In this document: one piece after another, positions 1-64,000 of the stretch
How positions within the stretch are numbered: position 1 is the stretch's first letter
How the letters are laid out: each line of letters opens with the position of its first letter
Source of the DNA: Candidatus Thiodiazotropha sp.
Lineage (GTDB): Bacteria; Pseudomonadota; Gammaproteobacteria; Chromatiales; Chromatiaceae
DNA length: 64,000 bases
Assembly: GCA_040506195.1 (NCBI GenBank)
Contig: JBEVXH010000010.1
Coordinates: 16,993-80,992 of the forward strand
Direction: 5' to 3'
Translations under genes and position numbers: made by a program
Notes under the pieces: generated by a model
The model's database searches: none
Seen by the model: only the letters and a program-made list of their open reading frames with translations
What the model was told of the DNA's origin: nothing

Positions 1-1380
1 ATCCAGCTTGGGTGAGGTAAACGGATGGTGCAAGGGTGTCCAGCGGTCGTGCTGTTCGTCCCATTCAAACATCGGGAAATCGACCACCCAGAGTGGCTGC
101 CACTCGCCCTGTAACAGTTCCAGGTCATGCCCCAACTTGACCCGCAGGGCTCCCAAGGATTCGTTCACCACATAACGCTTGTCGGCACCAAAGAAGATCA
201 GGTCACCGTCTTCGGCAGCGGTACGTTGCAGTATCGCTTGGGCGACCTCATGCGGGAGGAACTTGAGGATTGGCGACTGCAAACCCTCGACACCCTTGGC
301 GATCTCATTGACCTTGATATAGGCCAGCCCCTTGGCGCCGTAGATCGCCACGAACTTGGTGTATTCATCGATCTGTTTACGGCTGAGGGAACCGCCTCCG
401 GGCACTTTCAAGGCCGCCACGCGGCCCTTGGGATCCTTCGCAGGACCGGAAAAGACCTTGAATTCGACCTCTTTCATCAGATCCCGCAGATCCACCAATT
501 CAAGGGGTACACGAAGGTCGGGACGATCCGATCCATAGCGCTCCATCGACTCGTCATAACTCATGCGCGGAAAGGGATTCGGCAGATCCACATCCAGTAT
601 CTCTTTATAGAGTTGACGAATCATCTCTTCATTGAGCTGGATGATTTCATCCTCGTCAAGAAAAGAGGTCTCTATATCGAGCTGGGTAAACTCCGGCTGC
701 CGGTCGGCACGCAAATCCTCGTCGCGAAAACAGCGCACGATCTGATAGTAGCGATCCATGCCCGACATCATCAGCAGCTGTTTGAAGAGTTGCGGCGACT
801 GCGGCAATGCAAAAAAGGAACCGGGGTGGGTACGACTGGGGACCAGATAATCACGAGCGCCTTCGGGTGTCGCTTTGGTAAGCATCGGTGTTTCGATATC
901 CAGAAATCCGCTATCATCCAGAAAGCGGCGCAATACCTGGGTAACCCGAGCCCGGGTGCGGATCTTCTCCAGCATCTCGGGACGACGCAGGTCGATGTAA
1001 CGGTAGCGCAGACGTATCTCTTCCGAGGCGTTTTCATGTTCATCGAGCTGGAACGGTGGCGTTTCGGCACCATTCAGCACCTCAAGCTCCAACCCCAGGA
1101 TCTCGATCTCGCCGGTGGGCAGATCGGGATTGACCGTACCTTCAGGCCTGGCCCTGACACGTCCTTTGATGCGCAGCACATATTCATTGCGCACATGCTC
1201 GGCCACACTGAAAACATCCGGCAGATCGGGATCGTAGACCACCTGAACGAGACCCTCCCGATCCCGCAGATCGATAAATATGACCCCACCGTGATCCCGT
1301 CTTCGGTGTACCCAACCACAAAGTTCTACTTCCTGGTCGATATGAGAGCTGTTGATCTGTCCACAATAGTGACTGCGCAT
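1..1380 (-). CDS. aspS: Aspartate--tRNA ligase (partial, runs off the left edge)
   Basis: Not in the ORF track. Manual translation from the ATG at 1380 gives [32 protein letters not shown], the typical AspRS N-terminus. Confidence 0.95.
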
Positions 1381-1439
1381 GGAATATTCCTGTGAAAATC
1401 CGCGATATTAATCCGGCAACCGGCTAAAAGGCGGGAATG

Positions 1440-2066
1440 TTACGGCTTGCCCTCAGACTCTGCAAGCCCATCGCCCGGATTGACCGCACCCATGGAGAGG
1501 AGCATCTTCAATCCCTCATCGACACTCATATCCAATTCCCGTATATCTTCTTTAGGTACCAGTACAAAATAGCCGCCTGTCGGGTTCGGCGTGGTGGGTA
1601 CATAGACGTTGACCACATCCCGGCCGGTCGCCTGCTGTACTGCCCCACTCTCTTCGCTGGTCAAAAAAGCCAGAGTCCAGAGTCCACGCCGGGGAAACTC
1701 GACCAAAACCACTTTGCGAAACGATTTGCCTTTGTCGGCAAACATGGTCTCGACCATCTGTTTGACAGCGGAATAGACCGACCTGACCAGCGGAATCCGG
1801 GCCAGCAGCCCCTCCCACATGCTTACCACTTTTCGCCCGAATAGATTGGCGGCCACCAATCCGGTAAGGAGCAGAATCAGCAGGGAGAGCAGAACCCCCA
1901 GTCCCGGAATATGGAAACCGAACAGATTATCTGGGCGATAGGCCTCAGGCAGCAGTAATAGACTGGTGTCCATCCAGCTGACCAATAAATTGATGACAAG
2001 AAAAGTGGCCCCAAGGGGCAACCACACCAACAGACCGGCCACCAGATAGCGGCGAAGGAAGCTCAT
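1440..2066 (-). CDS. DUF502 family membrane protein
   Basis: N-terminal TM segments, RIPLVRSVYSAVKQ and YVPTTPNPTGG motifs; usual neighbour of aspS. Confidence 0.85.
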   Translation of the reverse strand: MSFLRRYLVAGLLVWLPLGATFLVINLLVSWMDTSLLLLPEAYRPDNLFGFHIPGLGVLLSLLILLLTGLVAANLFGRKVVSMWEGLLARIPLVRSVYSAVKQMVETMFADKGKSFRKVVLVEFPRRGLWTLAFLTSEESGAVQQATGRDVVNVYVPTTPNPTGGYFVLVPKEDIRELDMSVDEGLKMLLSMGAVNPGDGLAESEGKP

Positions 2067-2085
2067 TTAACTATCCACCGGGTGC

Positions 2086-2370
2086 TTAATGGCACCCGCA
2101 GGAACCGCCACTGCAACTGGCCGGTTTGGTTTCACTCTTGGCAGCTTTCTTCTCACTGCCTCCGCCATCATGGTCGTTTTTCTTACTCCCGTTCTTGAAA
2201 TCGGTTTCATACCAACCGCTTCCCTTGAGATGGAAAGCGGCTGCCGAGATAACCTTCTTGAGGCTATCACACTTACATTCCGGACATTCTGAAAGTGCTT
2301 GGTCACTCATTTTCTGGATGACTTCCAGCTGATGATCACAAGCCTCACAACGATATTCATAGATGGGCAT
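2086..2370 (-). CDS. FmdB-family zinc-ribbon protein
   Basis: MPIYEYRCEAC...CPEC...FHLKGSGWYETDF. Confidence 0.9.
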   Translation of the reverse strand: MPIYEYRCEACDHQLEVIQKMSDQALSECPECKCDSLKKVISAAAFHLKGSGWYETDFKNGSKKNDHDGGGSEKKAAKSETKPASCSGGSCGCH

Positions 2371-2618
2371 CACAGGTTCCTCAATCGCTCGGTTGCGGCG
2401 GCATCGATGGTATCAGCGCCGCTGAATCGGGGAATCCTACCATATTGGGGGTGATAAACGACATTTCAAGACCGAATTCCACCTGGCAATACCGTCGGAC
2501 CGGTCTCTGTTCGAGCTCACACGCGAGTAATCGCTTTGCGGTTATTACGCCGGAGTGTGGATACGGGCGGCAGAAAAGCGCCCAGAGTCATGCTCAATAC
2601 GCAGCCAGCCACGGTGAA

Positions 2619-3236
2619 TCAGTCGTTCTGCTGATCCAACTGCTCTCTACGTTGACGCAGCATCTCACCCTGGCGCCTTGTGATGTGGCGGATCAAGGCA
2701 TCCTGATCACTATTGCGGATGAGCGTGAAATTTATCCTGGTATGGAAGGGATAGGCCGCATCTCCACCGATTGCCTCTTCGATGCCAACCACCTCGCCGT
2801 AGGCCACCACACCGGTAAATGAGGGCAACAGCAGCAGTTTTATCTCAATCAGGTCACCGACTTCCAGCTTCTCGGTGATATCCATGGCGATGCCGCCGGC
2901 ACTCAGGTTAACCGAATGTGAGGGTCGATTCAGCAACTCATTTTCCTGTGCGAGGAAACTTTGTCCCAGTAAATTGATCTTGTCATCCAACGCCTTGAGA
3001 TAGTCGGCAATATCAGGATCTCGCTGCTCGATACGGTGCAGGGGTGCGGACAGGTGCTGGCTGATGGTCTGTAGCCGGGTCATTACCGTGAATCTGTCAG
3101 TCCCCTGCAACTTGTCATCGATGCTTTCAGGTAGCTCATTCAGGGTGATCACACGATAGCTGACCTGTATCGAATCATCGATGCGAAAAAACTCTCTGCG
3201 TTCATCCTGTGTTATTGCCTTTTCATTCTTCGTCAT
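2619..3236 (-). CDS. PilZ-domain protein, probable c-di-GMP receptor
   Basis: RREFFR (RxxxR) and NLSAGG (D/NxSxxG) motifs. Confidence 0.8.
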   Translation of the reverse strand: MTKNEKAITQDERREFFRIDDSIQVSYRVITLNELPESIDDKLQGTDRFTVMTRLQTISQHLSAPLHRIEQRDPDIADYLKALDDKINLLGQSFLAQENELLNRPSHSVNLSAGGIAMDITEKLEVGDLIEIKLLLLPSFTGVVAYGEVVGIEEAIGGDAAYPFHTRINFTLIRNSDQDALIRHITRRQGEMLRQRREQLDQQND

Positions 3237-3262
3237 CTATCAGCACTCCTCTCCAGCTTACA

Positions 3263-4147
3263 CTATTGTTCACTGGCCTTGATCACCTCACCGCTATCCT
3301 CATCCTCACCACGCTGAAGCACAAGCTCGACACGTCTGTTTTGCGCCCTGTTTTCACTCGTATCATTGACTACCAGGGGTTGTGAATCGGCATACCCCTG
3401 GATCAGAAAGCGACCTTCATCAATGGCCGCATTACTCAGCATGGCGTGCACCACAGTCACCGCCCTGGCAGACGAGAGTTCCCAATTCGAGCGAAAGCGC
3501 CGGGTGGAAATCGGGATGTTGTCAGTATGACCGGCGACAACGATCTTACCAGGCGTGTTGGCTATAACATCGGTTATCTTTGAGATCACTTCGAAGAAAT
3601 CGGGGTTGAGAGTCGCCCGACCCGATGGAAATGAACCCTTTTCCTGGATGCGAATGATAATTTTTGTATCCTCCGTCTCCACATCCAGCAATCCTTCCGT
3701 AATTTCGCTGTCCAGCATCTCCTGCAGCTCTTCTGCCTGCTCCTTGACCTCTTCCTCAATCTGAGCCTGCATCGCGGCCTTTGCCGCGTCGATATCGAGA
3801 TCCTGCTGCTCTTCGGCCTCGCTACGCTGATCCTCACTCTGCAGAAAATCCTTTTCCACATCCGTAGTCTGCTGGCGGAGCTCTTCTATCGGCGTCGGTT
3901 CCGGCTTTCCCGGGCTGAATTCCTGCATGACCACACTGGTACCCTTGACGACGTCCATTACCGGGATTTCACGCTGGACACCGAAGGCATCCTTCATCGA
4001 TTCGGCCATTTTCTTGAAACGTGCGGCATCGATCTCCGCGAAGGAGAGCAGCAGAACGAAGAAACACATCAGCAATGACATCAGATCGGCAAAGGTCGCC
4101 AACCACGGAGGAAGTCCGTCTGGGCATTTCGGGCATTCGTCCGCCAT
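3263..4147 (-). CDS. pomB: Flagellar stator B subunit (PomB/MotB)
   Basis: TM WLATFADLMSLLMCFFVLLLSF with conserved Asp; OmpA-like C-domain (GHTDN, NWELSSARA, NRRVE). Confidence 0.85.
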   Translation of the reverse strand: MADECPKCPDGLPPWLATFADLMSLLMCFFVLLLSFAEIDAARFKKMAESMKDAFGVQREIPVMDVVKGTSVVMQEFSPGKPEPTPIEELRQQTTDVEKDFLQSEDQRSEAEEQQDLDIDAAKAAMQAQIEEEVKEQAEELQEMLDSEITEGLLDVETEDTKIIIRIQEKGSFPSGRATLNPDFFEVISKITDVIANTPGKIVVAGHTDNIPISTRRFRSNWELSSARAVTVVHAMLSNAAIDEGRFLIQGYADSQPLVVNDTSENRAQNRRVELVLQRGEDEDSGEVIKASEQ

Positions 4148-4151
4148 TTGG

Positions 4152-4910
4152 TCAGGTTTCCTGAACCGGACGCTTACCGGTTGGGAGATAGGTGCTCAAA
4201 AGCTGTTCCAGCACCCGTGGATTCATACCTTCCTGGATGCCAGAGATTGTTTCCATGATCAGTGACTTGTTGGTCTTCTCCATCGCACTGGCCCGGGCAA
4301 GTTTGTCAGAGATGGGCTGAGCGAAGGCATTCGCGATAACGGCACCATAGAGTGTAGTCAGCAAGGCGACTGCCATGGCGGGCCCGATACTGGCCGGATC
4401 CGACATGTTCGCCAGCATCTGCACCAAACCGACCAGGGTACCGATCATTCCCATGGCCGGCGCCATGGTTGCCATATTCTTGAACATAGTCTGGCCGACC
4501 TCGTGGCGTTGAATCGTCAGATCGATATCCTTGGTCAACAACTTATTGACCAAAGCCGGATCGTGTCCATCCACACACAGACCGATACCTTGCTGGAGGA
4601 AAGGATTGCCGATCTCCTGCCCCTCCAAGGCCAGTAATCCGTTTTTCCGTGCAATGTCAGCCAGCTCAACCGCCTCTTCGATGAGTTTCTTAGGGTCGTC
4701 GGTCTTGTAGAAAAATGCCTTCATACCGATACTGAAGGAGCCGAGAAAGTCACCCAGGGAGACCTGCATCAATGTCACCATGAATGTTCCCCCTCCAACA
4801 ATCAATAGTGAGGGAATATTCACAAACAGCATCACATCGCCACCTGAAGCAATAGCCCCGATAATGATGCCGAAACCACCCAATAGGCCGACCAGAGTAG
4901 CAATATCCAC
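4152..4910 (-). CDS. pomA: Flagellar stator A subunit (PomA/MotA)
   Basis: MDIATLVG start, PAMGMIGTLVGLVQML and AVALLTTLYG motifs. Confidence 0.85.
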   Translation of the reverse strand: MDIATLVGLLGGFGIIIGAIASGGDVMLFVNIPSLLIVGGGTFMVTLMQVSLGDFLGSFSIGMKAFFYKTDDPKKLIEEAVELADIARKNGLLALEGQEIGNPFLQQGIGLCVDGHDPALVNKLLTKDIDLTIQRHEVGQTMFKNMATMAPAMGMIGTLVGLVQMLANMSDPASIGPAMAVALLTTLYGAVIANAFAQPISDKLARASAMEKTNKSLIMETISGIQEGMNPRVLEQLLSTYLPTGKRPVQET

Positions 4911-5166
4911 TTATTAGTTCTCCGAATCCCCGTTACTTACTTTATGCATCTTTGAGAAGCTGGCTGAGAGCAACCCGTCCCGGGTCGATCACAGGCGTTA
5001 CGCTAAGATTCCAATCTGTTTGTTTTAGCGGTAGGAAATGGGCAAACTTTAATTCCTCAAGGACCTTAGGCGCTCACTCCGTAAGTCGTTTGAATCAGCA
5101 TTAGATTGCTGCAAACCACGCTATCATGAGCAGAATTGTTACAAAAAATTTTACATTACCGCCCAT

Positions 5167-6015
5167 ATGTCAAATGAAAAAAGTGTACTCATAACCGGCT
5201 GTTCCAGTGGTATCGGTCATTGCGTCGCAACTGGACTGAAAAACCGGGGTTATCGTGTCTTTGCCAGTGCCCGCAAAGAGCAGGATGTGGCCGATTTGCA
5301 GCGACAGGGATTCGAATCACTCCAGCTCGATCTCGATGACAGCAGTTCCATCGATCAGGCCGTGGATCAGGTGTTAAAAAGAACCGACGGACGCCTCTAT
5401 GGCCTCTTCAACAATGGCGCATACGGTCAGCCCGGAGCGGTTGAGGATCTGAGCCGCGAAGCGTTGCGGCGACAATTTGAAACCAATCTGTTCGGCTGGC
5501 ATGAGCTGACCTGCCGGATCATACCCACTATGCGCAAGCAGGGAGAGGGGCGAATCATTCAGAACAGTTCCATTCTGGGTTTTATCACTCTGCCCTATCG
5601 TGGGGCCTACGTGGCCAGTAAATATGCCCTGGAGGGATTGAGCGACACGCTGCGCTTGGAGCTTGTGGGAAGCGGTATTCACGTCTCACTGATCGAACCG
5701 GGACCGATCGAAAGCAAATTTCGGGAAAATGCCCATAGGATGTTTCAAAAACATATCGACAGCCCTCATTCAGTCCATCGGCAGTACTACCAGTCTTTGA
5801 TAAATCGTCTCGAAAAACAAGGACCTGCCGCTCCCTTTACCCTACCGGCGGAAGCGGTTTTGGAAAAGGTCATCCATGCCCTGCAAAGCAGCAGGCCCAA
5901 ACCGCGCTATCACGTCACCTTTCCTACCCACCTGTTTGCACTACTACGGCGACTGCTCAGCAGTCGCGCCATGGATCGCACCCTTCTCAGGGTCGGGGGG
6001 AGTGGCAGACGCTGA
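5167..6015 (+). CDS. Short-chain dehydrogenase/reductase (YbbO-like)
   Basis: ITGCSSGIG, NNGAYG and YVASK (YxxxK) motifs. Confidence 0.9.
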   Translation: MSNEKSVLITGCSSGIGHCVATGLKNRGYRVFASARKEQDVADLQRQGFESLQLDLDDSSSIDQAVDQVLKRTDGRLYGLFNNGAYGQPGAVEDLSREALRRQFETNLFGWHELTCRIIPTMRKQGEGRIIQNSSILGFITLPYRGAYVASKYALEGLSDTLRLELVGSGIHVSLIEPGPIESKFRENAHRMFQKHIDSPHSVHRQYYQSLINRLEKQGPAAPFTLPAEAVLEKVIHALQSSRPKPRYHVTFPTHLFALLRRLLSSRAMDRTLLRVGGSGRR

Positions 6016-6105
6016 TAAGGCCATCAAAGATTCCAGGTTGAAGCGGGAAGCCTTTGTGTGACATCATCCTTGCCCCTTATCTAACCTTGTTGGCCTGCAT
6101 GAATT

Positions 6106-6744
6106 ATGTCGAGTGAGAGCCCAACCCCCATAGAGATCAATTTACACCAAAAATCCCGCCTCCTGGTCCTGCGCTTTTCCGATGGAATGAATTTTGAGTT
6201 CCCCTGCGAGTATCTGCGTGTCTTCTCCACAGCGGCGGAGGTCAAAGCAAGTGATGCACCCGTCATAGGAAAGGAGTCGGTCAACATTACAAAAATCGAG
6301 CCTCAGGGCCAGTATGCGATTCGCCTTATCTTCGATGACGGACACGATACCGGGATCTACTCTTGGGAAACGCTCTATCAGTTGGGTGTCGAGCAAGAGA
6401 AAAACTGGAACAGCTATCTCAAAACGTTAGAAACCATAGGCTATACACGCCAGGAAAACGGTCAGGGAGAACGCAAGATCAAGCTCTACTATTTCTCCTG
6501 GTTGGCTAATAAAACGGGTAGAGAGAGTGAAGAACTGGTATTGCCACCTTCAGTGACAACCATTTCTGAGCTACTGAAGTTACTCAGAAACCGTCGGCAT
6601 CAGGTCGCTCAAGTCTTCGATGAATCGCTTTTAAGACCTACGATCAACAAGCAGTTTGCCGAGTTTTTCAGCCGCCTTGAAGATGGCGACGAGGTTGCAT
6701 TGATACCCAATCGTCCGACACCACCCGCAACACCCGGTCTGTAG
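6106..6744 (+). CDS. DUF971 (GBBH-like N-terminal) domain fused to a MoaD/ThiS-like domain
   Basis: CEYLRV...FDDGHDTGIYSW (DUF971), then IKLYYFSWL...TINKQF...LEDGDEVALIP (MoaD-like). No C-terminal GG. Confidence 0.75.
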   Translation: MSSESPTPIEINLHQKSRLLVLRFSDGMNFEFPCEYLRVFSTAAEVKASDAPVIGKESVNITKIEPQGQYAIRLIFDDGHDTGIYSWETLYQLGVEQEKNWNSYLKTLETIGYTRQENGQGERKIKLYYFSWLANKTGRESEELVLPPSVTTISELLKLLRNRRHQVAQVFDESLLRPTINKQFAEFFSRLEDGDEVALIPNRPTPPATPGL

Positions 6745-7000
6745 GGCCTGTCAACACCTAACCGATCGGTACTTTGTTAACTGAACAAACGCCGATCAAG
6801 CTGCGAGAAGCGAGGTTTGGTGACTTAAAATGAACAATGAGCAACACCGAGTGGCGCTTTTCAGGCGATCCCAAGGGCACTTCCTTCGGGGCGTACCCCA
6901 AGGGCACTTCCTTCGGGGCGTACCCCAAGGGCACTTCCTTCGGGGCGTATTTCGTGGGGCTGGGGCTAGTGAAGTATTGGATTCCTGGCGGAATCCAGCT
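6742..7000 (+). mobile_element. MITE-like intergenic element, one end recognisable
   Basis: Starts TAGGGCCTGTCAACAC, the same motif as at 13708-13725, 14828-14845 and 26428-26447. Contains hairpins and a 27-bp triplication. Right end not identified. Confidence 0.5.
6870..6949. repeat. 27-bp tandem repeat, 3 copies
   Basis: CCCAAGGGCACTTCCTTCGGGGCGTAC at 6870, 6897 and 6924 (third copy 26/27), with no spacers. Confidence 0.95.
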
Positions 7001-7025
7001 TGTGAAATACAGCTTTACAATGGAT

Positions 7026-7979
7026 TCAGTTTAGATCGAAATTGAGTGTTTGCGGCTTTCCGTTGCGCACGATTTCCACCTGAATGTTCTTCACACCCTT
7101 CAGTTTTTCAATCAGTTTCATCGCCTCCTTGTCATTGGACAAGGTAATACCGTTCACCGAGGTCACCAGGTCCGAGGGCCGCACTCCCAGCTGGTTATAG
7201 AGTTCACGATTCTTTTGCGGCAAAATTCTATACCCCTTCATGCCTTCCCTGGATTTCACAGGCACGAAACGAACAAATTCAAAAATCTTCAACGGCTCAT
7301 TGCGCAATAGGTCACTATACTTCTTCAGATTTTTGCTTGTGCCGTTGGTTGCCACTCCAGGCCCGAATCCCGTTTGCGATGAGCGGCTTTTGGCACTAGT
7401 GCTACTCCGGGTATTTGTTGTGGCTCTTGGCTTCGATACCTTGGGAAATCGTAACACTTCCGACTGCCCATTCCTCAATAACACCACCCGATCCTCGAAG
7501 ACTGCCTGTAAGGTAACTCCCGACATGACTGCATTGCCGACTTTATAGTATTTTTGCACGTTACCCGATGTTCCGATGATGGCCTCTCCCTTTTCAGCTT
7601 CATCAGCCACAAATACCCCATGCAGTGTCAAATTGAGTCGGGTTTCCGGTGCCTTGGTATCGATTTTCTTTACTGTTTTGGCAGCTCCTGCAACACCAAA
7701 CAGATGCAGTTTAGCCACACTGTCGAGCTGATTGGAGGTCGTCTTCCGCTGGGTGTTCGGTGTGGATTTAACGCTTTGTGGCTGCATCTTCTGCTGAATC
7801 TCGGGTGCAGGTATCAGGCTCCATGTTAGATCAGCGGCTCGCCAACTGATCAGTAACACCAGTATCAACGCCACAGCCACCGGCAGTTGCTTGGTTAGCA
7901 GCTTCTCCAGCCATTTGGGGGCTGTCTTTTCCGACATCCAGTCGTTGAAATAGCTTTGAGCCTGTGTTGCGATGTTCAT
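7026..7979 (-). CDS. gspC: Type II secretion system protein C
   Basis: N-terminal TM, LHLFG...ETRLNLTLHGV HR domain, C-terminal PDZ-like domain (LGVRPSDLVTSVNG). Confidence 0.85.
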   Translation of the reverse strand: MNIATQAQSYFNDWMSEKTAPKWLEKLLTKQLPVAVALILVLLISWRAADLTWSLIPAPEIQQKMQPQSVKSTPNTQRKTTSNQLDSVAKLHLFGVAGAAKTVKKIDTKAPETRLNLTLHGVFVADEAEKGEAIIGTSGNVQKYYKVGNAVMSGVTLQAVFEDRVVLLRNGQSEVLRFPKVSKPRATTNTRSSTSAKSRSSQTGFGPGVATNGTSKNLKKYSDLLRNEPLKIFEFVRFVPVKSREGMKGYRILPQKNRELYNQLGVRPSDLVTSVNGITLSNDKEAMKLIEKLKGVKNIQVEIVRNGKPQTLNFDLN

Positions 7980-7999
7980 CGATCTCCCCGTATACCCGT

Positions 8000-8584
8000 T
8001 TATTCCTTACTTTCCGGATATCGCATCAGCTTTGGGTTAAGTTTGAATGCTGTTTTTATCTTAGCAAGCATTTTTTCAGCCAGTCTGTGATCCACCTCCG
8101 GCCCAACGCGAATACGGTAGTGGAGCTTACCGTTCAACCTGACCTTTTCCATCTGCGCCGGCAGATCTGCCTTACGCAGGCGTTTGACCAGGTTTTCAGC
8201 ATTTTTCTCATTCGTAAGACTGGCAACCTGGATCATCCATGCGGTTGGTGATGGTCTGTTTGATGCATCCCCGGTTGCTTTGACCGGCTTCGATACAGGC
8301 TGCTTAGCTTCCTTGGTGACAGTCGGCCCCGGTTTGGAAATCTTCTGTGGTTCGGGCTTCGTTACTGCCGGCACCGGCTGTGGTTCAGCCGCCCTTGGCT
8401 GCTGAATCCTCTTTTCCGGTACGGATTTATTGAGCGTCGGTTTGACTGGAATGGTGTAATCTGAGTCGGTACGCCTTTCAACAGGCTCTTCAATAAGCAT
8501 AGGCACGAATATCACGACCAATGCAACTAGCACCGCACCTCCCAGTAATCGCTGTTTGAGTCTCTCCTCCAATCCCATATTCAC
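8000..8584 (-). CDS. dedD: SPOR-domain cell division protein DedD
   Basis: LKQRLLGGAVLVAL...P TM, Pro-rich linker, WMIQVASL...RIRVGP SPOR domain; follows folC. Confidence 0.85.
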   Translation of the reverse strand: MNMGLEERLKQRLLGGAVLVALVVIFVPMLIEEPVERRTDSDYTIPVKPTLNKSVPEKRIQQPRAAEPQPVPAVTKPEPQKISKPGPTVTKEAKQPVSKPVKATGDASNRPSPTAWMIQVASLTNEKNAENLVKRLRKADLPAQMEKVRLNGKLHYRIRVGPEVDHRLAEKMLAKIKTAFKLNPKLMRYPESKE

Positions 8585-8680
8585 TATTCCGGCTTACGAT
8601 TCAGTTACAAGTCGAGCATGCTCCAATAATTCAGTCCTTGCCTGTTCAGGCTAGTATATCAGCTCAACTCCGGATAACCC

Positions 8681-9949
8681 TCATGACAAATTCAAATTGT
8701 GCATAGCCTCTCCCACAATCAGGAAAGACCCGAAGATCAGAATCAAATCCTGCGGTTCCGCCCGTTTTCCACAGGCCTGGTAAGCCTCGGAAAAGGTGTG
8801 ATGACAGTTGATCGATTGTTTCACCCCCTCCTGCCTCAGGTTGTCGGCAAGCTGTTCTGCCGTGCGACCGCGCCAGCCATTCAAGTCAAGCAGGTGCCAA
8901 CTCGCCAGATGCGGCCCTATCAATTGGACTGCATCGGCCACATTCTTGTCCTGCAACATCCCGAACAACGCATGGATACGCCCCTGCCAATTCAACTGAT
9001 TCAAGGCATCACGCAAGGCTTCCAACGATTGCCTGTTATGGGCGACATCCAATAGTAATGCAGGTGTTGCCGGTACGAAATGCAATCGCCCCGCCAGCCT
9101 GACATCACGCAATCCCTCGGCTATGAAATTCCCATGCAGAGGAAAACGGTCTTGCAGCAGATGACACACCATCACAACCGCACTGGCATTCAGAAGCTGC
9201 CTGCTACCTGTCAAACCCGGTTCCGGGAGTTCCAACTCCACACCATTCGGACCCGACCAACGCCACCCGATATCGCATGTCTGATGCTTGAAATCCTTAC
9301 CAAACTGGTAGATATCCGCTTCTAATTGATCTGCGTGATCGAGTACCGACCTCGGCATGGCCGGATCTGCCAAAACCACGGGCTTATGACCGCGTATTAT
9401 ACCCGCCTTCTCCCTGCCGATTGATTCAACATCATTACCGAGCCAATCGGTATGGTCCAGATCGATGGTAGTGATCAGGGCAACATCGGCGTCGATGATA
9501 TTCACCGCATCGAGGCGACCGCCAAGCCCAACCTCCAGGATCACCAGATCCGGCTTCTCCGAAGCGAAACAGATCAGTGCCGCCAATGTAGCGAATTCGA
9601 AATAACTCAGACTTATCTGCTCCCTTGCCTGATCAATCATCTCGAAGGCGCGGCATAGCTGCTGATCGGAAATAGGATTACCATTCAGGCGAATGCGTTC
9701 GTTGTAGCGGATTAGATGCGGCGAAGTGAAGCTGCCGATATGGATACCTGCCCGGAGGTAAATCGATTCAAGCATGGCTACACAAGAGCCTTTGCCATTG
9801 GTGCCGGCTACTGTTACCACCTGGGCCTGGAATGCAGCCGGTTGCAGTCGCCGCCAAACGGTCTTAACCCGCTGCAAACCCAGGTCGATCTCTCTTGGAT
9901 GCAGCTTCGCCTGCCAGTCGAGCCATTGATCCAAGGTTTCAAAACGCAC
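8681..9949 (-). CDS. folC: Bifunctional folylpolyglutamate synthase/dihydrofolate synthase
   Basis: VAGTNGKGS, SPHLIRYNERI, LEVGLGGRLDAVN, DVAHN. Confidence 0.95.
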   Translation of the reverse strand: MRFETLDQWLDWQAKLHPREIDLGLQRVKTVWRRLQPAAFQAQVVTVAGTNGKGSCVAMLESIYLRAGIHIGSFTSPHLIRYNERIRLNGNPISDQQLCRAFEMIDQAREQISLSYFEFATLAALICFASEKPDLVILEVGLGGRLDAVNIIDADVALITTIDLDHTDWLGNDVESIGREKAGIIRGHKPVVLADPAMPRSVLDHADQLEADIYQFGKDFKHQTCDIGWRWSGPNGVELELPEPGLTGSRQLLNASAVVMVCHLLQDRFPLHGNFIAEGLRDVRLAGRLHFVPATPALLLDVAHNRQSLEALRDALNQLNWQGRIHALFGMLQDKNVADAVQLIGPHLASWHLLDLNGWRGRTAEQLADNLRQEGVKQSINCHHTFSEAYQACGKRAEPQDLILIFGSFLIVGEAMHNLNLS

Positions 9950-10101
9950 CGTCTAGACTCCAACGACCCATATCGCAAACCTTCGACGAGGCTACAATAA
10001 ATCTATTTTTATGACTTACAATCAATAACTTAATTCAGAAAAATCATAATTTGGGGAAAACCCGTGACGGTCTGTTGCAATCACCCTCAGGCCAACAACC
10101 A

Positions 10102-10962
10102 TCAGGCCCTGGGCTTACTCAGCAAGATACTGAGCAAGTCAGCAATACGGTCTCGCATATCCCGGCGGTCAATGATCATATCGATGGCGCCATGATCGAG
10201 TAGAAATTCACTGCGCTGAAAACCTTCAGGGAGCTTTTCGCGCACTGTCTGTTCAATAACCCGGGGGCCTGCGAAACCGATCAAGGCATTCGGCTCCGCC
10301 ACATTGATGTCACCCAGCATCGCCAGGCTGGCCGACACACCACCCATGGTGGGATCGGTCATCACCGAGATAAAGGGCAGACCGCGCTTTTGCAACCGCT
10401 CGAGTGCGGCGCTTGTCTTGGCCATCTGCATCAAAGAGAAGAGTGATTCCTGCATCCGCGCACCGCCACTGGCGGAAAAACAGACCAAAGGAGTGTGTCT
10501 CTCCAACGCCATGTTGACAGCACGCACGAAGCGTTCACCCACGACCGATCCCATCGAGCCCCCCATAAAGCTGAACTCGAAAGCGGCAACAACCAGGTCT
10601 ATACCCTTCAATTGGCCACGCATGGCCACCAAGGCCTCTTTCTCACCCGAACCCTTTTGTGCCTGGCTGAGACGTTCTTTGTACTTTTTGCTGTCCTTGA
10701 ATTTCAAGGGATCAACCGACTCCAGGTTCGCGCCTATCTCCTCCTGGGGTTCCGGATCGAGAAAGGTCTCAAGACGACGCCTGGCGCCAATCCTGTTGTG
10801 ATGGTTGCATTTAGGGCAGACGTCAAGATTCCGTTCCATCTCCGCCCGGTAGAGTATAGCGCTGCACCCCGGACACTTGGCCCATAGTCCCTCCGGTACC
10901 GCACGTTTGTGTCCGGCATCCGTACGAATGCGGCTAGGCATCAGTTTTTCAAACCAACTCAT
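10102..10962 (-). CDS. accD: Acetyl-CoA carboxylase carboxyltransferase beta subunit
   Basis: [12 protein letters not shown] zinc finger, [18 protein letters not shown]. Confidence 0.97.
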
Positions 10963-11034
10963 AAGATGTACGACCCTTGTTATCTCGTCATTGCACTGGA
11001 TCCACAGACCCAGTTGGTATATATCTCAGCGTAA

Positions 11035-11844
11035 TCAGTTTGCCTGGTCCATTGCCAATCTCATGGATGAGAGGACTTCCCGCAAAGATGCACCTATCTT
11101 CTCCGGTTCGTCCGCCAGGGCTTCCACACGTGAAACCAGGGCACTGCCGACCACTACGGCATCAGCAAACGCGGAAACGGCTGCGGCGGTTTGCGCATCC
11201 TTGATGCCGAATCCGACCCCCACCGGCAGATCGCTTACGGCACGAATCTCAGCCAGTTTCTCATCCAGGGACTGCAGATCCAAATGGCTGGCGCCTGTTA
11301 CCCCTTTCACGGAGACATAGTAGACGAAGCCTCCAGCCAAGTCACAGATCCGTTGAATACGTTCAGGTGTACTGGTAGGCGCCACTAGATAGATCTGATC
11401 GATCGATTTTGACTGCAATAGCTGCTGCAGATCCCCACCCTCCTCAGGCGGAATATCGACCACCAGTATACCATCCACACCAGCCCCTGCCGCCTGTGTG
11501 GCGAATTGCTCATATCCCATTGTTTCAATGGGATTGAGATAGCCCATCAATATCACCGGTGTTTCAGCATCAAGCTGCCTGAACTGGGCAACCATCTCCA
11601 ATACATCACGCAGACTGACATGGTATTCCAATGCGCGTTCACTGGCCCTCTGGATCACCGGACCATCGGCCATCGGGTCGGAAAACGGTACTCCCAACTC
11701 GATCAGATCCGCACCAGCTGATACCAGATCATGCATCAGATCAACAGTTATCTCCGGGATCGGATCACCGGCGGTGATGAATGGAATCAGCGCTTTCCTG
11801 CCCTCCGCCTTGAGCTGCGCAAACTTCTTACCGATCTGGCTCAT
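11035..11844 (-). CDS. trpA: Tryptophan synthase alpha chain
   Basis: [28 protein letters not shown]. Confidence 0.97.
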
Positions 11845-13055
11845 AAATGGATCCCCTCTCGCGCCGCTACGGTATGCATGTCCTTGTCACCCCTGCCCGA
11901 GAGGTTGACCAGGATAATCTGGTCCGGACTCATGGTAGTGGCAAGCTTTGCCGCATAGGCAAGGGCGTGGCTCGACTCGAGTGCAGGAATGATCCCCTCG
12001 ATCCTGGTCAGATCATGAAATGCCGCAAGGGCCTGGTCGTCGGTCACAGCGACATAGTTGGCGCGGCCGCTATCCTTCAGCCATGCATGCTCCGGACCAA
12101 CCCCCGGATAATCAAGGCCGGCGGATATGGAATGGGTTTCTATAATCTGTCCATCCTTGTCTTCCATCAGATAGGTGCGATTGCCATGCAACACACCAGG
12201 TTGTCCGGCACAGAGCGGTGCGGCGTGCTGACCTGTTTCCAAACCGTTTCCGGCGGCCTCGACGCCATAGATGGCGATCTCTTTGTCATCCAGATAGGGG
12301 TAGAAAAGCCCGATCGCATTAGATCCTCCACCGACACAAGCGACCAGCGCATCCGGCTGCCGACCTGCCTGGCGTTCCATCTGGGGGCGTGCCTCCCTGC
12401 CGATAACCGCCTGGAAATCGCGTACCATCGCCGGATAGGGGTGAGGCCCGGCAACCGTGCCGATGATATAAAAGGTGTTATCCACATTGGTCACCCAATC
12501 TCGCATGGCCTCATTGAGCGCGTCCTTGAGGGTTCTGGAACCCGATTCAACCCTCCTCACCTCTGCACCCAGCAGGCGCATGCGATAGACGTTCGCCTCC
12601 TGCCGCGCAATATCTACAGCCCCCATATAGACAACGCACTCCAAGCCAAGCCTCGCAGCCACTGTGGCACTGGCCACGCCATGTTGACCGGCACCTGTTT
12701 CCGCGATGATCCGGACCTTACCCATATGCCTGGCAAGCAGCGCCTGTCCCACCGTGTTATTGACCTTGTGGGCACCGGTATGGTTAAGGTCTTCTCGCTT
12801 CAGGTAGATCTGAGCGCCACCCAACTTTTCACTCCAGCGCTTGGCATGATAGATGGGGGAAGGACGGCCGACATAGTGAGCAAGATCCTGATCCAGCTCC
12901 TCGAGAAACTCCGGGTCATTCATAAAACGATGGTAGGCTTGACGTAACTCTTCAAGCGGCGCCATCAGGGTTTCCGAGACAAAGAGCCCACCATATGGAC
13001 CAAAATGCCCTTTATGATCGGGTAGGGACCCAATGATTTTCTCAGTTGTCTCCAC
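11841..13055 (-). CDS. trpB: Tryptophan synthase beta chain
   Basis: [11 protein letters not shown] (PLP lysine), AETGAGQHG. Start placed at GTG 13055, behind a GGAG RBS and overlapping the trpF stop. Confidence 0.95.
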
Positions 13056-13665
13056 GCTTAACTCCCGCAATAAATGCCTCAATTTTTGCCGCGTCTTTAA
13101 TACCCTTTGAGCGTTCGACACCGCCGCTCACATCCACCGCATAGGGATGTACCTGCTTAATGGCCTGAGCCACATTTTGAGGATCGAGACCACCTGCAAG
13201 GATTATCCTCGAAGCCAGGGCTGCAGGTATTCGAACCCAATCGAAACACTCGCCGGTTCCTCCGGGAACACCCGTCTTGTAGCTGTCCAGCAACAGCCCT
13301 GCCGCTCTGCGGTAAGTCCGCGCAATCTCGGCTAGATCAACCCCCTCGCGCATACGTATCGCTTTGATCCACGGCCTGGCATATCGACTGCACTCATGCG
13401 CCGACTCGTCACCATGAAATTGCAACAGATCGATTTGAACTTCATGTATATACCTTTCAATCGTATCCCGATCCTGATCGACAAACAGACCAACTACCGT
13501 GACGAAGGGCGGCAGACTTTCCACAATGGTCTTGGCCTGCTGTAGTGAAACGGCACGCGGGCTGGCAGGGTAGAATACCAATCCTATGGCATCGGCGCCC
13601 AACCGAACAGCATCGGCAGCGTCTTCAACCCTGGTAATGCCGCAAATTTTGATACGTGTTCTCAT
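13042..13665 (-). CDS. trpF: Phosphoribosylanthranilate isomerase
   Basis: [28 protein letters not shown]. Confidence 0.97.
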
Positions 13666-13722
13666 AAACTGCTGAAAGATACATGATGCATCACCCGGAG
13701 GCTAGTGTAGTGTTGACAGGCT

Positions 13723-14505
13723 CTAACACAGGCAAAAACCAGATCCGGGCGGATCAGGGATCGCAAATGCCTGCGGATAGTCGACCTTCGTCAGATAGAG
13801 TCCTTGTGGCGGCGCTGTGACCCCACCCAGCGTACGATCACGCAACTCCAAAACATCCTGAGTCCAAGACTCATCCTGCTCGCCTTTTCCGATAGCAATC
13901 AAAACACCGGCGATATTGCGCACCATATGATGTAAAAAGGCATTGGCATAAACCTCGATTGAGATAAACTCGCCAACCCGTTCGACCTGCAGTCGGTGAA
14001 CTGTCCTGACCGGATGTTTGGCTTGACACCCCATCGCCCGGTATGAAGAGAAGTCGTGGGTACCGACCAGTGCCTGTGCCGCCCGCTGCATGCGTGACTC
14101 GTCCAGGGGACGGTGAATCCAAACCGCCCGATCACGCCACTGGGCAGAACGAAAATGCCGATTCAGGATCAGGTAACGGTAATGCCTGGCAACAGCGGAA
14201 AAGCGTGCGTGAAATGCCGCCGGAACCTGTTTGGCCCAACCGATGCTGATATCCAACGGCAGATTGGCATTGCTTCCCAACACCCAGGAGCGATCGGATC
14301 TTTTGGCTTCTGTCTCAAAATGAACCACTTGCCCCGTGGCATGCACACCGCAGTCTGTCCGGCCGGCGCAGTGAACTGTCACCTCATGATCAGCCACCCT
14401 GGAGAGTGCCTGTTGTAACAACTCCTGTACACTCCGAACATCTCCCTGGTACTGCCAGCCGTGAAATGCACTGCCATCGTATTCCACACCCAGCGCTATC
14501 TTCAT
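13723..14505 (-). CDS. truA: tRNA pseudouridine(38-40) synthase
   Basis: MKIALGVEYDG, AGRTDCGVHA, HDFSSYRA, FLHHMVRNI. Start set at ATG 14505. Confidence 0.95.
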   Translation of the reverse strand: MKIALGVEYDGSAFHGWQYQGDVRSVQELLQQALSRVADHEVTVHCAGRTDCGVHATGQVVHFETEAKRSDRSWVLGSNANLPLDISIGWAKQVPAAFHARFSAVARHYRYLILNRHFRSAQWRDRAVWIHRPLDESRMQRAAQALVGTHDFSSYRAMGCQAKHPVRTVHRLQVERVGEFISIEVYANAFLHHMVRNIAGVLIAIGKGEQDESWTQDVLELRDRTLGGVTAPPQGLYLTKVDYPQAFAIPDPPGSGFCLC

Positions 14506-14869
14506 CACATACCCTGATTTAAAAAAAGGCTCTTCGCCACTTAATGAGCAAACAGCCAATCAAATAATCTAAAACTTTTGATTATGCCGCGAATGAACGC
14601 CAATCACCGCAAACTATCGCAGGTTACAGGACAATGTGAATAGTGATCGCATAAAAAATCCCATGTAATTCCCGTTGTAAGAAACCTTCATAGGATTTCG
14701 AAGTTCATGGCATTTGAATTACAGATCATTGACTGATTTTATCTTGATTTTGAACAATTCGCGTTTATTGACGGTGACTTGCGTTCATTTGCGGCTAATT
14801 CTTTCTCTTTAATTTAGCTTTTAGATCTAGGGCCTGTTAACACTAATCGAATCGGCCCCAGGGTAAGAG

Positions 14870-14900
14870 AAAAAAAAAAGGGCGCACCCGGAGTGCGCCC
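14870..14900 (-). terminator. Rho-independent terminator downstream of fimV
   Basis: GGGCGCAC/GTGCGCCC hairpin followed on the minus strand by a run of about 10 T. Confidence 0.85.
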
Positions 14901-14925
14901 CTTATGAGATTTGAAAATATCTGAC

Positions 14926-17637
14926 TTAAGTGCCGAGACCGTCGAGTAACTCCTGGGCCTCTTTCTGCTGTGCTTCACTGCCTTCGCTGGAAACCTCGTC
15001 AAGGATGCTCCTGGCGCCTTCAATATCACCCATGTCTATATAGGCCCGGGCCAAATCCAACTTGGTCGTAATCTCATCCGTGGAGTCGAGATCCAGGTTT
15101 TCACTATGACTTTGCAGCAGACTCAACTCATCCACAGCTTCTGAGTCTTCGCTATCGAGATCAGACGAGAGCCCTTCGAGTTCCTTTTCGATACTCTCCA
15201 GATCCAGGTTATCCAATGATTCGGAATCTTCGAGTTCTATGGCATCGGATCCATCCGATACACCCAAATCAGCAGCAATCTCCGAATCTCCTTCAACGTC
15301 GGAAAGATCGAAGGGCTGAGGCTCTTCAGCGGCACTGCTCTGTTCAGAGTCCATATCCAGATCACTGAGATCGATATCCAGCGCCTCGTCCTCTTCCACC
15401 GGACTCTCGCCAGACTCCATCTTGTTTAGAAATTCCGAATCCAGCGACAGATTGCCTTCGAGACTTTCGGAATCCATTTCATCAAGATTTTCAAGACCAC
15501 TCAGATCCATTGAATCGATTTCTATGTCAGAAGAATCCTGAGCTTCGGGGGTCTCGGCCATCTCTTCGGCCTCGACGGCCGGCTCGGAGCTGAGATCCAA
15601 GCCAAGGTCATCCAATGCCTCATCTGCCGCAGCAATGCCGCCCGCGGCCATGCCGGCAGCCCCTGCGAAAAGTGCGTATGACGGATCCAGTTCTTTACCC
15701 ATTGCAGCGATTTTTGACCAGGTTTCCGGCTCTTTATCCTCCAATCCCGCATCGTGGAGTTCTTGAGCAAGGGAGTTGAAATCCTGATGCTTTTTCGCAG
15801 AAAAGTAGATTTCAGCAAGTTTGTGCTTGAGCTCCTCACGTTCCGGATTCTTCTCTATCGCCTGCTTTATCAGCTCTTCAGCCTGTTGATAACGGCCATA
15901 GGCAATATAGACATCTGCCTCGGAGAGCGGATCGACTTCACCAGTCTCATCCTGCAGCGCATCGATATCACTGGGAGAGAAATCACTCATGAATGAGGTT
16001 TCATCAGTCGACGCGGTAAGTGAACTGGAATCTTCCTTGCCCGTGGTCACGACACCACTGTCAGGCGACACCAGAATGCTCTCGGCGAATTCTGCTTCAG
16101 CCTCTTTCCGACGACGCATGATCATCCACAACAGGCCGATCAGCAATACCGCCACACCACCGACCATAGCCAACAGCGTGCTGTTTTCCTTGATACCATC
16201 GAAATAGCCCACCTTCTTCGGCGGCAACACGGAAACAGGCGGTTTCGCCGGTTCCGGTTGAGCCGTAGGAGCAGGGGTCGGCGTCGGCTCGGCAGGGGGC
16301 GGAGCTGTCTCTTCTACAGGCGCCTCCTCCTGTTGGGCGGCTTCGATCTGGGCCTCTATATCGACCTCTTCGATCACGGTGCCCGGAGGCACGGGAACAA
16401 CAGGCGCCTCGACCTCGGTGGTTTTCGGTTCAACCTCGGGTTCTGTTGGGGTCACATCCTCCGCTACCGCAGGTTCCATCTCTGTCTCGGGCTCTTCTGC
16501 CGGAACAGCCTCGACCGACTCCATCTCCTCCATTTTCTCTGCAGCTATATCCTGGGCGGTTTGTATCTCCGCCAGCTGATCGCTCTTCAGTGTCAACAAC
16601 CGCTGAATGTCCTGTATCTGCTTCTCCAGCTCCTGCACCCGGTCGCGCAGTGCACTGTTCTCTTGCACGACGCCTTCATTGGATTCGCGAACAAGCATAA
16701 TCTCGTCTTGCAAGCGATTGATCTCACTTTCGGATTCAGCCATGCCTTCCCGTTCGGCAGCTTCGCCCTCACCAGGTTTAGCTGAAATCAGACGCAGACG
16801 ATCCTCTTCCTTGGCCTCGGTTTTGACGGGCTTTTTGGAAACCACGGGACGGCGTTCGTCACCCGTACGCCCTGCCTGCCAGGCCCTGGTCTGTGCAAGG
16901 AACTCCTCGCGCGCCTCCTGCTTGGACATCGTGGTCACGCCTGCCTCCTCCGGCAGTCGCAGTATCTTACCGACCTTGAGGTTATTGACGTTGCTATTGA
17001 TGAATGCGGAGGGATTGTGGCGCTGCAGCGCCATCATCACCTGTTCCACGGACTCATCGGACCGCTGCATGCCCTTGGCGATTTTCCAGAGATTGTCATT
17101 GGGTTGTACAGGGCCATATTCCCTTGCGCCACCCTCGCTGCTAGTTGAGGAGGTTACCATTACCGGCCGAGACCTGCCGACCTGGGTTGTAGGTGTCATT
17201 GTGGTTGTGGGAGATGTAACGGGCTGTGGAGCGCGTTTAAGAGTGACCGGCGGATCAAGCAGCACCGTATACTCACGCACCAGTCTGCCTTTCGGCCAAT
17301 TCACCTCAATCAGGAAATTCAGGAAGGGTTCTCGAATGGCATCAGAGCTCGAGATGGAGATCACCGGTTTGCCGGCGGGGGTCAGCATCGGAGCGAACTT
17401 CAGGCCAGTCAACAGATAAGGCCTCTCCATGCCTGCTTTCTCGAAGGCCTCGCGGGAGGCAAGCGAAACACGAACATCCTGCAACTCTTCCTGGGATACT
17501 GAAAGCAGATCGATATCGGCTTTGAAGGCTTGGTTGAGAGCAGACTGGGGATGAATTTCACCCAATCCGAGAGCCAAAGCACCAACGGGTGATAGGGCTG
17601 TTGCGACAGCCACTGCCAGAGACAGCTTACGAATCAT
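14926..17637 (-). CDS. fimV: FimV/HubP polar landmark protein
   Basis: LGLGEI...SALNQ N-terminus, REYTVLLDPP, LysM-like domain, TM, acidic region, C-terminal KLDLARAYIDMGD; sits between asd and truA. Confidence 0.93.
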   Translation of the reverse strand: MIRKLSLAVAVATALSPVGALALGLGEIHPQSALNQAFKADIDLLSVSQEELQDVRVSLASREAFEKAGMERPYLLTGLKFAPMLTPAGKPVISISSSDAIREPFLNFLIEVNWPKGRLVREYTVLLDPPVTLKRAPQPVTSPTTTMTPTTQVGRSRPVMVTSSTSSEGGAREYGPVQPNDNLWKIAKGMQRSDESVEQVMMALQRHNPSAFINSNVNNLKVGKILRLPEEAGVTTMSKQEAREEFLAQTRAWQAGRTGDERRPVVSKKPVKTEAKEEDRLRLISAKPGEGEAAEREGMAESESEINRLQDEIMLVRESNEGVVQENSALRDRVQELEKQIQDIQRLLTLKSDQLAEIQTAQDIAAEKMEEMESVEAVPAEEPETEMEPAVAEDVTPTEPEVEPKTTEVEAPVVPVPPGTVIEEVDIEAQIEAAQQEEAPVEETAPPPAEPTPTPAPTAQPEPAKPPVSVLPPKKVGYFDGIKENSTLLAMVGGVAVLLIGLLWMIMRRRKEAEAEFAESILVSPDSGVVTTGKEDSSSLTASTDETSFMSDFSPSDIDALQDETGEVDPLSEADVYIAYGRYQQAEELIKQAIEKNPEREELKHKLAEIYFSAKKHQDFNSLAQELHDAGLEDKEPETWSKIAAMGKELDPSYALFAGAAGMAAGGIAAADEALDDLGLDLSSEPAVEAEEMAETPEAQDSSDIEIDSMDLSGLENLDEMDSESLEGNLSLDSEFLNKMESGESPVEEDEALDIDLSDLDMDSEQSSAAEEPQPFDLSDVEGDSEIAADLGVSDGSDAIELEDSESLDNLDLESIEKELEGLSSDLDSEDSEAVDELSLLQSHSENLDLDSTDEITTKLDLARAYIDMGDIEGARSILDEVSSEGSEAQQKEAQELLDGLGT

Positions 17638-17970
17638 GCTTCCTCCTTGCCAGAAAACATAACCCACCGGTCAAACTCATTCCGAAATCTAGTGTTCAAA
17701 ATGGTCCCCTGAACAGCCCCGATAGGTTTAGAATAAACTTAATATTTAGTCGCTAACTATAGCTGATAAATGATCTTTTTACCAAAACTTCGATGATCTT
17801 CACACTATTTTTTGCGATACTTTGCCAGTGCTAGCCGGCGACTACCCAAAGTGAGAAACAGGTCGAATTTTTCACGCTGATTAAATACCCCTCTACGCCT
17901 GATTGACCCTCTGTCATTTCCATCTGCTGAAAAACGACGCTGAATCGATCTGCCCACTCCCTGGCCTGAA

Positions 17971-18013
17971 ATAGAAAACCCCGTCGTCAGCCGGCCGACT
18001 CTACGACGGGGTT
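17971..18013 (-). terminator. Probable terminator downstream of asd
   Basis: AACCCCGTCGT/ACGACGGGGTT inverted repeat followed by a T-rich tract on the minus strand. Confidence 0.7.
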
Positions 18014-18046
18014 ACACACCATCAGCGCAGTCATTCTGTCGGTGCT

Positions 18047-19162
18047 TCAAGCCTCCAGCAGAATTTTCAACATACGCCGCAACGGTTCAGCTGCACCCCA
18101 AAGCAGTTGGTCACCCACCGTAAAGGCATTCAGATACTGTTCGCCCAGATTCATCTTTCTCAGCCGTCCCACCGGGATGGACAAGGTTCCTGTAACCTGG
18201 GCAGGATTCAATTCCTGTATCGTAATATCCCGCGCATTCGGGATAACCTTTACCCAATCATTGGCGCTGGCCAATATCGACTCCACTTCGTCTATCGGCA
18301 CGTCACTACGTAACTTTATGGTCAATGCCTGACTATGACAGCGCATAGAGCCGATTCTTACGCAGGTACCGTCGATGGGAACCGGTTTATCGCTACGACC
18401 GAGTATCTTGTTGGTTTCAACGAATCCCTTCCACTCCTCCTTGCTCTGACCGTTTTCCAGCGCCACATCGATCCATGGAATAAGACTTCCCGCCAGGGCG
18501 GCTCCGAAATTTTCTGTCGGGAAACTCTCGCTACGGAGCGTCTCAGCCACCTGCCGATCGATATCGAGGATAGCAGAAGCGGGATCAGCCAGATAATCCC
18601 TTACCGACGCCTCGACCGCACCCATCTGACCGATCAACTCACGCATGTTGCGCGCACCCGCGCCCGAGGCAGCCTGATAGGTCATGGATGTCACCCACTC
18701 CACGAGATCCTGCTGAAACAGACCGCCCAGTGCCATCAACATCAAACTCACGGTACAGTTGCCGCCGATAAAATCCCTTGTGCCGTTAGCCAGGCCGTCG
18801 CGAATAACCCCGTCATTCACCGGATCCAGGACGATCAGCGAGTGGTCCTTCATGCGCAGGCTGGATGCCGCATCGATCCAATACCCTTGCCAACCTGCCG
18901 AGCGCAAGCTGTCATAGACCTTGTTTGTGTAGCTTCCGCCCTGACAGGTGAGAATCGCATCCATCTGCATCAAGGCGTCGATATCGGTGGCATCTCTCAG
19001 CGGTGACCGTTCTCTACCGATATCCGGGCCCAGCTGGCCGACTTGCGATGTCGTGAAGAATACCGGCTCTTCAATGGCGGCGAAGTCATTCTCTTCCCGC
19101 ATGCGCCCCATCAATACGGAACCCACCATCCCGCGCCAACCAACAAATCCGACTCGTTTCAT
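18047..19162 (-). CDS. asd: Aspartate-semialdehyde dehydrogenase
   Basis: [36 protein letters not shown]. Confidence 0.97.
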
Positions 19163-19232
19163 CTTTATCTAACCAAATAACCAAAAAAAAGTAATTCACT
19201 AGCCCGGTGCGGCAAGCCGCAGAGCCTCCAGT

Positions 19233-20312
19233 TCAACTCAATGCCGATACCACGGCATCGCCCATCGATTCACAGCTCACTTCGGTCATCCCTTCCGACA
19301 TGATATCCGCTGTGCGCAGTCCATCATCCAGAACCCTGTCCACTGCATATTCAATCCGATCGGCCATAACCGGCTCATCAAGACTGTAGCGCAACATCAT
19401 AGCCACGGAGAGAATCGTTGCCACGGGATTGGCCGTACCCTGGCCCGCAATATCCGGTGCCGAACCGTGAATCGGCTCATACATCCCTTTACCCCGCTCA
19501 TCCAGAGAAGCCGACGGCAGCATGCCAATGGAGCCAGTCAGCATCGCAGCACAATCCGATAGAATATCCCCAAACATGTTGGTCGTCACCATCACATCGA
19601 ACTGTTTTGGCCATTTCACCAGTTGCATCGCAGCGTTATCGACATACATGTGACTCAGTTCCACATCCGTATACGCCTCGCCAACCCGCGTCACGACCTC
19701 CCGCCAGAGCTCGGTGGATTCGAGCACGTTGGCTTTGTCGACTGAACAGAGCCTGCTGCCGCGCTTTTTGGCGATATCGAAGGCGACTCTAGCGATACGC
19801 TCAATCTCCGATTCGTTGTAGACAAGTGTGTTAAAGCCCTGGCGTTCACCACTGTCCAGTTCACGAACCCCTCTTGGCTGACCGAAGTAGATGCCACCGG
19901 TGAGCTCGCGCACTATCATGATATTGAGACCGGCAACGATATCCGCCTTGAGGCTGGAAGCCGCGGCCAGCTGAGGATAGAGGATAGCGGGACGTAGATT
20001 GGCAAACAGATTCAGCTCCGATCGCAGCCCCAACAACCCCTTCTCCGGACGAATTGAGATATCTAATGCCTCCCATTTAGGTCCACCAACCGCGCCCAGC
20101 AGAATGGCGTCCACCTCTCGAGCCAAATCAAGCGTGGCATCAGGCAACGGCCCGCCTGTGGCGTCGATCGCAGCGCCGCCGACCAATGCCTCATCGAGAT
20201 CGACGTCCAAACCGAAATCATCCCGTAGCACCGCCAATACCTTGACAGCCTCTGAAACGATTTCAGGTCCAATGCCGTCACCCGGCAAAACCAATATGTT
20301 TTTACTCATCAC
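19233..20312 (-). CDS. leuB: 3-isopropylmalate dehydrogenase
   Basis: [42 protein letters not shown]. Confidence 0.97.
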
Positions 20313-20422
20313 TTTTCACCTTGCGACCGAGCAGAGTTCGGCAGCGATATTAATATAAATTCAATAAGTTATCTGTTATCTGTGATACCAAGACAATCAG
20401 CGTACCAAGTACACGCCTGCAC

Positions 20423-21061
20423 TTAATCAGCAAACAACCAAGGGGCCTCTACCCGTCTACGCTTCTCATAGGCCTTGATATCGTCAACATGCTGCAGCGT
20501 CAGACCAATATCATCCAAGCCATTCAACAGACAGTGCTTGCGAAAAGCATCCACTTCGAAGGGGATTTGCCCATGGTCTGTCGTGAGCAGTTGATCCAAC
20601 AGGTTCACGGTCATCTCCAGGGCCTTGTCAACACTTGATTGTCGAAACAGATCATCAATTATTTTTTCTTTTAATACAATTGGAAGCAAGCCATTCTTAA
20701 AGCTATTATTAAAGAATATATCGGCAAAGCTCGGGGCCAATATCACCTTGAATCCGTAGTCCTCCAAAGCCCAGGGCGCATGTTCACGGGATGAGCCACA
20801 ACCGAAATTTTCCCGTGCCAGAAGGATCTGCGCAGCTTGATAGCGAGGATCGTTTAACACGAAATCGGGATTGACAGTTCGGTTACTGTTATCCATGCCC
20901 GGTTCGCCATGATCCAGATATCGCCACTCATCGAACAGATTGGGGCCAAAGCCCGAGCGCTTGATCGACTTGAGAAACTGCTTTGGAATTATGGCGTCTG
21001 TATCCACATTGGATCTATCCAGAGGGCAGACGATACCTGTAAATGTATTGAATTTATCCAT
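20423..21061 (-). CDS. leuD: 3-isopropylmalate dehydratase small subunit
   Basis: [28 protein letters not shown]. Confidence 0.97.
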
Positions 21062-21089
21062 TACTGTCTCCTCTTAATCCAAACCCGTT

Positions 21090-22511
21090 TTATCTGTTAT
21101 TGAGATCGTCAAGGTCAACGAAACGGCCCGCAACCGCGGCGGCGGCGGCCATTGCCGGACTTACCAGATGGGTGCGCCCCCCCTGCCCCTGCCTACCCTC
21201 GAAATTCCGATTCGAAGTGGAGGCGCAACGCTCTCCGGACAACAGACGGTCGGCATTCATGGCAAGACACATGGAACAGCCGGGTTCACGCCACTCAAAA
21301 CCGGCATCGACAAAGATTCGATCGAGCCCCTCTTGCTCGGCCTGGGCCTTGACCAGACCGGACCCGGGCACCACCAGGGCAAGTTTTACGTTGTCCGCCA
21401 CCTTACGACCTTTAGCGATCGCCGCCGCTGCACGCAGATCCTCAATCCTCGAATTGGTGCATGAGCCGATAAAGACCTTGTCCAAAGCGATCCTGGTAAT
21501 CGGAGTACCCGCTTTCAGGCCCATGTAGTCAAGGGCGCGCTGCATTCCTTCCGCCTTGACACTGTCGGACTCATTGGCCGGATCCGGTACCACCAGATCC
21601 ACCGCCACCACCATCTCAGGAGATGTGCCCCAGGTAACCTGAGGTTTGATGGCAGCCGCATCCAGGGTTACCACACGATCGAATTCCGCACCCTCGTCAC
21701 TGTGCAAGGTCCGCCAATAGGCAACTGCTTTTTCCCATGTCTCGCCCCTGGGTGCGTAGGGACGCCCTTTGACATAATCGATGGTTTTATCGTCAACGGC
21801 CACAAAGCCCGCACGCGCGCCAGCCTCGATAGCCATATTGCAGAGCGTGAGACGGCCCTCGATGGAGAGATCTTCTATCGCCGATCCGGCAAATTCGACT
21901 GCATAACCTGTACCCCCTGCGGTACCGATTTGACCAATGACGGCAAGCACAATGTCCTTTGCTGTCACGCCAGATGCCGCTTTACCCTCAACCAGGATCC
22001 GCATCGCCCTCGATTTCTTCTGGATCAGGCATTGCGTTGCAAGTACATGTTCTACCTCGGAGGTCCCGATGCCATGCGCCAATGCGCCTATTGCGCCGTG
22101 GGTGGAGGTATGGGAATCACCACACACTACCGTCATACCCGGCAGGGTTGCACCCTGCTCAGGGCCGACTACATGAACAATACCCTGCCGTGGATCGAGC
22201 ATCTTGAATTCCGGAATACCGAAATCTTCACAATTTTTATCCAGGGTCTCGACCTGAGTCCGCGATATCGGATCATGAATGGATTCAACACCACCCTGTC
22301 GAGGCGTGGTTGGTACATTATGGTCGGGTGTTGCGAGATTGGCCTCGACCCGCCATGGCTTGCGTCCGGCCAGGCGCAGGCCTTCGAATGCCTGAGGCGA
22401 TGTCACTTCATGCACCAGATGCCTATCGATATAGATCAGTGATGTACCGTCCTCTTCCGTACGCACCACATGAGAATCCCACAATTTGTCGTATAGGGTC
22501 TTGGCCCTCAT
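21090..22511 (-). CDS. leuC: 3-isopropylmalate dehydratase large subunit
   Basis: [31 protein letters not shown]. Confidence 0.97.
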
Positions 22512-22626
22512 CTCTCGTAACCTCTATAGGTATCGTTCAAAAAAATGCTAGTGAAAAACATAGGGGAGTATGCTACATAATACAAATTCATAATTTTTAT
22601 TTTTTCCATTCTTAAGAGGAATAGAT

Positions 22627-23502
22627 ATGGAATTAAATACCCTTCGCGCCTTTGTCCAGGTGGCTCATGACGGCTCATTCTCACTGGCGGCTGAACATCT
22701 CTTTCTCACCCAACCCGCCATCAGCAAGCGTATAGCCACATTGGAGAGTGAACTCGATAGCCGATTGTTCGATCGCATGGGACGCCAGATCTTTCTTACC
22801 GAAGCCGGGCGGCATCTACTCCCGAGAGCGGAGCATATCATTGATCAGTTGAGCGATATGCGCCGGGAACTTGCCAACCTCACCGGCCGGGTTGCCGGGA
22901 GCCTGGCAATGGCCACGAGCCATCACATCGGCCTGCATCGACTGCCAGCCGTACTGCGCAGCTACAGTGACACTAACCCACAAGTTGATCTGGATATCCG
23001 TTTCATGGAGTCGGAAAAGGCGTGTCAATCAGTGGAACAGGGGGAGTTGGAGCTTGCAGTCGTTACCCTCCCGTTGAATCCTGTAGACGCCCTGCAGAGC
23101 AGGACGATTTGGCATGACCCAATGGCTGTGGTGGTCGGACTGGACCATCCCCTGGCAAAGCAGCGTGTGGTGAGTCTGCGTGAATTATTGGATTACCCTG
23201 CGGTTCTGCCATCCCGCGGCACTTATACCCGAAGCCTGATTGAGCAACGCATCGGCCAGCACCACCTGCATGTCAATTGCACGCTTTCCACGGACTACCT
23301 CGAAACCCTGAAAATGATGGCCACCATAGGCCTGGGCTGGAGTCTCCTGCCTGAGATCCTGGTGGATGATCACCTGGTTCAGTTACAGGTACCCAAGCTG
23401 AAGCTAAGCCGTTCGCTTGGTATCGTCACGCATCATAAACGTACCCTATCCAACGCTGCACGTGCGATGCGGGAACTGTTACTGTTTTCCGGCAACAAAT
23501 AG
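22627..23502 (+). CDS. LysR-family transcriptional regulator divergent from leuC
   Basis: SFSLAAEHLFLTQPAISKRI HTH and a LysR substrate-binding domain. Confidence 0.92.
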   Translation: MELNTLRAFVQVAHDGSFSLAAEHLFLTQPAISKRIATLESELDSRLFDRMGRQIFLTEAGRHLLPRAEHIIDQLSDMRRELANLTGRVAGSLAMATSHHIGLHRLPAVLRSYSDTNPQVDLDIRFMESEKACQSVEQGELELAVVTLPLNPVDALQSRTIWHDPMAVVVGLDHPLAKQRVVSLRELLDYPAVLPSRGTYTRSLIEQRIGQHHLHVNCTLSTDYLETLKMMATIGLGWSLLPEILVDDHLVQLQVPKLKLSRSLGIVTHHKRTLSNAARAMRELLLFSGNK

Positions 23503-23559
23503 CCCCGGCAACCCCCGATTACTTCAGAGATTGCCGGTAAGCATGTGTATACGATTGTA

Positions 23560-23988
23560 TCAACGGGTTCTTGCACAGACGCCTTCGGGAAAAAAGAAGC
23601 CGATCTCAACCCTGGCCGTATCCGGGCCGTCGGATCCGTGCACTGCGTTCTCATCCACCGTATCTGCAAAATCGACACGGATAGTACCTGCAGCCGCCTC
23701 TTGCGGATTGGTGGCGCCCATGATCTCACGGTTGCGGGAGATGGCGTTGTCGCCTTCCAGCACCTGTACCATCACAGGACCAGATGTCATGAAATCGATC
23801 AGATCATTGTAGAAGGGCCGCGCTTTGTGTACTGCATAGAATTCCCCCGCCTGCTCCCGGCTCAACTGGAACATCCGTGAGGCCACGATCCTCAAACCGG
23901 CGGATTCGAATCGGCTGTAGATCTTCCCGATCACGTTTTTTGCAACCGCATCCGGCTTGATGATGGATAGGGTCTGTTCGATGGCCAT
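23560..23988 (-). CDS. ndk: Nucleoside diphosphate kinase
   Basis: [21 protein letters not shown]. Confidence 0.97.
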
Positions 23989-24166
23989 GATGGAGCTCCC
24001 GAGTCAGTCGTTAGTGAATGGATTCAAAGATTGGATTTCGATGCTGCGGTGCAGCATGGGCGCAACTTACTGTCCATCACAATTGCTGTCAAGTCATTTT
24101 GAGGACAGGGTACGATTTGTTGAATGCCGGGCCTGTCTGTCGTAGGCGCGCCTCAGCAGCGCTCAC

Positions 24167-25306
24167 CTACTTGTTCCTTTCGACCCAGCGCCAGGCTACG
24201 ACAACCGCCAATAGTGCATAAGCTGCTGCAATCCAAAAGGTGGCGGCGGGTCCGATGCCACTCCAAAGATACCCGCTGAGAAGACTGCCGAAGGCCCCAC
24301 CCGCACCAAAACTGATACTGCTGTAGAGCGCCTGGCCCCTACCCTGATGGCGACCGATGAAATAATGATGTACCAGATGAATGGCTGCGGCATGAAAGGT
24401 TCCAAATGTGGCCGCGTGCATGACCTGGGCCAGCAGCACCAGGAACAGATTATCAGGTGCTGATCCAACCAGAATCCAACGCACCACCGCAATCACAAGG
24501 CTGATGATCAGCACCTTGCGCGCACCCCATTGATGCAACAGCCGGTGCATCACCAGAAACAGGCCCACCTCGGCGATCACACCGAGGGCCCACAGCTGTC
24601 CGATGACGCTGCTTGAATAACCTGCCTCTTCCATATAGATGGAGTAGAAGGCGTAGTAGGCGCTGTGGCTGGCCTGCATCAGAAAACAGACCACAAGAAA
24701 TGCGATCACATCACTCCGCCGCAACACATGTAAGATCGATCCCTGATCATGTTCCGGCATTACCGCCTCTTTCTCCGGAACCAGCAGGCTATCGATCAAG
24801 ATGCCGAAAAAGAGAAGCAACACAAAATAGGGAATCACCTCAACGCCCCACTGGTCGAGCATGATCCCCAATGCGACAACGGTCAGGATAAAACCGATCG
24901 AACCCCATAAACGGATCAGACTGTAGCGTTGAATACGCTCCCGCAGGTAACTCATGGTAACTGCCTCGAATTGCGGCAGCGACGCATTCCAGAAAAAACT
25001 GAACAGCATCATCACCAAGGCGAAAGGCCAGAAACCGTCTGCGATGAAGACCCCCAGAAAACAGCATAACGAGAGCAGCGATGCCAGGCGTACAATGGGC
25101 ATGCGGTGGCCGGTATGGTCACCGATCCAGCCCCAGATATTGGGTGCGATCAGTTTAGTAACCATGATCACCGCCATCAGCTCGCCGATCTCTACCGGGG
25201 TGAAATGCCGTGCTTGCAGGTAGAGTCCCCAGAAAGGGATCAGGGCACCGAGGGATGCAAAGTAAAAAAAGTAGAAGCTGGAAAGACGCCAGTAGGGCAT
25301 CCGCAT
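24167..25306 (-). CDS. MFS transporter
   Basis: About 12 hydrophobic segments; YSLIRLWGSIGF and GRGQALY motifs. Confidence 0.85.
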   Translation of the reverse strand: MRMPYWRLSSFYFFYFASLGALIPFWGLYLQARHFTPVEIGELMAVIMVTKLIAPNIWGWIGDHTGHRMPIVRLASLLSLCCFLGVFIADGFWPFALVMMLFSFFWNASLPQFEAVTMSYLRERIQRYSLIRLWGSIGFILTVVALGIMLDQWGVEVIPYFVLLLFFGILIDSLLVPEKEAVMPEHDQGSILHVLRRSDVIAFLVVCFLMQASHSAYYAFYSIYMEEAGYSSSVIGQLWALGVIAEVGLFLVMHRLLHQWGARKVLIISLVIAVVRWILVGSAPDNLFLVLLAQVMHAATFGTFHAAAIHLVHHYFIGRHQGRGQALYSSISFGAGGAFGSLLSGYLWSGIGPAATFWIAAAYALLAVVVAWRWVERNK

Positions 25307-25317
25307 CGGGTTAGGCC

Positions 25318-26415
25318 CTAGTCGTTTGAAGCAAGATCCGTCAGACCGGAATCTACGTCCATATTCTGTCCACGATGGCGCAGCACGTGATCCATTACCA
25401 CGATCGCCATCATAGCCTCGGCAATCGGCGTGGCCCGAATCCCGACACAGGGATCATGACGCCCTTCGGTGACAACCTCGACAGGATCACCGTCACGATT
25501 GACTGTCTTACCAGGCAAACGCAGACTCGATGTCGGCTTCAGGGCTATCGAGGCCAAGAGATCCTGACCGCTGGATATTCCTCCCAATACACCCCCGGCG
25601 TGATTGGTAAGGAAACCGTCGGGGGTCATCTCATCCCGATGCTCGGTGCCCTTCTGCTCGACACAGTGGAAGCCGGCCCCCAGTTCGACGCCTTTTACCG
25701 CATTGATGCTCATCAGTGCGTGGGCAAGATCGGCATCCAGACGGTCGAAGACGGGTTCACCCAAGCCGGCGGGCATGCCGCTGGCTGCCACGTTGATGCG
25801 GGCGCCTATGGAGTTTCCCTCTTTTCGCAGGGTATCCATGTACGACTCCAGCTCCGCCACCTTGTCCGCATCGGGACAGAAAAAGGGATTTTTCTCCACC
25901 TGATCCCAATCGAGCTTTTCAGCCTTGATCGGACCCAGCTGAGCCAGGTAGCCGCGGATCTGAATGCCGTAGCGCTCGCGCAGATACTTTTTTGCGATTC
26001 CGCCTGCGGCGACGCGCATCGCGGTTTCGCGTGCCGAGGAACGACCACCGCCCCGGTAATCCCGGAATCCGTATTTCTGATTGTAGGTGTAGTCGGCGTG
26101 TCCCGGCCGAAAGCGGTCCATGATCTCGGAGTAGTCCTTAGAACGTTGATCGGTGTTGCGGATAATCAGGCCGATGGGGGTACCGGTGGTTTTACCCTCG
26201 AAGACGCCGGAAAGAATCTCCACTTCGTCCGCCTCCCGCCGCTGGGTGGTATGGCGTGAGGTGCCGGGTTTGCGGCGATCCAGATCGTGCTGCAGATCGC
26301 CGGCGGCGAGTTCCAGCCCCGGAGGACAGCCGTCAACGATACAACCGATGGCGGTACCGTGGGACTCGCCAAAGGAGGTCACACTAAAGAGTTTACCGAT
26401 AGTATTGCCAGACAT
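25318..26415 (-). CDS. aroC: Chorismate synthase
   Basis: MSGNTIG...[30 protein letters not shown]. Start at ATG 26415. Confidence 0.97.
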
Positions 26416-26444
26416 GATATCCCCTGGGGGCCTGTTAACAGGCC

Positions 26445-27767
26445 CTAGCGCTCCAGCCAACCATTGACCCGCTCCAGGTCCGATTCGCTCAAGTTGCCGG
26501 CAGCGGACTTCAGGTTGAGCCCGTTGATGATGTAGCTGTAACGGGAATTGAGATAATCGCGTTGCGAAGAGAAGAGGTTACGCTGCACATTGAGCACATC
26601 GACGATAGTCCGGGTTCCCACCTCGTAACCCGCCTGGGTCGACTCCAGCGCGCTTTGGGCCGATACGGTCGCCGCTTTCAACGCCTCCACCTGGCTGATG
26701 GTGGAGAGTACGCCACGATATGCATCCCTCACCTGCCGGTTTACCGCGCGGCGTGTTTGATCCAGACCCTGCTGGCTGGCGCGAAAGTTCGCCTGGGCCT
26801 GGCGGGTTTGCGCACTGACCGCTCCACCCGTGTAGATCGGCACCTCCAGGGAGAGTCCGATGGTACCCGTATCGGATTCGGTGGCGGTATCGGAATCGCT
26901 GCGGTTCATTGAATAGCCACCCACTAGATCCAGGGTCGGATAATGGCCTGACCGGCTGACGTCGATCTCCTGTTTGAGACTCTCGAGACCGGCGCGGGCT
27001 GCGATGATGCTGTAATTCTGCTGCTGGGCCGTATCCGACCACTCCTGAAGATCGTTGGGCACGGGTGGATTGAGCGCCAGTCCCTCACCCAGTTTGACCA
27101 ATCCCTGCTTCGGTTGCGAACCGATGATTTCAAACAGCGCCTCCCAGGCATTGTCGAGACTGTTCTCGGCGGCAATCTCCGATGCCCTGGCCGCATCGAA
27201 TGCCGCCTGGGCCTCGTGCACGTCGGTAATCGCGATCAGGCCGACATCGAAACGCTGCTGTGCCTGTTCGAGCTGACGACCGGTGGCCTCGCGTTCCGCC
27301 TTGGCGACGCGAAGATCGTCCTCGGCGGAGAGAATATTGAAATAGGTGGTGGTACTGCGCACCATCAGATCGATCTCCGCCGCCGCATACTCGGCCTCGG
27401 CCTCGGCGATGGTACTGTCCGCCTGCTCCAGCTGCAGTAACCGGTCCCGGCGATAGATCGGCTGGGTCAGGTTCAAGCCAAGCGCCTTGTCATGACTGGT
27501 GCTTTGATCATCGAAGGGAACTCCCTGCAGGGTTTTGAGATCTCTGCGCACCACATCGTAGGTAGCGCCCAATCCAATAGTCGGCAACAGCTGGGAACGG
27601 GCGAGACTCTTGGCTTCACGAGCTGCGCTCAACTGTTCCTTGGCAGCCTGCAATTGAGGATCATTCTGCAATGCCTGTTGATAGACCGTCATCAAATCCT
27701 CTGCCTGAACTGATAACGTGGGAATAAGTGTCACTAGAAGCAGGATCAATCGTTTTATCGATTTCAT
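26445..27767 (-). CDS. tolC: TolC-family outer membrane protein
   Basis: Signal peptide, [25 protein letters not shown]. Confidence 0.9.
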
Positions 27768-27869
27768 TGTTATTCCATCGCCTGAACGGCAGTCAAACTA
27801 TAAAAATACCGGGTGACTTTACCATAGATCGCCTGCCTGGCCTGTAACAAAAATCAACCGTCCCCACGG

Positions 27870-28748
27870 CTATTCATCCGTCGGCATGGGGGGGACCAGG
27901 AGTTGCGGGTCGATGCGGGCCTGGCGAAGATTCATGCGCCAGTCGAGATGCGCACCGGTTACCCGGCCGGTGGCGCCGATCTCGGCGATCGGATCACCCT
28001 GTTTTACCCGGTCACCCTCCTTGACCAGGACCTTATGCAGATGCAGAAAGGAGGACGATAGCTGATGACCGTGATCGACGATCAAGGTTCCTCCGGAATA
28101 GAACATATCAGGATAGGCCAGGGTCACCACACCATCCGCCGGCGCCACCACCAGCGTTCCCACTGGCGCAGCTATGTCGATACCGAAGTGTGGCCGTTTG
28201 GGGGTACCATTGAGAATCCGTTGACTGCCGTAGACACCGGAGATAATCCCTTTCGCCGGCCAGATGAATCCATTAGCGAAGTCACTGCGGTCATCGTCGC
28301 GCTTGCGAGCCTGCTTCACCAGCGCCGCCTCCTTCTTGATCCGCGCCCAATCTCTTTTCGGGGGTGTGACCTTGCTCGGGGGGAGACCCTCGATTTTCTG
28401 AATCCGATAGGCTCTTTTGGCAATTTCAATCTGCCGTTTTTCGACTCTCTTACCCGCCCTGTTAACTTCCAAGGTATGCCGCAGGCTGTCATCCCTGCCA
28501 AAACCAATTAAAAAAAACCCCTCGGGGGAGACACGAATCGGTTTATCGTTGAATCTGATCTGGTTGCCCGGCTCTGTTTTACCGATCAGCATTCCCCCCT
28601 GGACCCTCTCACCTTCCAGGGTTACCGAGAGAACCGTGGACGGCAACAGACATATGGCCAGTAGAAAAAGTAGGTGTCTCTTGCTTAAGGCATCCAATAG
28701 CATAAAAATCATGGTAACCCTGCACTGGGGGTCCGATATGAATGGCAC
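27870..28748 (-). CDS. M23-family metallopeptidase
   Basis: HFGIDIA (HxxxD), HLHKV and GAHLDW motifs; the true start may be a few codons downstream. Confidence 0.88.
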   Translation of the reverse strand: MPFISDPQCRVTMIFMLLDALSKRHLLFLLAICLLPSTVLSVTLEGERVQGGMLIGKTEPGNQIRFNDKPIRVSPEGFFLIGFGRDDSLRHTLEVNRAGKRVEKRQIEIAKRAYRIQKIEGLPPSKVTPPKRDWARIKKEAALVKQARKRDDDRSDFANGFIWPAKGIISGVYGSQRILNGTPKRPHFGIDIAAPVGTLVVAPADGVVTLAYPDMFYSGGTLIVDHGHQLSSSFLHLHKVLVKEGDRVKQGDPIAEIGATGRVTGAHLDWRMNLRQARIDPQLLVPPMPTDE

Positions 28749-28775
28749 TTACTTGAGGACGAATTTCAGGGTTTT

Positions 28776-28854
28776 CGTCAATCCGGCGCAGGCCCGAATC
28801 CAGGAATACCGTCACCATCAAGCCTTCTGGATCCCAGCCTGTGCCGGGATGACG
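28776..28854. repeat. REP-like imperfect inverted repeat
   Basis: CGTCAATCCGGCGCAGGCCCGAATCCAG ... CTGGATCCCAGCCTGTGCCGGGATGACG. Confidence 0.7.
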
Positions 28855-28969
28855 GTGGTTCTTGGCTCAAGTAAGCGCCATTCGGATCCGATATCACTTA
28901 TCCGATGGCGCGTATCACAGCAAACTACCACAGTTGAGATTGACCAGCCAACCGGATCGACCAAGAGGA

Positions 28970-28998
28970 TTGACAGAAAAAGAAACTGGTTGTAGAGT
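28970..28998 (+). promoter_or_regulatory. Sigma70 promoter of tRNA-Leu
   Basis: TTGACA-N17-TAGAGT followed by a GC-rich discriminator. Confidence 0.7.
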
Positions 28999-29037
28999 GC
29001 GCGGTCTCTACGCCGGCCACCGGCAAGCCACATCCTA

Positions 29038-29124
29038 GCCGAGGTGGTGAAATTGGTAGACACGCTAGCTTCAGGTGCTAGTGGGGGCAACCCCGTGGAG
29101 GTTCAAGTCCTCTCCTCGGCACCA
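29038..29124 (+). tRNA. tRNA-Leu (CAG)
   Basis: GCCGAGG/CCTCGGC acceptor stem, anticodon arm CTAGC-TTCAGGT-GCTAG, long variable arm, GTTCAAG T-loop, encoded CCA. Confidence 0.97.
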
Positions 29125-29328
29125 ATTTCCCAGACCATCCCAGACAATAAAAAACAACAGAACACACTGTTTTTATAATAGTTTTCTTGCGTCTGCAATT
29201 TCACTTGGTTGTCTCTCATGGTCTCAGATAGTCGTAAAAATGGAACGTGAGTGGAACGTGGGTGGAACGCAGATTGTTTCTTTTTTACCAAAGTGCCTCC
29301 ACACGCATGGTTCATAATTCCTACGCAG

Positions 29329-30576
29329 TCATGTCTCATTAACCGATGAAAGAGGCGTGCGCATGCGTCCGTGTAAAGACTGTCGAACGAATAACACTGA
29401 AGCGCTCTCATTCGACTCTACGAGTTGCCGAATCTGACCTGTTACATCGTCGATGTTATTTAACTTGGATGCGGCATCCATTGCACGGTCATAGGCCTCT
29501 ACCACATCGGCGCTGGTCACTTCGTAACCCCATCCCTCACTCAACCAGCGAAGCGCAGCCATGGCGGAACCGAGAGCAAATGCCGGTTCCGTGTCGAGGT
29601 AGTCCCTCGCCGCTCTTGTCAGCGTTTTCGGATCGCAGGGGGTTCGATTCGCTAACTCCAACGCCAGATCATAAAGCTTGAGATCCTTTGCCGTGGCGAA
29701 CCACTTGCCCTCTTCTCCCGGCGTCGCGGCAATCAGGTCGGCCAAAATCTGTGGCTGGCCCTTCATAGGATAGCGCTTTGCAACCGTGCGAAATCGGGCG
29801 ATATAGGAGTTTCCCACCACAGTGCTCAATCCATAGCGTTGGTAGGCCTCCTCATGCAAACCAGAGGAGATCAGGATCTCCTCACAGGCCTGGTCAATCA
29901 CGGTATCCGGCTGATTCAATCCCCGCGAGGCCTCGGCATACTGGATGGCTTCCGCCTTCTTGCCCAGGGCCAGGAGCGCCTCAACACCATAGCGCCGGTA
30001 ATGCCACATGGGGTACCGATCCAGTTCCAAAAGCTCGAGCAACTCTTGGTGCCTTCCCGACATCATGAGACAGGACAAACACGCCGTCGTGCCGTGGAAA
30101 TAGTTACCTGGATTAGGATCTGTCCAACAGGATCGCAACGTGGAAACCAGATCATCGGCCCATCGCTCGGCAACTTCCACCGAGCCACAAATCTCACCCC
30201 ACCGGTCACCAACCGGGCTGAGGTAGTCAACGCCATCCACCTCCATAGCCTGCCAGAGCCGGTCGAGCCATTTGTTACGAGTATTCTCGTCAGAAGGTGC
30301 CTTGATGATGATTGGTATCAACGCAACCAGCGCCTTGTTGACGGCCGATCCCAGGGCACCACTGGAGCTGTCCACGTGCTGCAACGCCGGCCAAATCTTC
30401 TCCATCAGACGGACCGCGCCCTCGGCCCCGAGAACGGGATCTCTTTTCACGACATTTTTTATCTCGGAGATGGCTTCACGGAGACGCTGGCACGCCAGCT
30501 TGGATGCTTTCCAGCTGTATGCGCCAGCTCGAAAGCGTGCTGGAAAAATCCATTTGTGTTTTTCGGGCTTACTCAT
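29329..30576 (-). CDS. Hypothetical, probably all-alpha protein
   Basis: Long ORF with no catalytic motif recognised. Start set at MSKPEKH (30576). Confidence 0.7.
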   Translation of the reverse strand: MSKPEKHKWIFPARFRAGAYSWKASKLACQRLREAISEIKNVVKRDPVLGAEGAVRLMEKIWPALQHVDSSSGALGSAVNKALVALIPIIIKAPSDENTRNKWLDRLWQAMEVDGVDYLSPVGDRWGEICGSVEVAERWADDLVSTLRSCWTDPNPGNYFHGTTACLSCLMMSGRHQELLELLELDRYPMWHYRRYGVEALLALGKKAEAIQYAEASRGLNQPDTVIDQACEEILISSGLHEEAYQRYGLSTVVGNSYIARFRTVAKRYPMKGQPQILADLIAATPGEEGKWFATAKDLKLYDLALELANRTPCDPKTLTRAARDYLDTEPAFALGSAMAALRWLSEGWGYEVTSADVVEAYDRAMDAASKLNNIDDVTGQIRQLVESNESASVLFVRQSLHGRMRTPLSSVNET

Positions 30577-30851
30577 TCCAGTGCGCGCAATAACTGAAAC
30601 ACCCATCAGTTGACCAGCTAAAGCAGCAGAACTGCTGACACACGCGGATTATCAGCGCACATGGCACTCTCTTTCTCTGTTATTGACACAATGATGTCAT
30701 AACTCATATCAGACAATCACGCATAATAAGATGCGCATCCCTCAGTTCTAAAGTATTTTCTACGAATGACGTTGCTTCCATCTTTTTCTTTTCAAGCTGG
30801 CCACGGAGCCAGTCCTGAGATCGGGATAGTTCGGGTTGCTGATCAGGATTT

Positions 30852-33800
30852 CTATTGCACGAGTTCATTCATTCGCTCTTGGAAATAGCTTGGGTATTTC
30901 TCCATCACCGCTTTGGCTCCACCCCGGGCTTGTTTCAGCGCCTTCACGAGATCCTTCTTCTGAGTCGCTGCCAGATTCAAGGATGCAGCGAGGTCCTGAG
31001 AGATAACACGGTCCGAAATGCCAAGCTCATAAAGGGCAACGGTGGTTTCCGTGGGCAGACCATATTTAAGGCGCTTTTGAAAAAGCTGCAGGCGATTGAC
31101 CAGGTCTCCGGTGCCGTCTTGGTCAAGTGTTTCAGTGAATTCACACAACGCACCTACCAGCAGCGCACCATCATATGCGAGCGTCCCTTCGCAGACGTCG
31201 ACAACATGATCGATCTTGAACTCCCTCCGTCGGGTACCCCATATCATTTTGGCTTTACGCTGACGGATGATTTCCAGTAAGTCTCTGAAAGGCAGCCCAC
31301 TGATCCATCCAAGCGCGATTTCCTTAAGCACCTCTGGTTTATCGAACTTTGTGAATACGCCGCTGTTGATATGCCGGGTGAGCAATGGCCAGAAAAGGTC
31401 GAGCGCTTCTGTTTCATCAACAATCGAAAGCAGGCGGTCAGCGTTGGCCTGAACCCATTCCTCAATGGCTTGGGCATCCTGAACACCATAAAGTGTTCTG
31501 CCATAGATTATACGGCGAGGCGGATCGGTGATGTTTGCGGAGATGTTCCCAGCGAGAAGCTGAAACAACTCGCGGATATGCTCTTTTTTCTGATCATCAG
31601 CCAGGAAGAAAGCAAGCGTACCTTCGGCTAGGCGGGTCACATCGGCCTCTGAAAGACCATCCTCCTTCTCATCCCAATGGGATAACAGGAAGCTCTCGAC
31701 GGCACAAATGAGGCTGATTCTCCATGCAACTTGCCGCTCAACACCGTCTCGTGAGAATCCTTTATCTCCATGTTGAGCAGCTATCCCGGCAGCGATCTGG
31801 GCAATTTCATCTGGGTTGCTGATGTAGCCCTTAGCAAAATCCAGAGCCTCCATGGTGATGGTGTATTTCTCGTCATCACTCTTGATGGGATCGAAGATCG
31901 ATAGGAGATTGCTGATGCATGGCTCCGAATTGTGCGGCTCCAGAAGTTCTTTCATCTGATCCCAGCGCCATTTGCCGTTACGGGCCTTCCGCTTGTCATA
32001 GATCACCGGATCTGCGAACAGGATACTGCCTTCGGTATGCATCCCGGCTCGGCCCGCTCGGCCAATGAGGTTGTGGAAATCGCGAACCTTGATGCGCTCC
32101 ATGCCCTGATAGACACTGGTCACGATGAGGTATCGAATCGGCAAATTTACGCCCTGTGCCAAAGTGGATGTGCAAACAACGAATCGCACAAGGTCGTCAC
32201 GCATGGCGTGTTCTACCGCCAGCCGGATACCGTGTGGTGTATTGCCATGATGGGAAAAAATACCATGTGCTGCGCTCTGGGATGCTGGGGCGTCAGCTCC
32301 GAGATTCTCAACGTGAAGATGAGTCAGGCACTCAACTTCCTGGGCGTCTGAAAAATCTGAAGGCAAAGCCAGAGGTGCGCCTCGCTCGATAACATCGACA
32401 GCCTTTTCACAGATGTTTGCCGCTGTCGACTTCCTCCCGCAGAAAACAGCGATGCTGCCATTCGGGACCAATTTCAGACCGAGGTAAAGCGCAATGGCCT
32501 GGCCATCATCTTTCTCTGGGAAGTAGCGGTCTTTCTGTTCTCTGCCTCTCCTCCCGAGATTGAATCGCTCAATCACCCTCGGAACGAAAAACTCGTTCTG
32601 TTCTGCGTCACGGCTGTCAACGTACTCGATCCTCCCCAACTGATCGAGCCAGCTCGCGAACCCGACCGACCTGAAAGTCGGAATCAGTGTAGTGCCTTCG
32701 ACGACATTAGGCTCGCCGTTCAGCCATTCGCCGACAGCCTCGGCATTGCTGATCACTGCCGATATCAGCACCTTTTGGGTTCCTGCAGGAATCATGGAGC
32801 GCAGAGATGTTAGGAGCAGCTCGTATGTTATGCCTCGCGTGCCGCTGTCAAACTGGTGGCCTTCATCAAAGACCAGCAACCCAACGTGGGCAGCCAGCTC
32901 CGGAGCGTGCCGAAGGACGTAGAGCAGCTTCTCGGGGGTTACAACCAGGATCTGTTGGTGCCCCAGGAGTTCGGCAATCTCGAAGTCGGTCTGTAGGGCA
33001 TCGGATAATTCATCAACCTTGGTGGGTTCGTTATTGAATGCTTCGACGAGGCTGTTCTTGATTTCATGGCATAGCGCCCTGAATGGAGCGATGATGATGG
33101 CCAGCGCTATGCGATCAGCCAGAAACGCGCTTCGAAGGATCAGTTCCGTTGCCTTCGTTTTGCCGGCGCTGGTGGGCATTTGAACGATGGCGGACTCGCC
33201 TTTGAGAACATCAGCCTTGCCCAAAAGGTGTTGCGCGGGCCAGAGCTCCTTGATGAAGGACTCCTTTTGCAGCGCATTTAACCATTTGTCGCGGGGCAGC
33301 CCGGAATATGACGGCAAAGCCTTCCAGACAGAATTTTCGAGTTTTTTCCTCAGAACGGCCGCAATCACATCACCAAATAGAAGCTGCCTTGGCGTGCCAA
33401 TTTCATAGACGGCGTCTCTCAGCTTCGTGGCTAAATCGAGAAGGTTGTCTTCACCATTCCCATCCTCGAAAAACTGGAGGAGCCATCGGGAAGTGCCGTC
33501 GAGAAATTCTCCAAAAGGTCCTTCAGCTCCGTCAAAATAGGTTTCGAGGTCGGCCTGCAACAACCAGAGCAACAGGTCTTCCAAGCCATCGCCATCCAGA
33601 TCTGGGCAGTCCTCATCGATGCGCTTCGCCAATACCGACGCGCTTCCGGGAAGATCGCACAGGTAATAGGAGGCAGAGCCCATAAGCACGAGGTATGGAT
33701 CAAGTGCCTCGTTCAGCTTTGATTGGAGGTAGGAGTCGAAAAAGCGGGCAGAAAAAAGCAGATTGGTTCTCAGCTCCGAGAGGGAGCCGGGATCTGGCTC

Positions 33801-33974
33801 CTCACGGTTGATGGCGGCGGCAAGGTCGCCCAGCAAACCAATCGAGATGGTGAAGAGCTTGGCCGGATCTTGGGTAATTTTGATGTGATGCTCTTCCGGA
33901 ACACCGTACTCGAGCATCTTGGCTTTTGACCTGGTGACGCCAAGCAGGAGTTGGGATTTCTGTTCAGGCCTCAT
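30852..33974 (-). CDS. hamB: Ski2-like DExH helicase, Hachiman HamB-like
   Basis: MPTSAGKT, DEGH, SAVISN, HHGNTP, TSTLAQGVNLP, NLIGRAGRAG; overlaps the upstream hamA-like gene. Confidence 0.8.
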   Translation of the reverse strand: MRPEQKSQLLLGVTRSKAKMLEYGVPEEHHIKITQDPAKLFTISIGLLGDLAAAINREEPDPGSLSELRTNLLFSARFFDSYLQSKLNEALDPYLVLMGSASYYLCDLPGSASVLAKRIDEDCPDLDGDGLEDLLLWLLQADLETYFDGAEGPFGEFLDGTSRWLLQFFEDGNGEDNLLDLATKLRDAVYEIGTPRQLLFGDVIAAVLRKKLENSVWKALPSYSGLPRDKWLNALQKESFIKELWPAQHLLGKADVLKGESAIVQMPTSAGKTKATELILRSAFLADRIALAIIIAPFRALCHEIKNSLVEAFNNEPTKVDELSDALQTDFEIAELLGHQQILVVTPEKLLYVLRHAPELAAHVGLLVFDEGHQFDSGTRGITYELLLTSLRSMIPAGTQKVLISAVISNAEAVGEWLNGEPNVVEGTTLIPTFRSVGFASWLDQLGRIEYVDSRDAEQNEFFVPRVIERFNLGRRGREQKDRYFPEKDDGQAIALYLGLKLVPNGSIAVFCGRKSTAANICEKAVDVIERGAPLALPSDFSDAQEVECLTHLHVENLGADAPASQSAAHGIFSHHGNTPHGIRLAVEHAMRDDLVRFVVCTSTLAQGVNLPIRYLIVTSVYQGMERIKVRDFHNLIGRAGRAGMHTEGSILFADPVIYDKRKARNGKWRWDQMKELLEPHNSEPCISNLLSIFDPIKSDDEKYTITMEALDFAKGYISNPDEIAQIAAGIAAQHGDKGFSRDGVERQVAWRISLICAVESFLLSHWDEKEDGLSEADVTRLAEGTLAFFLADDQKKEHIRELFQLLAGNISANITDPPRRIIYGRTLYGVQDAQAIEEWVQANADRLLSIVDETEALDLFWPLLTRHINSGVFTKFDKPEVLKEIALGWISGLPFRDLLEIIRQRKAKMIWGTRRREFKIDHVVDVCEGTLAYDGALLVGALCEFTETLDQDGTGDLVNRLQLFQKRLKYGLPTETTVALYELGISDRVISQDLAASLNLAATQKKDLVKALKQARGGAKAVMEKYPSYFQERMNELVQ

Positions 33975-34782
33975 CCGCAGCCCTCCTGTAGAGCTCGTGG
34001 ACGAGTACCATCATCTGTTCCCCTTTGATCACAATCAGCGCCAGGTCACCTGAATGCGGATGAGAGGAGGAATCAGTCGTGGATGTCAGGTCGTCGTCAA
34101 AAAGCGGATTCTCAAAAAGCGCTACAGCCCCATATACTTCCTTGTATGGATGATCCACTTCATTCTGGAAGCACTCGATTTTTTCGGCGTCATCAAGCTC
34201 ATTGCGGCCATGCAACCTTTGCTTAATGGCATTTAAAGATTCCGCCTTTCTGGCGATGTCTTTTGCCGAGCCATCTACTGCATCTTGAAGTCTGGCCTTG
34301 GCCTTCTTTCCTGAGAACTGTGCCTTCGATTCAAAAATTGCCAGCCTATCCTTCGAAGAGGCTTTGCCATCCTTGACGATATGAAAGCCGATTATGTCAC
34401 TGCCTTTGGTAGACTCATTCCGAATGGTCTTGTCACCGTAGCGTGTGCGTGGAACCCAGTAGCCAAGCAGGTATTCAAGAAAATCGGCAACCAGCACTTC
34501 TCCAAAGTCGCCAGCGCGGATACTTGGTCCTGGCGCATCTTTTGGGTCAGGGAATTTTATGGTGTTGAGATACTCTGCCCGAGTATACTTGTACCCCCTG
34601 CGCCAATAATCGATTTCGGTGTCAAAGCAGTAGTGATTTCGAAAGTGGTTTGCCCATGCGGAGAGTACTGCCTCGTCTTTCTCATGACGGAACTCCCAGA
34701 CTTCTACATCCTTACCGTCGACGGTTCTCAGTCGTTCGCCAGTGTCGACGAGCCATTTTATATGATCTGAAGTCCAAGGCAT
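33964..34782 (-). CDS. hamA: Hachiman HamA-like nuclease (DUF1837-like)
   Basis: GDFGEVLV...GSDIIGF...FESKA (PD-(D/E)xK-like); directly upstream of a large Ski2-like helicase. Confidence 0.78.
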   Translation of the reverse strand: MPWTSDHIKWLVDTGERLRTVDGKDVEVWEFRHEKDEAVLSAWANHFRNHYCFDTEIDYWRRGYKYTRAEYLNTIKFPDPKDAPGPSIRAGDFGEVLVADFLEYLLGYWVPRTRYGDKTIRNESTKGSDIIGFHIVKDGKASSKDRLAIFESKAQFSGKKAKARLQDAVDGSAKDIARKAESLNAIKQRLHGRNELDDAEKIECFQNEVDHPYKEVYGAVALFENPLFDDDLTSTTDSSSHPHSGDLALIVIKGEQMMVLVHELYRRAADEA

Positions 34783-34789
34783 TCGTACA

Positions 34790-36667
34790 TCATCTCGCTT
34801 TCAGATTTCCGCTGTTATTATCCCACTCCATAACACGGTGATCCCGTGTGGAAATCTTTACGGAGCTGTATCCGTATTTCCATTCTTCGTATCCCAGCGA
34901 AGAATAATCGTTGATATCGTCGGGCGTACCCTGCAAACGAAGAACATCGTCCTGATGGGAGTTGCGTGTAAAGTATTGAGAGGAAGTTGTGTTCGAACCT
35001 GGGGAGAGCCTAACCTTTAAGTTACCTTGATTGGTCCAGCTAATCACTCTGCGGTTATGCGTGGATATCTTAACGGAGCTATAACCATACTTCCATTCCT
35101 CGTAGCCGAGAGCGCTGTAGTCGTTAATATCATCAGGAGTTCCTTGGACTCGCAGCACATCATCTTGATGAGAACCTCGAGTGAAAACTGGCGAGGTTGT
35201 TGTGTTCCTGCCAGGCTGGAGTTGGACTTTCAGGTTGCCTTGATTTGTCCAACTCTGCACTCTCCGATCCTGGCTGGATATTTTTATAGAGCTATACCCG
35301 TATTTCCACTCCTCGTATCCGAGAGCACTATAATCATTGATGTCGTCAGGAGTGCCTTGAATTCTTAGGACATCATCTTGATGTGAACCGCGTGTATAAA
35401 AAGCAGATGATGTGACGTTGTTTCCTGGCAATAAGCGGACCTTCAAGTTGCCTTGATTGTTCCAGTTTAAAACTCGTCTGTTCTGGCTCGATAGCTTTAT
35501 AGAGCTGTAACCATATTTCCATTCCTGGTATCCAAGAGCAGTATAATCGTTGATGTCGTCTGGCCTGCCCTGAACTCGAAGCACCTCATCCTGATGCGAG
35601 CCACGAGTAAAGAAGCTTGCCGACGTTGTAGTGGCCACCGAAGAGGTGCTGGATCGTGCTTGCGCACTTGCCTTTCGCTGAGACGTAGATGGAGAGACGG
35701 TAGTCGGTTTATGTGCAGCCTTCGCTCTTCTGAGCGCACTCAGCAAATCTTGATCAATCCAACCATCCTGAGTAACACCAGCGTCACGCTGAAAAGCTTT
35801 CACGGCGGCAGCAGTCCGGCGACCATAATCTCCATCCACCGGCCCAGGTTTATACCCGAGGTCAGTCAGAAGCTGTTGAGCCTCTCTGGTGTATTGTGCA
35901 CTGGGCTTCTTGGGAGCACTACGGGTCGATGTGCCCGGTGAAACCGATGGATACGACGGTTGATACGAACCACCCAACTGTCTGGCCTCACGAACGGCCT
36001 CCGCGATAATCTGGCTCCGGTAAGGTTTTACATCACGCTCAGCTCGCGACTGGGAACCCTGACGATACCGATAGCTCCCACAGCGGCTATTGTAATCGTC
36101 AACGACTCGGTTGAACTTTCCGACCTCTGCATTGCTATCGATGACATCTCGCATCGCTTCAATGCGAATGCCCTCCCGGATACACCAGCGAATCTGCTGC
36201 ACGGAGAGCATCTTGTTGGTGCCGACTGAAGGCTTTGTATATTTCAATCCGGCGTTTTGAGCCGCGCCTGGGGTTCGGACCGCCTGAGCAGGGCTGCTCT
36301 GCGGGTAGTCGTAGCTCTGCGGTGATGATGGCGGATTGTACGAGGGCTTCTTGTTACTTTGTCCTCCATTGTTAATAAGCCATATCACAAATACGACGCC
36401 GACAATACCAAGAATCCATTTGCCGCCAGAACCGCCAGCGTTATTGCCAGAACTAACCGTTTCAATAGGTGGAGGCGTTCTTTTGGGCTTTCGCTCGGAT
36501 TCGGAGGTAGCTTTTTCCCGTTGAGGCTGCGGCGGTTGCTTAGGCGTTGAGGGCTTGGCCTCCTCTTTTGGTTCCGGGTTTATGGGCTCGTCGACACCAC
36601 TGACCTCGGAGGCCAGGTCTGAAAGCCCGGAGAAGCCTTTTTTATCCTTATCGTTATCGCCAGCCAT
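34790..36667 (-). CDS. Single-TM envelope protein with a peptidoglycan-binding domain and four 71-aa repeats
   Basis: TM WILGIVGVVFVIWLI; PG_binding_1-like LTDLGYKPGPVDGDYGRRTAAAVKAFQ; repeats TRGSHQDxVLRxQGxPDDINDY...EWKYGYSS. Start at MAGDND (36667). Confidence 0.8.
   Translation of the reverse strand: MAGDNDKDKKGFSGLSDLASEVSGVDEPINPEPKEEAKPSTPKQPPQPQREKATSESERKPKRTPPPIETVSSGNNAGGSGGKWILGIVGVVFVIWLINNGGQSNKKPSYNPPSSPQSYDYPQSSPAQAVRTPGAAQNAGLKYTKPSVGTNKMLSVQQIRWCIREGIRIEAMRDVIDSNAEVGKFNRVVDDYNSRCGSYRYRQGSQSRAERDVKPYRSQIIAEAVREARQLGGSYQPSYPSVSPGTSTRSAPKKPSAQYTREAQQLLTDLGYKPGPVDGDYGRRTAAAVKAFQRDAGVTQDGWIDQDLLSALRRAKAAHKPTTVSPSTSQRKASAQARSSTSSVATTTSASFFTRGSHQDEVLRVQGRPDDINDYTALGYQEWKYGYSSIKLSSQNRRVLNWNNQGNLKVRLLPGNNVTSSAFYTRGSHQDDVLRIQGTPDDINDYSALGYEEWKYGYSSIKISSQDRRVQSWTNQGNLKVQLQPGRNTTTSPVFTRGSHQDDVLRVQGTPDDINDYSALGYEEWKYGYSSVKISTHNRRVISWTNQGNLKVRLSPGSNTTSSQYFTRNSHQDDVLRLQGTPDDINDYSSLGYEEWKYGYSSVKISTRDHRVMEWDNNSGNLKAR
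34793..35617 (-). repeat. Four in-frame ~213-bp repeats encoding SmpA/BamE-like modules
   Basis: Four near-identical 71-aa units are visible in the translation; the last is slightly shorter. Confidence 0.9.
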
Positions 36668-36715
36668 GGGCTTCGTCCCCTTCCTTTTCGCACACAAATT
36701 TTATGCCGAGCTCCC

Positions 36716-37468
36716 TCATATAAACGTCACCCCCCAAGCGCCCAGGCCACCAATTCCTATGCACAAAAGAATCAACGGAGCACATCCTGAGTTTTTCTTC
36801 TTGGCGGGCAGCCCCGTTTCCGGGTGGCCATGAGCCTGTGCTAGGTCGCCGATCATCTTCGGCTGGCCGCTTACCCCCAACTGTCGACCCAGAATCTCGA
36901 AAAAGCTCCGTTTTACCGCCTGTGGGCTCATATCGTCCTCATATTCACCGAGGTTCAAGCGTGTCTCGCCGGTAAAGAGGCCGATCATCAGTGGCCCCAT
37001 TTTGCTACCACTTTCGTCTTGAAGGAGATCGCCAGCTTCGCTGTCGAGTATCCTGGCCAGCATGCCCATATCGGCCTGTTCAAGAGCAACAGTCATGATC
37101 GGCTGGTGCGATGGGCCGTGGGGATTCCTGTCGATCCGGTAGAAAACCGACATGGCGTAGTGATTGGTCATCCCCTGATACTCGGCCTTCTTCCGCTGCA
37201 TTTCCATGGTGAGATCAAGAACGGTCTTCGGCTTCTTCTGGAAAGTGAGGAAAAAATCACCCCAAACCCAGGTCTCACCATCATCGACGCTCGACCATGG
37301 GGCCGGAAGGGTTGGCCACTTCGTCAGTTCCAACAGGGCGAACACTGTGTTTTCTGGTGCTGATGGCTGCGGGCTGATCTGGTGAGACTGAGCCTGTGGG
37401 ATAGGTCGGGTATCCGAGGTCAGATCAGAAAGCCCGGTAAATCCGCGTTTGTTATCTTTGTCGTCCAT
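36716..37468 (-). CDS. Hypothetical protein with a C-terminal membrane anchor
   Basis: C-terminal hydrophobic CAPLILLCIGIGGLGAWGVTFI. N-terminus DKDNKRGFTGLSDLTS matches that of the next gene. Confidence 0.75.
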   Translation of the reverse strand: MDDKDNKRGFTGLSDLTSDTRPIPQAQSHQISPQPSAPENTVFALLELTKWPTLPAPWSSVDDGETWVWGDFFLTFQKKPKTVLDLTMEMQRKKAEYQGMTNHYAMSVFYRIDRNPHGPSHQPIMTVALEQADMGMLARILDSEAGDLLQDESGSKMGPLMIGLFTGETRLNLGEYEDDMSPQAVKRSFFEILGRQLGVSGQPKMIGDLAQAHGHPETGLPAKKKNSGCAPLILLCIGIGGLGAWGVTFI

Positions 37469-37474
37469 CGATCC

Positions 37475-39121
37475 TTACCCCCCCAAGAGACTGCTCAACC
37501 GATCTCCACTTCGTTTCCAGAACATACGGATAGCGGCCTCGAGAACGTGGATGTTATCCTCGTCCTGATACGAGAAGGCAGCAGCCAGTTTTTTGTCTTC
37601 CTTTTTTCCGATACAGAAAGCGCCAGCACCATTCCAGATCACTAGCTCCCCCCAGCGGCAAAAGATCCTTTCGTTACTGCCAAAGAGTTTTTTGCGCTCC
37701 AATTCCATTCCTAGATCACTCATAACGGTTGAACCAAAACGGTATTGTTTGCCATCACGCAGACCTTCCAGGTACTCCGTCAGCAAACGAACCCCAACTG
37801 CCTTCCACAAACATTCAATAAAGTTGGAATAGATTGCCTCCTTCTTCAGCTCGATGGAGCCATAATTGGAGCCGTTGCCGAAAACAATGCTGTAAGTTGT
37901 TCCGGTTGGAATGCCGTTGACAGAATGCCGTGTGCCGCCCCAACGGACTCGCGTAATTGAGTCAAGATCCCAGTGGCGTCCTTTCCACTCGATACCTTCT
38001 GGCGAAATTCGCAACTTATCCTTGAAGACAACTCCTACATCAGCCTCGTAAGTTATTTCTCTTCGCCACTCTTCAGCACTGTTCTTTGCATCCTCAATCA
38101 AACGATCGCGTTGTTCTGCAATGCCATCAAGTGCATCCGCATCCTCAGCAGTACGCTCGGCAACTTCAACAACCTCAGCGAAAACTTCCTGCAGCATATT
38201 CGTAAGTTGATGCGAGAAATCGAGCTTGCCGTGTTCGTTGAATATATGAATCGCCAGGTCACGAACCGTGCCAGCAACGCGGTGGCTTGCTTCGTGAGCA
38301 AGCCCTCGACTCATCGTACTGACCTGAATTGGCTGGGCGACGGCATCCCAGTTTTTCACAATCTGGATTAGCTGGTTCACCAAGGGTGCTATGGTCGAAT
38401 CGGACTGTTCTGCATCCACGGCAGCCCACAGTCGCTCGACCAAGGCTTTTATATTGTCTTCCTCCTTATCAAGGAATCCCTGAGCTTCTACTTCATACGA
38501 ATCAACAAGGTCGTCTATCAGAATCGGCCCGTGTTCCTCGCCGTCATTAGTCGCGGACTCAACGGCAAAGGTAACTGCCTTCACAAGTTCCTTTGGCGAA
38601 AGGTTATCGAGGGCCGACTTGATGACCTGGCGATAGTGCCTTCGCCGTTCCTGGATTGCAGATTCGACAGCTGAGAGGTCTGATACTTCTGGAAAACCGG
38701 AAACAATCCGTTCTTCGTTGATAATCACGCTCAACTCTTCGGGGTCGATGTCCTCAAATGCCCATGAAATTTCGAGAATCCATTCTGCTATGTAATCGGC
38801 ATTGTGGTCGGCCAAAAGAGCGAGGCCTGCCGCAAGCAGGTTAGCACGGGCAATTGACGACAGCTTATCGACAGCGAGCAGATCCATTGGCGAGGATTCG
38901 AGGAGCGAAAATACCTCTCCGGCCCTTTTTGGCCCGATGCCTGGCAGCCAGGCGACTTCAGCAGAGAGCCTCTTCCTCGGGTTGGTCAATTCCGAGCGAG
39001 CTTCCATAACCTCACTTGAATCAAGAAGCAGACTGCGTTCATCGGCCAGTTCCATGATCCGTCGACGGTTATCGCGGAGGCTGGCAGTCAAAATATGAAA
39101 AGGATTTTGTTGTAGGTCCAT
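37475..39121 (-). CDS. Protein with a degenerate J-domain-like N-terminus, helical core and C-terminal beta-rich (PH-like) domains
   Basis: NPFHIL...EARSELTNPRKR resembles J-domain helices I and IV, but HPD is missing; lies next to an Hsp70 gene. Confidence 0.55.
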   Translation of the reverse strand: MDLQQNPFHILTASLRDNRRRIMELADERSLLLDSSEVMEARSELTNPRKRLSAEVAWLPGIGPKRAGEVFSLLESSPMDLLAVDKLSSIARANLLAAGLALLADHNADYIAEWILEISWAFEDIDPEELSVIINEERIVSGFPEVSDLSAVESAIQERRRHYRQVIKSALDNLSPKELVKAVTFAVESATNDGEEHGPILIDDLVDSYEVEAQGFLDKEEDNIKALVERLWAAVDAEQSDSTIAPLVNQLIQIVKNWDAVAQPIQVSTMSRGLAHEASHRVAGTVRDLAIHIFNEHGKLDFSHQLTNMLQEVFAEVVEVAERTAEDADALDGIAEQRDRLIEDAKNSAEEWRREITYEADVGVVFKDKLRISPEGIEWKGRHWDLDSITRVRWGGTRHSVNGIPTGTTYSIVFGNGSNYGSIELKKEAIYSNFIECLWKAVGVRLLTEYLEGLRDGKQYRFGSTVMSDLGMELERKKLFGSNERIFCRWGELVIWNGAGAFCIGKKEDKKLAAAFSYQDEDNIHVLEAAIRMFWKRSGDRLSSLLGG

Positions 39122-39133
39122 ACTCCCCTCCAG

Positions 39134-40603
39134 TTACTCGTCGTCCCAGACGAACCCGATGCGTCTGCTTTTCTTTTCTATTTCTTTAGGCAGACTGTTC
39201 AATGCGGCATCGATACTTTCCTGATCAAGCTGCGTCTTCCCGGACTTGGCAGCAAGCCGTGCGGCCTCACGTATAACAAAAGCCGAATCGGAGAGAGCCT
39301 TACCCGTGAGTGCATCGAGAATCTTGTCCAGGTTAAGGTCATCAGATGTCGGCAGCTTGCTCAATAGTGAGTCGACCAGAGACGACACTTCTTCCCTCGA
39401 CGGCATACCGACTTCAATGATGTGGTCGAAACGCCCGCGACGCAGAATGGCCGGATCGATCATTTCGATCATGTTCGTCATGGCGACTAATAGCACCTTG
39501 TTCTTGATGGCTTCGGGAATGCGTCGAAGGAACTCGGCAACCTCTTCAACATGATGCAATCCTGACGAGCTGCCAGATTTCCTATCCGTGAGGAAAGACT
39601 CCATCTCATCAATGACGACCACGGACGGAGCGCCATCAATCGCCGTATCGAAAACCTCAGAGATCTTCTTACTGGTTTCGTGAATATAGGGGCTGCCAAC
39701 GCTGCTGGAATCAATCGAGTAACTGGGCCAATCGATAAATTCGACAAGCCGTTCCACGGCGAAGGTCTTGCCACATCCCGGGGGTCCATGCAGGACGATG
39801 GCTGAAGGGAAATCAATGCCCAGAGCCTGATATTTCTCCGCATTAAAGATGATGTCGATGACGTGTTCGTTAAAAAATTCCTCGAGGTGAGGTCGCCCTG
39901 GAAGTTTGAATATCTTGGATTCGGCCATATCCCCAGGCGATTGTGGCTTTTCAGGTTCGACAGCCTCCTTCGCAGTGGCAGTCTTTGCATCGCTCCGGGA
40001 TTGAGAAGCCGGCTTGCGCTTAGCCAGTAGTCCAGCGTCTGCAGGTACAGCAAACCCGGCAGCGTTTATGATTTCCGCCAGATCACCAGCGGGCATCCAG
40101 CCGGTCAGACTGGTCAACCGCCTGAAGGATTCAGTTGATATGACGACCCCACCGGTAATCCAGGTGCCCAAGACCACCTCATCATCTACGTGGGGTGTCA
40201 GCGTCCAGCCCGGGAGCAATCTGGAGTACTGCTCCACATAAACGGCATCATGGAAAGAGGCACCCTCTGACAATTTCCGGGACTCTTTGAGCGCGAACGC
40301 AAAGGCTATTGCATCGACCTTGCTTTCCGGTGATTTCCCATTCTCAACCGGCGTAAATGCGTACTTCTTATGGCTGCACATACTCCGGAATGATTCACCC
40401 CCGAAAGCGACATCTTCGAACAGGGATTCATCGAGAAAACCGAATTCATTCCACTTCTGCGCCAGCTCTGGACACATAAGCAGGATATTGTTCGAGCCAT
40501 TGGTATCGAATATCTGCCACTCGTCTCCTGAATAGAGGAGCGACCGGACATTCGATCCGTCCGGCAATTCATACCCTTTAGGTAGCCATAAGTCCTTCGC
40601 CAT
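39134..40603 (-). CDS. AAA+ ATPase with an unknown N-terminal domain
   Basis: GPPGCGKT, VVVIDEME, DPAILRRGRFD (second region of homology), C-terminal RRIGF. Confidence 0.9.
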   Translation of the reverse strand: MAKDLWLPKGYELPDGSNVRSLLYSGDEWQIFDTNGSNNILLMCPELAQKWNEFGFLDESLFEDVAFGGESFRSMCSHKKYAFTPVENGKSPESKVDAIAFAFALKESRKLSEGASFHDAVYVEQYSRLLPGWTLTPHVDDEVVLGTWITGGVVISTESFRRLTSLTGWMPAGDLAEIINAAGFAVPADAGLLAKRKPASQSRSDAKTATAKEAVEPEKPQSPGDMAESKIFKLPGRPHLEEFFNEHVIDIIFNAEKYQALGIDFPSAIVLHGPPGCGKTFAVERLVEFIDWPSYSIDSSSVGSPYIHETSKKISEVFDTAIDGAPSVVVIDEMESFLTDRKSGSSSGLHHVEEVAEFLRRIPEAIKNKVLLVAMTNMIEMIDPAILRRGRFDHIIEVGMPSREEVSSLVDSLLSKLPTSDDLNLDKILDALTGKALSDSAFVIREAARLAAKSGKTQLDQESIDAALNSLPKEIEKKSRRIGFVWDDE

Positions 40604-40606
40604 GAA

Positions 40607-43102
40607 TCATCCCCTGATAATGTTGGCCACATCGAACATCTCGTTGTCGGGGCCGCCACCGATTTGAATCATCGAAAGCTGGGCAACCACGGCACGAAGT
40701 TTTTCAATATCATCGGAGCGCATGAGTTGCGTGCCGACCTGGGCGAGTTCCTCGAAACGGTGCTTGTCCGCAAACAGGTGGGGCGAACTGACCATCCATT
40801 TGAACCGCTCGACCACGAACCAGTCTTGCCGCCAAAGGATCTCGAAGTTTTTGCCTTTCAGTTCATCAAGGTGATGCTCGAAATCTTTATCGTTTCGGTC
40901 GATTGAGCGTTGAGCCGTCTTCGCCAGGTTGTCGAAGCCCGACGCTTCGGACGGACGGGCATGCTGCCGGATATGCTCATCGAAGAAGGTCACCACACCG
41001 TCAAGGTCTATCTGACGAATTTCCTTGAGGTGCTCCTTACGTACTTGTGCAAGGAGCCGCCGCGCCTCAAGCACCTTCTCCATAGCCTCCTGGGAGTTCT
41101 CGGTCTCCGCTTCCTCAGGATCGAGGGAGGCAGCGGATTCAAGCTTCTGACGTGCTTGATCCAGTTTCGGGTTGTCCACCACGTCGTTGATCTCGTCGAT
41201 ACGGTTCAGTGTCCGTTCACCCTCCTCGACAACCATGGCGGCGGCCGCGGTGTAATCGAGCTGCCCCTCCTGGCGGGAATAGAAATTCTTCCCGGAATGG
41301 AAGGTCCCGCCGATGCAGGGCACGGATACTTCGATGATGATGTTGCCGGAATCCAGAATCTCGTATTCGCAAGCCAGATCGGCGCCGGCCGGAATTACGC
41401 CGTCGTCAAAATCGGAGCCGGAAATCTTCAAGACGCCGACGGGGCGGTTATCGGTAATAGGGTCTTCGATTTCTCCTTCCCAAAGCGCAAAGTTCAATGA
41501 ACCAGTTGACCCTGCCTTGAGCGATTCGGCCGCCTTGAAGGTCTTACTCCCCCTCTTCGGTAACGAATCACCGGATTTCACCAAATATTCCAGCACCTGT
41601 GGTCCGCCCACCTTATCCAGAACGGCGATAGCGATTGAGTGTGAGGCCGGGATGGCATCCACCGTGGCGGCGGTTCGGGTAATGACGATGCTGTCCTGTT
41701 CCAGGGCGATGGGGCCACCCACGGAATCGAACACGAATACTTTGAAGGTGTTTTCGCCGGTTTTTGTCAGACTAACGTCGAGGGTTGCCCCGTGTTTGAG
41801 CGGCATGCGGCCGGAGGTCCAGCCGGTGTCGACGCTATCGATCTGGAATTCTGAGCCGGACGCAGCCTGGCCCGCCAATTGAACTGCAATCTTGGCCTTA
41901 ACATCCGGAGTGCGGGCGATGTAATTGAAAGACAGTTCCAACCCGCCTCCAGAAGAAATCTGCCCACGGGTGTTCTTGCGAGAACGGTTCTGGGACCCCC
42001 AGTCAATCGACTCCGCAAACAGGCTCGCACCTTCCGCCACGGCTGTCATTGGGTTTACATCGGTGCTTCCCGGAATACCCAGCTCGAATGCAACCTTGTC
42101 TCGCAGCATTTTGTAGTTGGTCGGGCCACCAACGAACACGATGCGCTCCAGGTCATGCGGTGAAAGACCGGCCTTATTGAGTGTCTCTCGTGCAGACTCG
42201 ATTGACTCACCGACGCGTTCGGCAATCAGCTTGTCGTATGTATCACGCTGCAAGGGAATATCAAGATAGACCTCATTGTCGCTGAGATCCCGTACCCGGG
42301 CCTCGGTTTCCGACAGACTGATGACCGAATCCTCGCGTGCCGAAAGTTCAATCTTGGCGCGTTCGGTGGCCCAGGTGGCCAGCCGAATGAGCGACTTGAA
42401 GCTGGGGTTCACGGAAAAGTCTTCCGGGAGGTCGAAGTTTTCCAGCAGCCAGGGGCGTACAACATTATCGACGAGCACGCGGTCGAAATCCCGGCCACCA
42501 CACATGGCAATACCGCCGTGAGCGAGGAGATTAACCCGTCCACCGAGGCTTTCAGCAATAGCGATATCCAGTGTGCCGCCACCCAGGTCGTAAATCAGGA
42601 ACATACCGTCGGTATTGCGGGCGCGCATAACACTCATGACTGCAGCGACCGGTTCCTGCATTAGCGCAACCTTGCCGAGACCGGCCATGCTGGCGGCCTG
42701 CATGGTGGCATCCTTCTGCATCTGGTTAAAAGCAGCAGGAACGGTGATGACGGTTCCGGTATCCGGATCGTTTCGGATTTCCTCAGGCAGGTAACCGAAC
42801 TGAACTTTTAGAATTTCCGCCGAGCACTCTTCCGGAGTCATTGTCATGTTGACCGCCGGAAGATTGATTGGCGTACTGGTACCCATCAACCGCTTGAAAA
42901 GCATCGCAGAGTTGTCCGGGCTTTGCGGCGCCATGTTGTATGCGTTAAAACCAATCTGCTTGTTACCGCGCCTGTCGATATAGATCGCCGAGGGAGTAAC
43001 ATCGTTTTGCTGTGGACTCTTCCACACCCGCGTATCGGAACCGTCATAGGAACAGATTGCGCTGTTTGTTGTACCCAGGTCTATGCCAACGAAATTTTTC
43101 AT
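40607..43102 (-). CDS. Atypical Hsp70-family protein (831 aa)
   Basis: GIDLGTTNS, FKRLMG, TVPAAF, QEPVAA, DLGGGTLD, VGGPT, AVAEGA. An extra domain precedes the SBD-like region. Confidence 0.92.
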   Translation of the reverse strand: MKNFVGIDLGTTNSAICSYDGSDTRVWKSPQQNDVTPSAIYIDRRGNKQIGFNAYNMAPQSPDNSAMLFKRLMGTSTPINLPAVNMTMTPEECSAEILKVQFGYLPEEIRNDPDTGTVITVPAAFNQMQKDATMQAASMAGLGKVALMQEPVAAVMSVMRARNTDGMFLIYDLGGGTLDIAIAESLGGRVNLLAHGGIAMCGGRDFDRVLVDNVVRPWLLENFDLPEDFSVNPSFKSLIRLATWATERAKIELSAREDSVISLSETEARVRDLSDNEVYLDIPLQRDTYDKLIAERVGESIESARETLNKAGLSPHDLERIVFVGGPTNYKMLRDKVAFELGIPGSTDVNPMTAVAEGASLFAESIDWGSQNRSRKNTRGQISSGGGLELSFNYIARTPDVKAKIAVQLAGQAASGSEFQIDSVDTGWTSGRMPLKHGATLDVSLTKTGENTFKVFVFDSVGGPIALEQDSIVITRTAATVDAIPASHSIAIAVLDKVGGPQVLEYLVKSGDSLPKRGSKTFKAAESLKAGSTGSLNFALWEGEIEDPITDNRPVGVLKISGSDFDDGVIPAGADLACEYEILDSGNIIIEVSVPCIGGTFHSGKNFYSRQEGQLDYTAAAAMVVEEGERTLNRIDEINDVVDNPKLDQARQKLESAASLDPEEAETENSQEAMEKVLEARRLLAQVRKEHLKEIRQIDLDGVVTFFDEHIRQHARPSEASGFDNLAKTAQRSIDRNDKDFEHHLDELKGKNFEILWRQDWFVVERFKWMVSSPHLFADKHRFEELAQVGTQLMRSDDIEKLRAVVAQLSMIQIGGGPDNEMFDVANIIRG

Positions 43103-43479
43103 CGTTCCACCTTCCTTAAAGTGACGGTTCCTGTCTTAACCAAACCTTCTTTCCCCATGATGATCGGCTCGAGCATCTGATCGACCATCAAGGCATCCTT
43201 CGTATCGAACTCGTCGATATTGAGGGGCGTGGCGGCCATTCCCGAATCGAAGGCATGACCCTCGACATTTACGATTCTCAAATCCGCTCGTTCCAGGGCC
43301 TCTTCGACCTTTTTGATGAACCAACGGAACTGGCTCTTGTACCGATTCTGTTCCCCGGCATCGAGCTTCAACAGCAGACGATCAAACACCCGACCGAAGC
43401 GCCAGGACTCCACTGCCATACTGATCACCGCATCCCGCATGGCCTCGGGGGTCATTGTGGTTTGTTCAGAGTCCGCCAT
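43099..43479 (-). CDS. GrpE-like protein
   Basis: EEALERADLRIVNVEGHAFDSG...QMLEPIIM...LVKTGTV parallels the GrpE beta-domain. ATGA overlap with the Hsp70 gene; start at 43479 has a GGAG RBS. Confidence 0.6.
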   Translation of the reverse strand: MADSEQTTMTPEAMRDAVISMAVESWRFGRVFDRLLLKLDAGEQNRYKSQFRWFIKKVEEALERADLRIVNVEGHAFDSGMAATPLNIDEFDTKDALMVDQMLEPIIMGKEGLVKTGTVTLRKVER

Positions 43480-43505
43480 ATTTTTCTCCGTGTTCATTAA
43501 AATTC

Positions 43506-46487
43506 TTAGTAGTACTGCCGGATGTATCCGAATGCCTTGTCAAACAGGTCCTGATCCTTGATCTTGTATTTGACGTAAATCACCTTGCGCAGCGCTTTCT
43601 GCACTTCACGTTCTCCTGCCTTGGTGTCCTGCCAACCCGGAAAGCGAACCAGACGCACAATCTCGTCGATGTCGGCCACAATCCGCTCGACCACGACCGG
43701 CGTCTTGCCGCTCTTCACCTCAACGAACAGCTCGGTCAAAGCCGCTTTCGCCTTCGCCTGTTCATCGACGGGGTCCACCCGCTTCTCGGCCTGAACGACC
43801 TCCTTGGCCAGAGTCAGCAGCTCCTTGAGAAAATCGATGCTGTGCAGCAGCCCCTGTTCATGCCGTTCTTTCAGCTTTTCGAGACGCTCGCCCAGGGCTA
43901 CGAACTTCGGGTTGTCCTTGTGCTTGCGCAATCGGGCAATAATCTTGATCTCGATCTCCTTGGATTTTTTCTCCGGGTCCTTGGCATCGAGCAATCCCTC
44001 AAGCACTTCGGCGTCCATCACCAGGGTGTCTAAATCGTCCCGCACGGTTTCCAGGTGGACATTTTCGTGGACCAGTTCGATGGTCTTTGCCCCAAGCGTA
44101 TGCCAGAGCAGTTTGCCGTTACCGCTCGGCGGTTTTACCGATTCATAGATCTGGGTCAGCCATTTGTAGTCGGTTTGGTAGGGCCCCAGGCAGGGGTCTG
44201 GGGACAATGCCTCCCAGAGACGGGAGAGCACTGAGTATTCAGCCGCAAACCTGTCCCGGGTCTCGTTATCCGGCAGGCAGTCCTGCGCCGCAATCAGTCC
44301 CTCGTAGCCGCCGACGGTGCGGTCCACTCCGGGGAAGAACGCCAGACATTTCGCCACCACGCCCGGCAGTTCTTTCTTGAGGTCATCCAGGTTGGTGATG
44401 ACCTTCTGCACCGCTTTCTCGTCGAAATCGAGTGCCGTGGCCACGTCGTCGAAGATGCCGAGGTAGTCCACGATCAGGCCATGGGTCTTGCCGGTATAGA
44501 CGCGGTTGGTTCGGCAGATCGCCTGCAGCAGGTTGTGGTCCTTCATCGGTTTGTCCAGATACATGACCTGCAAAATCGGCGCATCGAATCCGGTCAGCAG
44601 CTTGGAGGTGACGATCAGGAATTTGAGCGGGTCTTCAGGATCCCGGAATCGATCCAGCAGCTCCTCCTCTTCATCCTTGGAAAGTTTCCACTCGGCAAAT
44701 GCGTCCGACTTGCCGCCCTGGGTATGCATGACAATGGCACTTGCCTCTGGGCCGACCAGCTCGTCCATGGCCTTCTTATAGAGCACGCAGCATTCCCGGT
44801 CGAAGGTCACCACCTGGGCCTTGAAACCGTTCGGCTCGACCTTGTCCCGGTAGTGATTGACAATGTGCTGGCAGATGGCCTGCACACGGGCCGGGGCCTT
44901 GATCAGCACCGCCATTTTGGCGGCCCGCCTGGCCAGGTCATCCTTATCCTCTTCGCTCAACTGGTCGGTCATCTGAGCATAGGCTTCGTCGATGGCATCC
45001 TTATCGATGTGCAGTTTTACGTCCACGGCCTCAAAGTGAAGCGGCAACGTGGCCTTGTCCCGGATCGAGTCCTGGAACGAGTAGCGGCTCATGTAGCCTT
45101 GCTCATCTTCATCCGCGCCGAATGCCCAGAAGGTGTTACGGTCCCGCTTGTTGATCGGCGTGCCGGTCAAGCCAAAGAGGAAAGCATTGGGCAGCGCATC
45201 TCGCATCTGGCGACCCAGATCACCTTCCTGGGTGCGGTGCGCCTCGTCCACCATCACAATGATGTTCGGGCGCTCGTTCAGGCGGCCGCCCGCCTCGCCG
45301 AACTTGTGAATGGTGGTGATGATGATCTTGCGGGTATCGGCTGCCAGCAGGCTTTGTAGTTCCTGTCGAGTAGCGGCCCCGATCATGTTTGGGATATCGG
45401 CGGCGTTGAAGGTGGCGGTGATCTGGGTGTCCAGGTCGATGCGGTCCACCACGATCATCACCGTGGGGTTGCCGAGCTTGCGATGCATCCGCAGCTTCTG
45501 CGCCGCGAACACCATCAGAAGCGACTTGCCCGAGCCCTGAAAGTGCCAGATCAGGCCCTTCTTGGGATACCCCTTGACCACACGGGCGACCATCAGATTC
45601 GCGCCTTCGTACTGCTGATAGCGGCAGATGATCTTGATGCGGCGGTGTTTCTTGTCGGTGGCGAACAGGGTAAAGTTCTGTAGGATGTCCAGCACCACAT
45701 GGGGTCGCAGCATGGAACGGATGGAGCGCTGCACGTCTGCAAGGGTCCCCTCGGCCTTGTTGTCACCTTCGTGCCACGGCCCCCAGATATCGATGGGCAT
45801 GCGCACCGAGCCGTAGCGATAGCACTTACCCTCGGTAGCAAAGGAGAGGACGTTGGGTACGAACATCTGCGGCACGCTCTGTTCGTAGCCGTTGTGGATG
45901 TCGCTGGCCCCGTCCACCCAGGTCACCGCCGGGCGCACCGGCGTCTTGGCCTCGCCGATCACCAGTGGGATGCCATTGACCAGCATGATGATGTCGAAGC
46001 GCCGGCCACCCTCCTTGACCGGATAAACCCACTGGTTGGTGACCACGTAGTCGTTATTGCTCAGGTTCTCGAAGTCAATCAGGCGCACCGGCGTGTGTTC
46101 GCCGCGTTCACCGAAGGGCATGGACTTCTCACCCCGCAGCCATTCGGCGAACAGCTCGTTGGCCCGCACCAGTCCTTCGCTCTGTACCGACAGAGGAATG
46201 GTTCGCAGGCGATAGAGCACCTCGTCGGCGCGGTCAGGCTGGGCCTTGATTTCCGGATTCAGGCGGATGAGGGCCTCGCGTACCACCGACTCCACCAGTA
46301 CATCAGAGTGTTGGCGTGGTAATTCCTCGGCGGATACGAAACGCCATTTAAGGCTTGTAATCTGAAGGGTGAGGTGTGAATCAAGATAATCAGTCTGCGG
46401 CTCAGCAACGCACCACTGATTGTCCTTGTCAGACAGCGTGTCCAGCACGAGTTGTTCAACTGTATTTTCCTCATTGAAATAGGTCAT
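43506..46487 (-). CDS. hsdR: Type I restriction enzyme R subunit
   Basis: FDIIMLVNGIPLVIGEAK nuclease motif, HFQGSGKS, DEAH, LLTGFDAP. Confidence 0.95.
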   Translation of the reverse strand: MTYFNEENTVEQLVLDTLSDKDNQWCVAEPQTDYLDSHLTLQITSLKWRFVSAEELPRQHSDVLVESVVREALIRLNPEIKAQPDRADEVLYRLRTIPLSVQSEGLVRANELFAEWLRGEKSMPFGERGEHTPVRLIDFENLSNNDYVVTNQWVYPVKEGGRRFDIIMLVNGIPLVIGEAKTPVRPAVTWVDGASDIHNGYEQSVPQMFVPNVLSFATEGKCYRYGSVRMPIDIWGPWHEGDNKAEGTLADVQRSIRSMLRPHVVLDILQNFTLFATDKKHRRIKIICRYQQYEGANLMVARVVKGYPKKGLIWHFQGSGKSLLMVFAAQKLRMHRKLGNPTVMIVVDRIDLDTQITATFNAADIPNMIGAATRQELQSLLAADTRKIIITTIHKFGEAGGRLNERPNIIVMVDEAHRTQEGDLGRQMRDALPNAFLFGLTGTPINKRDRNTFWAFGADEDEQGYMSRYSFQDSIRDKATLPLHFEAVDVKLHIDKDAIDEAYAQMTDQLSEEDKDDLARRAAKMAVLIKAPARVQAICQHIVNHYRDKVEPNGFKAQVVTFDRECCVLYKKAMDELVGPEASAIVMHTQGGKSDAFAEWKLSKDEEEELLDRFRDPEDPLKFLIVTSKLLTGFDAPILQVMYLDKPMKDHNLLQAICRTNRVYTGKTHGLIVDYLGIFDDVATALDFDEKAVQKVITNLDDLKKELPGVVAKCLAFFPGVDRTVGGYEGLIAAQDCLPDNETRDRFAAEYSVLSRLWEALSPDPCLGPYQTDYKWLTQIYESVKPPSGNGKLLWHTLGAKTIELVHENVHLETVRDDLDTLVMDAEVLEGLLDAKDPEKKSKEIEIKIIARLRKHKDNPKFVALGERLEKLKERHEQGLLHSIDFLKELLTLAKEVVQAEKRVDPVDEQAKAKAALTELFVEVKSGKTPVVVERIVADIDEIVRLVRFPGWQDTKAGEREVQKALRKVIYVKYKIKDQDLFDKAFGYIRQYY

Positions 46488-49069
46488 TTCTGTCCGCCTC
46501 CCGCCAATGAGGAAAGTTTTTTGCTCGTCAATCTTGCCAGAATGTCATCACTTCCCAGTTTCGCTTCGGCCATCTTGCGTGCAGCAAGCTCCCTCCATTC
46601 AATGACTCCAGGCGACTGGAAAGAGTCCCAGAGCGTACGCATTGTTGTCATGCATTCTTCTGAAAACTTTTTGAAGTCTTCAACGCTTATGTAAAAAACA
46701 TCTCCCGTGTGAGGTTCAGCAGCAAAATGCAATTTGTCCGACGTCGAACAAAATACGACCGAGAAACTTACTCCAGGGTGTTCTGCTGCGAGGGTGTCTG
46801 GATGGGCCTTGGCTTGAAGTGTTTTCTCTTTTGAGACGACAGGATTCTCTCCGGTTGCCGTGTAATCCTCAAAAACAACGCCCTGTCGTCCAAAGATCCA
46901 CCACGGGTCAGGATCACCGGATCGCTCAATGTTCCCCGATTCAAAACCCAGCAGGCGACCGAGCTTGACCTGCGCTTCTTCAAACGGCTTTGATTCCGTG
47001 CTTGAAAGCCCTTCCCGGATGGCCTGGAAATATTTTTCGATTTTCACGCTGCCAGACTTTCCAAACCGCTCAAGGACTCCTTCTATACGCTCGATGCGCT
47101 CTCCATAAATGACATCGACGGGTGCTTCCTGCGTCTGGTTGGAGAGCAGCTTTTGAATCTGTTTGAGCCATGGCAACGTACTGGCGCATGAAAAGGCAGC
47201 AGAAAAATGTTCTTGAGCTATCTGTGCTTGCTCCGCCTGGAAGGCTGCCGAGCCAGCAAGGTAATTCCAAAGAGCAGAATATCCCTTCAGATCATGCCCA
47301 CCGGCGAGGCTGGCCAACACGTCTTTTGCGGAAGAAAGCGCGCTGTCAAAATCGCCGGACCAAAGGGCATCGTGAAATTTCACTTCATGCACAACAGAGT
47401 TCCCGACCGGACTTGCCGATGGTATGGGCGATTGAGTCAGTTCGTCTCTTGTTTCCAATATATGGTTATCGGCCGATTTCCACTCTGGCCCGTGGGCAAC
47501 GAATATGTCGATGTTATCCCCCAGTTCAGACGGATTATCGACTTTTGATTGTTCGACACCAAAATTGACTTCGGCCTGAAGTTCCGGATGTAGTGTTTCT
47601 CGCTTTTCCGGCATGTGGAAATACTGATGCACCTTGTCGCCGATAATCACCACGAGCGCATAGTCGGTTGATGAGCGTGTGCATCTTCCTACCGCCTGAG
47701 TGATCCTGGTGCAGATGCGAACCTGGAAGAGGACAGAGGCCCCAAGGCGGCTGATGATGAAGCGCTCCTGAAGATTTGTAGATTCCGGAAGACCATAGAT
47801 GATCAGGTATCTGCATTCGTCTCCGATCAGATCGATTCCGTCATACCTGTTCGCCAGAACCGCAATGGCGGAACCAGCTTGGGTAAATGATTTCTTCGAC
47901 GCCTCCAGTTGTGCGGCGTCAAAGAGGGTATGACCCTGCGTCGCCGGAAGTACTCCAATGACTTCTCTGACTTTGTCAGCATCACGGTTACTTGGGGTGA
48001 GGACGAGTGCTCTGTCAAATTTCGTAGTCCAGGAAATCGCGAGGCTCAATGAAGCCGCTTCATCCCACACCCTCATAGGAAACACGAAGAAGCGTCGACC
48101 GATTCCCTGCTTATCCCAGCCCTCTGGAGCGGGTATCCGTTCGATTTTCTTCCGCCCGAAAATTCTTTCCAGATCCCCGCCTTCTCCGAGAGTCGCGGAC
48201 ATATAAATGCGCTGCCGCGCATTCTGAAACGGCGCAAAGCTCTTGGTGGGCGCGATAAGAGGACGAATGAGAATGGAATTGCTGGTGTAATAGAGATGAC
48301 AGGCGTGGAGGTGATCTCTGATCATGCGCCATCGATAACCGTATTCCTCCGGGCTCTCATCGTCTCTGGAGGCAGTGTCAATCGCTGCCGTCAGAGCGGT
48401 CCTGCACTTGAGTAAATAAGGCGTCGGGATCTTGTTCACGAATGACGTATCAAGCGATCCCTCATTACCCTGGTCGTAACGGAGCTGGTCATTTTCCGTG
48501 GTGTAAGGCGCGATGATCTGCCAGATTGCATCGAAGGTAGATTCATCCTGATAGCGCCGGACCTCCAACGACCAGAAACTCGACACATAATTCTCGGCGG
48601 CGTGGGCATCGTCAAAAATGAGTGTATGGACATCGCTGAAAAACGGATTTGTGTTGAACAGAGCGCTGTAGGTGGCAACGCCTATTGATTCGCAATTGTT
48701 GAAAGCGGTCTTGTCGGCCTCCGGGTACTGGTGTTTGGACCCCGAGAAATCAAGAGCGTTGATTCCGTATTTTTCTTTGGCCTGTTCAACGACCTGATGG
48801 ACAAGCTGTTTGGTAGGACAAAGCAGTACGCACCTCTCCCGTTTTGTTCTTCTGCGCCACTCTGCGATCAGGAGGCCAACCAGGGTCTTGCCGCTGCCGG
48901 TGGGCAGCTCAAGTGCGATATCACGATTGTCGACATGGTCCATGTAGTTGCGGAGCATGTCTGCCTGCTGCGCAAGAAGGCCTTCTACGGTACGGTCCCG
49001 CAGATCACGGAACAGCGACTCAGGATCTTTGATGGATACCGAATATTTCTGAGGGATTTTAAATGCCAT
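46484..49069 (-). CDS. SF2 (DinG/XPD-like) helicase with a C-terminal nuclease-like domain, Hna-like
   Basis: LPTGSGKT, DDAH, SATLG, YDGIDL, QAVGRCTR; C-terminal GDPDPWW...VVFED. Start at MAFK (49069) behind an AGGAGG RBS. Confidence 0.75.
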   Translation of the reverse strand: MAFKIPQKYSVSIKDPESLFRDLRDRTVEGLLAQQADMLRNYMDHVDNRDIALELPTGSGKTLVGLLIAEWRRRTKRERCVLLCPTKQLVHQVVEQAKEKYGINALDFSGSKHQYPEADKTAFNNCESIGVATYSALFNTNPFFSDVHTLIFDDAHAAENYVSSFWSLEVRRYQDESTFDAIWQIIAPYTTENDQLRYDQGNEGSLDTSFVNKIPTPYLLKCRTALTAAIDTASRDDESPEEYGYRWRMIRDHLHACHLYYTSNSILIRPLIAPTKSFAPFQNARQRIYMSATLGEGGDLERIFGRKKIERIPAPEGWDKQGIGRRFFVFPMRVWDEAASLSLAISWTTKFDRALVLTPSNRDADKVREVIGVLPATQGHTLFDAAQLEASKKSFTQAGSAIAVLANRYDGIDLIGDECRYLIIYGLPESTNLQERFIISRLGASVLFQVRICTRITQAVGRCTRSSTDYALVVIIGDKVHQYFHMPEKRETLHPELQAEVNFGVEQSKVDNPSELGDNIDIFVAHGPEWKSADNHILETRDELTQSPIPSASPVGNSVVHEVKFHDALWSGDFDSALSSAKDVLASLAGGHDLKGYSALWNYLAGSAAFQAEQAQIAQEHFSAAFSCASTLPWLKQIQKLLSNQTQEAPVDVIYGERIERIEGVLERFGKSGSVKIEKYFQAIREGLSSTESKPFEEAQVKLGRLLGFESGNIERSGDPDPWWIFGRQGVVFEDYTATGENPVVSKEKTLQAKAHPDTLAAEHPGVSFSVVFCSTSDKLHFAAEPHTGDVFYISVEDFKKFSEECMTTMRTLWDSFQSPGVIEWRELAARKMAEAKLGSDDILARLTSKKLSSLAGGGQK

Positions 49070-49202
49070 GGAGTAACCCTCCTTGGTTTCTATTGCATGC
49101 ACCGCCGTAACTGGCGAGCTTTTCGGCAACCATGTTCGAAGTTACGCCCTCGCAGAGCGTGTCGAGAACCATCTGTTCGACCGTGTTTTCTTCGTTAAAC
49201 AT
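49059..49202 (-). pseudogene. Vestigial 47-codon copy of the hsdR 5' end
   Basis: Manual translation gives MFNEENTVEQMVLDTLCEGVTSNMVAEKLASY..., versus functional HsdR MTYFNEENTVEQLVLDTLSDKDNQWCVAEPQTDY. Confidence 0.85.
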
Positions 49203-50376
49203 GGGTGGCTCCCTTTGTCACATCATTCGCAATTTGCCGTTGAAGCCCAAGAAGAACTTCAACATGCTTAGTTAGCTGTTCCTCACCAGCACTAATGGTT
49301 GAAAGTTTATCCACGATTTCTCTTTGAACATGAAGGCCAGGAACAAGCAGCTTATGCTGTCGCAGATCCTTTCCATTAACTTTCCATATTCCATTTGTGG
49401 ATTTAGCAAAAGCCAGGAGTTTTCCGTGAGTCAAGGGGTCATTCCATTGCTCGACTGCAAAGGCGGGAAGAATCTGTTTTTCATCGAAAGCTATTCGGAT
49501 GAGAAGATCAGGATAAAAACAATTCTCTGGTAGTTCTGATACAAGACCAGCTTTTCCACAGAGGGTTTTGTTGCCGTTACCTCTCACAACTAAAATATCC
49601 CCCGAAGCTAAACGAAACTTCTCAAGGTCCGATGGTGAGATTTCGGCATATTTTGTATTTCCATTCGGATCAACTTTTCCATCCCTTACCGCACCAATAC
49701 TTAATGTGGGACAACCTGCTTCTGATGCGTTAGTCTTAGGAGAAAAGCCATTCCGAGGTGGTGTGCTGTATAATTTACTGCATGCCACCTCACGGGTTGA
49801 CTCATGTCGCAAAGACGCTCTAAGTGTTTGGCTTTTTAGGGCGGCAAGTGCGTTCAAAGATTCTTTGTATTTCTGCACTGCATCATCCGCTGTCCACAGG
49901 ATCTCGGCAATGCGCTTCTGTTCATCGAGGGGTGGCAGCGGGAACTCCTGCACTTTCAAAGCTTTCCAATTGATCGTTGGTGAGAGTGATCCCACCGATA
50001 TTTCAATGGCCCGCTCCATGAACATATCGGACTGCAGAAAGAACGGCAGAAAATCTGGGAGAATATGCTTTCCTGTTGGTCTCAGAACCATTCCATGAGC
50101 AGAGAAGAAACCGTCATGCGGAGCAATTGCGACTCGGCGAAGATAGGCATTGCGCTTTGCAAAAAGTAAGTCGCCTTTTTTCATGCGAAGCTTTTGACCT
50201 TTCAGGTCGGCATCAGAACCCCAGCGTTTGACATGTAGCGAGCCCGAGTCGAGGTGCTCTAACCCGATATAATTACGGCTGTCTTCTTCGGTTGGTTGGC
50301 CTTGTTCTCGGACGCATTCAACAAAGTCCCCAAACTTCAATATTTTCCAAGCAGGCTTCAGATTTTGCTCACTCAT
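49195..50376 (-). CDS. hsdS: Type I RM specificity subunit
   Basis: Two TRDs separated by PLPPLDEQKRIAEIL; second conserved region PGLHVQREIV. Confidence 0.92.
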   Translation of the reverse strand: MSEQNLKPAWKILKFGDFVECVREQGQPTEEDSRNYIGLEHLDSGSLHVKRWGSDADLKGQKLRMKKGDLLFAKRNAYLRRVAIAPHDGFFSAHGMVLRPTGKHILPDFLPFFLQSDMFMERAIEISVGSLSPTINWKALKVQEFPLPPLDEQKRIAEILWTADDAVQKYKESLNALAALKSQTLRASLRHESTREVACSKLYSTPPRNGFSPKTNASEAGCPTLSIGAVRDGKVDPNGNTKYAEISPSDLEKFRLASGDILVVRGNGNKTLCGKAGLVSELPENCFYPDLLIRIAFDEKQILPAFAVEQWNDPLTHGKLLAFAKSTNGIWKVNGKDLRQHKLLVPGLHVQREIVDKLSTISAGEEQLTKHVEVLLGLQRQIANDVTKGATHV

Positions 50377-51899
50377 AGAGCACCTCCTCCTATTCGTGCG
50401 CCCTCAAGCACATTGATGAGGTCACTCATAGAATCCCGGAGATCCATCGAGCTTTCCTGCCAGTTGGTAATAGCGTCGGTCAAACTGACATCTTCGTTAC
50501 TGCCATTTCCATGACTTCGATCCGAACGAATGACATTCACATAAAGTGGCAAATTCAAGCTGCACTCTTTTCCCCGGATCTCGTCGTTACTGACCACCCG
50601 GGCAAAACCGCCCTCATCGCCAAAGGCCTGGTAAGCGGAGACAATACGCTGGAGGTGGTCATCAGTAAGAAAGCTCTGCGCTCGCTCGCGGGTCACCTCG
50701 TTCACCGCGTTGATGAAGAGCACCTTGTTCCTGCGCTCCTTGGGCTTGTTCATCCGGCAGATAACAACGCAGGCTTCCATGGGTGAGTTGTAGAAAAGGT
50801 TAGGCCCGAGACCCAGCACACACTCCACTACGTCATGGGCGACCAGCTTCTCACGCATAGCCAGTTCCTCGTTGCGGAAGAGGACGCCATGCGGAAACAG
50901 GATGGCGCAGCGGCCGCTCCTGGTCTTCATGCTCTGGATGATGTGCTGCCAGAAGGCATAGTCGGCGCGGCCCTGTGGCGGAGTGCCGTAGATGTTCCGG
51001 CCCCACGGATCGGCGGCCCAGGCTTCGCGGTCCCACTGCTTGATGGAATACGGCGGATTGGCCAGCACCACATCGAACTCCATGAGCCGGTCGCCTTCGA
51101 CGAATGCGGGATGGGCCAGGGTATCGCCCCGGACGATGCGGAAGTCCTCGATGCCGTGCAGGAACAGGTTCATGCGGCCGATGGCCGAGGTGAGCAGGTT
51201 GCGCTCCTGACCATAGAGTCTAAGGTTGCGCCATTCCTTGTTCTGCCGCTTGAGATGGGTGACGGCGGAGAGCAGCATGCCGGCCGAACCACACGTCGGG
51301 TCATAGATCGACTCGCCCGGCCTGGGTTCGAGCATCTCGGTCATCAGGTGAACCACGGTGCGGTTGGTATAGAACTCCGCAGCGGTATGGCCGGAATCGT
51401 CGGCGAACTTCTTGATCAGAAATTCATAGCCCACACCCAGCTCATCCTCCGGGCAGTTGGTAACTGAAAGCGTCTGAGAGCTAAAATGCTCAATCAGTTC
51501 GCGCAGCATGTGGTCAGGCAGGCGGTCCTTATTGGTCCACTGGGCATCGCCGAAGACCCCGTAGAGGGTGTCAGGGTTGGCCTTCTCTATGGCTCGCAGG
51601 GCATCCTGGATGGCCTTGCCCACATTCTTGACCTTGGTGCGGGTCGCCTTCCAGTGGGCATCCTCCGGGATCTGGAAACGGTGCTGCTCGGGCAGCGCAG
51701 CGTATTCCTGGTCACCGCCAGATTCTTCCAGCGCATCGGCCAGTTCCTCGTCGTACACGTCGCACAGCCGCTTGTAGAACAGTAGAGGGAAGATGAATTG
51801 CTTGTAATCCCCGGCGTCGATGTAGCCACGCAGCAAGGTAGCCGCACCCCAGAGATAGGATTCCAGCGCTGATTGGGAAATGTGCTTGCTCTTCTTCAT
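50373..51899 (-). CDS. hsdM: Type I RM methyltransferase subunit M2 (NPPY)
   Basis: DPTCGSAGML and VLANPPY. Start at ATG 51899 (ATGA overlap). Confidence 0.93.
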   Translation of the reverse strand: MKKSKHISQSALESYLWGAATLLRGYIDAGDYKQFIFPLLFYKRLCDVYDEELADALEESGGDQEYAALPEQHRFQIPEDAHWKATRTKVKNVGKAIQDALRAIEKANPDTLYGVFGDAQWTNKDRLPDHMLRELIEHFSSQTLSVTNCPEDELGVGYEFLIKKFADDSGHTAAEFYTNRTVVHLMTEMLEPRPGESIYDPTCGSAGMLLSAVTHLKRQNKEWRNLRLYGQERNLLTSAIGRMNLFLHGIEDFRIVRGDTLAHPAFVEGDRLMEFDVVLANPPYSIKQWDREAWAADPWGRNIYGTPPQGRADYAFWQHIIQSMKTRSGRCAILFPHGVLFRNEELAMREKLVAHDVVECVLGLGPNLFYNSPMEACVVICRMNKPKERRNKVLFINAVNEVTRERAQSFLTDDHLQRIVSAYQAFGDEGGFARVVSNDEIRGKECSLNLPLYVNVIRSDRSHGNGSNEDVSLTDAITNWQESSMDLRDSMSDLINVLEGARIGGGAL

Positions 51900-52123
51900 C
51901 GCGCTATCACTTCCCATTCGTATATGTCCGTTGGAATATCAACGCCATCCAGGGAGTCCCAATCGTAGTCACCGGTTGCCTGGGTGTAGACGTCATCAGC
52001 CGCAGCCAGGGCTGAGTGATAGGAACCGAGCAACTCGTCCTTGAACCACAGGCCCCAGCGGCCATTGGCTTGCGGTTTGATGAGGAAACGGCCGATCGGC
52101 GACCTGTACTGATACATCTTCAT
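51896..52123 (-). CDS. 75-aa hypothetical protein between the two hsdM genes
   Basis: ATGA overlaps at both ends; globular-looking, Trp/Asp-rich sequence. Confidence 0.7.
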   Translation of the reverse strand: MKMYQYRSPIGRFLIKPQANGRWGLWFKDELLGSYHSALAAADDVYTQATGDYDWDSLDGVDIPTDIYEWEVIAR

Positions 52124-53637
52124 AGCAAGCCCTCCCGTATCAGCAGGCCCTTCAGGCGATCTTCTGCTGCATACGCTGCCTGCAGCGATTCATTGAGGTT
52201 GGCGACGGCCTGATCGATGGTCATGAATTCTTCCTCGATCACCGGTTCCACGTAACGAGGGATATTCAGGTTGAAGTCGTTTTCCCGGATTTCATCGAGC
52301 GTGACCACCCGGCAGATCCCTTCGACATCCTGATAGCCTTCGTACCAGTGGTGGATGTTGTCCACGTGCTCCGGCAGCAGCTCGTTCTGCGCCCGGCCGG
52401 TCTTGAACTCCTTCGAGGCATCGATGAACAGCACCTTCTGGCGGTGCGGTTTCGGCTTACTGTCCCGAAAGACCAGCACACAGGGCGCGAGACCGGTGCC
52501 GTAGAAAATGTTCTGGCCGAGACCGATCACCGCTTCGAGGATGTCCATCTCCAGCAGCTTGCGGCGGATTTTGCCTTCCTTGGACATGCGGAACAGCACG
52601 CCATGGGGTACTACCACCGCCATGCGGCCCGTTTTACGGGCCATGGATTTAATCATGTGCTGGACCCAGGCGAAGTCGCCGGACTTGGCCGGCGGCAACC
52701 CGGCAAAGTTGCGGCCGTAGGGATCATTGACCCAAACATCATCCCCCCACTTTTCCAGGGAGAACGGTGGATTGGCGATGACGCAATCAAAGGTGGCGAG
52801 GCTGTCGCCCGAGTAAAAGGCAGGCAAGCGCAGCGTGTCACCGCGTTCGATATGGAAATCTTCCGCGCCGTGGAGAAAGAGGTTCATCCGGGCAATGGAG
52901 GATGTGGTCAGGTTCTTTTCCTGGCCATAAAGCTTGCCCAGCATGAGGTTCTCGTCACCGCCATGCTCTTTGACATGGTGCAGCGCCTCGAGAAGCATGC
53001 CACCGGTGCCGCAGGCTGGGTCATAGATGGTTTCCCCGGCCTTGGGCGCAAGGATGCGAACCATCAGCGCGACCACGGAACGCGGAGTATAGAACTCACC
53101 GGCCTTCTTGTTGGTGAGGTCGGCAAATTTCTTGATCAGGTATTCGTAGGCCTGGCCGAGGATGTCCGCCTTGCAGTGTTCATTGCCCAGGTTGAGCGAC
53201 GAGAAGTGTTCGATCAGGTCCTTGAGCAGTGCGTCCGAAAGGCGGTCCTTGTTGGTCCACTGGGCATCGCCGAAGATGCCGTGCAGGGTGTCGGGATTGG
53301 CCTGCTCGATGCAGCGCATGGCCTTCTGGAGTGCATGACCGATATTGGCGCTTTTTGCCCGGACATCTTGCCAATGGCAGCCCTCCGAAACCTGGAATCG
53401 GTGGTTCTCGGGGAACTGCGCGAATTCCACGTCACCGTCGGACTCTTCCAGTGCAACGGCATACTCTTCGTCATAAACATCAGAGAGCCGTTTGAAGAAA
53501 AGCAGCGGGAAGATGTAGGTCTTGAAGTCGGCCGCATCGACAGGACCGCGCAGGATATTGGCCGCCTCCCAGAGATGCCCGGAGAGGGTCCCGATATCCA
53601 GATCGACTGAATTGTTTTTTCCGTTCCTTGGGCTCAT
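52120..53637 (-). CDS. hsdM: Type I RM methyltransferase subunit M1 (NPPF)
   Basis: DPACGTGGML, VIANPPF, GEFYTP. Confidence 0.93.
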   Translation of the reverse strand: MSPRNGKNNSVDLDIGTLSGHLWEAANILRGPVDAADFKTYIFPLLFFKRLSDVYDEEYAVALEESDGDVEFAQFPENHRFQVSEGCHWQDVRAKSANIGHALQKAMRCIEQANPDTLHGIFGDAQWTNKDRLSDALLKDLIEHFSSLNLGNEHCKADILGQAYEYLIKKFADLTNKKAGEFYTPRSVVALMVRILAPKAGETIYDPACGTGGMLLEALHHVKEHGGDENLMLGKLYGQEKNLTTSSIARMNLFLHGAEDFHIERGDTLRLPAFYSGDSLATFDCVIANPPFSLEKWGDDVWVNDPYGRNFAGLPPAKSGDFAWVQHMIKSMARKTGRMAVVVPHGVLFRMSKEGKIRRKLLEMDILEAVIGLGQNIFYGTGLAPCVLVFRDSKPKPHRQKVLFIDASKEFKTGRAQNELLPEHVDNIHHWYEGYQDVEGICRVVTLDEIRENDFNLNIPRYVEPVIEEEFMTIDQAVANLNESLQAAYAAEDRLKGLLIREGLL

Positions 53638-53843
53638 TCCGATTTATCCGACCCCGCAATATCCGCCGCACCACCAGCCTTGACCCACTCGTCGACTTCG
53701 TATTTCTTGAACTTCCAAAGGCGGCCCATGCGGTGAGCGGGCATACCCCCCTTGTCGATCCACTTGTACACGGTGTCATTACTGACCCCGAGGTGTTTGC
53801 ATATCTCGGTGATTGAAAGCCAGCGGTCTTCCGTCTCAACCAT
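53634..53843 (-). CDS. Excisionase/VrlI-like HTH DNA-binding protein
   Basis: WLSITEICKHLGVSNDTVYKWI...PAHRMGRLWKFKKYEVDEWV. Confidence 0.85.
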   Translation of the reverse strand: MVETEDRWLSITEICKHLGVSNDTVYKWIDKGGMPAHRMGRLWKFKKYEVDEWVKAGGAADIAGSDKSE

Positions 53844-53941
53844 TCCTCAAATTCCTCGTGAACGATGAGTAAAAACGTCATAGGTCTGCGAACTGCCGAC
53901 ACTGGAGCAACCAGTCTCCGGCGTCTGTACCAAATCACTGA

Positions 53942-54000
53942 AAATTATGCGGTTTAGCACCTTGTGTCAACCGATCATTGCCGATTTCACCCGATTACTA
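53942..54000 (-). promoter_or_regulatory. Promoter of the defence operon with three phased CCGAT repeats
   Basis: Minus strand TTGACA-N17-TAATTT (53970-53942). CCGAT at 53971, 53981 and 53991 on the + strand, abutting the -35. Confidence 0.65.
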
Positions 54001-54097
54001 TCTAAATCGTGCGAATCTATTGGCTCTAACGGCTTCTCTATGAAGTCACCCTTCCCACTATTCCTCCATCCGTCACCGGATTGTCAAAATCAAATAT

Positions 54098-54115
54098 GTG
54101 TAGTATATAGTACAC
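54098..54115. promoter_or_regulatory. Palindromic operator directly before the XRE start codon
   Basis: GTGTAGTATATAGTACAC, 16/18 self-complementary, overlaps a TATAGT -10-like hexamer; no Shine-Dalgarno sequence. Confidence 0.65.
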
Positions 54116-54466
54116 ATGACATTCGGAGAATACATCCGTGAACATCGCGAGGCCCTGAAGTCACAGGATCGGCGGTTTTCCGTCCGGCAGGTCGCCCAGC
54201 GAATTGGCGTGGAACCAGCCTACCTCAGCAAGATAGAACGCGGGGATGTGGCGCCACCGTCCGAGGCAAAAATCCGGGCATTGGCCGAGGAGCTTGACGA
54301 GGATCCGGACGTGCTGCTGGCATTGGCCGGGAAGGTCTCGTCGGATTTACAGGCGATCATCCGGAAACGGCCGCAACTGTTCGCTGACCTGATCCGCCAG
54401 CTTAAATCCGCACCGGATCACGCTCTGTTGCGAATTGCCCGGGATGTCCGTGATGGCGAGTGGTAA
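54116..54466 (+). CDS. XRE-family HTH regulator
   Basis: SVRQVAQRIGVEPAYLSKIERG. Confidence 0.88.
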   Translation: MTFGEYIREHREALKSQDRRFSVRQVAQRIGVEPAYLSKIERGDVAPPSEAKIRALAEELDEDPDVLLALAGKVSSDLQAIIRKRPQLFADLIRQLKSAPDHALLRIARDVRDGEW

Positions 54467-54498
54467 CGCCTGAATAGTGACTCAGGGGAGAAAAGACA

Positions 54499-55497
54499 AT
54501 GATCGAACTACTGAACAACCAACTGACCTTCCGGTTTCCGGAGGTCCACGAAAAAGCGGTGTGCAGCATCGACTTCCAGCGCACCCTGCGGATCCCGGAT
54601 GACAACCGGGAATACCCCCTCCCCCCGGGCCTGGGTCGTTTCCCGGTGGAGCACGTGGATGACTTCGCAGACCAGTTGCCTGATTCCTGGCGGACACATG
54701 GTGGCGTCTTCATCCCCATGTATCAGTCTGAGGCGCTGTGGATCAATTTCTCCGGTGACTACCCCTGCGCCGTCAAGATTGCCGCTGGCAAGATCAATGC
54801 GGTTTCCGGGGAACCCTGGAGCAATGGGCTTTCGGCTGATTCACAGGACTATGCGGTGATTCCGGAACAGCCCTGGTTGGATGGTTTCAACGTCTCGGAG
54901 GACTTTATCCGGCAGTTTGTCGCCATGCCGCTGGGTGAAGGCTTCACAGCCGAGGAGCAGATTACGGGGACGGCTGAACATGGCGGACTCCAGATCATCG
55001 TCTACCCGATGAAGCATGATGTTTACGTCGAACATTTCGAGCGAACCGTGCAAGCAGACATGGACTATCTCGATATGCCGATGTTCAGTCGCACGGTCTG
55101 CGAATCGGCCGCCCCCGATATGGGGCTTGCTCCTGGCGGCTTGATGCGGCAGGAGATCTACGAGGACGAGTACGGCATCGATGCCTGGGATCAGGAAAAT
55201 GGCTTCCGTTGCTTCATCCATCTGGCCAACAGTGAGCAATATCTGGCAATCACCGGTCACCAGCCACCGCATACGCCGCCAACGGCCAATGATTACACGA
55301 GTGCCGGTCTGCCCTGGTTTGACTACTACAGTGATGGCAAGGCGCTGTCCGGTTCGGAAACATTAGGCAAGCTGACCAGTGTCGCTGCTAAGGTGATCGA
55401 GAAAGGCAAAGGACTGCTGCCGGACAATGAACCGGTTCATCCTAAAACTGTCAAGATAATCAGCAAAGGCAATGTGGTCCGGGATGGGGAGTTCTGA
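54499..55497 (+). CDS. Conserved hypothetical protein (332 aa)
   Basis: GGGGAG RBS; FQRTLRIPD, PMYQSEALW, QPWLDG and RQFVAMPLG blocks; function unknown. Confidence 0.75.
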   Translation: MIELLNNQLTFRFPEVHEKAVCSIDFQRTLRIPDDNREYPLPPGLGRFPVEHVDDFADQLPDSWRTHGGVFIPMYQSEALWINFSGDYPCAVKIAAGKINAVSGEPWSNGLSADSQDYAVIPEQPWLDGFNVSEDFIRQFVAMPLGEGFTAEEQITGTAEHGGLQIIVYPMKHDVYVEHFERTVQADMDYLDMPMFSRTVCESAAPDMGLAPGGLMRQEIYEDEYGIDAWDQENGFRCFIHLANSEQYLAITGHQPPHTPPTANDYTSAGLPWFDYYSDGKALSGSETLGKLTSVAAKVIEKGKGLLPDNEPVHPKTVKIISKGNVVRDGEF

Positions 55498-55677
55498 AAA
55501 AATCATCATCCCGTATCACGCCTCGTAAAATCATAGAGACATGGACTTTCAGTTCAGCCAGTTCACACTATTCGCCGCGTTTATTATCGGGCTAATCGTG
55601 TTTTGGGAGTATCGCGCCAGGTCTGTTTGATATCCTGATGTTCAAAATGTTAGCGAAACACGATTGCAGGACAATCT

Positions 55678-56214
55678 ATGAAGCACAAGGTTCTCGACAA
55701 AAACTATCAAAATGAAGTAACGAGGCTTTTCACGTCTGTTTTCACATCATCCGAAGGAGACGAAGAAGGTAAGCTAATTGGCAATCTTGCCTCAGAGCTA
55801 TCCTCCAATATCGACAATGAAGAGATAATCTGTCTCGGCACATATGAAAATGAATCGCTTATTGGTTCTATTTTCTTTACTCGCCTTCGGTTTAATGAGT
55901 CTATTCTGGTTTATATGCTCGCTCCGGTTGCAGTGAGCACTAAACATCAGGGAAAAGGCGTAGGACAGGCGCTAATCAATTATGGACTTAATGAACTGAA
56001 AAATCGTTCTGTGAGTGTTGCTATCACATATGGTGATCCATCCTTCTACTCAAAGGTGGGATTTGAACCCCTGTCAGAAGATGTCATCCAGGCCCCTCTA
56101 AAGCTCTCAATGCCAGTAGGCTGGCTTGGCCAATCATTAACGGGAGAGCCAATTCCAGCTATTAATGAGCGACCCATATGCGTTAAGGAATTTAATGATC
56201 CCGTTTATTGGTAA
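55678..56214 (+). CDS. GNAT N-acetyltransferase (YhbS-like)
   Basis: LAPVAVSTKHQGKGVGQALI acetyl-CoA motif, YGDPSFYSKVGF. Confidence 0.9.
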   Translation: MKHKVLDKNYQNEVTRLFTSVFTSSEGDEEGKLIGNLASELSSNIDNEEIICLGTYENESLIGSIFFTRLRFNESILVYMLAPVAVSTKHQGKGVGQALINYGLNELKNRSVSVAITYGDPSFYSKVGFEPLSEDVIQAPLKLSMPVGWLGQSLTGEPIPAINERPICVKEFNDPVYW

Positions 56215-56222
56215 ATACGCGG

Positions 56223-56270
56223 ACATAACCATGAGATTCAGGGAGCACGCAGCGTAGCGGCGCGTCCTGA
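56223..56270 (+). other. Truncated attC-like site
   Basis: ACATAAC shortly after the GNAT stop, then a TCAGGG...TCCTGA imperfect hairpin. No closing GTT box found. Confidence 0.4.
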
Positions 56271-56281
56271 GCCCAAGCACT

Positions 56282-56497
56282 ATGCACTATTTAAGAAAAT
56301 TATTATTAGTTCTGAAAGCAATCATTGGCGTCACGAGCAAACTTGTCGCTGGCCTTATTGGCTTGCTGGCTGCTGTCGTCGTCACATCCGAAGAAGATGA
56401 TTCTGAGGATGGCGACCTGACTGGCAATTATAATTTCCGTACCCGCAAGTTTGACAATGGCACTGATCCGTACGGATGGTATGAAGAGGATTTGTAA
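56282..56497 (+). CDS. Small membrane protein convergent with traG
   Basis: Hydrophobic N-terminus and acidic tail ending DNGTDPYGWYEEDL; ends 5 bp from the traG stop. Confidence 0.6.
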   Translation: MHYLRKLLLVLKAIIGVTSKLVAGLIGLLAAVVVTSEEDDSEDGDLTGNYNFRTRKFDNGTDPYGWYEEDL

Positions 56498-56502
56498 ATC
56501 CG

Positions 56503-58068
56503 TTATCGCTTCGCCCCCTTAGACACAACGGCCTTACCGATACTTCCACCTTGTCGTCCTGCATCTTGAGCGGTCCGTGTGAATTCGCCTTGTACCGAAT
56601 TGATCGAGCGCCCGATATGCAACCCCGCCCACGCCATCATCCCGCTCCAGAGCAACGGCAAACCCAGATAGAGGCTTGTCGTGATCATATTCAGCAGCAT
56701 GCGCTTGATGTCGTGCTCACCGGGGTTGGCAAACATCTGCAGGAAGACATTCACATCCGGATACATGGACAGGATGAGGTTCTGATCCACCCACAGCGCC
56801 AGGTACCAGAGCACGCTCCAGAACTTGACGGTAAAGATAGCCATGGCGCCGATGACCATCATGAAGATGGAATAACGCGACAGCACCACGATCATGGGGA
56901 GCAAGGCATAGATGCCGAGCAGGAGCACGGCCTGCACCATCGGGAGGGCCTGAAGGACCGCGGTCATGGTGACCGAGAACAGCGCCGAGGCGGCCACCAC
57001 GCCGCCCGATGCCAGGCCGCCTTTGGCGACATTCTCTACCGTACTGAGCAACCCGGTACTGCCGGAGTTGTGGGCCACGAGGTCGTTGTTCGACCACGAT
57101 GGTGGAGCATTCGCCAGAACGGTCTTGGCCACTGCATCATTTTGCTGTTCGCTGGCCAGCGCCGGCGCGATGGCAACCACGAGGCCTGAAAAACCGGCCG
57201 ATGTGGCATCGGCCTCGGTGATCAACTTTTCACGCAGCCCCGCCGAGGCATCCTCCCACCACTGCTTGCAGTAAGGCCTACCCCAGGTGGGTGGAGCCGC
57301 AGGATCATATTCGGTATCACGAGCAGCATTGTAGGCCCAACGGCTGACCTGCGTGGTAGCACGCAGGGTGTCATAGTAGCCCGGCGTATTACGATACACT
57401 TGCGAACCCATCCAGTCCGGATCATCAGGGCCATACGTTGTCAGCAGGGCATTGACCGCGGCGGTGGCAGGTCGTTCCGACTGGTACATCGACCGGGCCG
57501 GAATGTAGCACTGGCTAAAGAAATCACTGACTTCCTGGCGGAGGCGCGGGTCAGCAATAGTCGCGAGCCGCGCCTGTTGTTCGTAGGTACGCATGTCCGC
57601 AGCACTTGGAAGGCCTTCGACCACCGCGTGATTGAAACCCGAGGTCATCGAGAGTACCGCATACCACCACACAGGGATGTTCACCGTGGCCGGCGAACCG
57701 GTGAAGCCGGTGGAACCGTAGGTGCTCTGGGGTGCGGCTACAGTCGCCGTCGGCGGCGTGAGATCGACCAATGTTGGTGGCGGCGTGTAGTTGAGTGAAG
57801 CCGCGTTCAGTGGCGTCAATGCAGCGGGTTGTCCGGCCAAAACAACCACCAGTAGCGCGATGAAGAGCTCCAGCTCCATGCGCCGCAGTGACAAGCCGGT
57901 GACGGTACCGAACTCACCGCCTTGCGCCGGTTCCCGCCAGTTGTCGATCAGGATGCCGAGGAACGGCAGGAACACGATACCGGTGCCGACCAGCACATCC
58001 CACAAAATGCCGTAGAAGGTCCAGCCGAACAGTGTCGTAAAGAGTTCGAGATAGCTGTCGACGGTCAT
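56503..58068 (-). CDS. ICE conjugal transfer protein, TraG N-terminal domain (PFGI-1 class)
   Basis: MTVDSYLELFTTLFGW, VPVWW-like IPVWWY, CYIPARS, C-terminal TMs. Confidence 0.88.
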   Translation of the reverse strand: MTVDSYLELFTTLFGWTFYGILWDVLVGTGIVFLPFLGILIDNWREPAQGGEFGTVTGLSLRRMELELFIALLVVVLAGQPAALTPLNAASLNYTPPPTLVDLTPPTATVAAPQSTYGSTGFTGSPATVNIPVWWYAVLSMTSGFNHAVVEGLPSAADMRTYEQQARLATIADPRLRQEVSDFFSQCYIPARSMYQSERPATAAVNALLTTYGPDDPDWMGSQVYRNTPGYYDTLRATTQVSRWAYNAARDTEYDPAAPPTWGRPYCKQWWEDASAGLREKLITEADATSAGFSGLVVAIAPALASEQQNDAVAKTVLANAPPSWSNNDLVAHNSGSTGLLSTVENVAKGGLASGGVVAASALFSVTMTAVLQALPMVQAVLLLGIYALLPMIVVLSRYSIFMMVIGAMAIFTVKFWSVLWYLALWVDQNLILSMYPDVNVFLQMFANPGEHDIKRMLLNMITTSLYLGLPLLWSGMMAWAGLHIGRSINSVQGEFTRTAQDAGRQGGSIGKAVVSKGAKR

Positions 58069-58421
58069 GCCCCGCTCCCCTGCAGTACGGCCAGCACCTG
58101 ACCAAGCAGGTTCTGACCCAATACCAGTTCGATCACGACGAGCCAGGTCACGATACGCCAGCGTACAGCGAGCAAGTTCGTGGCCTGTGTCTCATCCAGA
58201 CGTCCACAACGTTGAAGGGCGTTCACGACCCATGGCCAGCCCATCGCCAACAGGGCAATCAGCAAGACCCGGATGCCCGTCATGAGTGGCTTCAAGACCT
58301 CGATCCTTGTCTGCACCGCGACTACAGAGGATGTCTCGACCGAATGCCAGAGAATGCCGCCCGCCCCCAACGCCAGACCGAACGTCAGCAGGGTCAGCAA
58401 AATAAACCAGCGCCGACGCAT
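58065..58421 (-). CDS. Small ICE membrane protein upstream of traG
   Basis: Three hydrophobic segments; ATGA overlap with traG. Confidence 0.7.
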   Translation of the reverse strand: MRRRWFILLTLLTFGLALGAGGILWHSVETSSVVAVQTRIEVLKPLMTGIRVLLIALLAMGWPWVVNALQRCGRLDETQATNLLAVRWRIVTWLVVIELVLGQNLLGQVLAVLQGSGA

Positions 58422-58431
58422 GGCTAATCCG

Positions 58432-59835
58432 TTATTGGACACGGCCATTGCTCAGCGGACGCGGATCGATGGTGGGGACTTCTGGCGTTTTCAGGGACGA
58501 TTGCCGACGGGCCGCGGCGCGTTGAAGCAAAGTCGCAATCGTGTCCGAGACCACCTCCTTGCGCACCCGGGTCTCGAACAACAGGTTCTCGATCTCCTTG
58601 TCGAGCTCGGCGATGGACTTGTCCGCGTGCTCGCGTGCCACCGCGGTCGCATAGACCTCCGGCACCTGGCGGCCGGAAAGCAACAAACGACGGGCATACA
58701 GCGCCTTCTCCACCGTGCGGGCCGTGCTGATCTCGGAAACCAGCCGTCCCATGATGAGGCTCTGTTCGGAGGCCGGCATATCCCGAATCGCCTCGATGAC
58801 CTGGCGGGTGATGGCAACGCCAGGGGCAGTAATATTGTCCAAGTTGGCCAGTGTCGGAGGTGTTGCGCCGGAGACCAGGCTCTGGATTTCCGTCGTTACG
58901 GTAGTCGCCTCCTGATTGAGCTTTGGCAGCAGTCCGGTACCGGGGATACTGTCCTTGCGGCAGGTATCACAGGTGGTGACAATATTTTCACCAACCACAT
59001 CGACGACCCAGTTACGCGCCTCGGTAGGCGTTGTCCAGATCTCAGTCAGGCGGGTGGCCGATGCAGGAGGCACCGGGCCTGCCGTCGTGATCGGACGATT
59101 CATATTGATGTTGTACCCGGCCTTGACGATGTCGCCGGTAAATTCCAGCACCGGCTGTCCGGAGCCCCCGGCCTGCCTACCGATCCAGGGCACGCCATTG
59201 TCCCCGTTAGCGGTCTCGACGGCGTCCTTGGCGGTTACGGCATCATTACCACCAACACCCATCTGAAGCTTCCAGTCATTGCCTTTGGACAGCGTGATGA
59301 GATCCGCATAGGGGTTCTTGCCTTTGGCGATCTCCGCTTCCATCTGTTTGCAGGACATGGTGGCGAGTTGCATGGTCTCTTCCGCTTTGAGCAGGGCATT
59401 CTGGAATAGATCATAAAGTCCTGGATTGGCTCGCTGCAGGATGAGTGCCGGAAGTGATGCAATGGCCGCACTCGCTGCAGCCGTCATGGCATTCATCATG
59501 TTATCGATGCCTGAACCGATATCGTTCAGGGTATTGGTGACGGCCGCCACCGGATCGAACCGACCGCAGCTATAGCCCAGACCCAATTGGGCCGAACCGC
59601 CGAGGGTGACTGAGGTCACGGCTGGATTGGCGGGTACGGAGACGGGTTCCGCCCCGCCGATCTTGTAGTACCAGAGACTGTCCTCGGTGGGTGCCTGGGT
59701 GGCTTGCACCAGCGTGTATGGAGCAAACATCAGGCAAAGTCCGATGAACAGCAATGAGTAACGGGGTTGGCCTTTTATGGGTGAGCATTTCTTATACAAC
59801 ATGACTCTCTTGATCATGGTGGATAGGGAAACCAA
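58432..59835 (-). CDS. Integrating conjugative element protein, PFL_4711 family
   Basis: LWYYKIGGAEP, LILQRANPGLYDL, GVPWIG. Confidence 0.85.
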   Translation of the reverse strand: MVSLSTMIKRVMLYKKCSPIKGQPRYSLLFIGLCLMFAPYTLVQATQAPTEDSLWYYKIGGAEPVSVPANPAVTSVTLGGSAQLGLGYSCGRFDPVAAVTNTLNDIGSGIDNMMNAMTAAASAAIASLPALILQRANPGLYDLFQNALLKAEETMQLATMSCKQMEAEIAKGKNPYADLITLSKGNDWKLQMGVGGNDAVTAKDAVETANGDNGVPWIGRQAGGSGQPVLEFTGDIVKAGYNINMNRPITTAGPVPPASATRLTEIWTTPTEARNWVVDVVGENIVTTCDTCRKDSIPGTGLLPKLNQEATTVTTEIQSLVSGATPPTLANLDNITAPGVAITRQVIEAIRDMPASEQSLIMGRLVSEISTARTVEKALYARRLLLSGRQVPEVYATAVAREHADKSIAELDKEIENLLFETRVRKEVVSDTIATLLQRAAARRQSSLKTPEVPTIDPRPLSNGRVQ

Positions 59836-60926
59836 TCGAGTGAATACAAAAACATCTGCCCTCGGCGGTTACAACACTTGTAGGGACGCCAGAGATTCCA
59901 GGCATAGTCCCCGGCCCCATCCACACGCCCGCCACCCCAACCGCTGAAACTGGCGAGGTCATTGCTACCAAATACACTGCAGGTCAATTCCGGCAGGGGC
60001 ACGAGCATCTGCCAGGTGCCGGTGGAGCGGTCCTTTTCCCGCAACGGACCCGGCGGCCAGACCCGCTGACCTGAAAAGCTCGGGATCCAATGATTGACCA
60101 GTCCGCCAAGCCCGTCGGGGATCCAATTGTCGATGATTCTGATCAGGTCGTTGTGCATATAAGGCGCACCGGAGAGCGGTACATAGACATGGGGCTGACC
60201 GGCACGGGTGACGATATCCCCGGCCCGCTGCGCATTGATAGCGGCAGCTTTGGGCTCTTCAGCCTGAGTGGTCCAGCCGGTGCGAGGATAGACCCCACCC
60301 CAGGTCTGCAGTGGCCAGGTACCGATTTCGCGCAATCCGGGCAACAGGCTGGCCGGATAGAAGATCTCCGGCACCTCCTGTCGCCAGGACAAGGCATCCA
60401 GGCCCGATTGGAAGTAAGGGAAGAAAGGGGTTGTCTGGGATTGGCAGAGCAACCCCACTCCGGTGGACACACTGGCCAATGAGGCGACCGGGTGGCCGAT
60501 GGCATCGGTCTCACGAAACACCAGGTTGCGGTGTTCCCTGGGCTCGGTACTACCCTCGGTGCGATTGCCAGCACTGTCGATAGGAATAGGCAGCAGGCTT
60601 CCCAGCAGAGTCGTTGCCGCAGTCTTCTGGGCAAGCCCCAAGGTTGCGCGGATCTCCACCCAGGGATTGCCTCCCAGTTCGTTGTAGCTGCTGACCACCA
60701 AGTCCGGATTGTAGTGCCCGACCTTGAGCGAGGCCCTGACACTGCAACCGGACCAGGAACAGCGCAACCAGAAACAGGTGCCGATCGGCATCCAGCGCAT
60801 GCAGGAAAATGCCGCCGTTGTCGTCTGGGCAACGATCTGTGGTGTGGTCGTTGTACCGGAGAATCCTTTGACGGGAACCCATAGTGCAATGGCAAGACAG
60901 AACGATAGACACCTCCCGTGGATCAT
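59814..60926 (-). CDS. Integrating conjugative element protein, PFL_4710 family (TraU-like)
   Basis: GTCFWLRC...KVGHYNPDLVVSSY, WGGVYPRTG, AWNLWRPYKCC. Confidence 0.85.
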   Translation of the reverse strand: MIHGRCLSFCLAIALWVPVKGFSGTTTTPQIVAQTTTAAFSCMRWMPIGTCFWLRCSWSGCSVRASLKVGHYNPDLVVSSYNELGGNPWVEIRATLGLAQKTAATTLLGSLLPIPIDSAGNRTEGSTEPREHRNLVFRETDAIGHPVASLASVSTGVGLLCQSQTTPFFPYFQSGLDALSWRQEVPEIFYPASLLPGLREIGTWPLQTWGGVYPRTGWTTQAEEPKAAAINAQRAGDIVTRAGQPHVYVPLSGAPYMHNDLIRIIDNWIPDGLGGLVNHWIPSFSGQRVWPPGPLREKDRSTGTWQMLVPLPELTCSVFGSNDLASFSGWGGGRVDGAGDYAWNLWRPYKCCNRRGQMFLYSLDWFPYPP

Positions 60927-61408
60927 CGCTTACCTTCCCGCCGCCATGCCCGGTAATGTGTATGTGCAGTCTGCACATCGGTTACGCCATAGACGACTGC
61001 CTGGCCATCGAAAACAATGGCTGGATAGCGATCCACGCCATACTGCATCGCCTTCGCCAAACCCATTGCGGCATGTTGCATCCGCGTTCGATCTTCCTGA
61101 CGCAGTTGCTGGAAGCGTTGCTGAACGACTCGTTTGGATTGCTCGGGATCAGCCGGAAGGCCTTCGGACAGCTTCGCCTCGGTACGCCGGATGCCATCCA
61201 GTTCATAGACATGGAATTCATTTTCCCCACGAAGTGACTGCCTGTTGATACCCGCCTCACCGGCTATAGGTGTATCTGTCGTGGTAAATACTTCTACGAG
61301 GCGTGGATGAACCTCTACCGGTTGACTCGCTTGTATAACTCCAGCGAACAAGGCCAATACTATCCGTACCGGCACAACAAAGCGTATTGAATGTGAATTC
61401 TTGGTCAT
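60923..61408 (-). CDS. Integrating conjugative element protein, PFL_4709 family
   Basis: Signal peptide, VEVFTT, AMQYGVDRYPAIVFDGQAVVYGVTD. Confidence 0.85.
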   Translation of the reverse strand: MTKNSHSIRFVVPVRIVLALFAGVIQASQPVEVHPRLVEVFTTTDTPIAGEAGINRQSLRGENEFHVYELDGIRRTEAKLSEGLPADPEQSKRVVQQRFQQLRQEDRTRMQHAAMGLAKAMQYGVDRYPAIVFDGQAVVYGVTDVQTAHTHYRAWRREGKR

Positions 61409-61803
61409 GTATACCAATAGACCGTCATAAAGTGATGGGCTATCGTGAATCATGCGTCAGTCCAAGGAAACAGGAAACTCGATCAAGATGCGGCGTGGTT
61501 TATACCTGGCGGATTCAACCAAGGATGAAAAATCGCCTTAATAGACGACTATTGGCTCCGCCCGATTGCTTTAAAGCGGGCGTGACAATCAATGCACTAG
61601 TAGACTGAATAGATGTCTCAAAAGTGCCGGAGTTGTGGACCAATCGGTTGACGGCAGGAAAACTGCCGTTCCCGGCTCGGAGTAAGAAATGTTGCAGTGC
61701 GTCAGCGATGTGCCATAACCGGCCGTTCAAGGAATTGATCTACGCGCTACACAGATAGAGAACATTATGAGAATATTCGTCTCTCCACGGAAAGGAGAGC
61801 CAC

Positions 61804-63337
61804 ATGCATCATGCAGCGATCAAGGACTGGTCATCATACAGCCCGCCATATCAGCGGCACCGGCCAGAACGGACACTTCTTTATCAAATCATTGAGCAGC
61901 ACTATCCGGAATTCCGGGATATCATGGCGGCTCAGGGCAGGTCCCTACCCCGGCATGTTCAGCAGGAATTCTCGGAGTATCACAAGTGTGGACGGCTGGA
62001 AAATGGATTCCTGCGAGTGCAATGCACCGAGTGCCACCATGAACACCTGGTCGTGTTCAGTTGTAAAAAGCGGGGATTCTGTCCGAGCTGCGGAGCGCGG
62101 CGAATGGCGGAAAGCGCCGCACTGCTGGTCGATGAGATTTTGCCGGAACAGCCTATACGCCAGTGGGTGCTGAGTTTTCCATTTCAATTGCGGTTCCTGT
62201 TCGCCAGCCGCCCGGAGCTGATGGGCCAGGTGCTGGGTATTGTTTACCGGGCGATATCTTCGCACTTGATCAAGAAGACAGGTTTCGCCCGAAAGACCGC
62301 GCAAACCGGCGCGGTGACGCTGATCCAGCGATTCGGCAGTGCGTTGAACCTCAATGTTCACTTTCACATGCTTTTCCTCGACGGTGTCTACACCGAAACC
62401 CAATACTGCAAAACACGATTTCAGCGCACCAACGCCCCGGATCAACAGGAATTGACTGATCTGGTGCATACCATCAGCTACCGGGTTGCATGCTTTCTTG
62501 AGCGCGAAGGCATCCTGGAGCGCGATGAGGAAAACAGTTACCTGAATCTGGAACATGCGGACGAAGACCCGATGCAGCAGGTGATTGGCAGCTCGGTCAG
62601 TTACCGAATCGCAGTGGGACCACAGCAAGGACGCAAGGTATTCACGTTACAGACCATTCCGGCCTGGGAGGAGGATGACCGGTTTGCACAGGTGGCGAAA
62701 GAGTCCGGATTCAGTTTGCATGCCGGTGTCGCGGCGCAGGCCTGGGAGCGACAGAAGCTTGAGCGCCTGTGCCGTTACATGACGAGACCAGCGGTCTCCG
62801 AGAATCGGCTTTCACTGACACCCTCGGGCAATGTCCGCTACGACGTGAATGGAATCACAAGTGTCGCGGGCGCAGGGATGCGCAGGAGCGACCCAGCTCA
62901 AGACGCCCTACAGCGATGGAACCACGCATGTCATTTTCGAGCCGCTGGATTTCATCGCCAGACTGGCCGCCCTGGTTCCGAAGCCCAGGGTCAACCTGAC
63001 CCGATTCCATGGTGTCTTTGCACCCAATAGCAAACATCGAGTCGATGTAACACCAGCTAAACGGGGAAAGGGCCGAACCCACCAGGAAAGCGAAGACAGG
63101 ACGCCGGAGCAGAGACACAAAGCGATGAACTGGGCGCAACGCTTGAAGCGAGTGTTTAACATCGATGTGTCGATCTGCCAGAAGTGCGGCGGTGAAGCCA
63201 GGGCGATTGCCTGTATCGAGGATCAAGCGGTGATCGACAAGATTCTGGATCACCTCATGAAGAAAGGCGCATTACCAGCACCACCCGAATTACTGCCAGC
63301 TGCGCGGGCCTCGCCCCAGGCAGAGTGGTTTGCATAG
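61804..63337 (+). pseudogene. IS91-family (ISCR-like) rolling-circle transposase interrupted by a 52-bp insertion
   Basis: CGRL...SCKKRGFCPSC zinc-binding region, NVHFH (HUH), LCRY. GNVRY|QLKTPY is split by 62842-62893; removing the insert restores a 493-aa frame. Confidence 0.9.
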
Positions 63338-63576
63338 CGGCATCAGACCGGAAGTTTACCCCCGCCATGACTTCACATAACGACAACTGATTTTAATGGG
63401 TTGCCTGATTGCTTGCGGCCTAGTCAAAACCAGAAGGTCTAAAAAAGTCAAACAGTGAGAAAGCTCAGTGCGGAATATGAATGCTGGCTGGAATTACCCT
63501 GAGTTACTCTTGTTTCGGGCGGGGCTCTGAAGGTCTGGTTCCGGCTTGATATGCCAGGGTGTTGCGTTTATTCTTC

Positions 63577-64000
63577 TCGTATAGACGCCCCTATTGTCAA
63601 CCTGAATTTTCACTCTCTTGATCGTAGAGCGGGTGTAGACCTTGGACTAACATCCTCGTATTCGCGTGCTGGTTAACGCATTAAGATCTGTCCGTTTTGG
63701 GGTTACCACAACCTATACACAGGCGCTTTCGTTACCGATTTCTAAAGAAGGTTACGTGGGCTTCCCAATCTCTGTCTTATCCTCTGGACCAATCCGTTTA
63801 TTCAAGCAGATGACAATCTGGTTTTATATCGCGTATTCCTGGCATTGCTTCTTTAGGCGGCCACCTTCTGCAGTGACTCCCAGATAAAGCCCACCATTTC
63901 CCGGGCACAGGCGACTTTCACTTTGTTTGGATGCTTGCCCGCGATCAACAAGCGGTTGCCCTTTTTGTTCAAACGCTTCAAGCAACGATCGGCAATACTC
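63577..64000 (-). mobile_element. IS110-family element: transposase C-terminus (63853 to beyond 64000) plus ~275-nt 3' non-coding end
   Basis: Not in the ORF track. Manual translation gives ...RLNKKGNRLLIAGKHPNKVKVACAREMVGFIWESLQKVAA*, a typical IS110 C-terminus. The end resembles TTGACAATAGGGGCGTCTATACGA. Confidence 0.72.

Follow-up and report, generated by a model that had tools for sequence, protein, structure and literature searches.

A mobile six-gene cassette encoding a divergent Hsp70, its predicted partners and tagged membrane proteins: a candidate defence or conflict module

Escherichia coli HscC is a specialized Hsp70 of ~556 amino acids that has the tail-anchored J partners DjlB and DjlC, both of which retain the HPD motif; its physiological role is unclear. 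We know of no dedicated GrpE, AAA+ ATPase or tagged clients for HscC. Hsp70 proteins also occur in predicted conflict operons. The GAP1-N2 GTPase systems include operons with HSP70, GrpE and DnaJ-FNIII (PMC7159879), and the CoCoNuT systems contain CnuD Hsp70-like proteins with degenerate ATPase motifs together with McrBC GTPases and HEPN nucleases (PMC11090510), a precedent which supports the idea of chaperones as switches in conflict systems. In toxin-antitoxin-chaperone (TAC) systems (10.1101/2024.02.24.581848), a SecB-like chaperone recognizes a short chaperone addiction element, and a defence role is described.

The locus reported here comprises six co-directional genes (p1-p6) in a 64,000-nucleotide stretch of DNA from Candidatus Thiodiazotropha sp., which we refer to as the window. 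By the usual description of HscC with DjlB and DjlC, the two share a specialized bacterial Hsp70 paired with membrane-anchored J-type partners, but the J-like domain of the cassette lacks HPD, and the cassette has in addition a GrpE-type protein, an AAA+ ATPase and tagged proteins. Recruitment of an Hsp70 (in GAP1-N2 also of a GrpE) into a predicted immunity operon is common to GAP1-N2, CoCoNuT and the present locus. The cassette, however, is devoid of GTPases (with or without tubulin), McrBC GTPases and HEPN nucleases, and the other two systems lack its AAA+ ATPase, p4 adaptor, N-terminal tag and peptidoglycan-binding membrane partners. A dedicated chaperone and a short conserved peptide on a partner, which would here be the recognized element, are reminiscent of TAC; in TAC systems, however, the chaperone is SecB-like and ATP-independent, the tag is on a cytoplasmic antitoxin and there is a defined toxin.

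Two further systems share general features with the cassette. An inner-membrane peptidoglycan-binding component combined with cytoplasmic ATPases is also the theme of Zorya, but the MotAB-like ZorA/ZorB and ZorC/ZorD are missing here and PADLOC gave no Zor match among the six proteins. The IetA model of IetAS matches p3 (PADLOC E 9e-28) over a related classical AAA+ module, residues 247-471, and this generic module is all that is shared: the NCBIfam IteA score of 86 bits falls far short of the cut-off (510), none of the six proteins has a protease domain and the cassette has no IetS protease. Searches of PADLOC-DB v2.0.0 returned no match for p1, p2, p5 or p6, only the generic IetA and TRIP13 AAA models for p3, and a single marginal SngA match for p4 (E 0.003). 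A full-text literature search found no description of the cassette. The first-pass annotation knew of no named system of this composition, and that view stands, in that no PADLOC system matches the core proteins and none is described in the literature searched. We regard the cassette as a probable new type of defence or conflict module.

Organization of the locus

The genes and their neighbours in the window are as follows.

43506-46487, minus strand: hsdR, type I restriction (PF04313, PF18766; PADLOC REase_I E 3e-129), a neighbour outside the cassette
43099-43497, minus strand: p1, 132 aa, predicted minimal GrpE-type exchange factor, without a Pfam or PADLOC match
40607-43102, minus strand: p2, 831 aa, divergent Hsp70
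39134-40603, minus strand: p3, 489 aa, classical-clade AAA+ ATPase with one AAA module
37475-39121, minus strand: p4, 548 aa, predicted novel-fold adaptor with a J-like N-terminus without HPD
36716-37468, minus strand: p5, 250 aa, tagged, tail-anchored, variable member of the cassette
37409-37444, minus strand: N-terminal tag of p5, residues 9-20, which fits the family motif
34790-36697, minus strand: p6, 635 aa from a TTG start, tagged single-pass membrane protein
36602-36637, minus strand: N-terminal tag of p6, GFSGLSDLASEV, which fits the family motif
33964-34782, minus strand: Hachiman hamA (PADLOC HamA E 8e-117), directly downstream
30852-33974, minus strand: Hachiman hamB (PADLOC HamB E 0)

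The tight packing of six co-directional genes from hsdR to hamA noted in the first reading was confirmed. The hsdR stop is separated from p1 by 8 bp, p1 and p2 overlap by 4 bp, and gaps of 3, 12 and 6 bp lie between p2 and p3, p3 and p4, and p4 and p5, respectively. The p5-p6 gap is 18 bp with the TTG start or 48 bp with an ATG start, and 7 bp separate p6 from hamA. Relatives of p6 begin at the ATG equivalent to 36667, which gives a protein of 625 aa, and this ATG is likely to be the true start. The arrangement is not a matter of chance: dozens of unrelated genomes share this gene order. In the explanation that we favour, which as a whole we judge to have an even chance of being correct, the six genes at 34790-43497 would be one horizontally mobile cassette that is co-transcribed with type I restriction and Hachiman.

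The Hsp70, its predicted partners and the AAA+ ATPase

Like the DnaK-DnaJ-GrpE system, in which ClpB is the AAA+ partner, the soluble part of the cassette has an Hsp70 whose ATPase site is intact, a translationally coupled factor of GrpE fold and a partner with J-like helices, with an AAA+ ATPase alongside. By its conserved motifs p2 is an ATPase-competent Hsp70, as the first reading had it. The nucleotide-binding domain (NBD) is recognized by PF00012 (E 2e-52), with an alignment to DnaK that spans residues 2-361, and the catalytic residues Asp8, Lys70, Glu150 and Thr177 (Asp8, Lys70, Glu171 and Thr199 in DnaK) are kept in 82-83 of the 83 family members. These invariant motifs distinguish p2 from CnuD, in which they are degenerate. 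The NBD (1-364) is followed by an insert (~365-480), the linker-like sequence TVDAIP (480-485), a putative substrate-binding β domain (SBD-β; ~487-598) and a helical C-terminal part (~600-831). Residues 487-598 align with the whole of the SBD-β of DnaK (396-494; hhalign E 1.6e-4, probability 50%, with a single-sequence template). The ~115 extra residues between the NBD and the linker-like sequence and the helical C-terminus of ~230 residues set p2 apart from DnaK, and no Pfam match was found for either region. Nor does p2 belong to a named NCBIfam Hsp70 subfamily: its highest scores are 193 bits for DnaK (cut-off 648) and 186 bits for HscA (cut-off 620), over the NBD only.

We consider p1 to be the dedicated GrpE-type exchange factor of p2, as predicted from profile and model comparisons. 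The p1 family matches GrpE with an hhalign probability of 83.5% (E 8e-6; p1 34-132 on GrpE 98-198), compared with 0.1% for controls. Its AF2 model, which has a pLDDT of 90.7, finds GrpE or GrpEL1 in each of its 11 best Foldseek matches in the PDB (best E 2e-3, with probabilities of up to 1.0), in accord with its original description as GrpE-like. The model consists of two long helices and a C-terminal β domain, without the long N-terminal helix of canonical GrpE.

The single AAA module of p3 (PF00004 E 5e-27, residues 269-399) contains a Walker A motif (GPPGCGKT, 273-280), a Walker B motif (Asp332-Glu333), a pore-loop-like PYIH sequence (305-308) and RRGRFD arginine fingers at 388. The earlier assignment as an AAA ATPase is borne out, and p3 belongs with the unfoldase-type classical AAA+ ATPases. 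Its closest NCBIfam families are PAN, FtsH and Cdc48, with every score far below the cut-off, and no Pfam match was found for its N-terminal domain (1-245). A ClpB-type disaggregase requires two AAA+ modules and a coiled-coil M domain; p3 differs from this two-ring arrangement in having one PF00004 module, and it has no Clp family match.

The adaptor p4 is built from a J-like N-terminus (~5-60), a helical domain extending to residue 356 and two β-plus-helix modules (358-455 and 460-537). Its AF2 model has a pLDDT of 92.8, and a Foldseek search of the PDB with the whole protein gave nothing at E ≤ 1e-3 and returned no J proteins. The N-terminus alone aligns with the J domain over 49 columns with an hhalign probability of 69.7% (E 4e-5), compared with 0.4-1.2% for controls, and its helix pattern in the model agrees with that of a J domain. 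The HPD position is occupied by Leu32-Leu33-Asp34, and a hydrophobic-hydrophobic-Asp/Asn pattern is found in all 41 relatives compared; p4 is thus a J-like protein without HPD, as originally proposed, and not a canonical J-domain partner. The family is large (1885 clusters at 50% identity), and in one database protein, P0067, a DnaK-like Hsp70 is fused to the p4 domain.

On the Hsp70 side, Ala146, Gln149 and Val152 of p2 stand at the positions of DnaK Arg167, Asn170 and Thr173 and are changed from the DnaK residues in 78-83 of the 83 family Hsp70s. In these alignments the contact residues between J domain and Hsp70 are thus replaced on both sides, with p4 lacking the His and Pro and p2 the HPD-contacting residues that characterize DnaK and DnaJ. 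Such an altered interface could insulate a private machine from the host DnaK and DnaJ. The host also encodes its own DnaK, GrpE, DnaJ and HscA; unlike the DnaK system, the whole cassette is mobile accessory DNA, additional to the DnaK, DnaJ and GrpE of the host.

Membrane proteins and their shared N-terminal tag

The two remaining proteins correspond to the C-anchored protein and the single-TM protein of the first reading. In p5 the hydrophobic anchor is at the C-terminus (230-250), and domain searches gave no Pfam, PADLOC or PHROG match; homologues occur at only 11 loci, and its 90% cluster has 282 members, among them Vibrio and Shewanella. In p6 the tag and a low-complexity linker are followed by a TM helix (94-108), a two-cysteine periplasmic domain (~147-240), a PG_binding_1 domain (271-322; E 1e-15) and a repeat region (362-635) made up of four ~70-residue repeats starting at residues 362, 433, 504 and 575. 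Nine columns of the two-cysteine domain (IRWC...YNSRCG) are invariant among 20 diverse members, and sequence comparison with the PDB found no relative.

Two features were overlooked in the first-pass annotation: the substitution, on the Hsp70, of the residues that contact the J domain, and an N-terminal peptide common to p5 and p6. The peptide follows the pattern [KR]-G-F-[SA]-G-L-x-x-[LM]-x-S-[DE], in which G, F and G are invariant (in p5 it includes GFTGLSDLTS at residues 9-18), and across the whole 4.5-Mb host genome it is found only in these two proteins. Related loci each carry one to three tagged downstream membrane proteins. Of 85 tagged ORFs, nearly all follow the AAA gene in the same orientation. 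The tag lies at residues 6-19, and these ORFs have either a TM helix at ~75-85 or a tail anchor; in the former the helix follows the tag by some 60 residues and precedes a periplasmic domain that is often peptidoglycan-binding. The p6 type is the commonest (61 of 87 tagged proteins), and SLT lytic transglycosylase domains occur in two tagged relatives.

We propose that the tag is a docking device through which the membrane proteins would be linked to the soluble core of p4, Hsp70 and AAA+ ATPase; the Hsp70 SBD, p4 and the N domain of p3 are the candidate binding sites. The tag is usually missing where the J-like domain is fused to the TM and periplasmic part. It is absent from nine of the 12 loci at which the N-terminal part of p4 (p4N) has its own TM helix, and still there at the other three, compared with its presence at 50 of 54 loci with a soluble p4 (Fisher p 3e-6, ignoring shared ancestry). 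In several proteins (L006, L041 and L061) p4N is fused to a p6-type periplasmic domain. Unlike the DnaK system, the cassette would have one particular group of tagged membrane proteins as its predicted clients.

Distribution, genomic context and possible function

The cassette is present in 273 species representatives from >12 phyla at 65-98% identity, with protein identities of 80-98% in Acidobacteriota, Nitrospirales, Desulfobacterota, Verrucomicrobiota, Bacteroidota, Chloroflexota and others. Gene order was compared over 80 genome loci, eight plasmid loci and nine IMG/VR contigs. Across 88 loci, p1 is found at 83, p2 at 88, p3 at 75, p4 at 72 and the p6-type membrane protein at 62. The expectation that all six genes would be conserved together holds for p1-p4 and the p6 type but fails for p5, which is replaced elsewhere by other tagged proteins. 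The proposal of a private Hsp70 cycle with an unfoldase fits these data well, as the exchange factor, J-like partner and AAA+ ATPase are co-encoded and co-conserved.

Defence genes adjoin the cassette at some loci and include RM, McrBC, Hachiman, Zorya, BREX, Gabija-like, TaqI-like and TmtA systems, helicases and nucleases. In a narrow BLAST panel such neighbours were found at six of 47 loci compared with one of 106 control windows. Housekeeping genes are also common in the flanks, and clear defence neighbours were recognized at only a minority of loci. Placement beside Hachiman and RM is not a trait of the family, as might have been supposed from the window, and is confined to one sublineage of six genomes; beyond the window, a tight junction with hamA (3-7 bp) occurs in L009, L010, L012, L021 and L030 only.

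A role in defence is likely. The cell-wall sensor and the disassembly of phage complexes suggested in the first reading are hypothetical. We would put at roughly evens the more specific reading that the cassette encodes a self-contained, rewired Hsp70 machine at the inner membrane, most likely a conflict system directed against phages or mobile elements that travels as cargo of ICEs, transposons and plasmids. Upon an envelope event the private ATPases may act on the tagged proteins or their partners by remodelling or extraction, and the output would be either the tagged membrane proteins themselves or the unfoldase acting on invader proteins. Searches with Pfam and PADLOC found no nuclease, protease or other effector domain in the six proteins, so this reading does not explain how infection would be stopped.

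An unlikely alternative is that the cassette is a non-immune device for envelope proteostasis or assembly, by which a mobile element would see to the insertion, maturation or quality control of the peptidoglycan-anchored membrane proteins that it encodes. These would help the element, for instance, to adapt the cell envelope, to bring about surface or entry exclusion, to support conjugation or to tolerate stress. Every output protein is an envelope protein, many neighbours are non-defence genes, and tail-anchored and type II membrane proteins count, in eukaryotes, among the classic clients of Hsp70 or AAA proteins. Carriage on ICEs, conjugative plasmids and Tn7-like transposons also fits: the window cassette lies in an ICE next to tRNA-Leu, tra genes adjoin it there and in L163, and another cassette sits in hotspot 3 (PMC2791158) of an SXT/R391-like ICE. 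However, non-conjugative elements and variable chromosomal regions that lack tra genes also harbour the cassette, it lies inside a defence operon in the window and five other genomes with junctions of 3-8 bp, and its very rapid spread between phyla, at 80-98% identity, is typical of conflict cargo.

It is quite unlikely that the cassette is instead an abortive-infection or toxin-like module based on chaperone addiction. In that case the tagged membrane proteins would be latent pore-forming or wall-perturbing effectors that are continuously held, extracted or unfolded by the Hsp70/AAA+ pair and that build up, and kill or arrest the cell, when a phage overloads or blocks it. Classical AAA+ ATPases typically extract or unfold their substrates, two of the tagged relatives have SLT domains, and the cassette offers no other effector domain. 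The ChAD element of TAC (10.1101/2024.02.24.581848) also has a parallel in the short conserved peptide, which is borne by membrane proteins that otherwise vary. Against this, the dominant p6 type consists of peptidoglycan-binding and small helical domains with no known toxin folds, and in the fused variants the membrane protein includes the J-like domain in its own chain, as would more readily be expected of a stable complex than of a substrate for degradation.

That the cassette is an accessory sensor or regulator of the adjoining Hachiman or type I RM, and no autonomous system, is highly improbable, for although its last gene is joined to hamA by 3-7 bp in six genomes from different orders, and it has no conserved promoter region of its own because homology to other cassettes begins at the p1 start (~43484-43495), complete cassettes occur without Hachiman or RM at most of the 80 genome loci and in all plasmid, Tn7 and SXT-like examples, and HamA and HamB, whose PADLOC matches are here full-length, are known to make up a complete Hachiman system by themselves.

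Organization of the cassette and its neighbourhood

The cassette consists of six co-directional ORFs at 34790-43497, exactly as the first-pass annotation had described them from the sequence, and the identities which it gave to the parts are largely upheld by our domain, profile and model comparisons. The features referred to below are as follows.

Features of the cassette and its surroundings (window positions)
43099-43497 (-), p1, mini-GrpE, 132 aa
40607-43102 (-), p2, Hsp70, 831 aa
39134-40603 (-), p3, AAA+ ATPase, 489 aa
37475-39121 (-), p4, J-like adaptor, 548 aa
36716-37468 (-), p5, membrane protein, 250 aa
34790-36697 (-), p6, membrane protein, 635 aa from a TTG start; an ATG at 36667 is used in relatives
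29038-29124 (+), tRNA-Leu(CAG), just past Hachiman, downstream
56503-61453 (-), TraG_N, TraU and DUF1525 genes, on the opposite side of the block from the tRNA-Leu
61804-63030 (+), IS91-family transposase, on the transfer-gene side of the block

The junctions between p1 and p6 range from a 4 bp overlap to gaps of 3-48 bp. The cassette is flanked by the R subunit of a type I restriction system and by a complete Hachiman pair, with 8 bp separating the hsdR stop from the p1 start and 7 bp separating p6 from the hamA start. Farther upstream are a PDC-S28-like helicase, hsdS, hsdM, a second hsdM and then the transfer genes (TraG_N, TraU, DUF1525) of an integrative and conjugative element (ICE). As the transfer genes lie on one side and the tRNA-Leu on the other, the RM/Hsp70/Hachiman block would be cargo at the tRNA-proximal end; the arrangement looks like an ICE whose other end is outside the window. 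Promoter and terminator scans returned fewer sites than were found in shuffled sequence. DNA homology to the relatives sets in no more than about 10 bp from the p1 start codon, which leaves the cassette without a conserved promoter region of its own.

We note some further features of the block. Inside the type I operon, between hsdS and hsdR, is the gene for an 881-residue DinG/Cas3-like helicase (46484-49129, minus strand), which shares 4 bp with hsdR. The protein matches PDC-S28, a candidate in PADLOC, with an E value of 1.5e-111, and the operon may hold an inserted single-gene candidate defence system. Two hsdM genes are found in tandem (52120-53637 and 50373-51917, both minus strand), each with N6_Mtase and HsdM_N domains, beside a single hsdS (49195-50376) and a single hsdR, and the arrangement may reflect a remnant or a second type I system. 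A 425-residue ORF between hamB and the tRNA-Leu (29329-30606, minus strand) may be another gene of the island; it has no Pfam match at E <= 1e-3, and an integrase-type domain was looked for in vain.

The chaperone core and its altered J/Hsp70 interface

The nucleotide-binding domain of p2 aligns with DnaK across residues 2-361, and Asp8, Lys70, Glu150 and Thr177 (Asp8, Lys70, Glu171 and Thr199 in DnaK) are invariant in 83 relatives. Some 115 residues with no match in Pfam follow this domain; next come the sequence TVDAIP, which resembles a linker, a stretch (487-598) which aligns with the full DnaK SBD-beta (hhalign E value 1.6e-4, probability 50%, against a single sequence) and about 230 helical residues at the C-terminal end. 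Neither the insert nor the C-terminal part gave anything credible in Pfam at E <= 1, and p2 scores far below the cut-off of every NCBIfam Hsp70 subfamily.

No Pfam match was found for p1, and an HMM search of PDB sequences with the p1 profile found no GrpE. Profile-profile comparison with a 31-sequence GrpE alignment matched p1 residues 34-132 to GrpE residues 98-198 with a probability of 83.5% and an E value of 8e-6, while the two controls, a J-domain alignment and the reversed GrpE alignment, each gave 0.1%. The AlphaFold2 model of p1 (pLDDT 90.7) consists of two long helices and a beta domain, and when the PDB was searched with it in Foldseek, GrpE or GrpEL1 chains took all of the 11 top places. 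On the basis of the profile comparison and the predicted fold, p1 has been accepted as a putative minimal GrpE.

The p3 protein has a single AAA module of the classical type, in which both Walker motifs (A and B), the arginine fingers and a pore-loop-like PYIH are present; it is preceded by a 245-residue N domain for which Pfam offered nothing credible at E <= 1.

The p4 model (pLDDT 92.8) shows a long helical domain and two beta-plus-helix modules. Since a Foldseek search of the PDB with the whole model returned no match at E <= 1e-3, the predicted fold appears to be novel; the middle and C-terminal parts likewise have nothing credible in Pfam at E <= 1. The first 55 or so residues match the J domain with a probability of 69.7% and an E value of 4e-5 (controls 0.4-1.2%), and the model has the helix pattern of a J domain here. 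The position of the HPD motif is occupied by Leu-Leu-Asp in p4 and by two hydrophobic residues followed by Asp or Asn across the family. On the Hsp70 side, Ala146, Gln149 and Val152 stand at the positions of DnaK Arg167, Asn170 and Thr173, which contact HPD in the DnaK-DnaJ interface, in 78-83 of 83 p2-family sequences. With HPD lost on p4 and the contact residues altered on the Hsp70, both faces of the interface have thus changed together. The host genome keeps its own DnaK, DnaJ and GrpE, and we read the altered residues as a probable insulation of the cassette from them. The p4 family comprises 1,885 clusters at 50% identity, and in many of its members (e.g. the database proteins P0025, P0041 and P0022, and the product of 15384-17414 in the related locus L001), as in the Tn7-borne version, an extra zinc-ribbon module (about 125-300 residues, CxxC...CxxC) lies ahead of the J-like domain.

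Membrane proteins and the N-terminal tag

The p5 protein is tail-anchored. The p6 protein is a type II single-pass protein with a conserved two-cysteine periplasmic domain, PG_binding_1 and four repeats of about 70 residues. Nothing credible was found in Pfam at E <= 1 for the cytoplasmic part of p5 or for the two-cysteine domain, and the profile of the latter gave only weak coiled-coil-type matches in the PDB. One tagged relative matches BamE with an E value of 2e-14, and the p6 repeats are probably BamE-like periplasmic modules. Assignment of the repeats (34793-35635, minus strand) to Tox-URI2 was rejected as spurious, as the summed match (E value 2.6e-4, 21.7 bits) contains no single passing stretch.

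Likeness between p5 and p6 is confined to their N-termini, KRGFTGLSDLTSD and KKGFSGLSDLASE, which carry the tag. The 12-residue motif, [KR]-G-F-[SA]-G-L-x-x-[LM]-x-S-[DE], starts 85 ORFs across the related loci, with one to three per locus, nearly all of them co-directional with and downstream of the AAA gene. The tag occupies residues 6-19. Beyond it there is either a tail anchor or a low-complexity linker leading to a TM helix near residues 75-85. In the 4.5 Mb host genome, scanned in six frames, the motif was found in p5 and p6 only. When the tag was masked, 87 tagged proteins fell into 11 unrelated groups, the p6 type accounting for 61; PG_binding_1 is present in 32 of 73 tagged proteins according to Pfam, and PG_binding_2, SLT, BamE and SH3 occur now and then. 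That one short peptide is shared by unrelated envelope proteins indicates a conserved core coupled to variable membrane partners.

In several relatives (L006, L029, L037, L041, L061 and the Poribacteria loci) the p4 N-domain protein has a TM helix of its own, which is often followed by a p6-type periplasmic domain. Tagged ORFs are missing from nine of the 12 loci of this kind but are present in 50 of the 54 in which p4 is soluble, the few exceptions appearing degraded or truncated (Fisher p = 3e-6, uncorrected for phylogeny). In addition, the 1078-residue p4-family protein P0067 has, fused N-terminally to a full p4-type domain, a canonical DnaK that is close to complete and includes the LLLDVTPLSLGIE linker and a lid. 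Taken together, the distribution of tags and TM helices and the Hsp70-p4 fusion suggest a chain that would run from the periplasmic domain through the TM helix and the tag, or a covalent link, to the J-like adaptor and the Hsp70. We also considered the C-terminal beta modules of p4 as the tag receptor. This was not supported: loci in which p4 is reduced to its N domain (L026, L035 and L042) still have tagged proteins, so these modules are dispensable for the tag.

Distribution, relation to known systems and possible role

Among about 185,000 species representatives, 273 have a relative of the Hsp70. The 80 best matches among these are 65-98% identical and are spread over Gammaproteobacteria, Betaproteobacteria, Desulfobacterota, Acidobacteriota, Nitrospirota, Verrucomicrobiota, Bacteroidota, Chloroflexota, Latescibacterota, Hydrogenedentota, Poribacteria and others. 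In nearly every locus of sufficient length the Hsp70 is accompanied by p1, p3, p4 and a p6-type gene. The suggestion that all six genes belong together therefore holds for these five but not for p5, which is present in only 11 loci. Two copies (L032 and L049) look degraded, with the AAA gene replaced by a transposase-like ORF or short fragments and the tagged genes missing.

Tn7-like transposons carry the cassette as cargo on plasmids of Shewanella and Aeromonas. It is likewise present on a plasmid of Vibrio rumoiensis, in nine IMG/VR contigs and on a conjugative plasmid of Polaromonas, where a Zorya operon lies about 4 kb away; Megablast against complete E. coli genomes gave no match. All six genes are also present in a Logan-assembled contig (L163, 3685-12376; SRR35353156), in which the p5 sequence is annotated as Vibrio cholerae. 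Here the cassette has no adjoining RM or Hachiman genes. A 79-residue HTH_73 gene lies on one side of it and traF-traH-traG on the other, with FlhC/FlhD-like (SetCD-like) genes after these; this site corresponds to hotspot 3 of the SXT/R391-like ICEs (PMC2791158). What is retained in more distant versions (Sinorhizobium, Aminobacter, Pseudomonas and Haliscomenobacter) is the small protein, the Hsp70 and a p4N-like gene, with Gabija-like, TaqI-like or BREX genes alongside.

The first-pass annotation knew of no named defence system of this composition, and this agrees with PADLOC v2, which has no model for p1, p2, p5 or p6, only generic AAA models for p3 (IetA, TRIP13) and one marginal match for p4 (E value 0.003). 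The PHROGs matches are limited to generic Hsp70, AAA and endolysin-type PG-binding families, and public records name the proteins 'Hsp70 family protein', 'ATP-binding protein', 'FtsH' or 'hypothetical'. Several associations of Hsp70 with immunity have been described: GAP1-N2 GTPase systems combine HSP70, GrpE and DnaJ-FNIII (PMC7159879), CoCoNuT CnuD is another link between Hsp70 and immunity (PMC11090510), EACC1-protease modules bear fused DnaK-like domains (PMC12642450) and HSP70-like switch domains are mentioned in 10.64898/2026.10.19.760177. None of these has the composition of the cassette, and work on NTP-dependent conflict systems, ParA immunity and protease-effector modules, like that on CoCoNuT, deals with other associations of Hsp70. 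A literature search covering papers open without a subscription found no description of it. In our view, the cassette is a coherent, widespread and highly mobile Hsp70-centred system with a peptide-addressed membrane arm, which is apparently undescribed. Hsp70 is among the best-studied protein machines, and to our knowledge a mobile dedicated Hsp70 system with its own exchange factor, HPD-less J-like adaptor, unfoldase and peptide-addressed membrane clients is undescribed.

Several observations favour a defence role: the embedding between RM and Hachiman, repeated in five other genomes with an equally tight hamA junction of 3-7 bp, the conflict-gene neighbours, carriage by elements and hotspots which are known to collect such genes, and high-identity spread across phyla. 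Many other copies have defence or nucleic-acid-conflict genes close by, but many neighbours are housekeeping genes (PADLOC/Pfam tallies of flanking genes, covering the 25 commonest families among the matches listed). In a narrow BLAST panel, RM, Hachiman or similar neighbours were found at 6 of 47 loci, compared with one of 106 control windows; the figure of six should be read as a minimum, and several matches share ancestry. The many housekeeping neighbours, the few panel matches and the fact that no effector domain was found among p1-p6 speak against defence. A non-defence envelope function serving the mobile element is unlikely in our estimation, and we put a role in defence or conflict, an abortive-infection variant included, at an even chance or slightly better. 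Our working hypothesis is that the role is most likely one of conflict or defence at the envelope.

A more specific proposal, which we advance tentatively and rate at a little under even, is that the cassette represents a founding Hsp70-powered immune or conflict system, in which a mobile chaperone engine insulated from the host is plugged by tag or fusion into envelope proteins that answer phage or plasmid entry. The engine would consist of the Hsp70, the mini-GrpE and the HPD-less J-like adaptor, with a Cdc48/PAN-like AAA+ in most lineages, and would be kept apart from the host chaperone network. The 12-residue N-terminal docking peptide, or a direct fusion, would join it to interchangeable envelope-spanning proteins, and these would sense the entry of a phage or plasmid at the cell wall or carry out the response to it.

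Should the cassette prove to be an immune system, the known defence mechanisms would gain a new engine, the ATP-driven remodelling of proteins at the membrane. Because both sides of the J/Hsp70 interface are altered, it would also provide a compact natural example of an orthogonal Hsp70 circuit. The family is large (about 1,900 adaptor clusters at 50% identity, and the Hsp70 in 273 species representatives). Even if it does not serve defence, its near-unchanged spread between phyla and its carriage by ICEs, Tn7-like elements and plasmids, some of them from Vibrio, Shewanella and Aeromonas, make it relevant to the biology of mobile elements. The conserved tag makes its binding partner, and the fate of the tagged proteins in infection, directly testable. 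In a Nitrospirales locus (L014, ORFs 15636-16526 and 16584-18206) both tags have arginine in place of the otherwise invariant second glycine (GFSRLTDL and GFSRLSDL), and this paired change could be used to search for a compensating change in the receptor.

What the first reader, a model, noticed from the sequence alone, without database searches (positions are those of the whole stretch)
36600..37468. Two neighbouring, otherwise unrelated membrane proteins begin with the same peptide
Seen: 37468 starts MDDKDNKRGFTGLSDLTSD and 36667 starts MAGDNDKDKKGFSGLSDLASE (consensus K[KR]GF[ST]GLSDL[AT]S). Both continue into Pro-rich disordered linkers and then diverge completely; codons differ while residues are kept. 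Inference: a cytoplasmic docking or client tag recognised by the module's Hsp70 SBD, J-like protein or AAA ATPase, coupling both membrane proteins to the chaperone core.
Basis: partly seen in the sequence, partly recalled or inferred. Interest (0 to 1): 0.65.

Follow-up and report, generated by a model that had tools for sequence, protein, structure and literature searches.

The report
Shared handle peptide on Hsp70-AAA partners
Two neighbouring membrane proteins begin with the same 13-residue peptide, which is the conserved cytoplasmic 'handle' carried by the variable, mostly envelope-spanning partner proteins of an undescribed mobile Hsp70/AAA+ gene cassette found in defence islands.

Summary
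Both genes start with [KR]-G-F-[ST]-G-L-S-D-L-[AT]-S-[DE], 8-10 residues after the Met. A profile of the motif hits exactly these two ORFs in the whole 4.5-Mb genome (E~1e-10; next best E=1.8). Synonymous codons vary freely while the residues stay fixed.

The tag is present in every sufficiently complete related locus that has the AAA+ gene, about 80 loci with adaptor identity from 33% to 98%. It heads at least 185 protein clusters among 1.84 billion representatives, almost always at residues 1-40. Of the representatives of 150 aa or more, 88% continue with a ~58-residue Pro/Ser-rich linker and one TM helix. The outer domains are mostly cell-wall binders (PG_binding_1, SH3b).

The two proteins are functionally linked, because other loci fuse them into one tagged protein. 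In three-gene forms the envelope module is fused directly to the p548-type adaptor. Those forms have no tag and no AAA+.

Best reading: the tag is an in-trans tether that couples envelope proteins to the cytosolic machine. The AAA+ is the most likely reader, because it is the only core part that tracks the tag. The Hsp70 substrate-binding domain is the main rival. No direct binding evidence exists. No description was found in the literature.

The parts
37412..37450 (-). Tag copy 1: KRGFTGLSDLTSD, residues 7-19 of the 250-aa protein
   Evidence: tag HMM 41.6 bits, genome-wide E=2.2e-10
36605..36643 (-). Tag copy 2: KKGFSGLSDLASE, residues 9-21 of the 625-aa protein
   Evidence: tag HMM 42.1 bits, genome-wide E=1.6e-10
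36716..37468 (-). p250: tag, short Pro/Gln-rich linker, about 185-aa cytoplasmic body (WPTLPAPWSS...GHPETGLP), C-terminal TM anchor (residues ~227-250, nt 36719-36790)
   Evidence: orthologues keep the tag down to ~45% identity
34790..36667 (-). p625: tag, ~55-aa Pro-rich linker, TM (residues ~77-99, nt 36371-36439), periplasmic two-Cys domain, PG_binding_1, four ~71-aa repeats
   Evidence: (PG_binding_1 E=1.1e-15)
37475..39121 (-). p548 adaptor: conserved N-terminal and helical scaffold (residues 1-338) plus an exchangeable C-terminal domain
   Evidence: 2433 homologues; at least three alternative C-terminal domains; natural fusions to the p250 body or to the p625 envelope module
39134..40603 (-). 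AAA+ ATPase of the classical Cdc48/VAT-like clade with a ~195-aa N-domain and a disordered linker; most likely reader of the tag
   Evidence: co-occurrence with the tag
40607..43102 (-). Hsp70-like ATPase: NBD, extra beta domain, DnaK-like substrate-binding domain, long helical tail; alternative reader
   Evidence: Foldseek E=1e-8 to DnaK and HscA SBD structures
43099..43497 (-).
   Evidence: conserved in all forms of the cassette

Best explanation
The shared peptide, [DNK-rich]-K-[KR]-G-F-[SA]-G-L-S-[DSGT]-L-[ATV]-S-[DE]-[VTI], is a system-specific short linear motif. It is displayed in the cytoplasm at the free N-terminus of the accessory proteins of a mobile Hsp70/AAA+ cassette. Most of these proteins span the envelope. 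The tag acts as an in-trans tether or handle. Through it, and through a flexible spacer of about 55 residues, the soluble machine (Hsp70, p548 adaptor, AAA+) engages proteins whose outer parts bind the cell wall.

The most likely direct reader is the Cdc48-like AAA+ ATPase. It could dock the tag on its N-domain or take the free N-terminus and linker into its pore. Hand-over from or to the Hsp70 substrate-binding domain is possible.

Shown here: the motif, its uniqueness, selection at the protein level, its N-terminal position, its occurrence on many unrelated bodies, its absence when the body is fused to the adaptor, and its co-occurrence with the AAA+.
For: (1) Non-random and selected as protein.

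(2) Conserved across the family. 78 of 86 loci have at least one tag of 20 bits or more. The 8 exceptions are 5 contigs that end at or just after p548 (one, L038, still shows the start of a tagged ORF at its end), L052 with an 18.9-bit tag, and 2 loci without AAA. The tag persists in plasmid loci whose p548 is only 40% and 33% identical (TGFAGLSSLESNV, MGFNGISSLVSKL).

(3) Modular. A profile search of 1.84e9 representatives finds 185 clusters at E<=1e-3. G0 lies within the first 16 residues in 136 of 147. 95 of the 108 representatives of 150 aa or more have a TM after the tag, at a median distance of 58 residues (IQR 53-77). The linker is 15% Pro and 13% Ser. Bodies include PG_binding_1 (41 of 149), SH3_3, TPR, Sel1, TonB_C, RodZ_C, FliL, a soluble receiver domain and a 238-aa soluble family.

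(4) Rosetta-stone fusions. tag-p250 body-TM-Cys domain-PG binding occurs as one protein (L029, L046, L052, P0030, P0039). The p548 scaffold is fused to the p250 body without a tag (L088). The p548-type scaffold is fused to TM, Cys domain and PG binding without a tag (L091 E=6e-14, L092 E=1e-18).

(5) Only the AAA+ tracks the tag. The three-gene forms keep Hsp70 and a p548-type protein (L091 and L092 also a recognisable first gene) but have neither AAA nor tag (L091-L093). Poribacteria loci lack both, and one shows remnants of each at the syntenic positions. No locus with enough sequence has one without the other.

(6) The AAA+ is Cdc48/VAT-like with intact Walker A, Walker B and second region of homology, and an aromatic pore-loop residue (and the sequence).

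(7) Both tags of a locus change together at positions 6 and 8: SDL[AT]S in the main clade, S[ST]LVS in the 50%-identity clade.
Against: No binding was tested, and complex prediction was not possible with the tools.

The AAA/tag co-occurrence rests on about three independent lineages that lack both. It could reflect a shared sub-module without direct contact.

The AAA N-domain model (pLDDT 80) shows no known peptide-docking fold, only weak kinase-fold similarity (E>1e-3, TM ~0.32).

The Hsp70 has a genuine SBD-like domain, and the basic residues before the hydrophobic core fit Hsp70 preferences.

Column-by-column association of tag variants with the core proteins did not discriminate between them.

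The defence role of the cassette is inferred only from its neighbours.
Confidence: 0.65

Rival explanations
1. The tag is a dedicated client motif bound in the substrate-binding cleft of the cassette's own Hsp70, in the way HscA binds the LPPVK motif of IscU. The AAA+ would act downstream or on something else.
For: The modelled C-terminal part of the Hsp70 (pLDDT 75) matches DnaK SBD structures at Foldseek E=1e-8 and the HscA SBD-IscU peptide complex 1u00 at E=8e-7. The tag has basic residues before a hydrophobic core (F, L, L), lies in a disordered N-terminal region, and sits a fixed distance from the membrane.
Against: The same Hsp70 subfamily with its SBD occurs in three-gene forms that have no tag at all, so the SBD does not depend on the tag. 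Conserved acidic residues at positions 6 and 10 are unfavourable for canonical DnaK binding (established knowledge of DnaK peptide preferences). No HPD J-domain partner was detected.
Confidence: 0.22
2. The tag docks on the conserved scaffold of the p548 adaptor (residues 1-338) and replaces non-covalently the covalent link seen in the fused forms. The AAA+ would remodel or reset this complex.
For: Both kinds of tagged body are found fused, without a tag, to the C-terminus of a p548-type scaffold. The scaffold is the most conserved part of p548.
Against: The scaffold is also present in all tag-less forms, so it does not track the tag. The variable C-terminal domain of p548 changes while the tags stay the same. 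There is no recognisable peptide-binding domain.
Confidence: 0.1
3. The tag is not a docking site. It could be a regulatory or degradation signal read by host factors (for example a phospho-acceptor segment around the invariant Ser, or an N-terminal degron), or a homotypic association motif between the tagged proteins.
For: Ser at +9 was required by the regex used to collect instances, but is still >=90% conserved among the profile-search representatives; Ser at +2 and +5 are highly conserved. The AAA N-domain gives weak kinase-fold hits. One tagged body is a receiver domain. Some proteins carry two tags (P0209, P0251).
Against: The tag is confined to this cassette. It is unique in this genome and is lost when the body is fused to the adaptor, which points to a cassette-encoded partner. 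No protease or kinase motifs are present in the operon. The kinase-fold hits are below significance.
Confidence: 0.08
4. The similarity is only a relic of a partial gene duplication, or a conserved nucleotide element for translation, with no function as a peptide.
For: The two genes are adjacent, and the similar segment lies at the 5' ends.
Against: There is free synonymous variation with residues that are invariant or nearly so across 80 nucleotide versions. The motif is conserved on unrelated bodies in loci whose p548 is as little as 33% identical. The flanking linkers have diverged completely.
Confidence: 0.02

Closest known systems
HscA/HscB/IscU (specialised bacterial Hsp70 that recognises the LPPVK motif of its dedicated client)
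   Same: A dedicated Hsp70 paralogue with its own cofactors and a short, conserved recognition motif on dedicated partner proteins. The SBD fold of the cassette's Hsp70 matches DnaK and HscA SBDs.
   Different: No HPD J-domain partner was detected. The motif differs in sequence and is N-terminal on many different, mostly membrane proteins. The cassette adds an AAA+ ATPase that co-occurs with the motif. The Hsp70 carries an extra beta domain and a long helical tail. Binding in the cleft is untested.
Short linear motifs that dock cofactors on the N-domain of Cdc48/p97 (SHP box, VIM, VBM) and MIT-MIM pairing in Vps4
   Same: A classical-clade AAA+ ATPase (closest solved relatives are VAT, Cdc48 and p97) with a separate N-domain, and a short Gly- and hydrophobic-rich peptide carried by diverse partners. 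The SHP consensus, as I recall it, FxGxGxxL, also starts F-x-G.
   Different: The N-domain model does not resemble the double-psi barrel of Cdc48 or a MIT domain. The motif register differs (GFSGLSDL). This is a single-ring bacterial protein in a mobile cassette.
Terminal recognition tags of AAA+ unfoldases (ssrA tag with ClpX/SspB; Msp1/ATAD1 and FtsH acting on membrane proteins)
   Same: A terminal tag followed by a long unstructured initiation region on membrane proteins, one of them tail-anchored, next to an AAA+ with an aromatic pore-loop residue.
   Different: No protease is encoded in the cassette. The tag is genetically encoded at the N-terminus of dedicated partners rather than added to damaged proteins. 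Extraction or unfolding is pure inference.
Effector-associated domains (EADs) of NTPase-centred conflict systems (Kaur et al. 2020, PMC7159879)
   Same: A shared module that couples variable effector or sensor proteins to a conserved NTPase core in mobile conflict systems.
   Different: EADs are folded domains of about 80-100 residues, present on both core and effector for homotypic pairing. This is a 13-residue peptide that is absent from all core proteins. That paper's Hsp70-containing systems are GTPase- and tubulin-centred and differ in gene content.

Membership tests
Dedicated Hsp70 client motif (HscA-IscU type) | Specialised Hsp70 with an intact beta-sandwich substrate-binding domain | tested here: met
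   NBD matches DnaK at E=8e-50. The model of residues 362-831 hits DnaK and HscA SBD structures at Foldseek E=1e-8 to 8e-7, probability 1.00.
Dedicated Hsp70 client motif (HscA-IscU type) | Short motif conserved in the dedicated client(s) | tested here: met
   The tag is conserved in about 80 loci and 185 protein clusters.
Dedicated Hsp70 client motif (HscA-IscU type) | J-domain co-chaperone with an HPD loop that delivers the client | tested here: not met
   No DnaJ hit for p548 at E<=10 in Pfam. hhalign of a p548 N-terminal profile against J domains gives probability 0.5%. No HPD is present in the sequence.
Dedicated Hsp70 client motif (HscA-IscU type) | Motif bound in the SBD cleft in a nucleotide-dependent manner | not testable with these tools
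   This needs a complex prediction or biochemistry. Only single natural chains could be folded.
Cdc48/p97 N-domain-binding linear motifs (SHP/VIM/VBM) | AAA+ ATPase of the classical clade | tested here: met
   PF00004 at E=5e-27. The best solved relatives are VAT, Cdc48 and p97 at E about 1e-47 to 1e-43.
Cdc48/p97 N-domain-binding linear motifs (SHP/VIM/VBM) | Double-psi beta-barrel N-domain that binds the motif | tested here: not met
   The N-domain model (pLDDT 80) gives no Cdc48 N-domain hit. The best matches are protein-kinase folds at E>=1.7e-3 and TM about 0.32.
Cdc48/p97 N-domain-binding linear motifs (SHP/VIM/VBM) | Motif consensus (SHP: FxGxGxxL, recalled from memory) | tested here: not met
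   The observed consensus is G-F-[SA]-G-L-S-x-L-x-S. It shares F-x-G only.
AAA+ degradation tags (ssrA type) | Terminal, unstructured tag | tested here: met
   G0 is at median residue 11, followed by a Pro/Ser-rich linker of median 58 residues.
AAA+ degradation tags (ssrA type) | Partner protease chamber | tested here: not met
   No peptidase family appears in any cassette protein. A host protease cannot be excluded.
Effector-associated domains (EAD) of conflict systems | The same module is present on the core NTPase or adaptor and on the effectors | tested here: not met
   The tag HMM hits only p250 and p625. The core proteins score below zero.
Sec/Tat signal peptide or lipobox | N-terminal hydrophobic h-region with a cleavage site or twin-arginine motif | tested here: not met
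   The tag is followed by a polar linker. The first hydrophobic stretch is the TM at about residue 77. Soluble tagged proteins also exist.

The most novel reading that the evidence does not exclude
The tag is the universal handle of a previously undescribed class of mobile envelope-surveillance machines. A Cdc48-like AAA+ and a dedicated Hsp70 hold, pull on or extract cell-wall-anchored membrane sensors through their tagged N-termini. This would convert damage or remodelling of the peptidoglycan, for example during phage entry or lysis, into a cytoplasmic response. In the simpler three-gene relatives the same sensor is hard-wired to the adaptor, so the tag plus the AAA+ would be the invention that made sensors exchangeable.
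Probability: 0.25. Interest if true: 0.85.

Novelty: new variant of a known kind. Interest (0 to 1): 0.66.

Why it matters
Bacterial Hsp70 derivatives other than DnaK and HscA are described as largely unexplored 'dark matter' (PMC13580251). This cassette is mobile: it is cargo of a Tn7-like element, it sits on plasmids, and its distribution is sporadic. It lies among restriction-modification, Hachiman, Zorya and BREX genes.

A 13-residue handle shared by all its exchangeable partners gives a direct experimental entry point. It can be mutated to uncouple the envelope proteins from the ATPases. It can serve as a sequence signature to find all accessory proteins of the system in genomes.

If the AAA+ reads it, this would be a bacterial counterpart of motif-guided Cdc48-type engagement of membrane proteins.

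Tried and rejected
(1) Internal tag-like segment in p548 (SGFPEVSDLSAVE, residues 141-153). It looked similar by eye, but the tag HMM scores it below zero, so I dropped it as evidence.

(2) p548 C-terminal domain as receptor. Rejected, because at least three unrelated C-terminal domains occur with unchanged tags.

(3) Column-wise association between tag position 6 (acidic or not) and residues of the 132-aa first-gene protein, Hsp70, AAA and p548. The top scores were similar in all four (0.73-0.86) and are confounded by phylogeny.

(4) J-domain assignment of p548 and GrpE assignment of the 132-aa protein. No support from Pfam at E<=10, from a PDB profile search or from hhalign.

(5) A word-indexed search with the tag region alone found only 19 candidates. 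The exhaustive profile search was needed.

(6) Phage collection: no match. Viral contigs: 3 loci only.

(7) Literature searches for the motif and for Hsp70/AAA defence systems found only unrelated Hsp70 uses: CoCoNuT CnuD and GTPase/tubulin systems.

(8) Complex prediction of the tag with each soluble protein was not possible, because only natural single chains can be folded.
Full report
**Observation**

The region holds a co-directional minus-strand operon:
- a 132-aa protein (43099-43497)
- an 831-aa Hsp70-like protein (40607-43102)
- a 489-aa AAA+ ATPase (39134-40603)
- a 548-aa protein with no family match, here 'p548' (37475-39121)
- a 250-aa protein, 'p250' (36716-37468)
- a 625-aa protein, 'p625' (34790-36667)

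The operon is wedged between hsdR and the Hachiman genes hamA and hamB. p250 starts MDDKDNKRGFTGLSDLTSD and p625 starts MAGDNDKDKKGFSGLSDLASE, as reported. Both ATGs have good ribosome-binding sites.

The core pattern occurs exactly twice in the six-frame translation of the whole 4.5-Mb genome. A 22-column profile built from related tags scores the two ORFs at E~1e-10 against 105,619 six-frame segments, and the next best has E=1.8. Between the two copies, 5 of 15 codons differ synonymously. Across 80 nucleotide versions from related loci every Gly, Phe, Ser and Leu codon is used while the residues stay fixed. Selection therefore acts on the peptide, not on the DNA or RNA.

**Conservation**

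Orthologues of p250 keep the tag down to about 45% identity. p548 has more than 2400 homologues. Many are 85-95% identical across Vibrio, Shewanella, Proteus, Oligella, Geomonas and uncultured lineages, so the cassette is mobile.

I collected 86 related loci from genomes and metagenomes, and further loci from plasmids and viral contigs. Of the 86 loci, 78 contain one to three ORFs that begin with the tag. The exceptions are five contigs that end at or just after p548, one locus with a weaker tag, and two loci that lack the AAA+ gene. The tag is still recognisable where p548 is only 40% identical (Polaromonas plasmid: TGFAGLSSLESNV on an SH3-domain protein) and 33% identical (Vibrio rumoiensis plasmid: MGFNGISSLVSKL on a peptidoglycan-binding protein).

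The consensus is a D/N/K-rich start, then K-[KR]-G-F-[SA]-G-L-S-[DSGT]-L-[ATV]-S-[DE]-[VTI].

**A modular N-terminal element**

A profile of the tag was searched against 1.84 billion representative proteins. It finds 185 clusters at E<=1e-3, and nearly all matches lie within residues 1-40.
- Among the 108 representatives of at least 150 aa, 95 have a TM helix after the tag.
- The median distance from tag to TM is 58 residues (IQR 53-77).
- The linker is rich in Pro, Ser, Glu, Ala, Thr and Lys.

The domains beyond the membrane are mostly cell-wall binders or envelope modules: PG_binding_1 in 41 of 149, then SH3_3, TonB_C, RodZ_C, FliL, TPR and Sel1. Soluble tagged proteins also exist, namely a receiver-domain protein and a 238-aa family.

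PG-binding domains must be periplasmic, and p250 is anchored only by its C-terminus. The tag is therefore cytoplasmic in both window proteins (inference from topology).

**The two proteins are linked**

In L029, L046 and L052, and in proteins P0030 and P0039, the p250 body, its TM, and the Cys domain and PG-binding domain of p625 form one polypeptide with a single tag. In L088 the p250 body is fused, without a tag, to the C-terminus of a p548-type scaffold.

In three-gene relatives of the cassette (p548-type protein, small protein, Hsp70) the p548-type protein itself continues into a TM, the p625-type Cys domain and, in L092, PG-binding domains. The examples are Sinorhizobium L091 (E=6e-14) and Aminobacter L092 (E=1e-18). 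These fused proteins also have no tag.

So the envelope module works together with the adaptor. The tag appears exactly where the module is a separate protein. This is the main support for a tether function.

**Which part reads the tag**

- *p548 C-terminal domain.* It is exchangeable.
- *First gene, Hsp70 and p548-type protein.* The Hsp70 and a p548-type protein are present in every tag-less three-gene form, and the small first gene is recognisable in L091 and L092, so none of them tracks the tag.
- *AAA+.* It is absent from the three-gene forms L091-L093. It is also absent from the two Poribacteria loci. One of these, L004, shows short remnants of the AAA+ N-terminus and of a tagged gene at the syntenic places. 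No locus with enough sequence has the tag without the AAA+, or the reverse. The AAA domain is closest to VAT, Cdc48 and p97. It has intact Walker A, Walker B and second-region-of-homology motifs and a Tyr in the pore-loop position (read from the sequence). Its N-domain folds confidently (pLDDT 80) but matches no known docking fold. Only sub-threshold kinase-fold hits appear.
- *Co-variation.* Within a locus the tags change together at positions 6 and 8, as expected for a common receptor. An attempt to map co-variation to one core protein was uninformative.

I therefore favour the AAA+ at roughly 45% of the total. The Hsp70 SBD follows at about 22%, the p548 scaffold at about 10%, and other roles take the remainder.

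**Comparison with known systems**

The closest functional precedents are:
- HscA recognising LPPVK of IscU
- linear motifs that dock on Cdc48 or Vps4 N-domains
- terminal tags of AAA+ unfoldases

None fits as a family. No J domain is detected, there is no Cdc48-type N-domain, there is no protease, and the motif differs in sequence. Effector-associated domains of conflict systems (PMC7159879) are folded domains shared with the core, which this peptide is not. The Hsp70-like modules of CoCoNuT systems belong to a different architecture.

Searches for the motif string and for Hsp70/AAA defence systems found no description. A 2026 review calls bacterial DnaK derivatives largely unexplored.

Earlier AI notes of this scan report the same tag in two other genomes. 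I treat them as leads. My analysis reproduces their main point independently.

**Distribution**

Only 2 of 400 other genomes of the same class carry this Hsp70 subtype, and a genome of the same genus lacks it. One copy is cargo of a Tn7-like element on a Shewanella plasmid. Another lies between Zorya and BREX genes on a Polaromonas plasmid. A defence role is plausible but untested.

**Verdict**

The docking-tag reading is well supported in general. The reader of the tag and the consequence of engagement remain inferences.

Noticed in passing
window 37475-38107 (p548 residues 339-548); L062 4933-6582, L060 8001-9947, L088 3-1334: p548 has a conserved N-terminal scaffold (residues 1-338) and an exchangeable C-terminal domain. 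Variants seen are the beta-rich window type, a type with C-terminal hydrophobic segments, a type with a duplicated helical unit plus another beta-rich domain, and a direct fusion to the p250 body. This is the pattern of a sensor or effector slot.
   Followed up: partly
L091 8980-10890; L092 5014-7539: Three-gene relatives of the cassette (p548-type protein, small protein, Hsp70; no AAA+) on Sinorhizobium and Aminobacter plasmids. In both, the p548-type protein is fused to a TM and the p625-type Cys domain; L092 also carries PG-binding domains.
   Followed up: yes
window 40019-40603 (AAA+ residues 1-195): The confidently modelled N-domain of the AAA+ gives only weak matches to protein-kinase folds (PknI, PknB, TTBK1; E 2e-3 to 5e-2, TM about 0.3). 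No kinase catalytic motifs are visible. It could be a pseudokinase-like domain or a new fold.
   Followed up: partly
window 38663-38701 (p548 residues 141-153): The conserved internal segment SGFPEVSDLSAVE (G142, F143, E145 and D148 invariant in alignment A1) resembles the tag by eye (GF..[LV]SDL), but the tag HMM does not support it.
   Followed up: yes
L094 1-7100 and 7553-19179: On a Shewanella xiamenensis plasmid the cassette lies directly after tnsA, tnsB-like, tnsC-like, tnsD and tnsE genes. It appears to be cargo of a Tn7-like transposon. This 50%-identity clade carries five or six extra small genes after p548, including a second tagged 349-aa protein and an RDD-family protein.
   Followed up: no
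L004 7778-7840 and 11677-11763; L005 11631-11783; L023 9648-9845; L070 9979-10122: Decayed remnants of tagged genes (for example IDNKDNEHGFSVLA, MNDKDNKRGFSGRVL) and, in L004, of the AAA+ N-terminus. This shows turnover of the accessory genes.
   Followed up: partly
proteins P0209 and P0251: Some proteins carry two tags. P0209 has two in tandem at the N-terminus. P0251 has one at the N-terminus and a second before the TM helix.
   Followed up: no
representative tagged proteins: The spacer between the tag and the TM helix has a narrow length distribution (median 58, lower quartile 53).
   Followed up: no
L009 10464-11165, L011 3069-3782, L015 7423-8136, L024 7325-8038: Some loci hold a third tagged ORF of about 235 aa (KKGFSRLSDLTS[DE]VEP) between the p250 and p625 homologues. 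It has no family assignment apart from a sub-threshold Kelch hit.
   Followed up: partly

Follow-up and report, generated by a model that had tools for sequence, protein, structure and literature searches.

We report that a Type I restriction-modification (R-M) operon in a 64,000-nucleotide stretch of DNA from Candidatus Thiodiazotropha sp. (hereafter the window) carries, between hsdS and hsdR, a 47-codon open reading frame (ORF) that is the decaying original start of hsdR, cut off by the arrival of a helicase gene. Very probably, the helicase entered together with a foreign hsdR start, which was joined to the resident hsdR body while the old start was left stranded upstream.

The genes hsdM1, hsdM2, hsdS, helicase and hsdR are all encoded on the minus strand, the stop of one gene overlapping the start of the next (Table 1), and the helicase stop and the hsdR start share the sequence ATGA (46487-46484). 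The two hsdM paralogues are approximately 52% identical; hsdM1 is 83-98% identical across most related loci, and both paralogues are present in most of those loci that reach far enough upstream. Having two full-length hsdM paralogues together with one hsdS and one hsdR, the operon has the composition of a two-methyltransferase Type I R-M system; a Type I subgroup with two methyltransferase subunits (m6A/m4C) is said to exist. The R-M island is a strain-specific import: an empty site in a sister genome was not found, with a close hsdR present in 0 of 24 genomes of the same genus (best identity 58%), and the viral contigs searched gave distant relatives only (40-43% identity).

Table 1. Features of the R-M operon in the window (positions count from the first nucleotide of the window).
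Feature	Position	Strand	Basis and remarks
hsdM1	52120..53637	-	Pfam N6_Mtase E=4e-102 + HsdM_N; first of two methyltransferase paralogues
hsdM2	50373..51917	-	Pfam N6_Mtase E=1e-84 + HsdM_N; second methyltransferase paralogue
hsdS specificity subunit	49195..50376	-	Pfam Methylase_S; stop TAA 49197-49195
47-codon ORF	49059..49202	-	Old hsdR 5' end, then 13 cassette-derived codons
Inserted cassette, 2,753 nt	46347..49099	-	Filled/empty comparison (L003/L141); RBS + helicase + replacement hsdR start
Helicase cargo gene, 861 aa	46484..49069	-	PADLOC PDC-S28; Pfam DEAD, ResIII, Helicase_C_2
Replacement hsdR 5' end, 47 codons MTYFNEENTVEQLVLDTLSDKDNQWCVAEPQTDYLDSHLTLQITSLK	46347..46487	-	GC3, identity profile, Mantel linkage
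GTGAAG-rich repeat arm TTCACACCTCACCCTTCAGATTACAAGCCTT	46350..46380	-	Right end of cassette; encodes extra residues HLTLQITSL
Intact hsdR, 993 aa	43506..46487	-	NCBIfam hsdR E=1e-154; Pfam HSDR_N, SWI2_SNF2, T1R_D3-like

The helicase is flanked on both sides by co-oriented genes of a complete Type I operon, i.e., in the position of an embedded gene. It matches the PADLOC PDC-S28 profile PDLC04987 over residues 12-853 of 861 (E=1.4e-111) and Hna (PDB 10UJ/9YKJ) over query residues 12-509 and chain residues 15-507 (E=4.1e-37); the latter alignment ends at residue 509 and the C-terminal half has no sequence match to Hna. By sequence, the cargo is thus an SF2 helicase of the Hna / PDC-S28 kind and, like the PDC systems in general, a candidate for defence. 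It resembles Hna (PMC13381803; PDB 10UJ, 9YKJ) in its homologous helicase half and in length (861 vs 845 aa). Hna has been reported as a gene on its own, in contrast to the cargo here, which is translationally coupled to hsdR.

The ATG of the 47-codon ORF, at position 49202, gives an 8-nt overlap with hsdS (ATGTTTAA), and the translation, MFNEENTVEQMVLDTLCEGVTSNMVAEKLASYGGACNRNQGGLLHGI, is followed by a stop (49061-49059) that lies 8 nt beyond the helicase ATG (49069), i.e., an overlap of 11 nt. The N-terminus encoded by the window hsdR reads MTYFNEENTVEQLVLDTLSDKDNQWCVAEPQTDY, and both share the pattern FNEENTVEQxVLDTL..VAE..Y. The first-pass annotation had described this ORF, its overlaps and the two start motifs, all of which are present, and had claimed a likeness between the two hsdR starts that proved significant (BLASTP of the ORF against the window HsdR, E=1e-8, 18/31 identical). 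It had also claimed that the copies diverge at the codon level, and we find that, within a 15-codon core, 14 residues are identical, 10 of these 14 codons differ and the nucleotide identity is 33/45. The old hsdR part of the ORF comprises 34 codons (49202 to approximately 49100), which encode a sequence 31/34 identical (E=3e-21) to the HsdR N-terminus of a cargo-free relative (L011) that has the same downstream Hsp70 module as the window (93-98% identity); the 13 further codons belong to the cassette. The old start has been retained because its first 8 nt contain the hsdS stop codon.

Alignment with cargo-free relatives, as the first-pass annotation had proposed, revealed an hsdR that begins with MFNEENTVEQM and continues directly into the hsdR body. 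All 55 cargo-free loci with the 8-nt hsdS/hsdR overlap start hsdR with MFNEE, and the MTYF version seen in the window is present in 0 of the 77 loci where hsdS and hsdR are adjacent; a cargo-free locus with an MTYF start, which would have spoken against an insertion, was sought and none was found among the cargo-free loci. For the 26 MTYF-type loci, the upstream sequence is cargo in 23, and a short leader with a leftover in three.

The insertion site was placed at base resolution by comparing a filled (L003) and an empty (L141) locus with 96.5% identical hsdS genes; a second such pair (L001 and L126) has hsdS genes that are 96.2% identical. At the left junction the ORF matches cargo-free alleles at 91-95% of its nucleotides as far as nt 101-103, and beyond nt 103 the identity drops from 94% to 35%. 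Approximately 11-13 nt of the old gene (..GAGATCAAAGGC) are missing and replaced by the 2.75-kb cassette. On the right flank, an identity of 92-100% to cargo-free alleles is regained from TGGCG at codon 48. All 15 distinct helicase loci whose leftover can be aligned share the left junction, and even the most distant helicase locus (L030; helicase 83% identical) has the same YGG/A joint; therefore the founding event was single and old, and its mechanism is a matter of inference. Moreover, the residues EIKG are kept in cargo-free sequence and absent from filled loci, and therefore the empty state cannot be derived from the filled state by deletion. The polarity, as read from these alignments, is that of an insertion and not a deletion.

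The replacement start also differs in composition from the remainder of hsdR. The GC3 is 0.51 for hsdR codons 1-47, 0.78 for codons 76-993 and 0.56 for the helicase, with 0.64 for the lowest 47-codon window within the hsdR body; the AT-richness of the early codons, suspected from inspection of the sequence, was thus borne out. The replacement start is 82-95% identical to close cargo-bearing loci and 32-76% identical to cargo-free loci, and the identity of the window hsdR to the two groups converges to approximately 90% from nt ~190. From codon ~48 onward hsdR is the resident gene, judged by its identity to cargo-free alleles. Mantel tests (MAFFT alignments, 15 related sequences, 101-nt segment; ungapped distance matrices were discarded since indels distorted them) gave r=0.85 (p=0.0002) for the helicase 3' end versus the new start, r=0.09 for the new start versus the hsdR body, and r=0.63 (p=0.009) for the leftover versus the hsdR body. 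This pattern is suggestive of co-variation of the new start with the helicase, and of the leftover with the hsdR body.

The same duplication, for which a search had been suggested, was found in other hsdS-cargo-hsdR loci. Among 56 loci with an hsdS-hsdR gap >60 nt, 34 have an upstream copy of the hsdR 5' end (30 above 10 bits), as detected with a short protein HMM for which the best reverse-strand control scored -1.0 bits; a strict N-terminal motif regex missed mutated leftovers (L004, L016) and was superseded by an nhmmer profile and then by the HMM. At least 10 further combinations of cargo and junction show the scar, with cargo that includes Mrr_cat + AlbA_2, Fic/DOC, AlbA_2, GNAT + AAA_17, PRTase + reverse transcriptase, and a 23S-IVP protein. 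Leftovers vary between 11 and 156 codons in length, with left junctions at codons 11, 20, 30, 34, ~90 and 156, and one locus (L098) has three hsdR 5' copies. About half of the cargo-bearing loci in an unbiased sample have no detectable leftover, and therefore other routes of entry or complete decay must also occur. The claim that the helicase entered within the hsdR 5' end and brought its own replacement start is upheld by the cargo-free alignments, the drop in GC3 and this recurrence. That the replacement start came with the helicase also stands, with the amendment that it is not private to the helicase: MTYF-type starts sit behind other cargo as well.

Together, we consider the following origin very likely. 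The resident operon would have been hsdM1-hsdM2-hsdS-hsdR, its hsdR start (MFNEENTVEQM) sharing 8 nt with the end of hsdS. A related operon would then have donated 2.75 kb of DNA carrying the Hna-like helicase and, ATGA-coupled to it, the first 47 codons of the donor's hsdR. This DNA would have recombined in through a homologous right crossover around codon 48, within the conserved part of hsdR, and a non-homologous left joint after codon 34 of the resident hsdR, where 11-13 nt would have been lost. The outcome would be an intact chimeric hsdR with a foreign start on a resident body, a newly acquired defence gene in translational coupling with it, and a stranded old start of 34 codons. We infer that the first event combined one-sided homologous with illegitimate recombination, similar to homology-facilitated illegitimate recombination (HFIR): the hsdR body provides a homologous anchor (from nt ~190 onward, 92-100% identity with the cargo-free alleles) and the left joint is abrupt and non-homologous with a small loss of recipient sequence. 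GGCG-type strings are present at both joints; a donor locus that carries the helicase without the leftover, against which microhomology at the illegitimate joint could be read, was not found. Thereafter the finished cassette probably moved from operon to operon through ordinary homologous recombination, its arms being the leftover (≈100 nt) and the body of hsdR.

The first-pass annotation had further proposed a role as translational relay for the old start. In its full form, this reading has selection maintaining a small upstream ORF that hands ribosomes on from the end of hsdS to the helicase gene, and helicase expression would depend on the 47-codon ORF. We regard this as unlikely. The ORF in the window does begin in the hsdS stop region and end 8 nt past the helicase ATG, and an open ORF reaches the same stop in most helicase loci; however, 13 cassette codons would be expected to stay open by chance in about half of cases, and the helicase is preceded by a strong Shine-Dalgarno sequence of its own (AAGGAGGG). 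In relatives the ORF is broken by a premature stop at codon 28 (L001/L002/L094), by a stop in L085, and by a frameshift or a lost start (L087/L088/L093), and it is decayed in L030 and L099. Constraint is also relaxed, with a pN/pS of 0.32 in leftovers vs 0.08 in working starts (Fisher p=1.8e-7) and, for codons 2-17, 0.21 vs 0.03, with replacements falling even in the core motif, which is invariant in working genes. The value of 0.32 is below 1, as is to be expected with some of the divergence being older than the insertion, but it is no proof that the leftover is fully neutral. In the cargo-less relatives, the leftover ORF ends in the leader approximately 10 nt before the hsdR ATG, and the 34-nt inverted arms of the replacement-start module are predicted to pair over 27 bp in a long-range helix that buries the hsdR RBS; coupling would make sense there. 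The 5' fold of the window hsdR is no better than that of shuffled sequences (z=-0.83), the long-range helix of the cargo-less relatives being absent. While the ORF is open in the window, it is not conserved as a coupling ORF across relatives: it may act as a passive relay in this particular genome, a relay as a conserved function is not supported, and the leftover probably has no required function of its own.

The GTGAAG-rich arm raises the question of a site-specific element, in which the GTGAAG-rich inverted repeats would be element ends or integron attC-like sites and a recombinase acting in trans would insert the element into the hsdR start. The arm has one exact copy in the window, where it forms the final sequence of the cassette, and cargo-less relatives have its inverted partner directly upstream of the hsdR ATG. 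In these relatives the replacement-start module is flanked by ~34-nt inverted arms that abut both junctions, and palindromic copies of the motif occur at two further sites within hsdR, where they are in frame, as well as ahead of hsdM2 in some loci, as might be expected of such an element. Against this, the helicase cassette has no left arm, the helicase is its only long ORF, left junctions occur at many positions (codons 11 to 156), no target-site duplication is seen, and the arms are missing where the cargo comes with a different replacement start (MALF, MAHF, MAYF). We detected no recombinase gene and no att core repeats in the cassette, the two ends of which share no direct repeat. Moreover, the motif is not proliferating, with 1-4 copies in each of six genomes, nearly all on the contig with the R-M locus, and a site-specific origin is accordingly very unlikely. 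A host MITE as the source of the arm was rejected, as a genome-wide scan gave copies at the R-M locus only, and an Rfam search of the window region and of L097/L016 matched no family except one tRNA. Finally, an in-situ tandem duplication of the hsdR 5' end, with divergence and later arrival of the helicase between the copies, fits with the two copies being collinear direct repeats of the same gene end but is extremely improbable, given that the upstream copy is 91-95% and the downstream copy 32-76% nucleotide-identical to cargo-free starts, and that the downstream copy differs in linker, length and GC3 and tracks the helicase rather than the body of hsdR.

Insertion with a chimeric hsdR has parallels in known systems. 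Prophage e14 and phage 21 reportedly integrate into icd, the element supplying a substitute gene end. The diverged icd end of the element keeps the gene intact, the original end beside it is a pseudo-copy, and the differences between the two are mostly synonymous; e14 has an integrase and att sites, and the 3' end is replaced. The loci are alike in that the incoming DNA carries a diverged copy of the end of the target gene, such that the target stays intact, but here it is the 5' end with the start codon that is replaced, and there is neither recombinase nor att core. Displacement scars in Rhs/CDI toxin loci and T6SS effector-immunity arrays have been explained by HFIR (PMC5361080), for which de Vries and Wackernagel 2002, Prudhomme 2002, and Meier and Wackernagel 2003 are the sources as cited in that paper. 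In both cases a conserved part of a gene anchors one side with an illegitimate joint on the other, the displaced end is orphaned and decaying, and events stack (here in L098). The hsdR scar is, however, the mirror image: in Rhs/CDI the 5' part is constant and orphan 3' tips lie downstream, whereas here the 3' body of hsdR is constant and orphan 5' starts lie upstream, and the displaced hsdR piece has no immunity function to preserve it.

Defence genes embedded in Type I R-M operons are known, e.g. PrrC in EcoprrI, TgvAB in Vibrio VPI-2 and the candidates of a guilt-by-embedding catalogue (Payne et al., bioRxiv 10.1101/2024.01.29.577857; PMC11411939); how and why embedding arises was left for future exploration in these papers. 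As in these systems, the candidate here lies co-oriented between hsdS and hsdR, and the cargo matches PDC-S28 of the catalogue; unlike here, a stranded hsdR start or a replacement start borne by the cargo is unreported there. Defence-gene embedding is thus already published, and for the stranded-start scar our literature search found no published description, an absence that is not proof of novelty.

A bolder proposal, which we put forward tentatively and regard as rather doubtful, is that leftover and replacement start are working parts of a recombinase-free cassette system. If so, the ~100-nt leftover would serve as a portable homology arm on the left, with the hsdR body as its counterpart on the right, and RecA could carry any cargo between operons of the family. 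The MTYF module, which follows at least four unrelated cargos, would act as an adaptor that can be reused. In the cargo-less loci, synthesis of HsdR would then rely entirely on ribosomes arriving via the leftover ORF, which would amount to a built-in delay of restriction.

Embedding inside restriction operons serves the discovery of immune systems, and the route of entry is unexplained in the literature that we found. The present locus and its relatives provide such a route at base resolution for one large, widely transferred Type I family: the cargo would travel attached to a downstream hsdR start, enter via the conserved hsdR body and strand the start of the recipient. This account predicts that plain homologous recombination can transfer such cassettes from one operon to another. 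Past insertions can be read from the scar, together with their polarity and relative age, and the scar could serve for automatic detection of cargo boundaries. Its recurrence around other inserted genes shows how restriction operons gather passengers.

We report the polarity of a helicase insertion at the start of hsdR in an R-M operon, both of its junctions, the linkage of its parts (the Mantel tests being suggestive), its recurrence, and the decay of the old hsdR 5' end stranded after hsdS, here called the leftover. As the first-pass annotation had it, the ATG of a 47-codon ORF overlaps the hsdS stop (ATGTTTAA), the ORF stop lies 8 nt beyond the helicase ATG, and the helicase ends and hsdR begins within a shared ATGA. 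The ORF is translated as MFNEENTVEQMVLDTLCEGVTSNMVAEKLASYGG ACNRNQGGLLHGI followed by a stop, and the hsdR N-terminus reads MTYFNEENTVEQLVLDTLSDKDNQWCVAEPQTDY... The duplication is real (ORF against hsdR, BLASTP E=1e-8), and the claimed synonymous divergence and AT-richer hsdR start were borne out: 14 of 15 core codons specify the same residue, of which 10 use a different codon, and GC3 is 0.51 in codons 1-47 vs 0.78 in codons 76-993, the lowest value of any 47-codon stretch of the hsdR body being 0.64. GC3 of the helicase is 0.56.

Features of the operon in the window and of related R-M loci (L handles)
Feature	Location	Strand	Remark
hsdM1	53637-52120	minus	
hsdM2	51917-50373	minus	
hsdS	50376-49195	minus	
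47-codon ORF	49202-49059	minus	
Helicase	49069-46484	minus	861 aa
hsdR	46487-43506	minus	993 aa; an Hsp70/AAA module lies downstream
Cassette	49099-46347		2,753 nt; L003/L141 comparison mapped to window coordinates
HsdR residues 1-16	46442-46487		FNEENTVEQ[ML]VLDTL, in all related loci
GTGAAG-rich arm	46380-46350		final ~31 nt of cassette, encoding HLTLQITSL
Diverged hsdR patch	46268-46357		hsdR nt ~130-220
R-M operon and Hsp70 neighbour	39134-53637		
Leader-arm arrangement	L097:2285-2475; L106:9955-10150		mapped examples
In-frame motif copies	L016 ~10440-10530; L105 ~1330-1400; L010 ~10500; L098 ~7700; L106 ~10720		
Motif copy just upstream of hsdM2	L010 (3122)		
14-nt deletion within repeat arm	L014:10069-10260; L152:2684-2870		MSYF start out of frame with hsdR body
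Mrr_cat nuclease + AlbA_2/HATPase_c_4	L010, L016/L091, L095		leftover cut after codon 30
Fic/DOC	L104		leftover 156 codons
AlbA_2	L108		leftover about 90 codons
AlbA_2	L153		leftover 11 codons
GNAT-like + AAA_17 pair	L021, L139, L024		leftover present, lengths vary
1178-aa protein	L056, archaeal MAG		leftover present
PRTase-CE + reverse transcriptase (retron-like)	L079:296-3046, verrucomicrobial contig		47-residue hsdR leftover upstream
Nested case	L098:4600-7960		three hsdR 5' copies

An HsdR search yielded 80 loci from many phyla, with identity up to 95%. Among 24 genomes of the same genus the best HsdR match was 58% identical and none was close; loci from other phyla reached 90-95%. Where hsdS and hsdR are adjacent, relatives show an 8-nt overlap and an hsdR N-terminus, MFNEENTVEQMVLDTLCGGVTSNMVAEELASYGGEIKGWRF, that is the small-ORF version (MF type) running on into the hsdR body. 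Over all loci gathered, 55 of the 77 with adjacent genes combine the -8 overlap with an MF start; the MTYF version that opens hsdR in the window occurs in none of the 77, and the 26 loci that do have it carry upstream either cargo, i.e. genes between hsdS and hsdR (23), or a short leader (three). Moreover, the ORF is identical at 31 of 34 positions to the HsdR start of the cargo-free locus L011 (E=3e-21), whose downstream Hsp70 module is that of the window (93-98% identity). The absence of MTYF from adjacent-gene loci and this match therefore leave standing the proposal that the helicase entered within the hsdR 5' end and brought a replacement start; cargo-free relatives starting with MTYF and lacking an upstream copy were looked for and not encountered.

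The ORF is 91-95% identical in nucleotides to cargo-free starts as far as ...TACGGCGG, where similarity is lost. All helicase loci whose leftover can be aligned have this same left joint, and in the most distant helicase locus (L030, helicase 83% identical) the degraded leftover still ends ...LYGG/A. Two locus pairs have near-identical hsdS and different cargo (L003/L141, 96.5%; L001/L126, 96.2%). Between L003 and L141 identity is 91-99% up to nt 103 of the original hsdR, 35% beyond, and back to 92-100% from TGGCG of codon 48; where the filled allele holds the cassette, the empty one has 11 nt (AGATCAAAGGC) belonging to EIKG. Since EIKG is missing from filled loci, deletion could not have turned them into the empty state, and the event was an insertion. 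Just right of the cassette lies a private patch of hsdR that is only 67-85% identical to all close relatives, with or without cargo, flanked by about 90% or more and intermediate in GC3 (0.64), which perhaps stems from further recombination.

The first ~140 nt of hsdR are 82-95% identical to close cargo-bearing loci and 32-76% to cargo-free loci, and from nt ~190 both groups are at about 90% or more. Aligned segments from 15 distinct helicase loci were compared by Mantel tests: the helicase 3' end correlated with the replacement start (r=0.85, p=0.0002) and the leftover with the hsdR body (r=0.63, p=0.009); values were lower for replacement start vs hsdR body (r=0.09), helicase vs hsdR body (r=0.07-0.21) and leftover vs helicase (r=0.35-0.38). 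These patterns therefore suggest that the replacement start belongs with the cargo and the leftover with the resident gene, a reading kept at suggestive given a small sample of related sequences; they would fit cassette exchange among resident operons by homologous recombination in both flanks.

The first-pass annotation had the leftover persisting as a translational relay, and for this we see no selection. Measured against the cargo-free consensus, pN/pS is 0.32 in leftovers vs 0.08 in working MF-type starts (Fisher p=1.8e-7), and 0.21 vs 0.03 in a 16-codon core that is invariant in working genes. A stop interrupts the ORF in L001/L002/L094 (codon 28) and in L085 (codon 41), its start or frame is lost in L087/L088/L093, little of it can still be recognised in L030 and L099, and the helicase has its own strong ribosome-binding site (AAGGAGGG). 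We conclude that the leftover is a decaying gene fragment, through which ribosomes may still pass in the window's genome. The first 16 HsdR residues (pN/pS 0.03) are among the gene's most constrained parts; they lie outside Pfam HSDR_N, which begins at residue 45, and are followed by a hypervariable linker 10-60 residues long.

The helicase matches PADLOC PDC-S28 (E=1e-111), one of 145 untested candidates from a guilt-by-embedding study (Payne et al., bioRxiv 10.1101/2024.01.29.577857), and its residues 1-509 match the Hna defence protein (PDB 10UJ/9YKJ, E=4e-37). Querying metagenome contigs with the MTYF-type N-terminus, in a second search, brought in further helicase loci as well as other layouts. 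A short HMM built from working N-termini and run on each hsdS-hsdR gap >60 nt detected an upstream hsdR 5' copy in 34 of 56 gapped loci (>10 bits in 30; best reverse-strand control score, -1.0 bits). Cargo exceeds 300 nt in 26 of the 70 loci of an unbiased, hsdR-based sample, and 10 to 14 of these show a leftover. Working starts behind cargo are M-x-x-F (MTYF, MALF, MAYF, MAHF, others), not MF. In L098 an MF-type leftover of 20 codons comes first, then a 23S-rRNA-IVP-family gene, a leader and an MTYF-type start cut off at codon 95; more cargo and, last, a working MSLF-type hsdR complete the series. The insertion process is iterative, and an MTYF start can turn into a leftover in its turn.

The cassette ends in a GTGAAG-rich arm whose inverted partner, a 34-nt leader, occurs in cargo-less MTYF-type loci (L014/L152, L090, L096, L097, L098, L106) immediately 5' of the hsdR ATG and right after a shortened leftover, the ORF of which ends within it. 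The leader is an inverted repeat of hsdR codons ~36-46, and the predicted pairing (~27 bp; z-scores -3.9 and -3.2) would cover the RBS and start; it has no covariation support because both arms are conserved. The window has no left arm and no such fold is predicted there. In each of six genomes scanned, the RM locus is the only place where the motif occurs. Palindromic or repeated copies also lie in frame at two places within hsdR, one following VVTNQW (near codon 163) and the other following GPWH (near codon 240), as 20-30 extra residues relative to the window HsdR. With the frame broken by the deletion, hsdR in the L014 and L152 assemblies would be either dead or started elsewhere.

Embedding itself is published, its significance and origin still to be explored according to the same preprint (bioRxiv 10.1101/2024.01.29.577857); no account of stranded hsdR starts turned up in our literature search. 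The founding event may have resembled homology-facilitated illegitimate recombination, in which the conserved hsdR body would have provided the anchor and the joint upstream would have been illegitimate; the same model has been put forward for Rhs/CDI orphan tips and for T6SS effector arrays (PMC5361080). Because hsdS and hsdR overlap, a joint that is upstream of the anchor and spares hsdS would have to land within the hsdR start, and leftovers would therefore be the rule. The joint is always one and identical across operons with many different hsdS alleles, into which ordinary homologous recombination would suffice to spread the cassette. Finally, the R-M operon together with the Hsp70 module next to it, which L011 also has, forms a recently imported, highly mobile island.

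What the first reader, a model, noticed from the sequence alone, without database searches (positions are those of the whole stretch)
54098..55497. XRE regulator and its unknown partner end in the same C-terminal motif (VRDGEW / VRDGEF)
Seen: the XRE protein ends ...ARDVRDGEW* and the 332-aa neighbour ends ...GNVVRDGEF*, with different codons. The pair is preceded by a 16/18 palindrome and a probably leaderless start. From memory, the 332-aa core (FQRTLRIPD, PMYQSEALW, QPWLDG, RQFVAMPLG) resembles uncharacterised fungal proteins often fused to ubiquitin; this is unverified. Inference: a two-gene switch in which both tails compete for one binding pocket or act as a shared degron or processing signal. 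Possibly a new regulator-effector or toxin-antitoxin-like module beside the defence operon.
Basis: partly seen in the sequence, partly recalled or inferred. Interest (0 to 1): 0.68.

Follow-up and report, generated by a model that had tools for sequence, protein, structure and literature searches.

The report
Repressor mimics its partner's tail
A small self-repressing XRE regulator and an uncharacterised 332-residue protein travel together as a mobile two-gene cassette in many bacterial phyla. The regulator ends in the same six-residue tail that marks the partner's very large family, which points to an undescribed way of coupling a repressor to its effector.

Summary
XRE (54116-54466) ends VRDGEW and the 332-aa protein (54499-55497) ends VRDGEF. 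In the whole 4.5-Mb genome, no other open frame ends in this motif.

The pair recurs, XRE first on the same strand, in 66 of 80 genome loci and 59 of 79 metagenome loci from many phyla. Both tails are kept at the amino-acid level while their codons vary. No third gene is conserved, so the cassette is independent of the adjacent type I RM/Hachiman island and of the ICE backbone.

A GTGTAC-TATRTA-GTACAC palindrome abuts the ATG and covers the -10 box. It is conserved almost everywhere, which indicates a leaderless, self-repressed operon.

The partner has no Pfam, NCBIfam, PADLOC or PDB match. It belongs to a family of more than 3,800 clusters (50% identity) that includes eukaryotic and giant-virus members, some fused to Ub, UBA, RING, kinase or vWA domains. 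The family hallmark is a C-terminal V-x-D-G-x-W, so the XRE carries the family's ancestral tail. Similarity between the two proteins is confined to the last 6-10 residues.

My best reading (about 0.45) is tail mimicry: the repressor's tail docks on the partner's conserved core. An AlphaFold2 fusion test was inconclusive, and the biochemical function remains unknown.

The parts
54081..54086 (+). -35-like hexamer TTGTCA of the cassette promoter
   Evidence: Read from the sequence. TTGACA/TTGCCT-like hexamers sit at the same distance in most related loci. The strict consensus scan did not call it.
54096..54117 (.). Operator: 22-bp palindrome ATGTGTAGTAT|ATAGTACACAT (20/22), which covers the -10 box and the first two bases of the XRE start codon
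   Evidence: Inverted repeat found. The core GTGTAC-TAT(A/G)TA-GTACAC is conserved directly in front of the XRE ATG in nearly all of about 65 loci from several phyla.
54104..54109 (+). -10-like TATATA, 17 nt after the -35-like hexamer and 6 nt before the ATG, which implies a leaderless mRNA
   Evidence: Sequence and conserved position.
54116..54466 (+). XRE-family HTH repressor, 116 aa (HTH at residues ~3-67, helical C-terminal part, then the tail)
   Evidence: Pfam HTH_31 1.4e-11 and HTH_3 4.3e-9. PADLOC capH 1.7e-10. The 116-aa core MTFG...VRDGDW is conserved in 66/80 and 59/79 loci.
54446..54463 (+). XRE tail codons V-R-D-G-E-W
   Evidence: In 61 pairs the tail reads V/I 61, R 60, D 61, G 61, D/E 59 and W 61, with 2-7 synonymous codons at each position. 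All 59 metagenome XREs end [VI][RK][DE]G.W.
54485..54490 (+). Shine-Dalgarno GGGGAG of the second gene, 8 nt before its ATG
   Evidence: Sequence. The intergenic gap is 15-57 nt in related loci.
54499..55497 (+). 332-aa protein of a very large uncharacterised family: conserved core, variable loop at ~190-215, and a flexible C-terminal linker that ends in the tail
   Evidence: No Pfam, NCBIfam or PDB sequence hit. More than 8,000 clusters at 90% identity and 3,816 at 50%. AF2 pLDDT 68.9, with no Foldseek PDB match (best E 0.017, TM<0.2). Giant-virus structural relatives were found.
55477..55494 (+). Partner tail codons V-R-D-G-E-F
   Evidence: In 61 pairs the tail reads V 60, R 60, D/E 59, G 60 and F 59, with synonymous variation. 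Family-wide, about 90% of a second subfamily, including EukProt members, end in DGxW.

Best explanation
This is a self-contained, horizontally mobile two-gene cassette.

(1) Shown by sequence and conservation: a dimeric XRE repressor is encoded on a leaderless or nearly leaderless transcript. Its promoter -10 and start codon lie inside a conserved 20-22-bp palindrome, so the XRE most likely represses its own bicistronic operon.

(2) Shown: the second gene encodes a member of a very large, unannotated protein family that includes eukaryotic and giant-virus members. The family hallmark is a poorly conserved flexible C-terminal linker that ends in a short linear motif, V-x-[DE]-G-x-[WF].

(3) Shown: the XRE carries exactly this motif, in the family's ancestral form VRDGDW, after its C-terminal helices. 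Nothing else in the two proteins is similar.

(4) Inferred: the tail is a docking peptide for the conserved core of the 332-aa protein. The partner's own tail binds there, either in cis as autoinhibition or in trans as oligomerisation. The repressor's mimic tail uses the same site. This tethers repressor and partner in one complex and makes operon expression depend on the amount or state of the partner. The logic resembles type II toxin-antitoxin feedback or the ImmR/ImmA and CapH/CapP pairs, but with a different partner.

(5) Inferred: an unknown trigger that displaces the tail would free or activate the partner and derepress the operon together.

The partner's biochemical activity is unknown. 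Its location in ICEs and defence islands and its patchy distribution suggest a conflict, exclusion or addiction role.
For: Linkage: the XRE lies directly upstream on the same strand in 66/80 genome loci from Gammaproteobacteria, Chloroflexota, Acidobacteriota, Nitrospirota, Krumholzibacteria and others, and in 59/79 metagenome loci. Clustering of all neighbouring ORFs shows that only these two genes are shared. Neighbour families are heterogeneous.

Tails are under protein-level selection. Only these two ORFs in the genome have the tail.

The tail is ancestral to the partner family. Distant members, including EukProt proteins, end in ...VRDGDW or DGxW. In those contexts there is no XRE, and the neighbours lack the tail.

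Similarity between the two proteins is limited to the last 6-10 residues (hhalign).

The XRE tail is retained in all 59 metagenome pairs, even where the partner's own tail has degenerated in 16 of 57. This fits XRE tail binding the partner core as the constrained contact.

Covariation hints: XRE V-R pairs with partner V-R...F in 34 cases, XRE V-K pairs with partner V-[IS]-DGKW in 7, and none are mixed. Euzebya has VADGDW/VTDGTW and Bosea has IDEGEW/VSEGVI.

The operator is conserved at the ATG.
Against: There is no direct evidence of binding. A single-chain AF2 model of XRE-12 aa-partner gave pTM 0.58, lower than the 0.68 of the partner alone, and pLDDT of about 49-59 for the XRE tail, so no confident docking was seen. 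The tool returns no coordinates or PAE, and the short natural linker and blocked C-terminus may bias the result.

The covariation classes may each be a single clade, so they are not independent.

The partner model is only of moderate confidence (pLDDT 68.9), and no pocket was identified.

Toxicity, the trigger and the activity are all unknown.
Confidence: 0.45

Rival explanations
1. Shared degron. Both tails are recognised by one host protease or adaptor, such as a ClpXP/ClpAP-type or tail-specific protease. Repressor and partner are then turned over together, and their ratio sets the switch.
For: Both tails are terminal, follow a flexible segment and end in an aromatic residue preceded by acidic residues. 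Antitoxins and phage or ICE repressors are classically controlled by proteolysis (established knowledge of type II TA and ImmR/CapH systems; CapH/CapP: bioRxiv 10.1101/2022.04.27.489752). Eukaryotic relatives are fused to Ub, UBA and RING domains.
Against: No other ORF in the genome carries the motif, so it is not a general host degron. The cassette works across many phyla, and the family extends to eukaryotes and giant viruses, which share no C-terminus-reading protease. In some subfamilies the motif is followed by 3-8 more residues or by a whole vWA domain, so a free C-terminus is not required.
Confidence: 0.15
2. Common external ligand. Both tails bind a third molecule that is not encoded in the cassette, either a conserved host machine or an invader (phage or plasmid) protein. 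That molecule acts as the trigger by titrating the tails.
For: The cassette sits in ICE cargo and defence islands here, next to RM, Hachiman, TraG and TraU, and often elsewhere. The AF2 fusion did not show XRE-partner docking.
Against: The tail co-occurs with the family core from bacteria to eukaryotes regardless of context. This is most simply explained if the receptor is the core itself. No conserved third gene was found.
Confidence: 0.15
3. Processing or conjugation signal. The tail is cut after the Gly (R-D-G|x-W), as in ubiquitin-like precursors, possibly by the 332-aa protein itself. Cleavage would activate the partner and inactivate or modify the repressor.
For: The Gly at -3 is nearly invariant and the -2 position is variable. 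Eukaryotic relatives carry Ub, an internal Ub ending RLRGGG, UBA and RING.
Against: A sizeable subfamily has V-R-E-[WF] with no Gly. No protease or E1/E2-like signature was found in the partner: there were no Pfam or PDB hits, Cys238 is not conserved family-wide, and there is no HExxH. Removing two residues from a repressor tail has no obvious effect on DNA binding.
Confidence: 0.07
4. The tails have independent roles in each protein, for example XRE oligomerisation and partner folding, and resemble each other by convergence or by an old recombination with no functional coupling.
For: No interaction has been shown. The partner's tail can decay while the XRE's stays.
Against: The XRE carries exactly the consensus tail of its neighbour's family, and only these two ORFs among 30,777 segments have it. 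The pairing persists across phyla and in divergent pairs whose tails change together.
Confidence: 0.05

Closest known systems
CapH/CapP, ImmR/ImmA and DdrO/IrrE modules (an XRE repressor plus a COG2856/M78 metallopeptidase that cleaves it). Sources: bioRxiv 10.1101/2022.04.27.489752; 10.64898/2026.05.16.725639
   Same: A small XRE repressor with a helical C-terminal part forms a two-gene regulatory cassette carried on mobile elements and next to defence genes. The XRE scores against the PADLOC capH model (1.7e-10). The repressor's activity is expected to be controlled by its partner.
   Different: The partner is not a peptidase_M78: it has no Pfam, NCBIfam or PADLOC hit and no HExxH. CapH does not share a terminal motif with CapP. 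Here the cassette regulates itself, not an adjacent immune operon, because no third gene is conserved.
Type II toxin-antitoxin operons with an XRE/HipB-type antitoxin (HipBA, HigBA, MqsRA, Xre-RES)
   Same: The gene order is regulator then partner. A short intergenic gap has its own SD, a palindromic operator overlaps the promoter, the taxonomic distribution is patchy and mobile, and the module often lies in islands.
   Different: The partner matches no toxin family. It is large and exceptionally conserved, at about 65% identity to eukaryotic relatives over the core. The proposed tethering uses a six-residue mimic of the partner's own tail, not an antitoxin domain that wraps the toxin. Toxicity is untested.
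Short-linear-motif mimicry and shared adaptor modules (for example effector-associated domains shared between conflict-system components; SSB-type acidic-aromatic C-terminal tails as docking peptides). This comparison is from general knowledge and was not tested here.
   Same: The same small module on two proteins of one system implies recruitment to one site. The tail is terminal, follows a flexible linker and is acidic plus aromatic.
   Different: Here the module is only six residues, it is the hallmark of a whole unannotated family, and it is copied onto a transcription factor. The receptor is unknown.

Membership tests
CapH/CapP - ImmR/ImmA - DdrO/IrrE (XRE + M78 peptidase) | XRE-family HTH repressor | tested here: met
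   Pfam HTH_31 and HTH_3; PADLOC capH 1.7e-10 over residues 1-110.
CapH/CapP - ImmR/ImmA - DdrO/IrrE (XRE + M78 peptidase) | The partner is a COG2856/Peptidase_M78 zinc metallopeptidase (HExxH) | tested here: not met
   No Pfam, NCBIfam or PADLOC family for the 332-aa protein. No HExxH in the sequence. No PDB sequence or fold match.
CapH/CapP - ImmR/ImmA - DdrO/IrrE (XRE + M78 peptidase) | The repressor is cleaved by the partner on a damage signal | not testable with these tools
   Needs biochemistry.
Type II toxin-antitoxin with XRE antitoxin | Bicistronic operon, antitoxin first, autoregulated through a palindromic operator at the promoter | tested here: met
   Conserved gene order and spacing. 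Conserved palindrome over the -10 box and ATG. Binding itself is inferred.
Type II toxin-antitoxin with XRE antitoxin | The second gene belongs to a recognised toxin family or arrests growth | tested here: not met
   No known toxin family matched. Growth arrest cannot be tested here.
Type II toxin-antitoxin with XRE antitoxin | Direct antitoxin-toxin complex | tested here: inconclusive
   AF2 single-chain fusion gave pTM 0.58 and XRE-tail pLDDT of about 49-59.
Adjacent type I RM / MADS-like defence operon (is the pair a component of it?) | Conserved co-occurrence with the RM/MADS genes | tested here: not met
   Only the XRE and the 332-aa gene are shared among 80 loci. RM genes neighbour the pair in only a few.
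C-terminal degron tags (ssrA-like, tail-specific protease substrates) | The signal must be at the free C-terminus and be used by several host substrates | tested here: not met
   Some subfamilies carry the motif internally or with extensions. No other ORF in the genome ends in it. Actual proteolysis was not tested.

The most novel reading that the evidence does not exclude
The 332-aa protein may define a new fold and a new, very large family, with members in eukaryotic proteomes and giant viruses, whose core function is to read its own V-x-D-G-x-W tail. In eukaryotes and giant viruses this family is wired to ubiquitin signalling through Ub, UBA and RING fusions. In bacteria it would be a mobile conflict effector whose dedicated repressor has copied the tail as a portable docking peptide. 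That would be a previously undescribed principle of regulator-effector coupling by tail mimicry.
Probability: 0.25. Interest if true: 0.85.

Novelty: new variant of a known kind. Interest (0 to 1): 0.66.

Why it matters
If the tail-mimicry reading holds, it gives a simple and testable rule for how a repressor senses its effector: a six-residue peptide that can be deleted, swapped or synthesised. It would also give a first functional handle on one of the larger protein families that still has no annotation. That family has thousands of clusters, cores about 65% identical between bacterial and eukaryotic members, and ubiquitin-system fusions in eukaryotes and giant viruses. The cassette is also a frequent and so far unnamed passenger of ICEs and defence islands, so knowing what it does matters for annotating those regions.

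Tried and rejected
- Family searches on the 332-aa protein: Pfam, NCBIfam and PADLOC gave nothing except a weak PprRE hit at E 0.014, which I treat as noise.
- PDB sequence and profile searches gave nothing.
- AF2 plus Foldseek against PDB gave no match, only generic beta-sandwich hits with TM<0.2. The BFVD search returned only uncharacterised giant-virus relatives.
- XRE-partner docking was tested with a natural read-through fusion (L002, stops read as Gly, 101-row alignment). The result was inconclusive, and the tool returns no coordinates.
- hhalign of the two C-terminal regions found no homology beyond the tail.
- A Cys-His protease idea (RCFVHLxNS) was rejected because Cys238 is Val in distant members.
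- Membership of the RM/MADS operon was rejected.
- A search for other tail-bearing proteins in the genome found none. The same search among neighbours of subfamily-2 members also found none.
- Phage and plasmid collections gave only 2 and 6 distant hits, all annotated as hypothetical.
- Literature: no paper holds 'VRDGDW', and a combined keyword search found none.

Full report
**The observation**

The window encodes a 116-aa protein at 54116..54466 (+) that ends ...LLRIARDVRDGEW, and a 332-aa protein at 54499..55497 (+) that ends ...SKGNVVRDGEF. The two genes are 32 nt apart, and the second has its own GGGGAG Shine-Dalgarno sequence.

The first protein is an XRE-family HTH protein: Pfam HTH_31 1.4e-11 and HTH_3 4.3e-9, and PADLOC capH 1.7e-10.

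The second protein matches nothing in Pfam, NCBIfam or PADLOC. The only hit is a weak PprRE match at E 0.014. It also matches nothing in the PDB by sequence or by profile.

A 22-bp palindrome, ATGTGTAGTAT|ATAGTACACAT (54096-54117, 20/22), overlaps the XRE start codon. A TTGTCA hexamer, a 17-nt spacer and TATATA put the expected transcription start at the ATG itself, with no Shine-Dalgarno sequence. The strict promoter scan did not call this site.

To test chance, I laid out the whole 4.53-Mb genome and scanned all six frames. Of 30,777 stop-to-stop segments of at least 60 aa, only these two adjacent genes end in the motif. The cassette is single-copy in this genome. It is present in 4 of 19 genomes of the genus, counting the window's own genome.

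**Is the pair conserved?**

A scan of one genome per species returned 235 relatives of the 332-aa protein, and 80 loci were kept. They come from Gammaproteobacteria, Alphaproteobacteria, Nitrospira, Chloroflexota, Acidobacteriota, Poribacteria, Krumholzibacteria and others, at 56-96% identity.

In 66 of the 80 loci, a 116-aa XRE with the conserved start MTFG... lies directly upstream on the same strand and ends [VI][RK]DG.W. The exceptions fall into three groups:
- truncated or frameshifted copies and contig ends;
- two single loci;
- a Poribacteria clade in which the gene lacks the XRE and is followed by a ~300-aa gene.

An independent scan of metagenome contigs, seeded with divergent members, gave 59 of 79 loci with an upstream XRE. 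Every one of the 59 ends [VI][RK][DE]G.W.

In 61 pairs the tail residues are invariant or nearly so. The XRE tail reads V/I-R-D-G-D/E-W and the partner tail reads V-R-D/E-G-E/D-F. Each position uses 2-7 synonymous codons, so selection acts on the peptide and not on the DNA.

**Is it part of the neighbouring defence operon?**

It is not. All-against-all clustering of the ORFs in the 80 loci shows that only the XRE and the 332-aa gene are shared. The next most frequent cluster, found in 17 loci, is the TraG_N gene of the same ICE family that lies downstream in the window.

A sample of 145 neighbour clusters hits integrases, TraG/TraU, type I RM subunits, SNF2/ResIII helicases, Cse1, McrBC and DNA methylases. 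It also hits plain housekeeping genes.

In the window, the cassette sits between a cargo island and the ICE transfer genes. The island holds Hachiman HamA/HamB, an Hsp70-like/AAA cluster, and a type I RM system with two HsdM genes and a mad1-like HTH.

**The operator**

The core GTGTAC-TAT(A/G)TA-GTACAC is conserved immediately in front of the XRE ATG in nearly all loci. A TTGACA-like hexamer lies about 17 nt upstream of the TA-rich centre. In a Bryobacterales clade, seven extra bases separate the palindrome from the ATG.

The operon is therefore most likely leaderless or nearly so, and repressed by its own first product.

**What is the 332-aa protein?**

It belongs to a very large family. More than 8,000 clusters at 90% identity share words with it, and there are 3,816 representatives at 50% identity.

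An AF2 model built from a 58-row alignment has pLDDT 68.9 and pTM 0.68. The N-terminal beta-rich core is confident. The model also shows a disordered variable loop at about residues 190-215 and a low-confidence C-terminal linker.

Foldseek finds nothing in the PDB (best E 0.017, TM<0.2). Against BFVD it finds uncharacterised giant-virus proteins, including a 'ubiquitin-like domain-containing protein' of Hyperionvirus.

Relatives occur fused to the following domains:
- ubiquitin plus RING, with a second ubiquitin ending RLRGGG inserted in the variable loop (P0250);
- UBA (P0198);
- a Ser/Thr kinase (P0242);
- vWA (P0137, P0178);
- TPR, Sel1, DUF932 and MshEN.

Some relatives come from EukProt proteomes. 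Their cores are 62-69% identical to ~330-aa bacterial proteins.

**The key point about the tail**

The C-terminal motif is not peculiar to this pair. It is the hallmark of the whole family.

Many distant members end ...VRDGDW...VRDGKW or ...IKDGNW. In a second subfamily (ML.V.V..IGKHFSV...), which includes eukaryotic members, about 90% end DGxW.

In that subfamily the neighbours are different: an HD protein and a ThsB-like TIR, an SNase, or an M78 peptidase. None of them carries the tail.

The XRE of the window's clade therefore carries the family's ancestral tail, and the clade's own partner has drifted to VR[DE]GEF. A profile-profile comparison of the two C-terminal regions aligns only the last 6-10 residues. 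What is shared is a short linear motif, not a domain.

**Hints on what the tail does**

(a) The XRE tail is more constant than the partner's. In 16 of 57 metagenome pairs the partner ends in VREW+extension, VREF, VRESRL, VRKSKR or similar, while its XRE keeps VRDG.W.

(b) The tails change together in divergent pairs. XRE V-R goes with partner V-R...F in 34 cases, XRE V-K goes with partner V-[IS]-DGKW in 7, and there are no mixed cases. Euzebya has VADGDW/VTDGTW and Bosea has IDEGEW/VSEGVI. These classes may each be a single clade, so this is only a hint.

(c) In some subfamilies the motif is followed by more residues or by a vWA domain, or it lacks the Gly. This argues against a signal that needs a free C-terminus and against cleavage after Gly.

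(d) No other protein of the genome has the tail, which argues against a general host degron.

Taken together, the simplest reading is that the conserved core of the family reads the tail, and that the XRE uses a copy of the tail to dock on its partner.

**A direct computational test**

In locus L002 the two genes are in the same frame. I read the stop codon as Gly to obtain XRE-12 aa-partner, and modelled it with a 101-row alignment that mixed paired and unpaired rows.

The model has pLDDT 70.8. pTM fell to 0.58, and the XRE tail has pLDDT of about 49-59, with only a two-residue bridge. This neither supports nor excludes docking. The C-terminus is blocked, the linker is short, and the tool returns neither coordinates nor PAE.

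**Comparison with known systems**

The cassette resembles two known kinds of module:
- CapH/CapP, ImmR/ImmA and DdrO/IrrE, in which an XRE repressor is paired with a protein that controls it (bioRxiv 10.1101/2022.04.27.489752; 10.64898/2026.05.16.725639);
- type II toxin-antitoxin operons with an XRE antitoxin.

It fails the defining test of the first group, because the partner is not an M78 peptidase. It matches no toxin family of the second. Sharing a terminal motif between repressor and partner is a feature of neither. No paper in the held library contains the tail string or a matching description.

**Earlier notes of this scan**

Two earlier AI notes (e1-2640820, e1-985255) describe the same kind of cassette in other genomes and reach similar readings. 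I treated them as leads and re-derived every point here from my own tool calls.

**Verdict**

The cassette is real, mobile and independent of its neighbours.

The interpretation as a two-gene switch with functionally coupled tails is partly supported. The most likely mechanism is tail mimicry, with the repressor tethered to the partner's core (about 0.45). The main rivals are a shared degron or an external ligand (about 0.15 each). The partner's activity is unknown.

I rate the finding as a new variant of a known kind (regulator-effector cassette). There is a non-negligible chance that the partner family and its tail-reading function are categorically new.

Noticed in passing
window 30852-34782 (-): A complete Hachiman system: HamB helicase (1040 aa, PADLOC HamB E=0) and HamA (272 aa, Pfam HamA 1.2e-11).
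   Followed up: partly
window 34790-43102 (-): A co-directional gene cluster with no assigned defence system. It holds an Hsp70-like protein (831 aa, HSP70 2.4e-52), an AAA ATPase (489 aa, weak IetA/TRIP13-like PADLOC hits), two proteins with no family (548 and 250 aa), and a 635-aa protein with a peptidoglycan-binding domain. It lies between Hachiman and the type I RM, so it may be an undescribed defence module.
   Followed up: partly
window 43506-53843 (-): An unusual type I RM-like operon: HsdR (993 aa), a PDC-S28/DinG-like helicase (881 aa), HsdS, two paralogous HsdM genes (514 and 505 aa) separated by a 75-aa ORF (51896-52123), and a mad1-like excisionase-type HTH (53634-53843; NCBIfam MAD1 3.5e-21, just under its cut-off).
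   Followed up: partly
window 55678-56214 (+): A GNAT acetyltransferase (178 aa) lies just downstream of the cassette. It is present in only 3 of 80 related loci, so it is not part of the module.
   Followed up: yes
window 56503-60926 (-): ICE/T4SS backbone genes (TraG_N 521 aa, an unannotated 467-aa protein, TraU 370 aa). The same TraG_N gene follows the cassette in 17 of 80 loci, so one ICE lineage carries the cassette at a fixed position.
   Followed up: partly
L046, L048, L053, L056, L059, L060, L073 (Candidatus Poribacteria): A variant in which the 332-aa-family gene, with an N-terminal extension and the tail VREGxF, has no XRE. It is instead followed by a ~300-aa gene (cluster 7, which an earlier scan note called a Cre-like integrase).
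   Followed up: no
P0250 (684 aa): A eukaryote-like relative with an N-terminal ubiquitin, a second ubiquitin-like segment ending RLRGGG inserted exactly in the family's variable loop, and a C-terminal RING finger.
   Followed up: partly
L165 (Thermincola potens CP002028.1): A subfamily-2 member lies between an OB+HD-domain protein and a ThsB-like TIR protein, near a Schlafen-like helicase. This is a defence-like context without an XRE.
   Followed up: no
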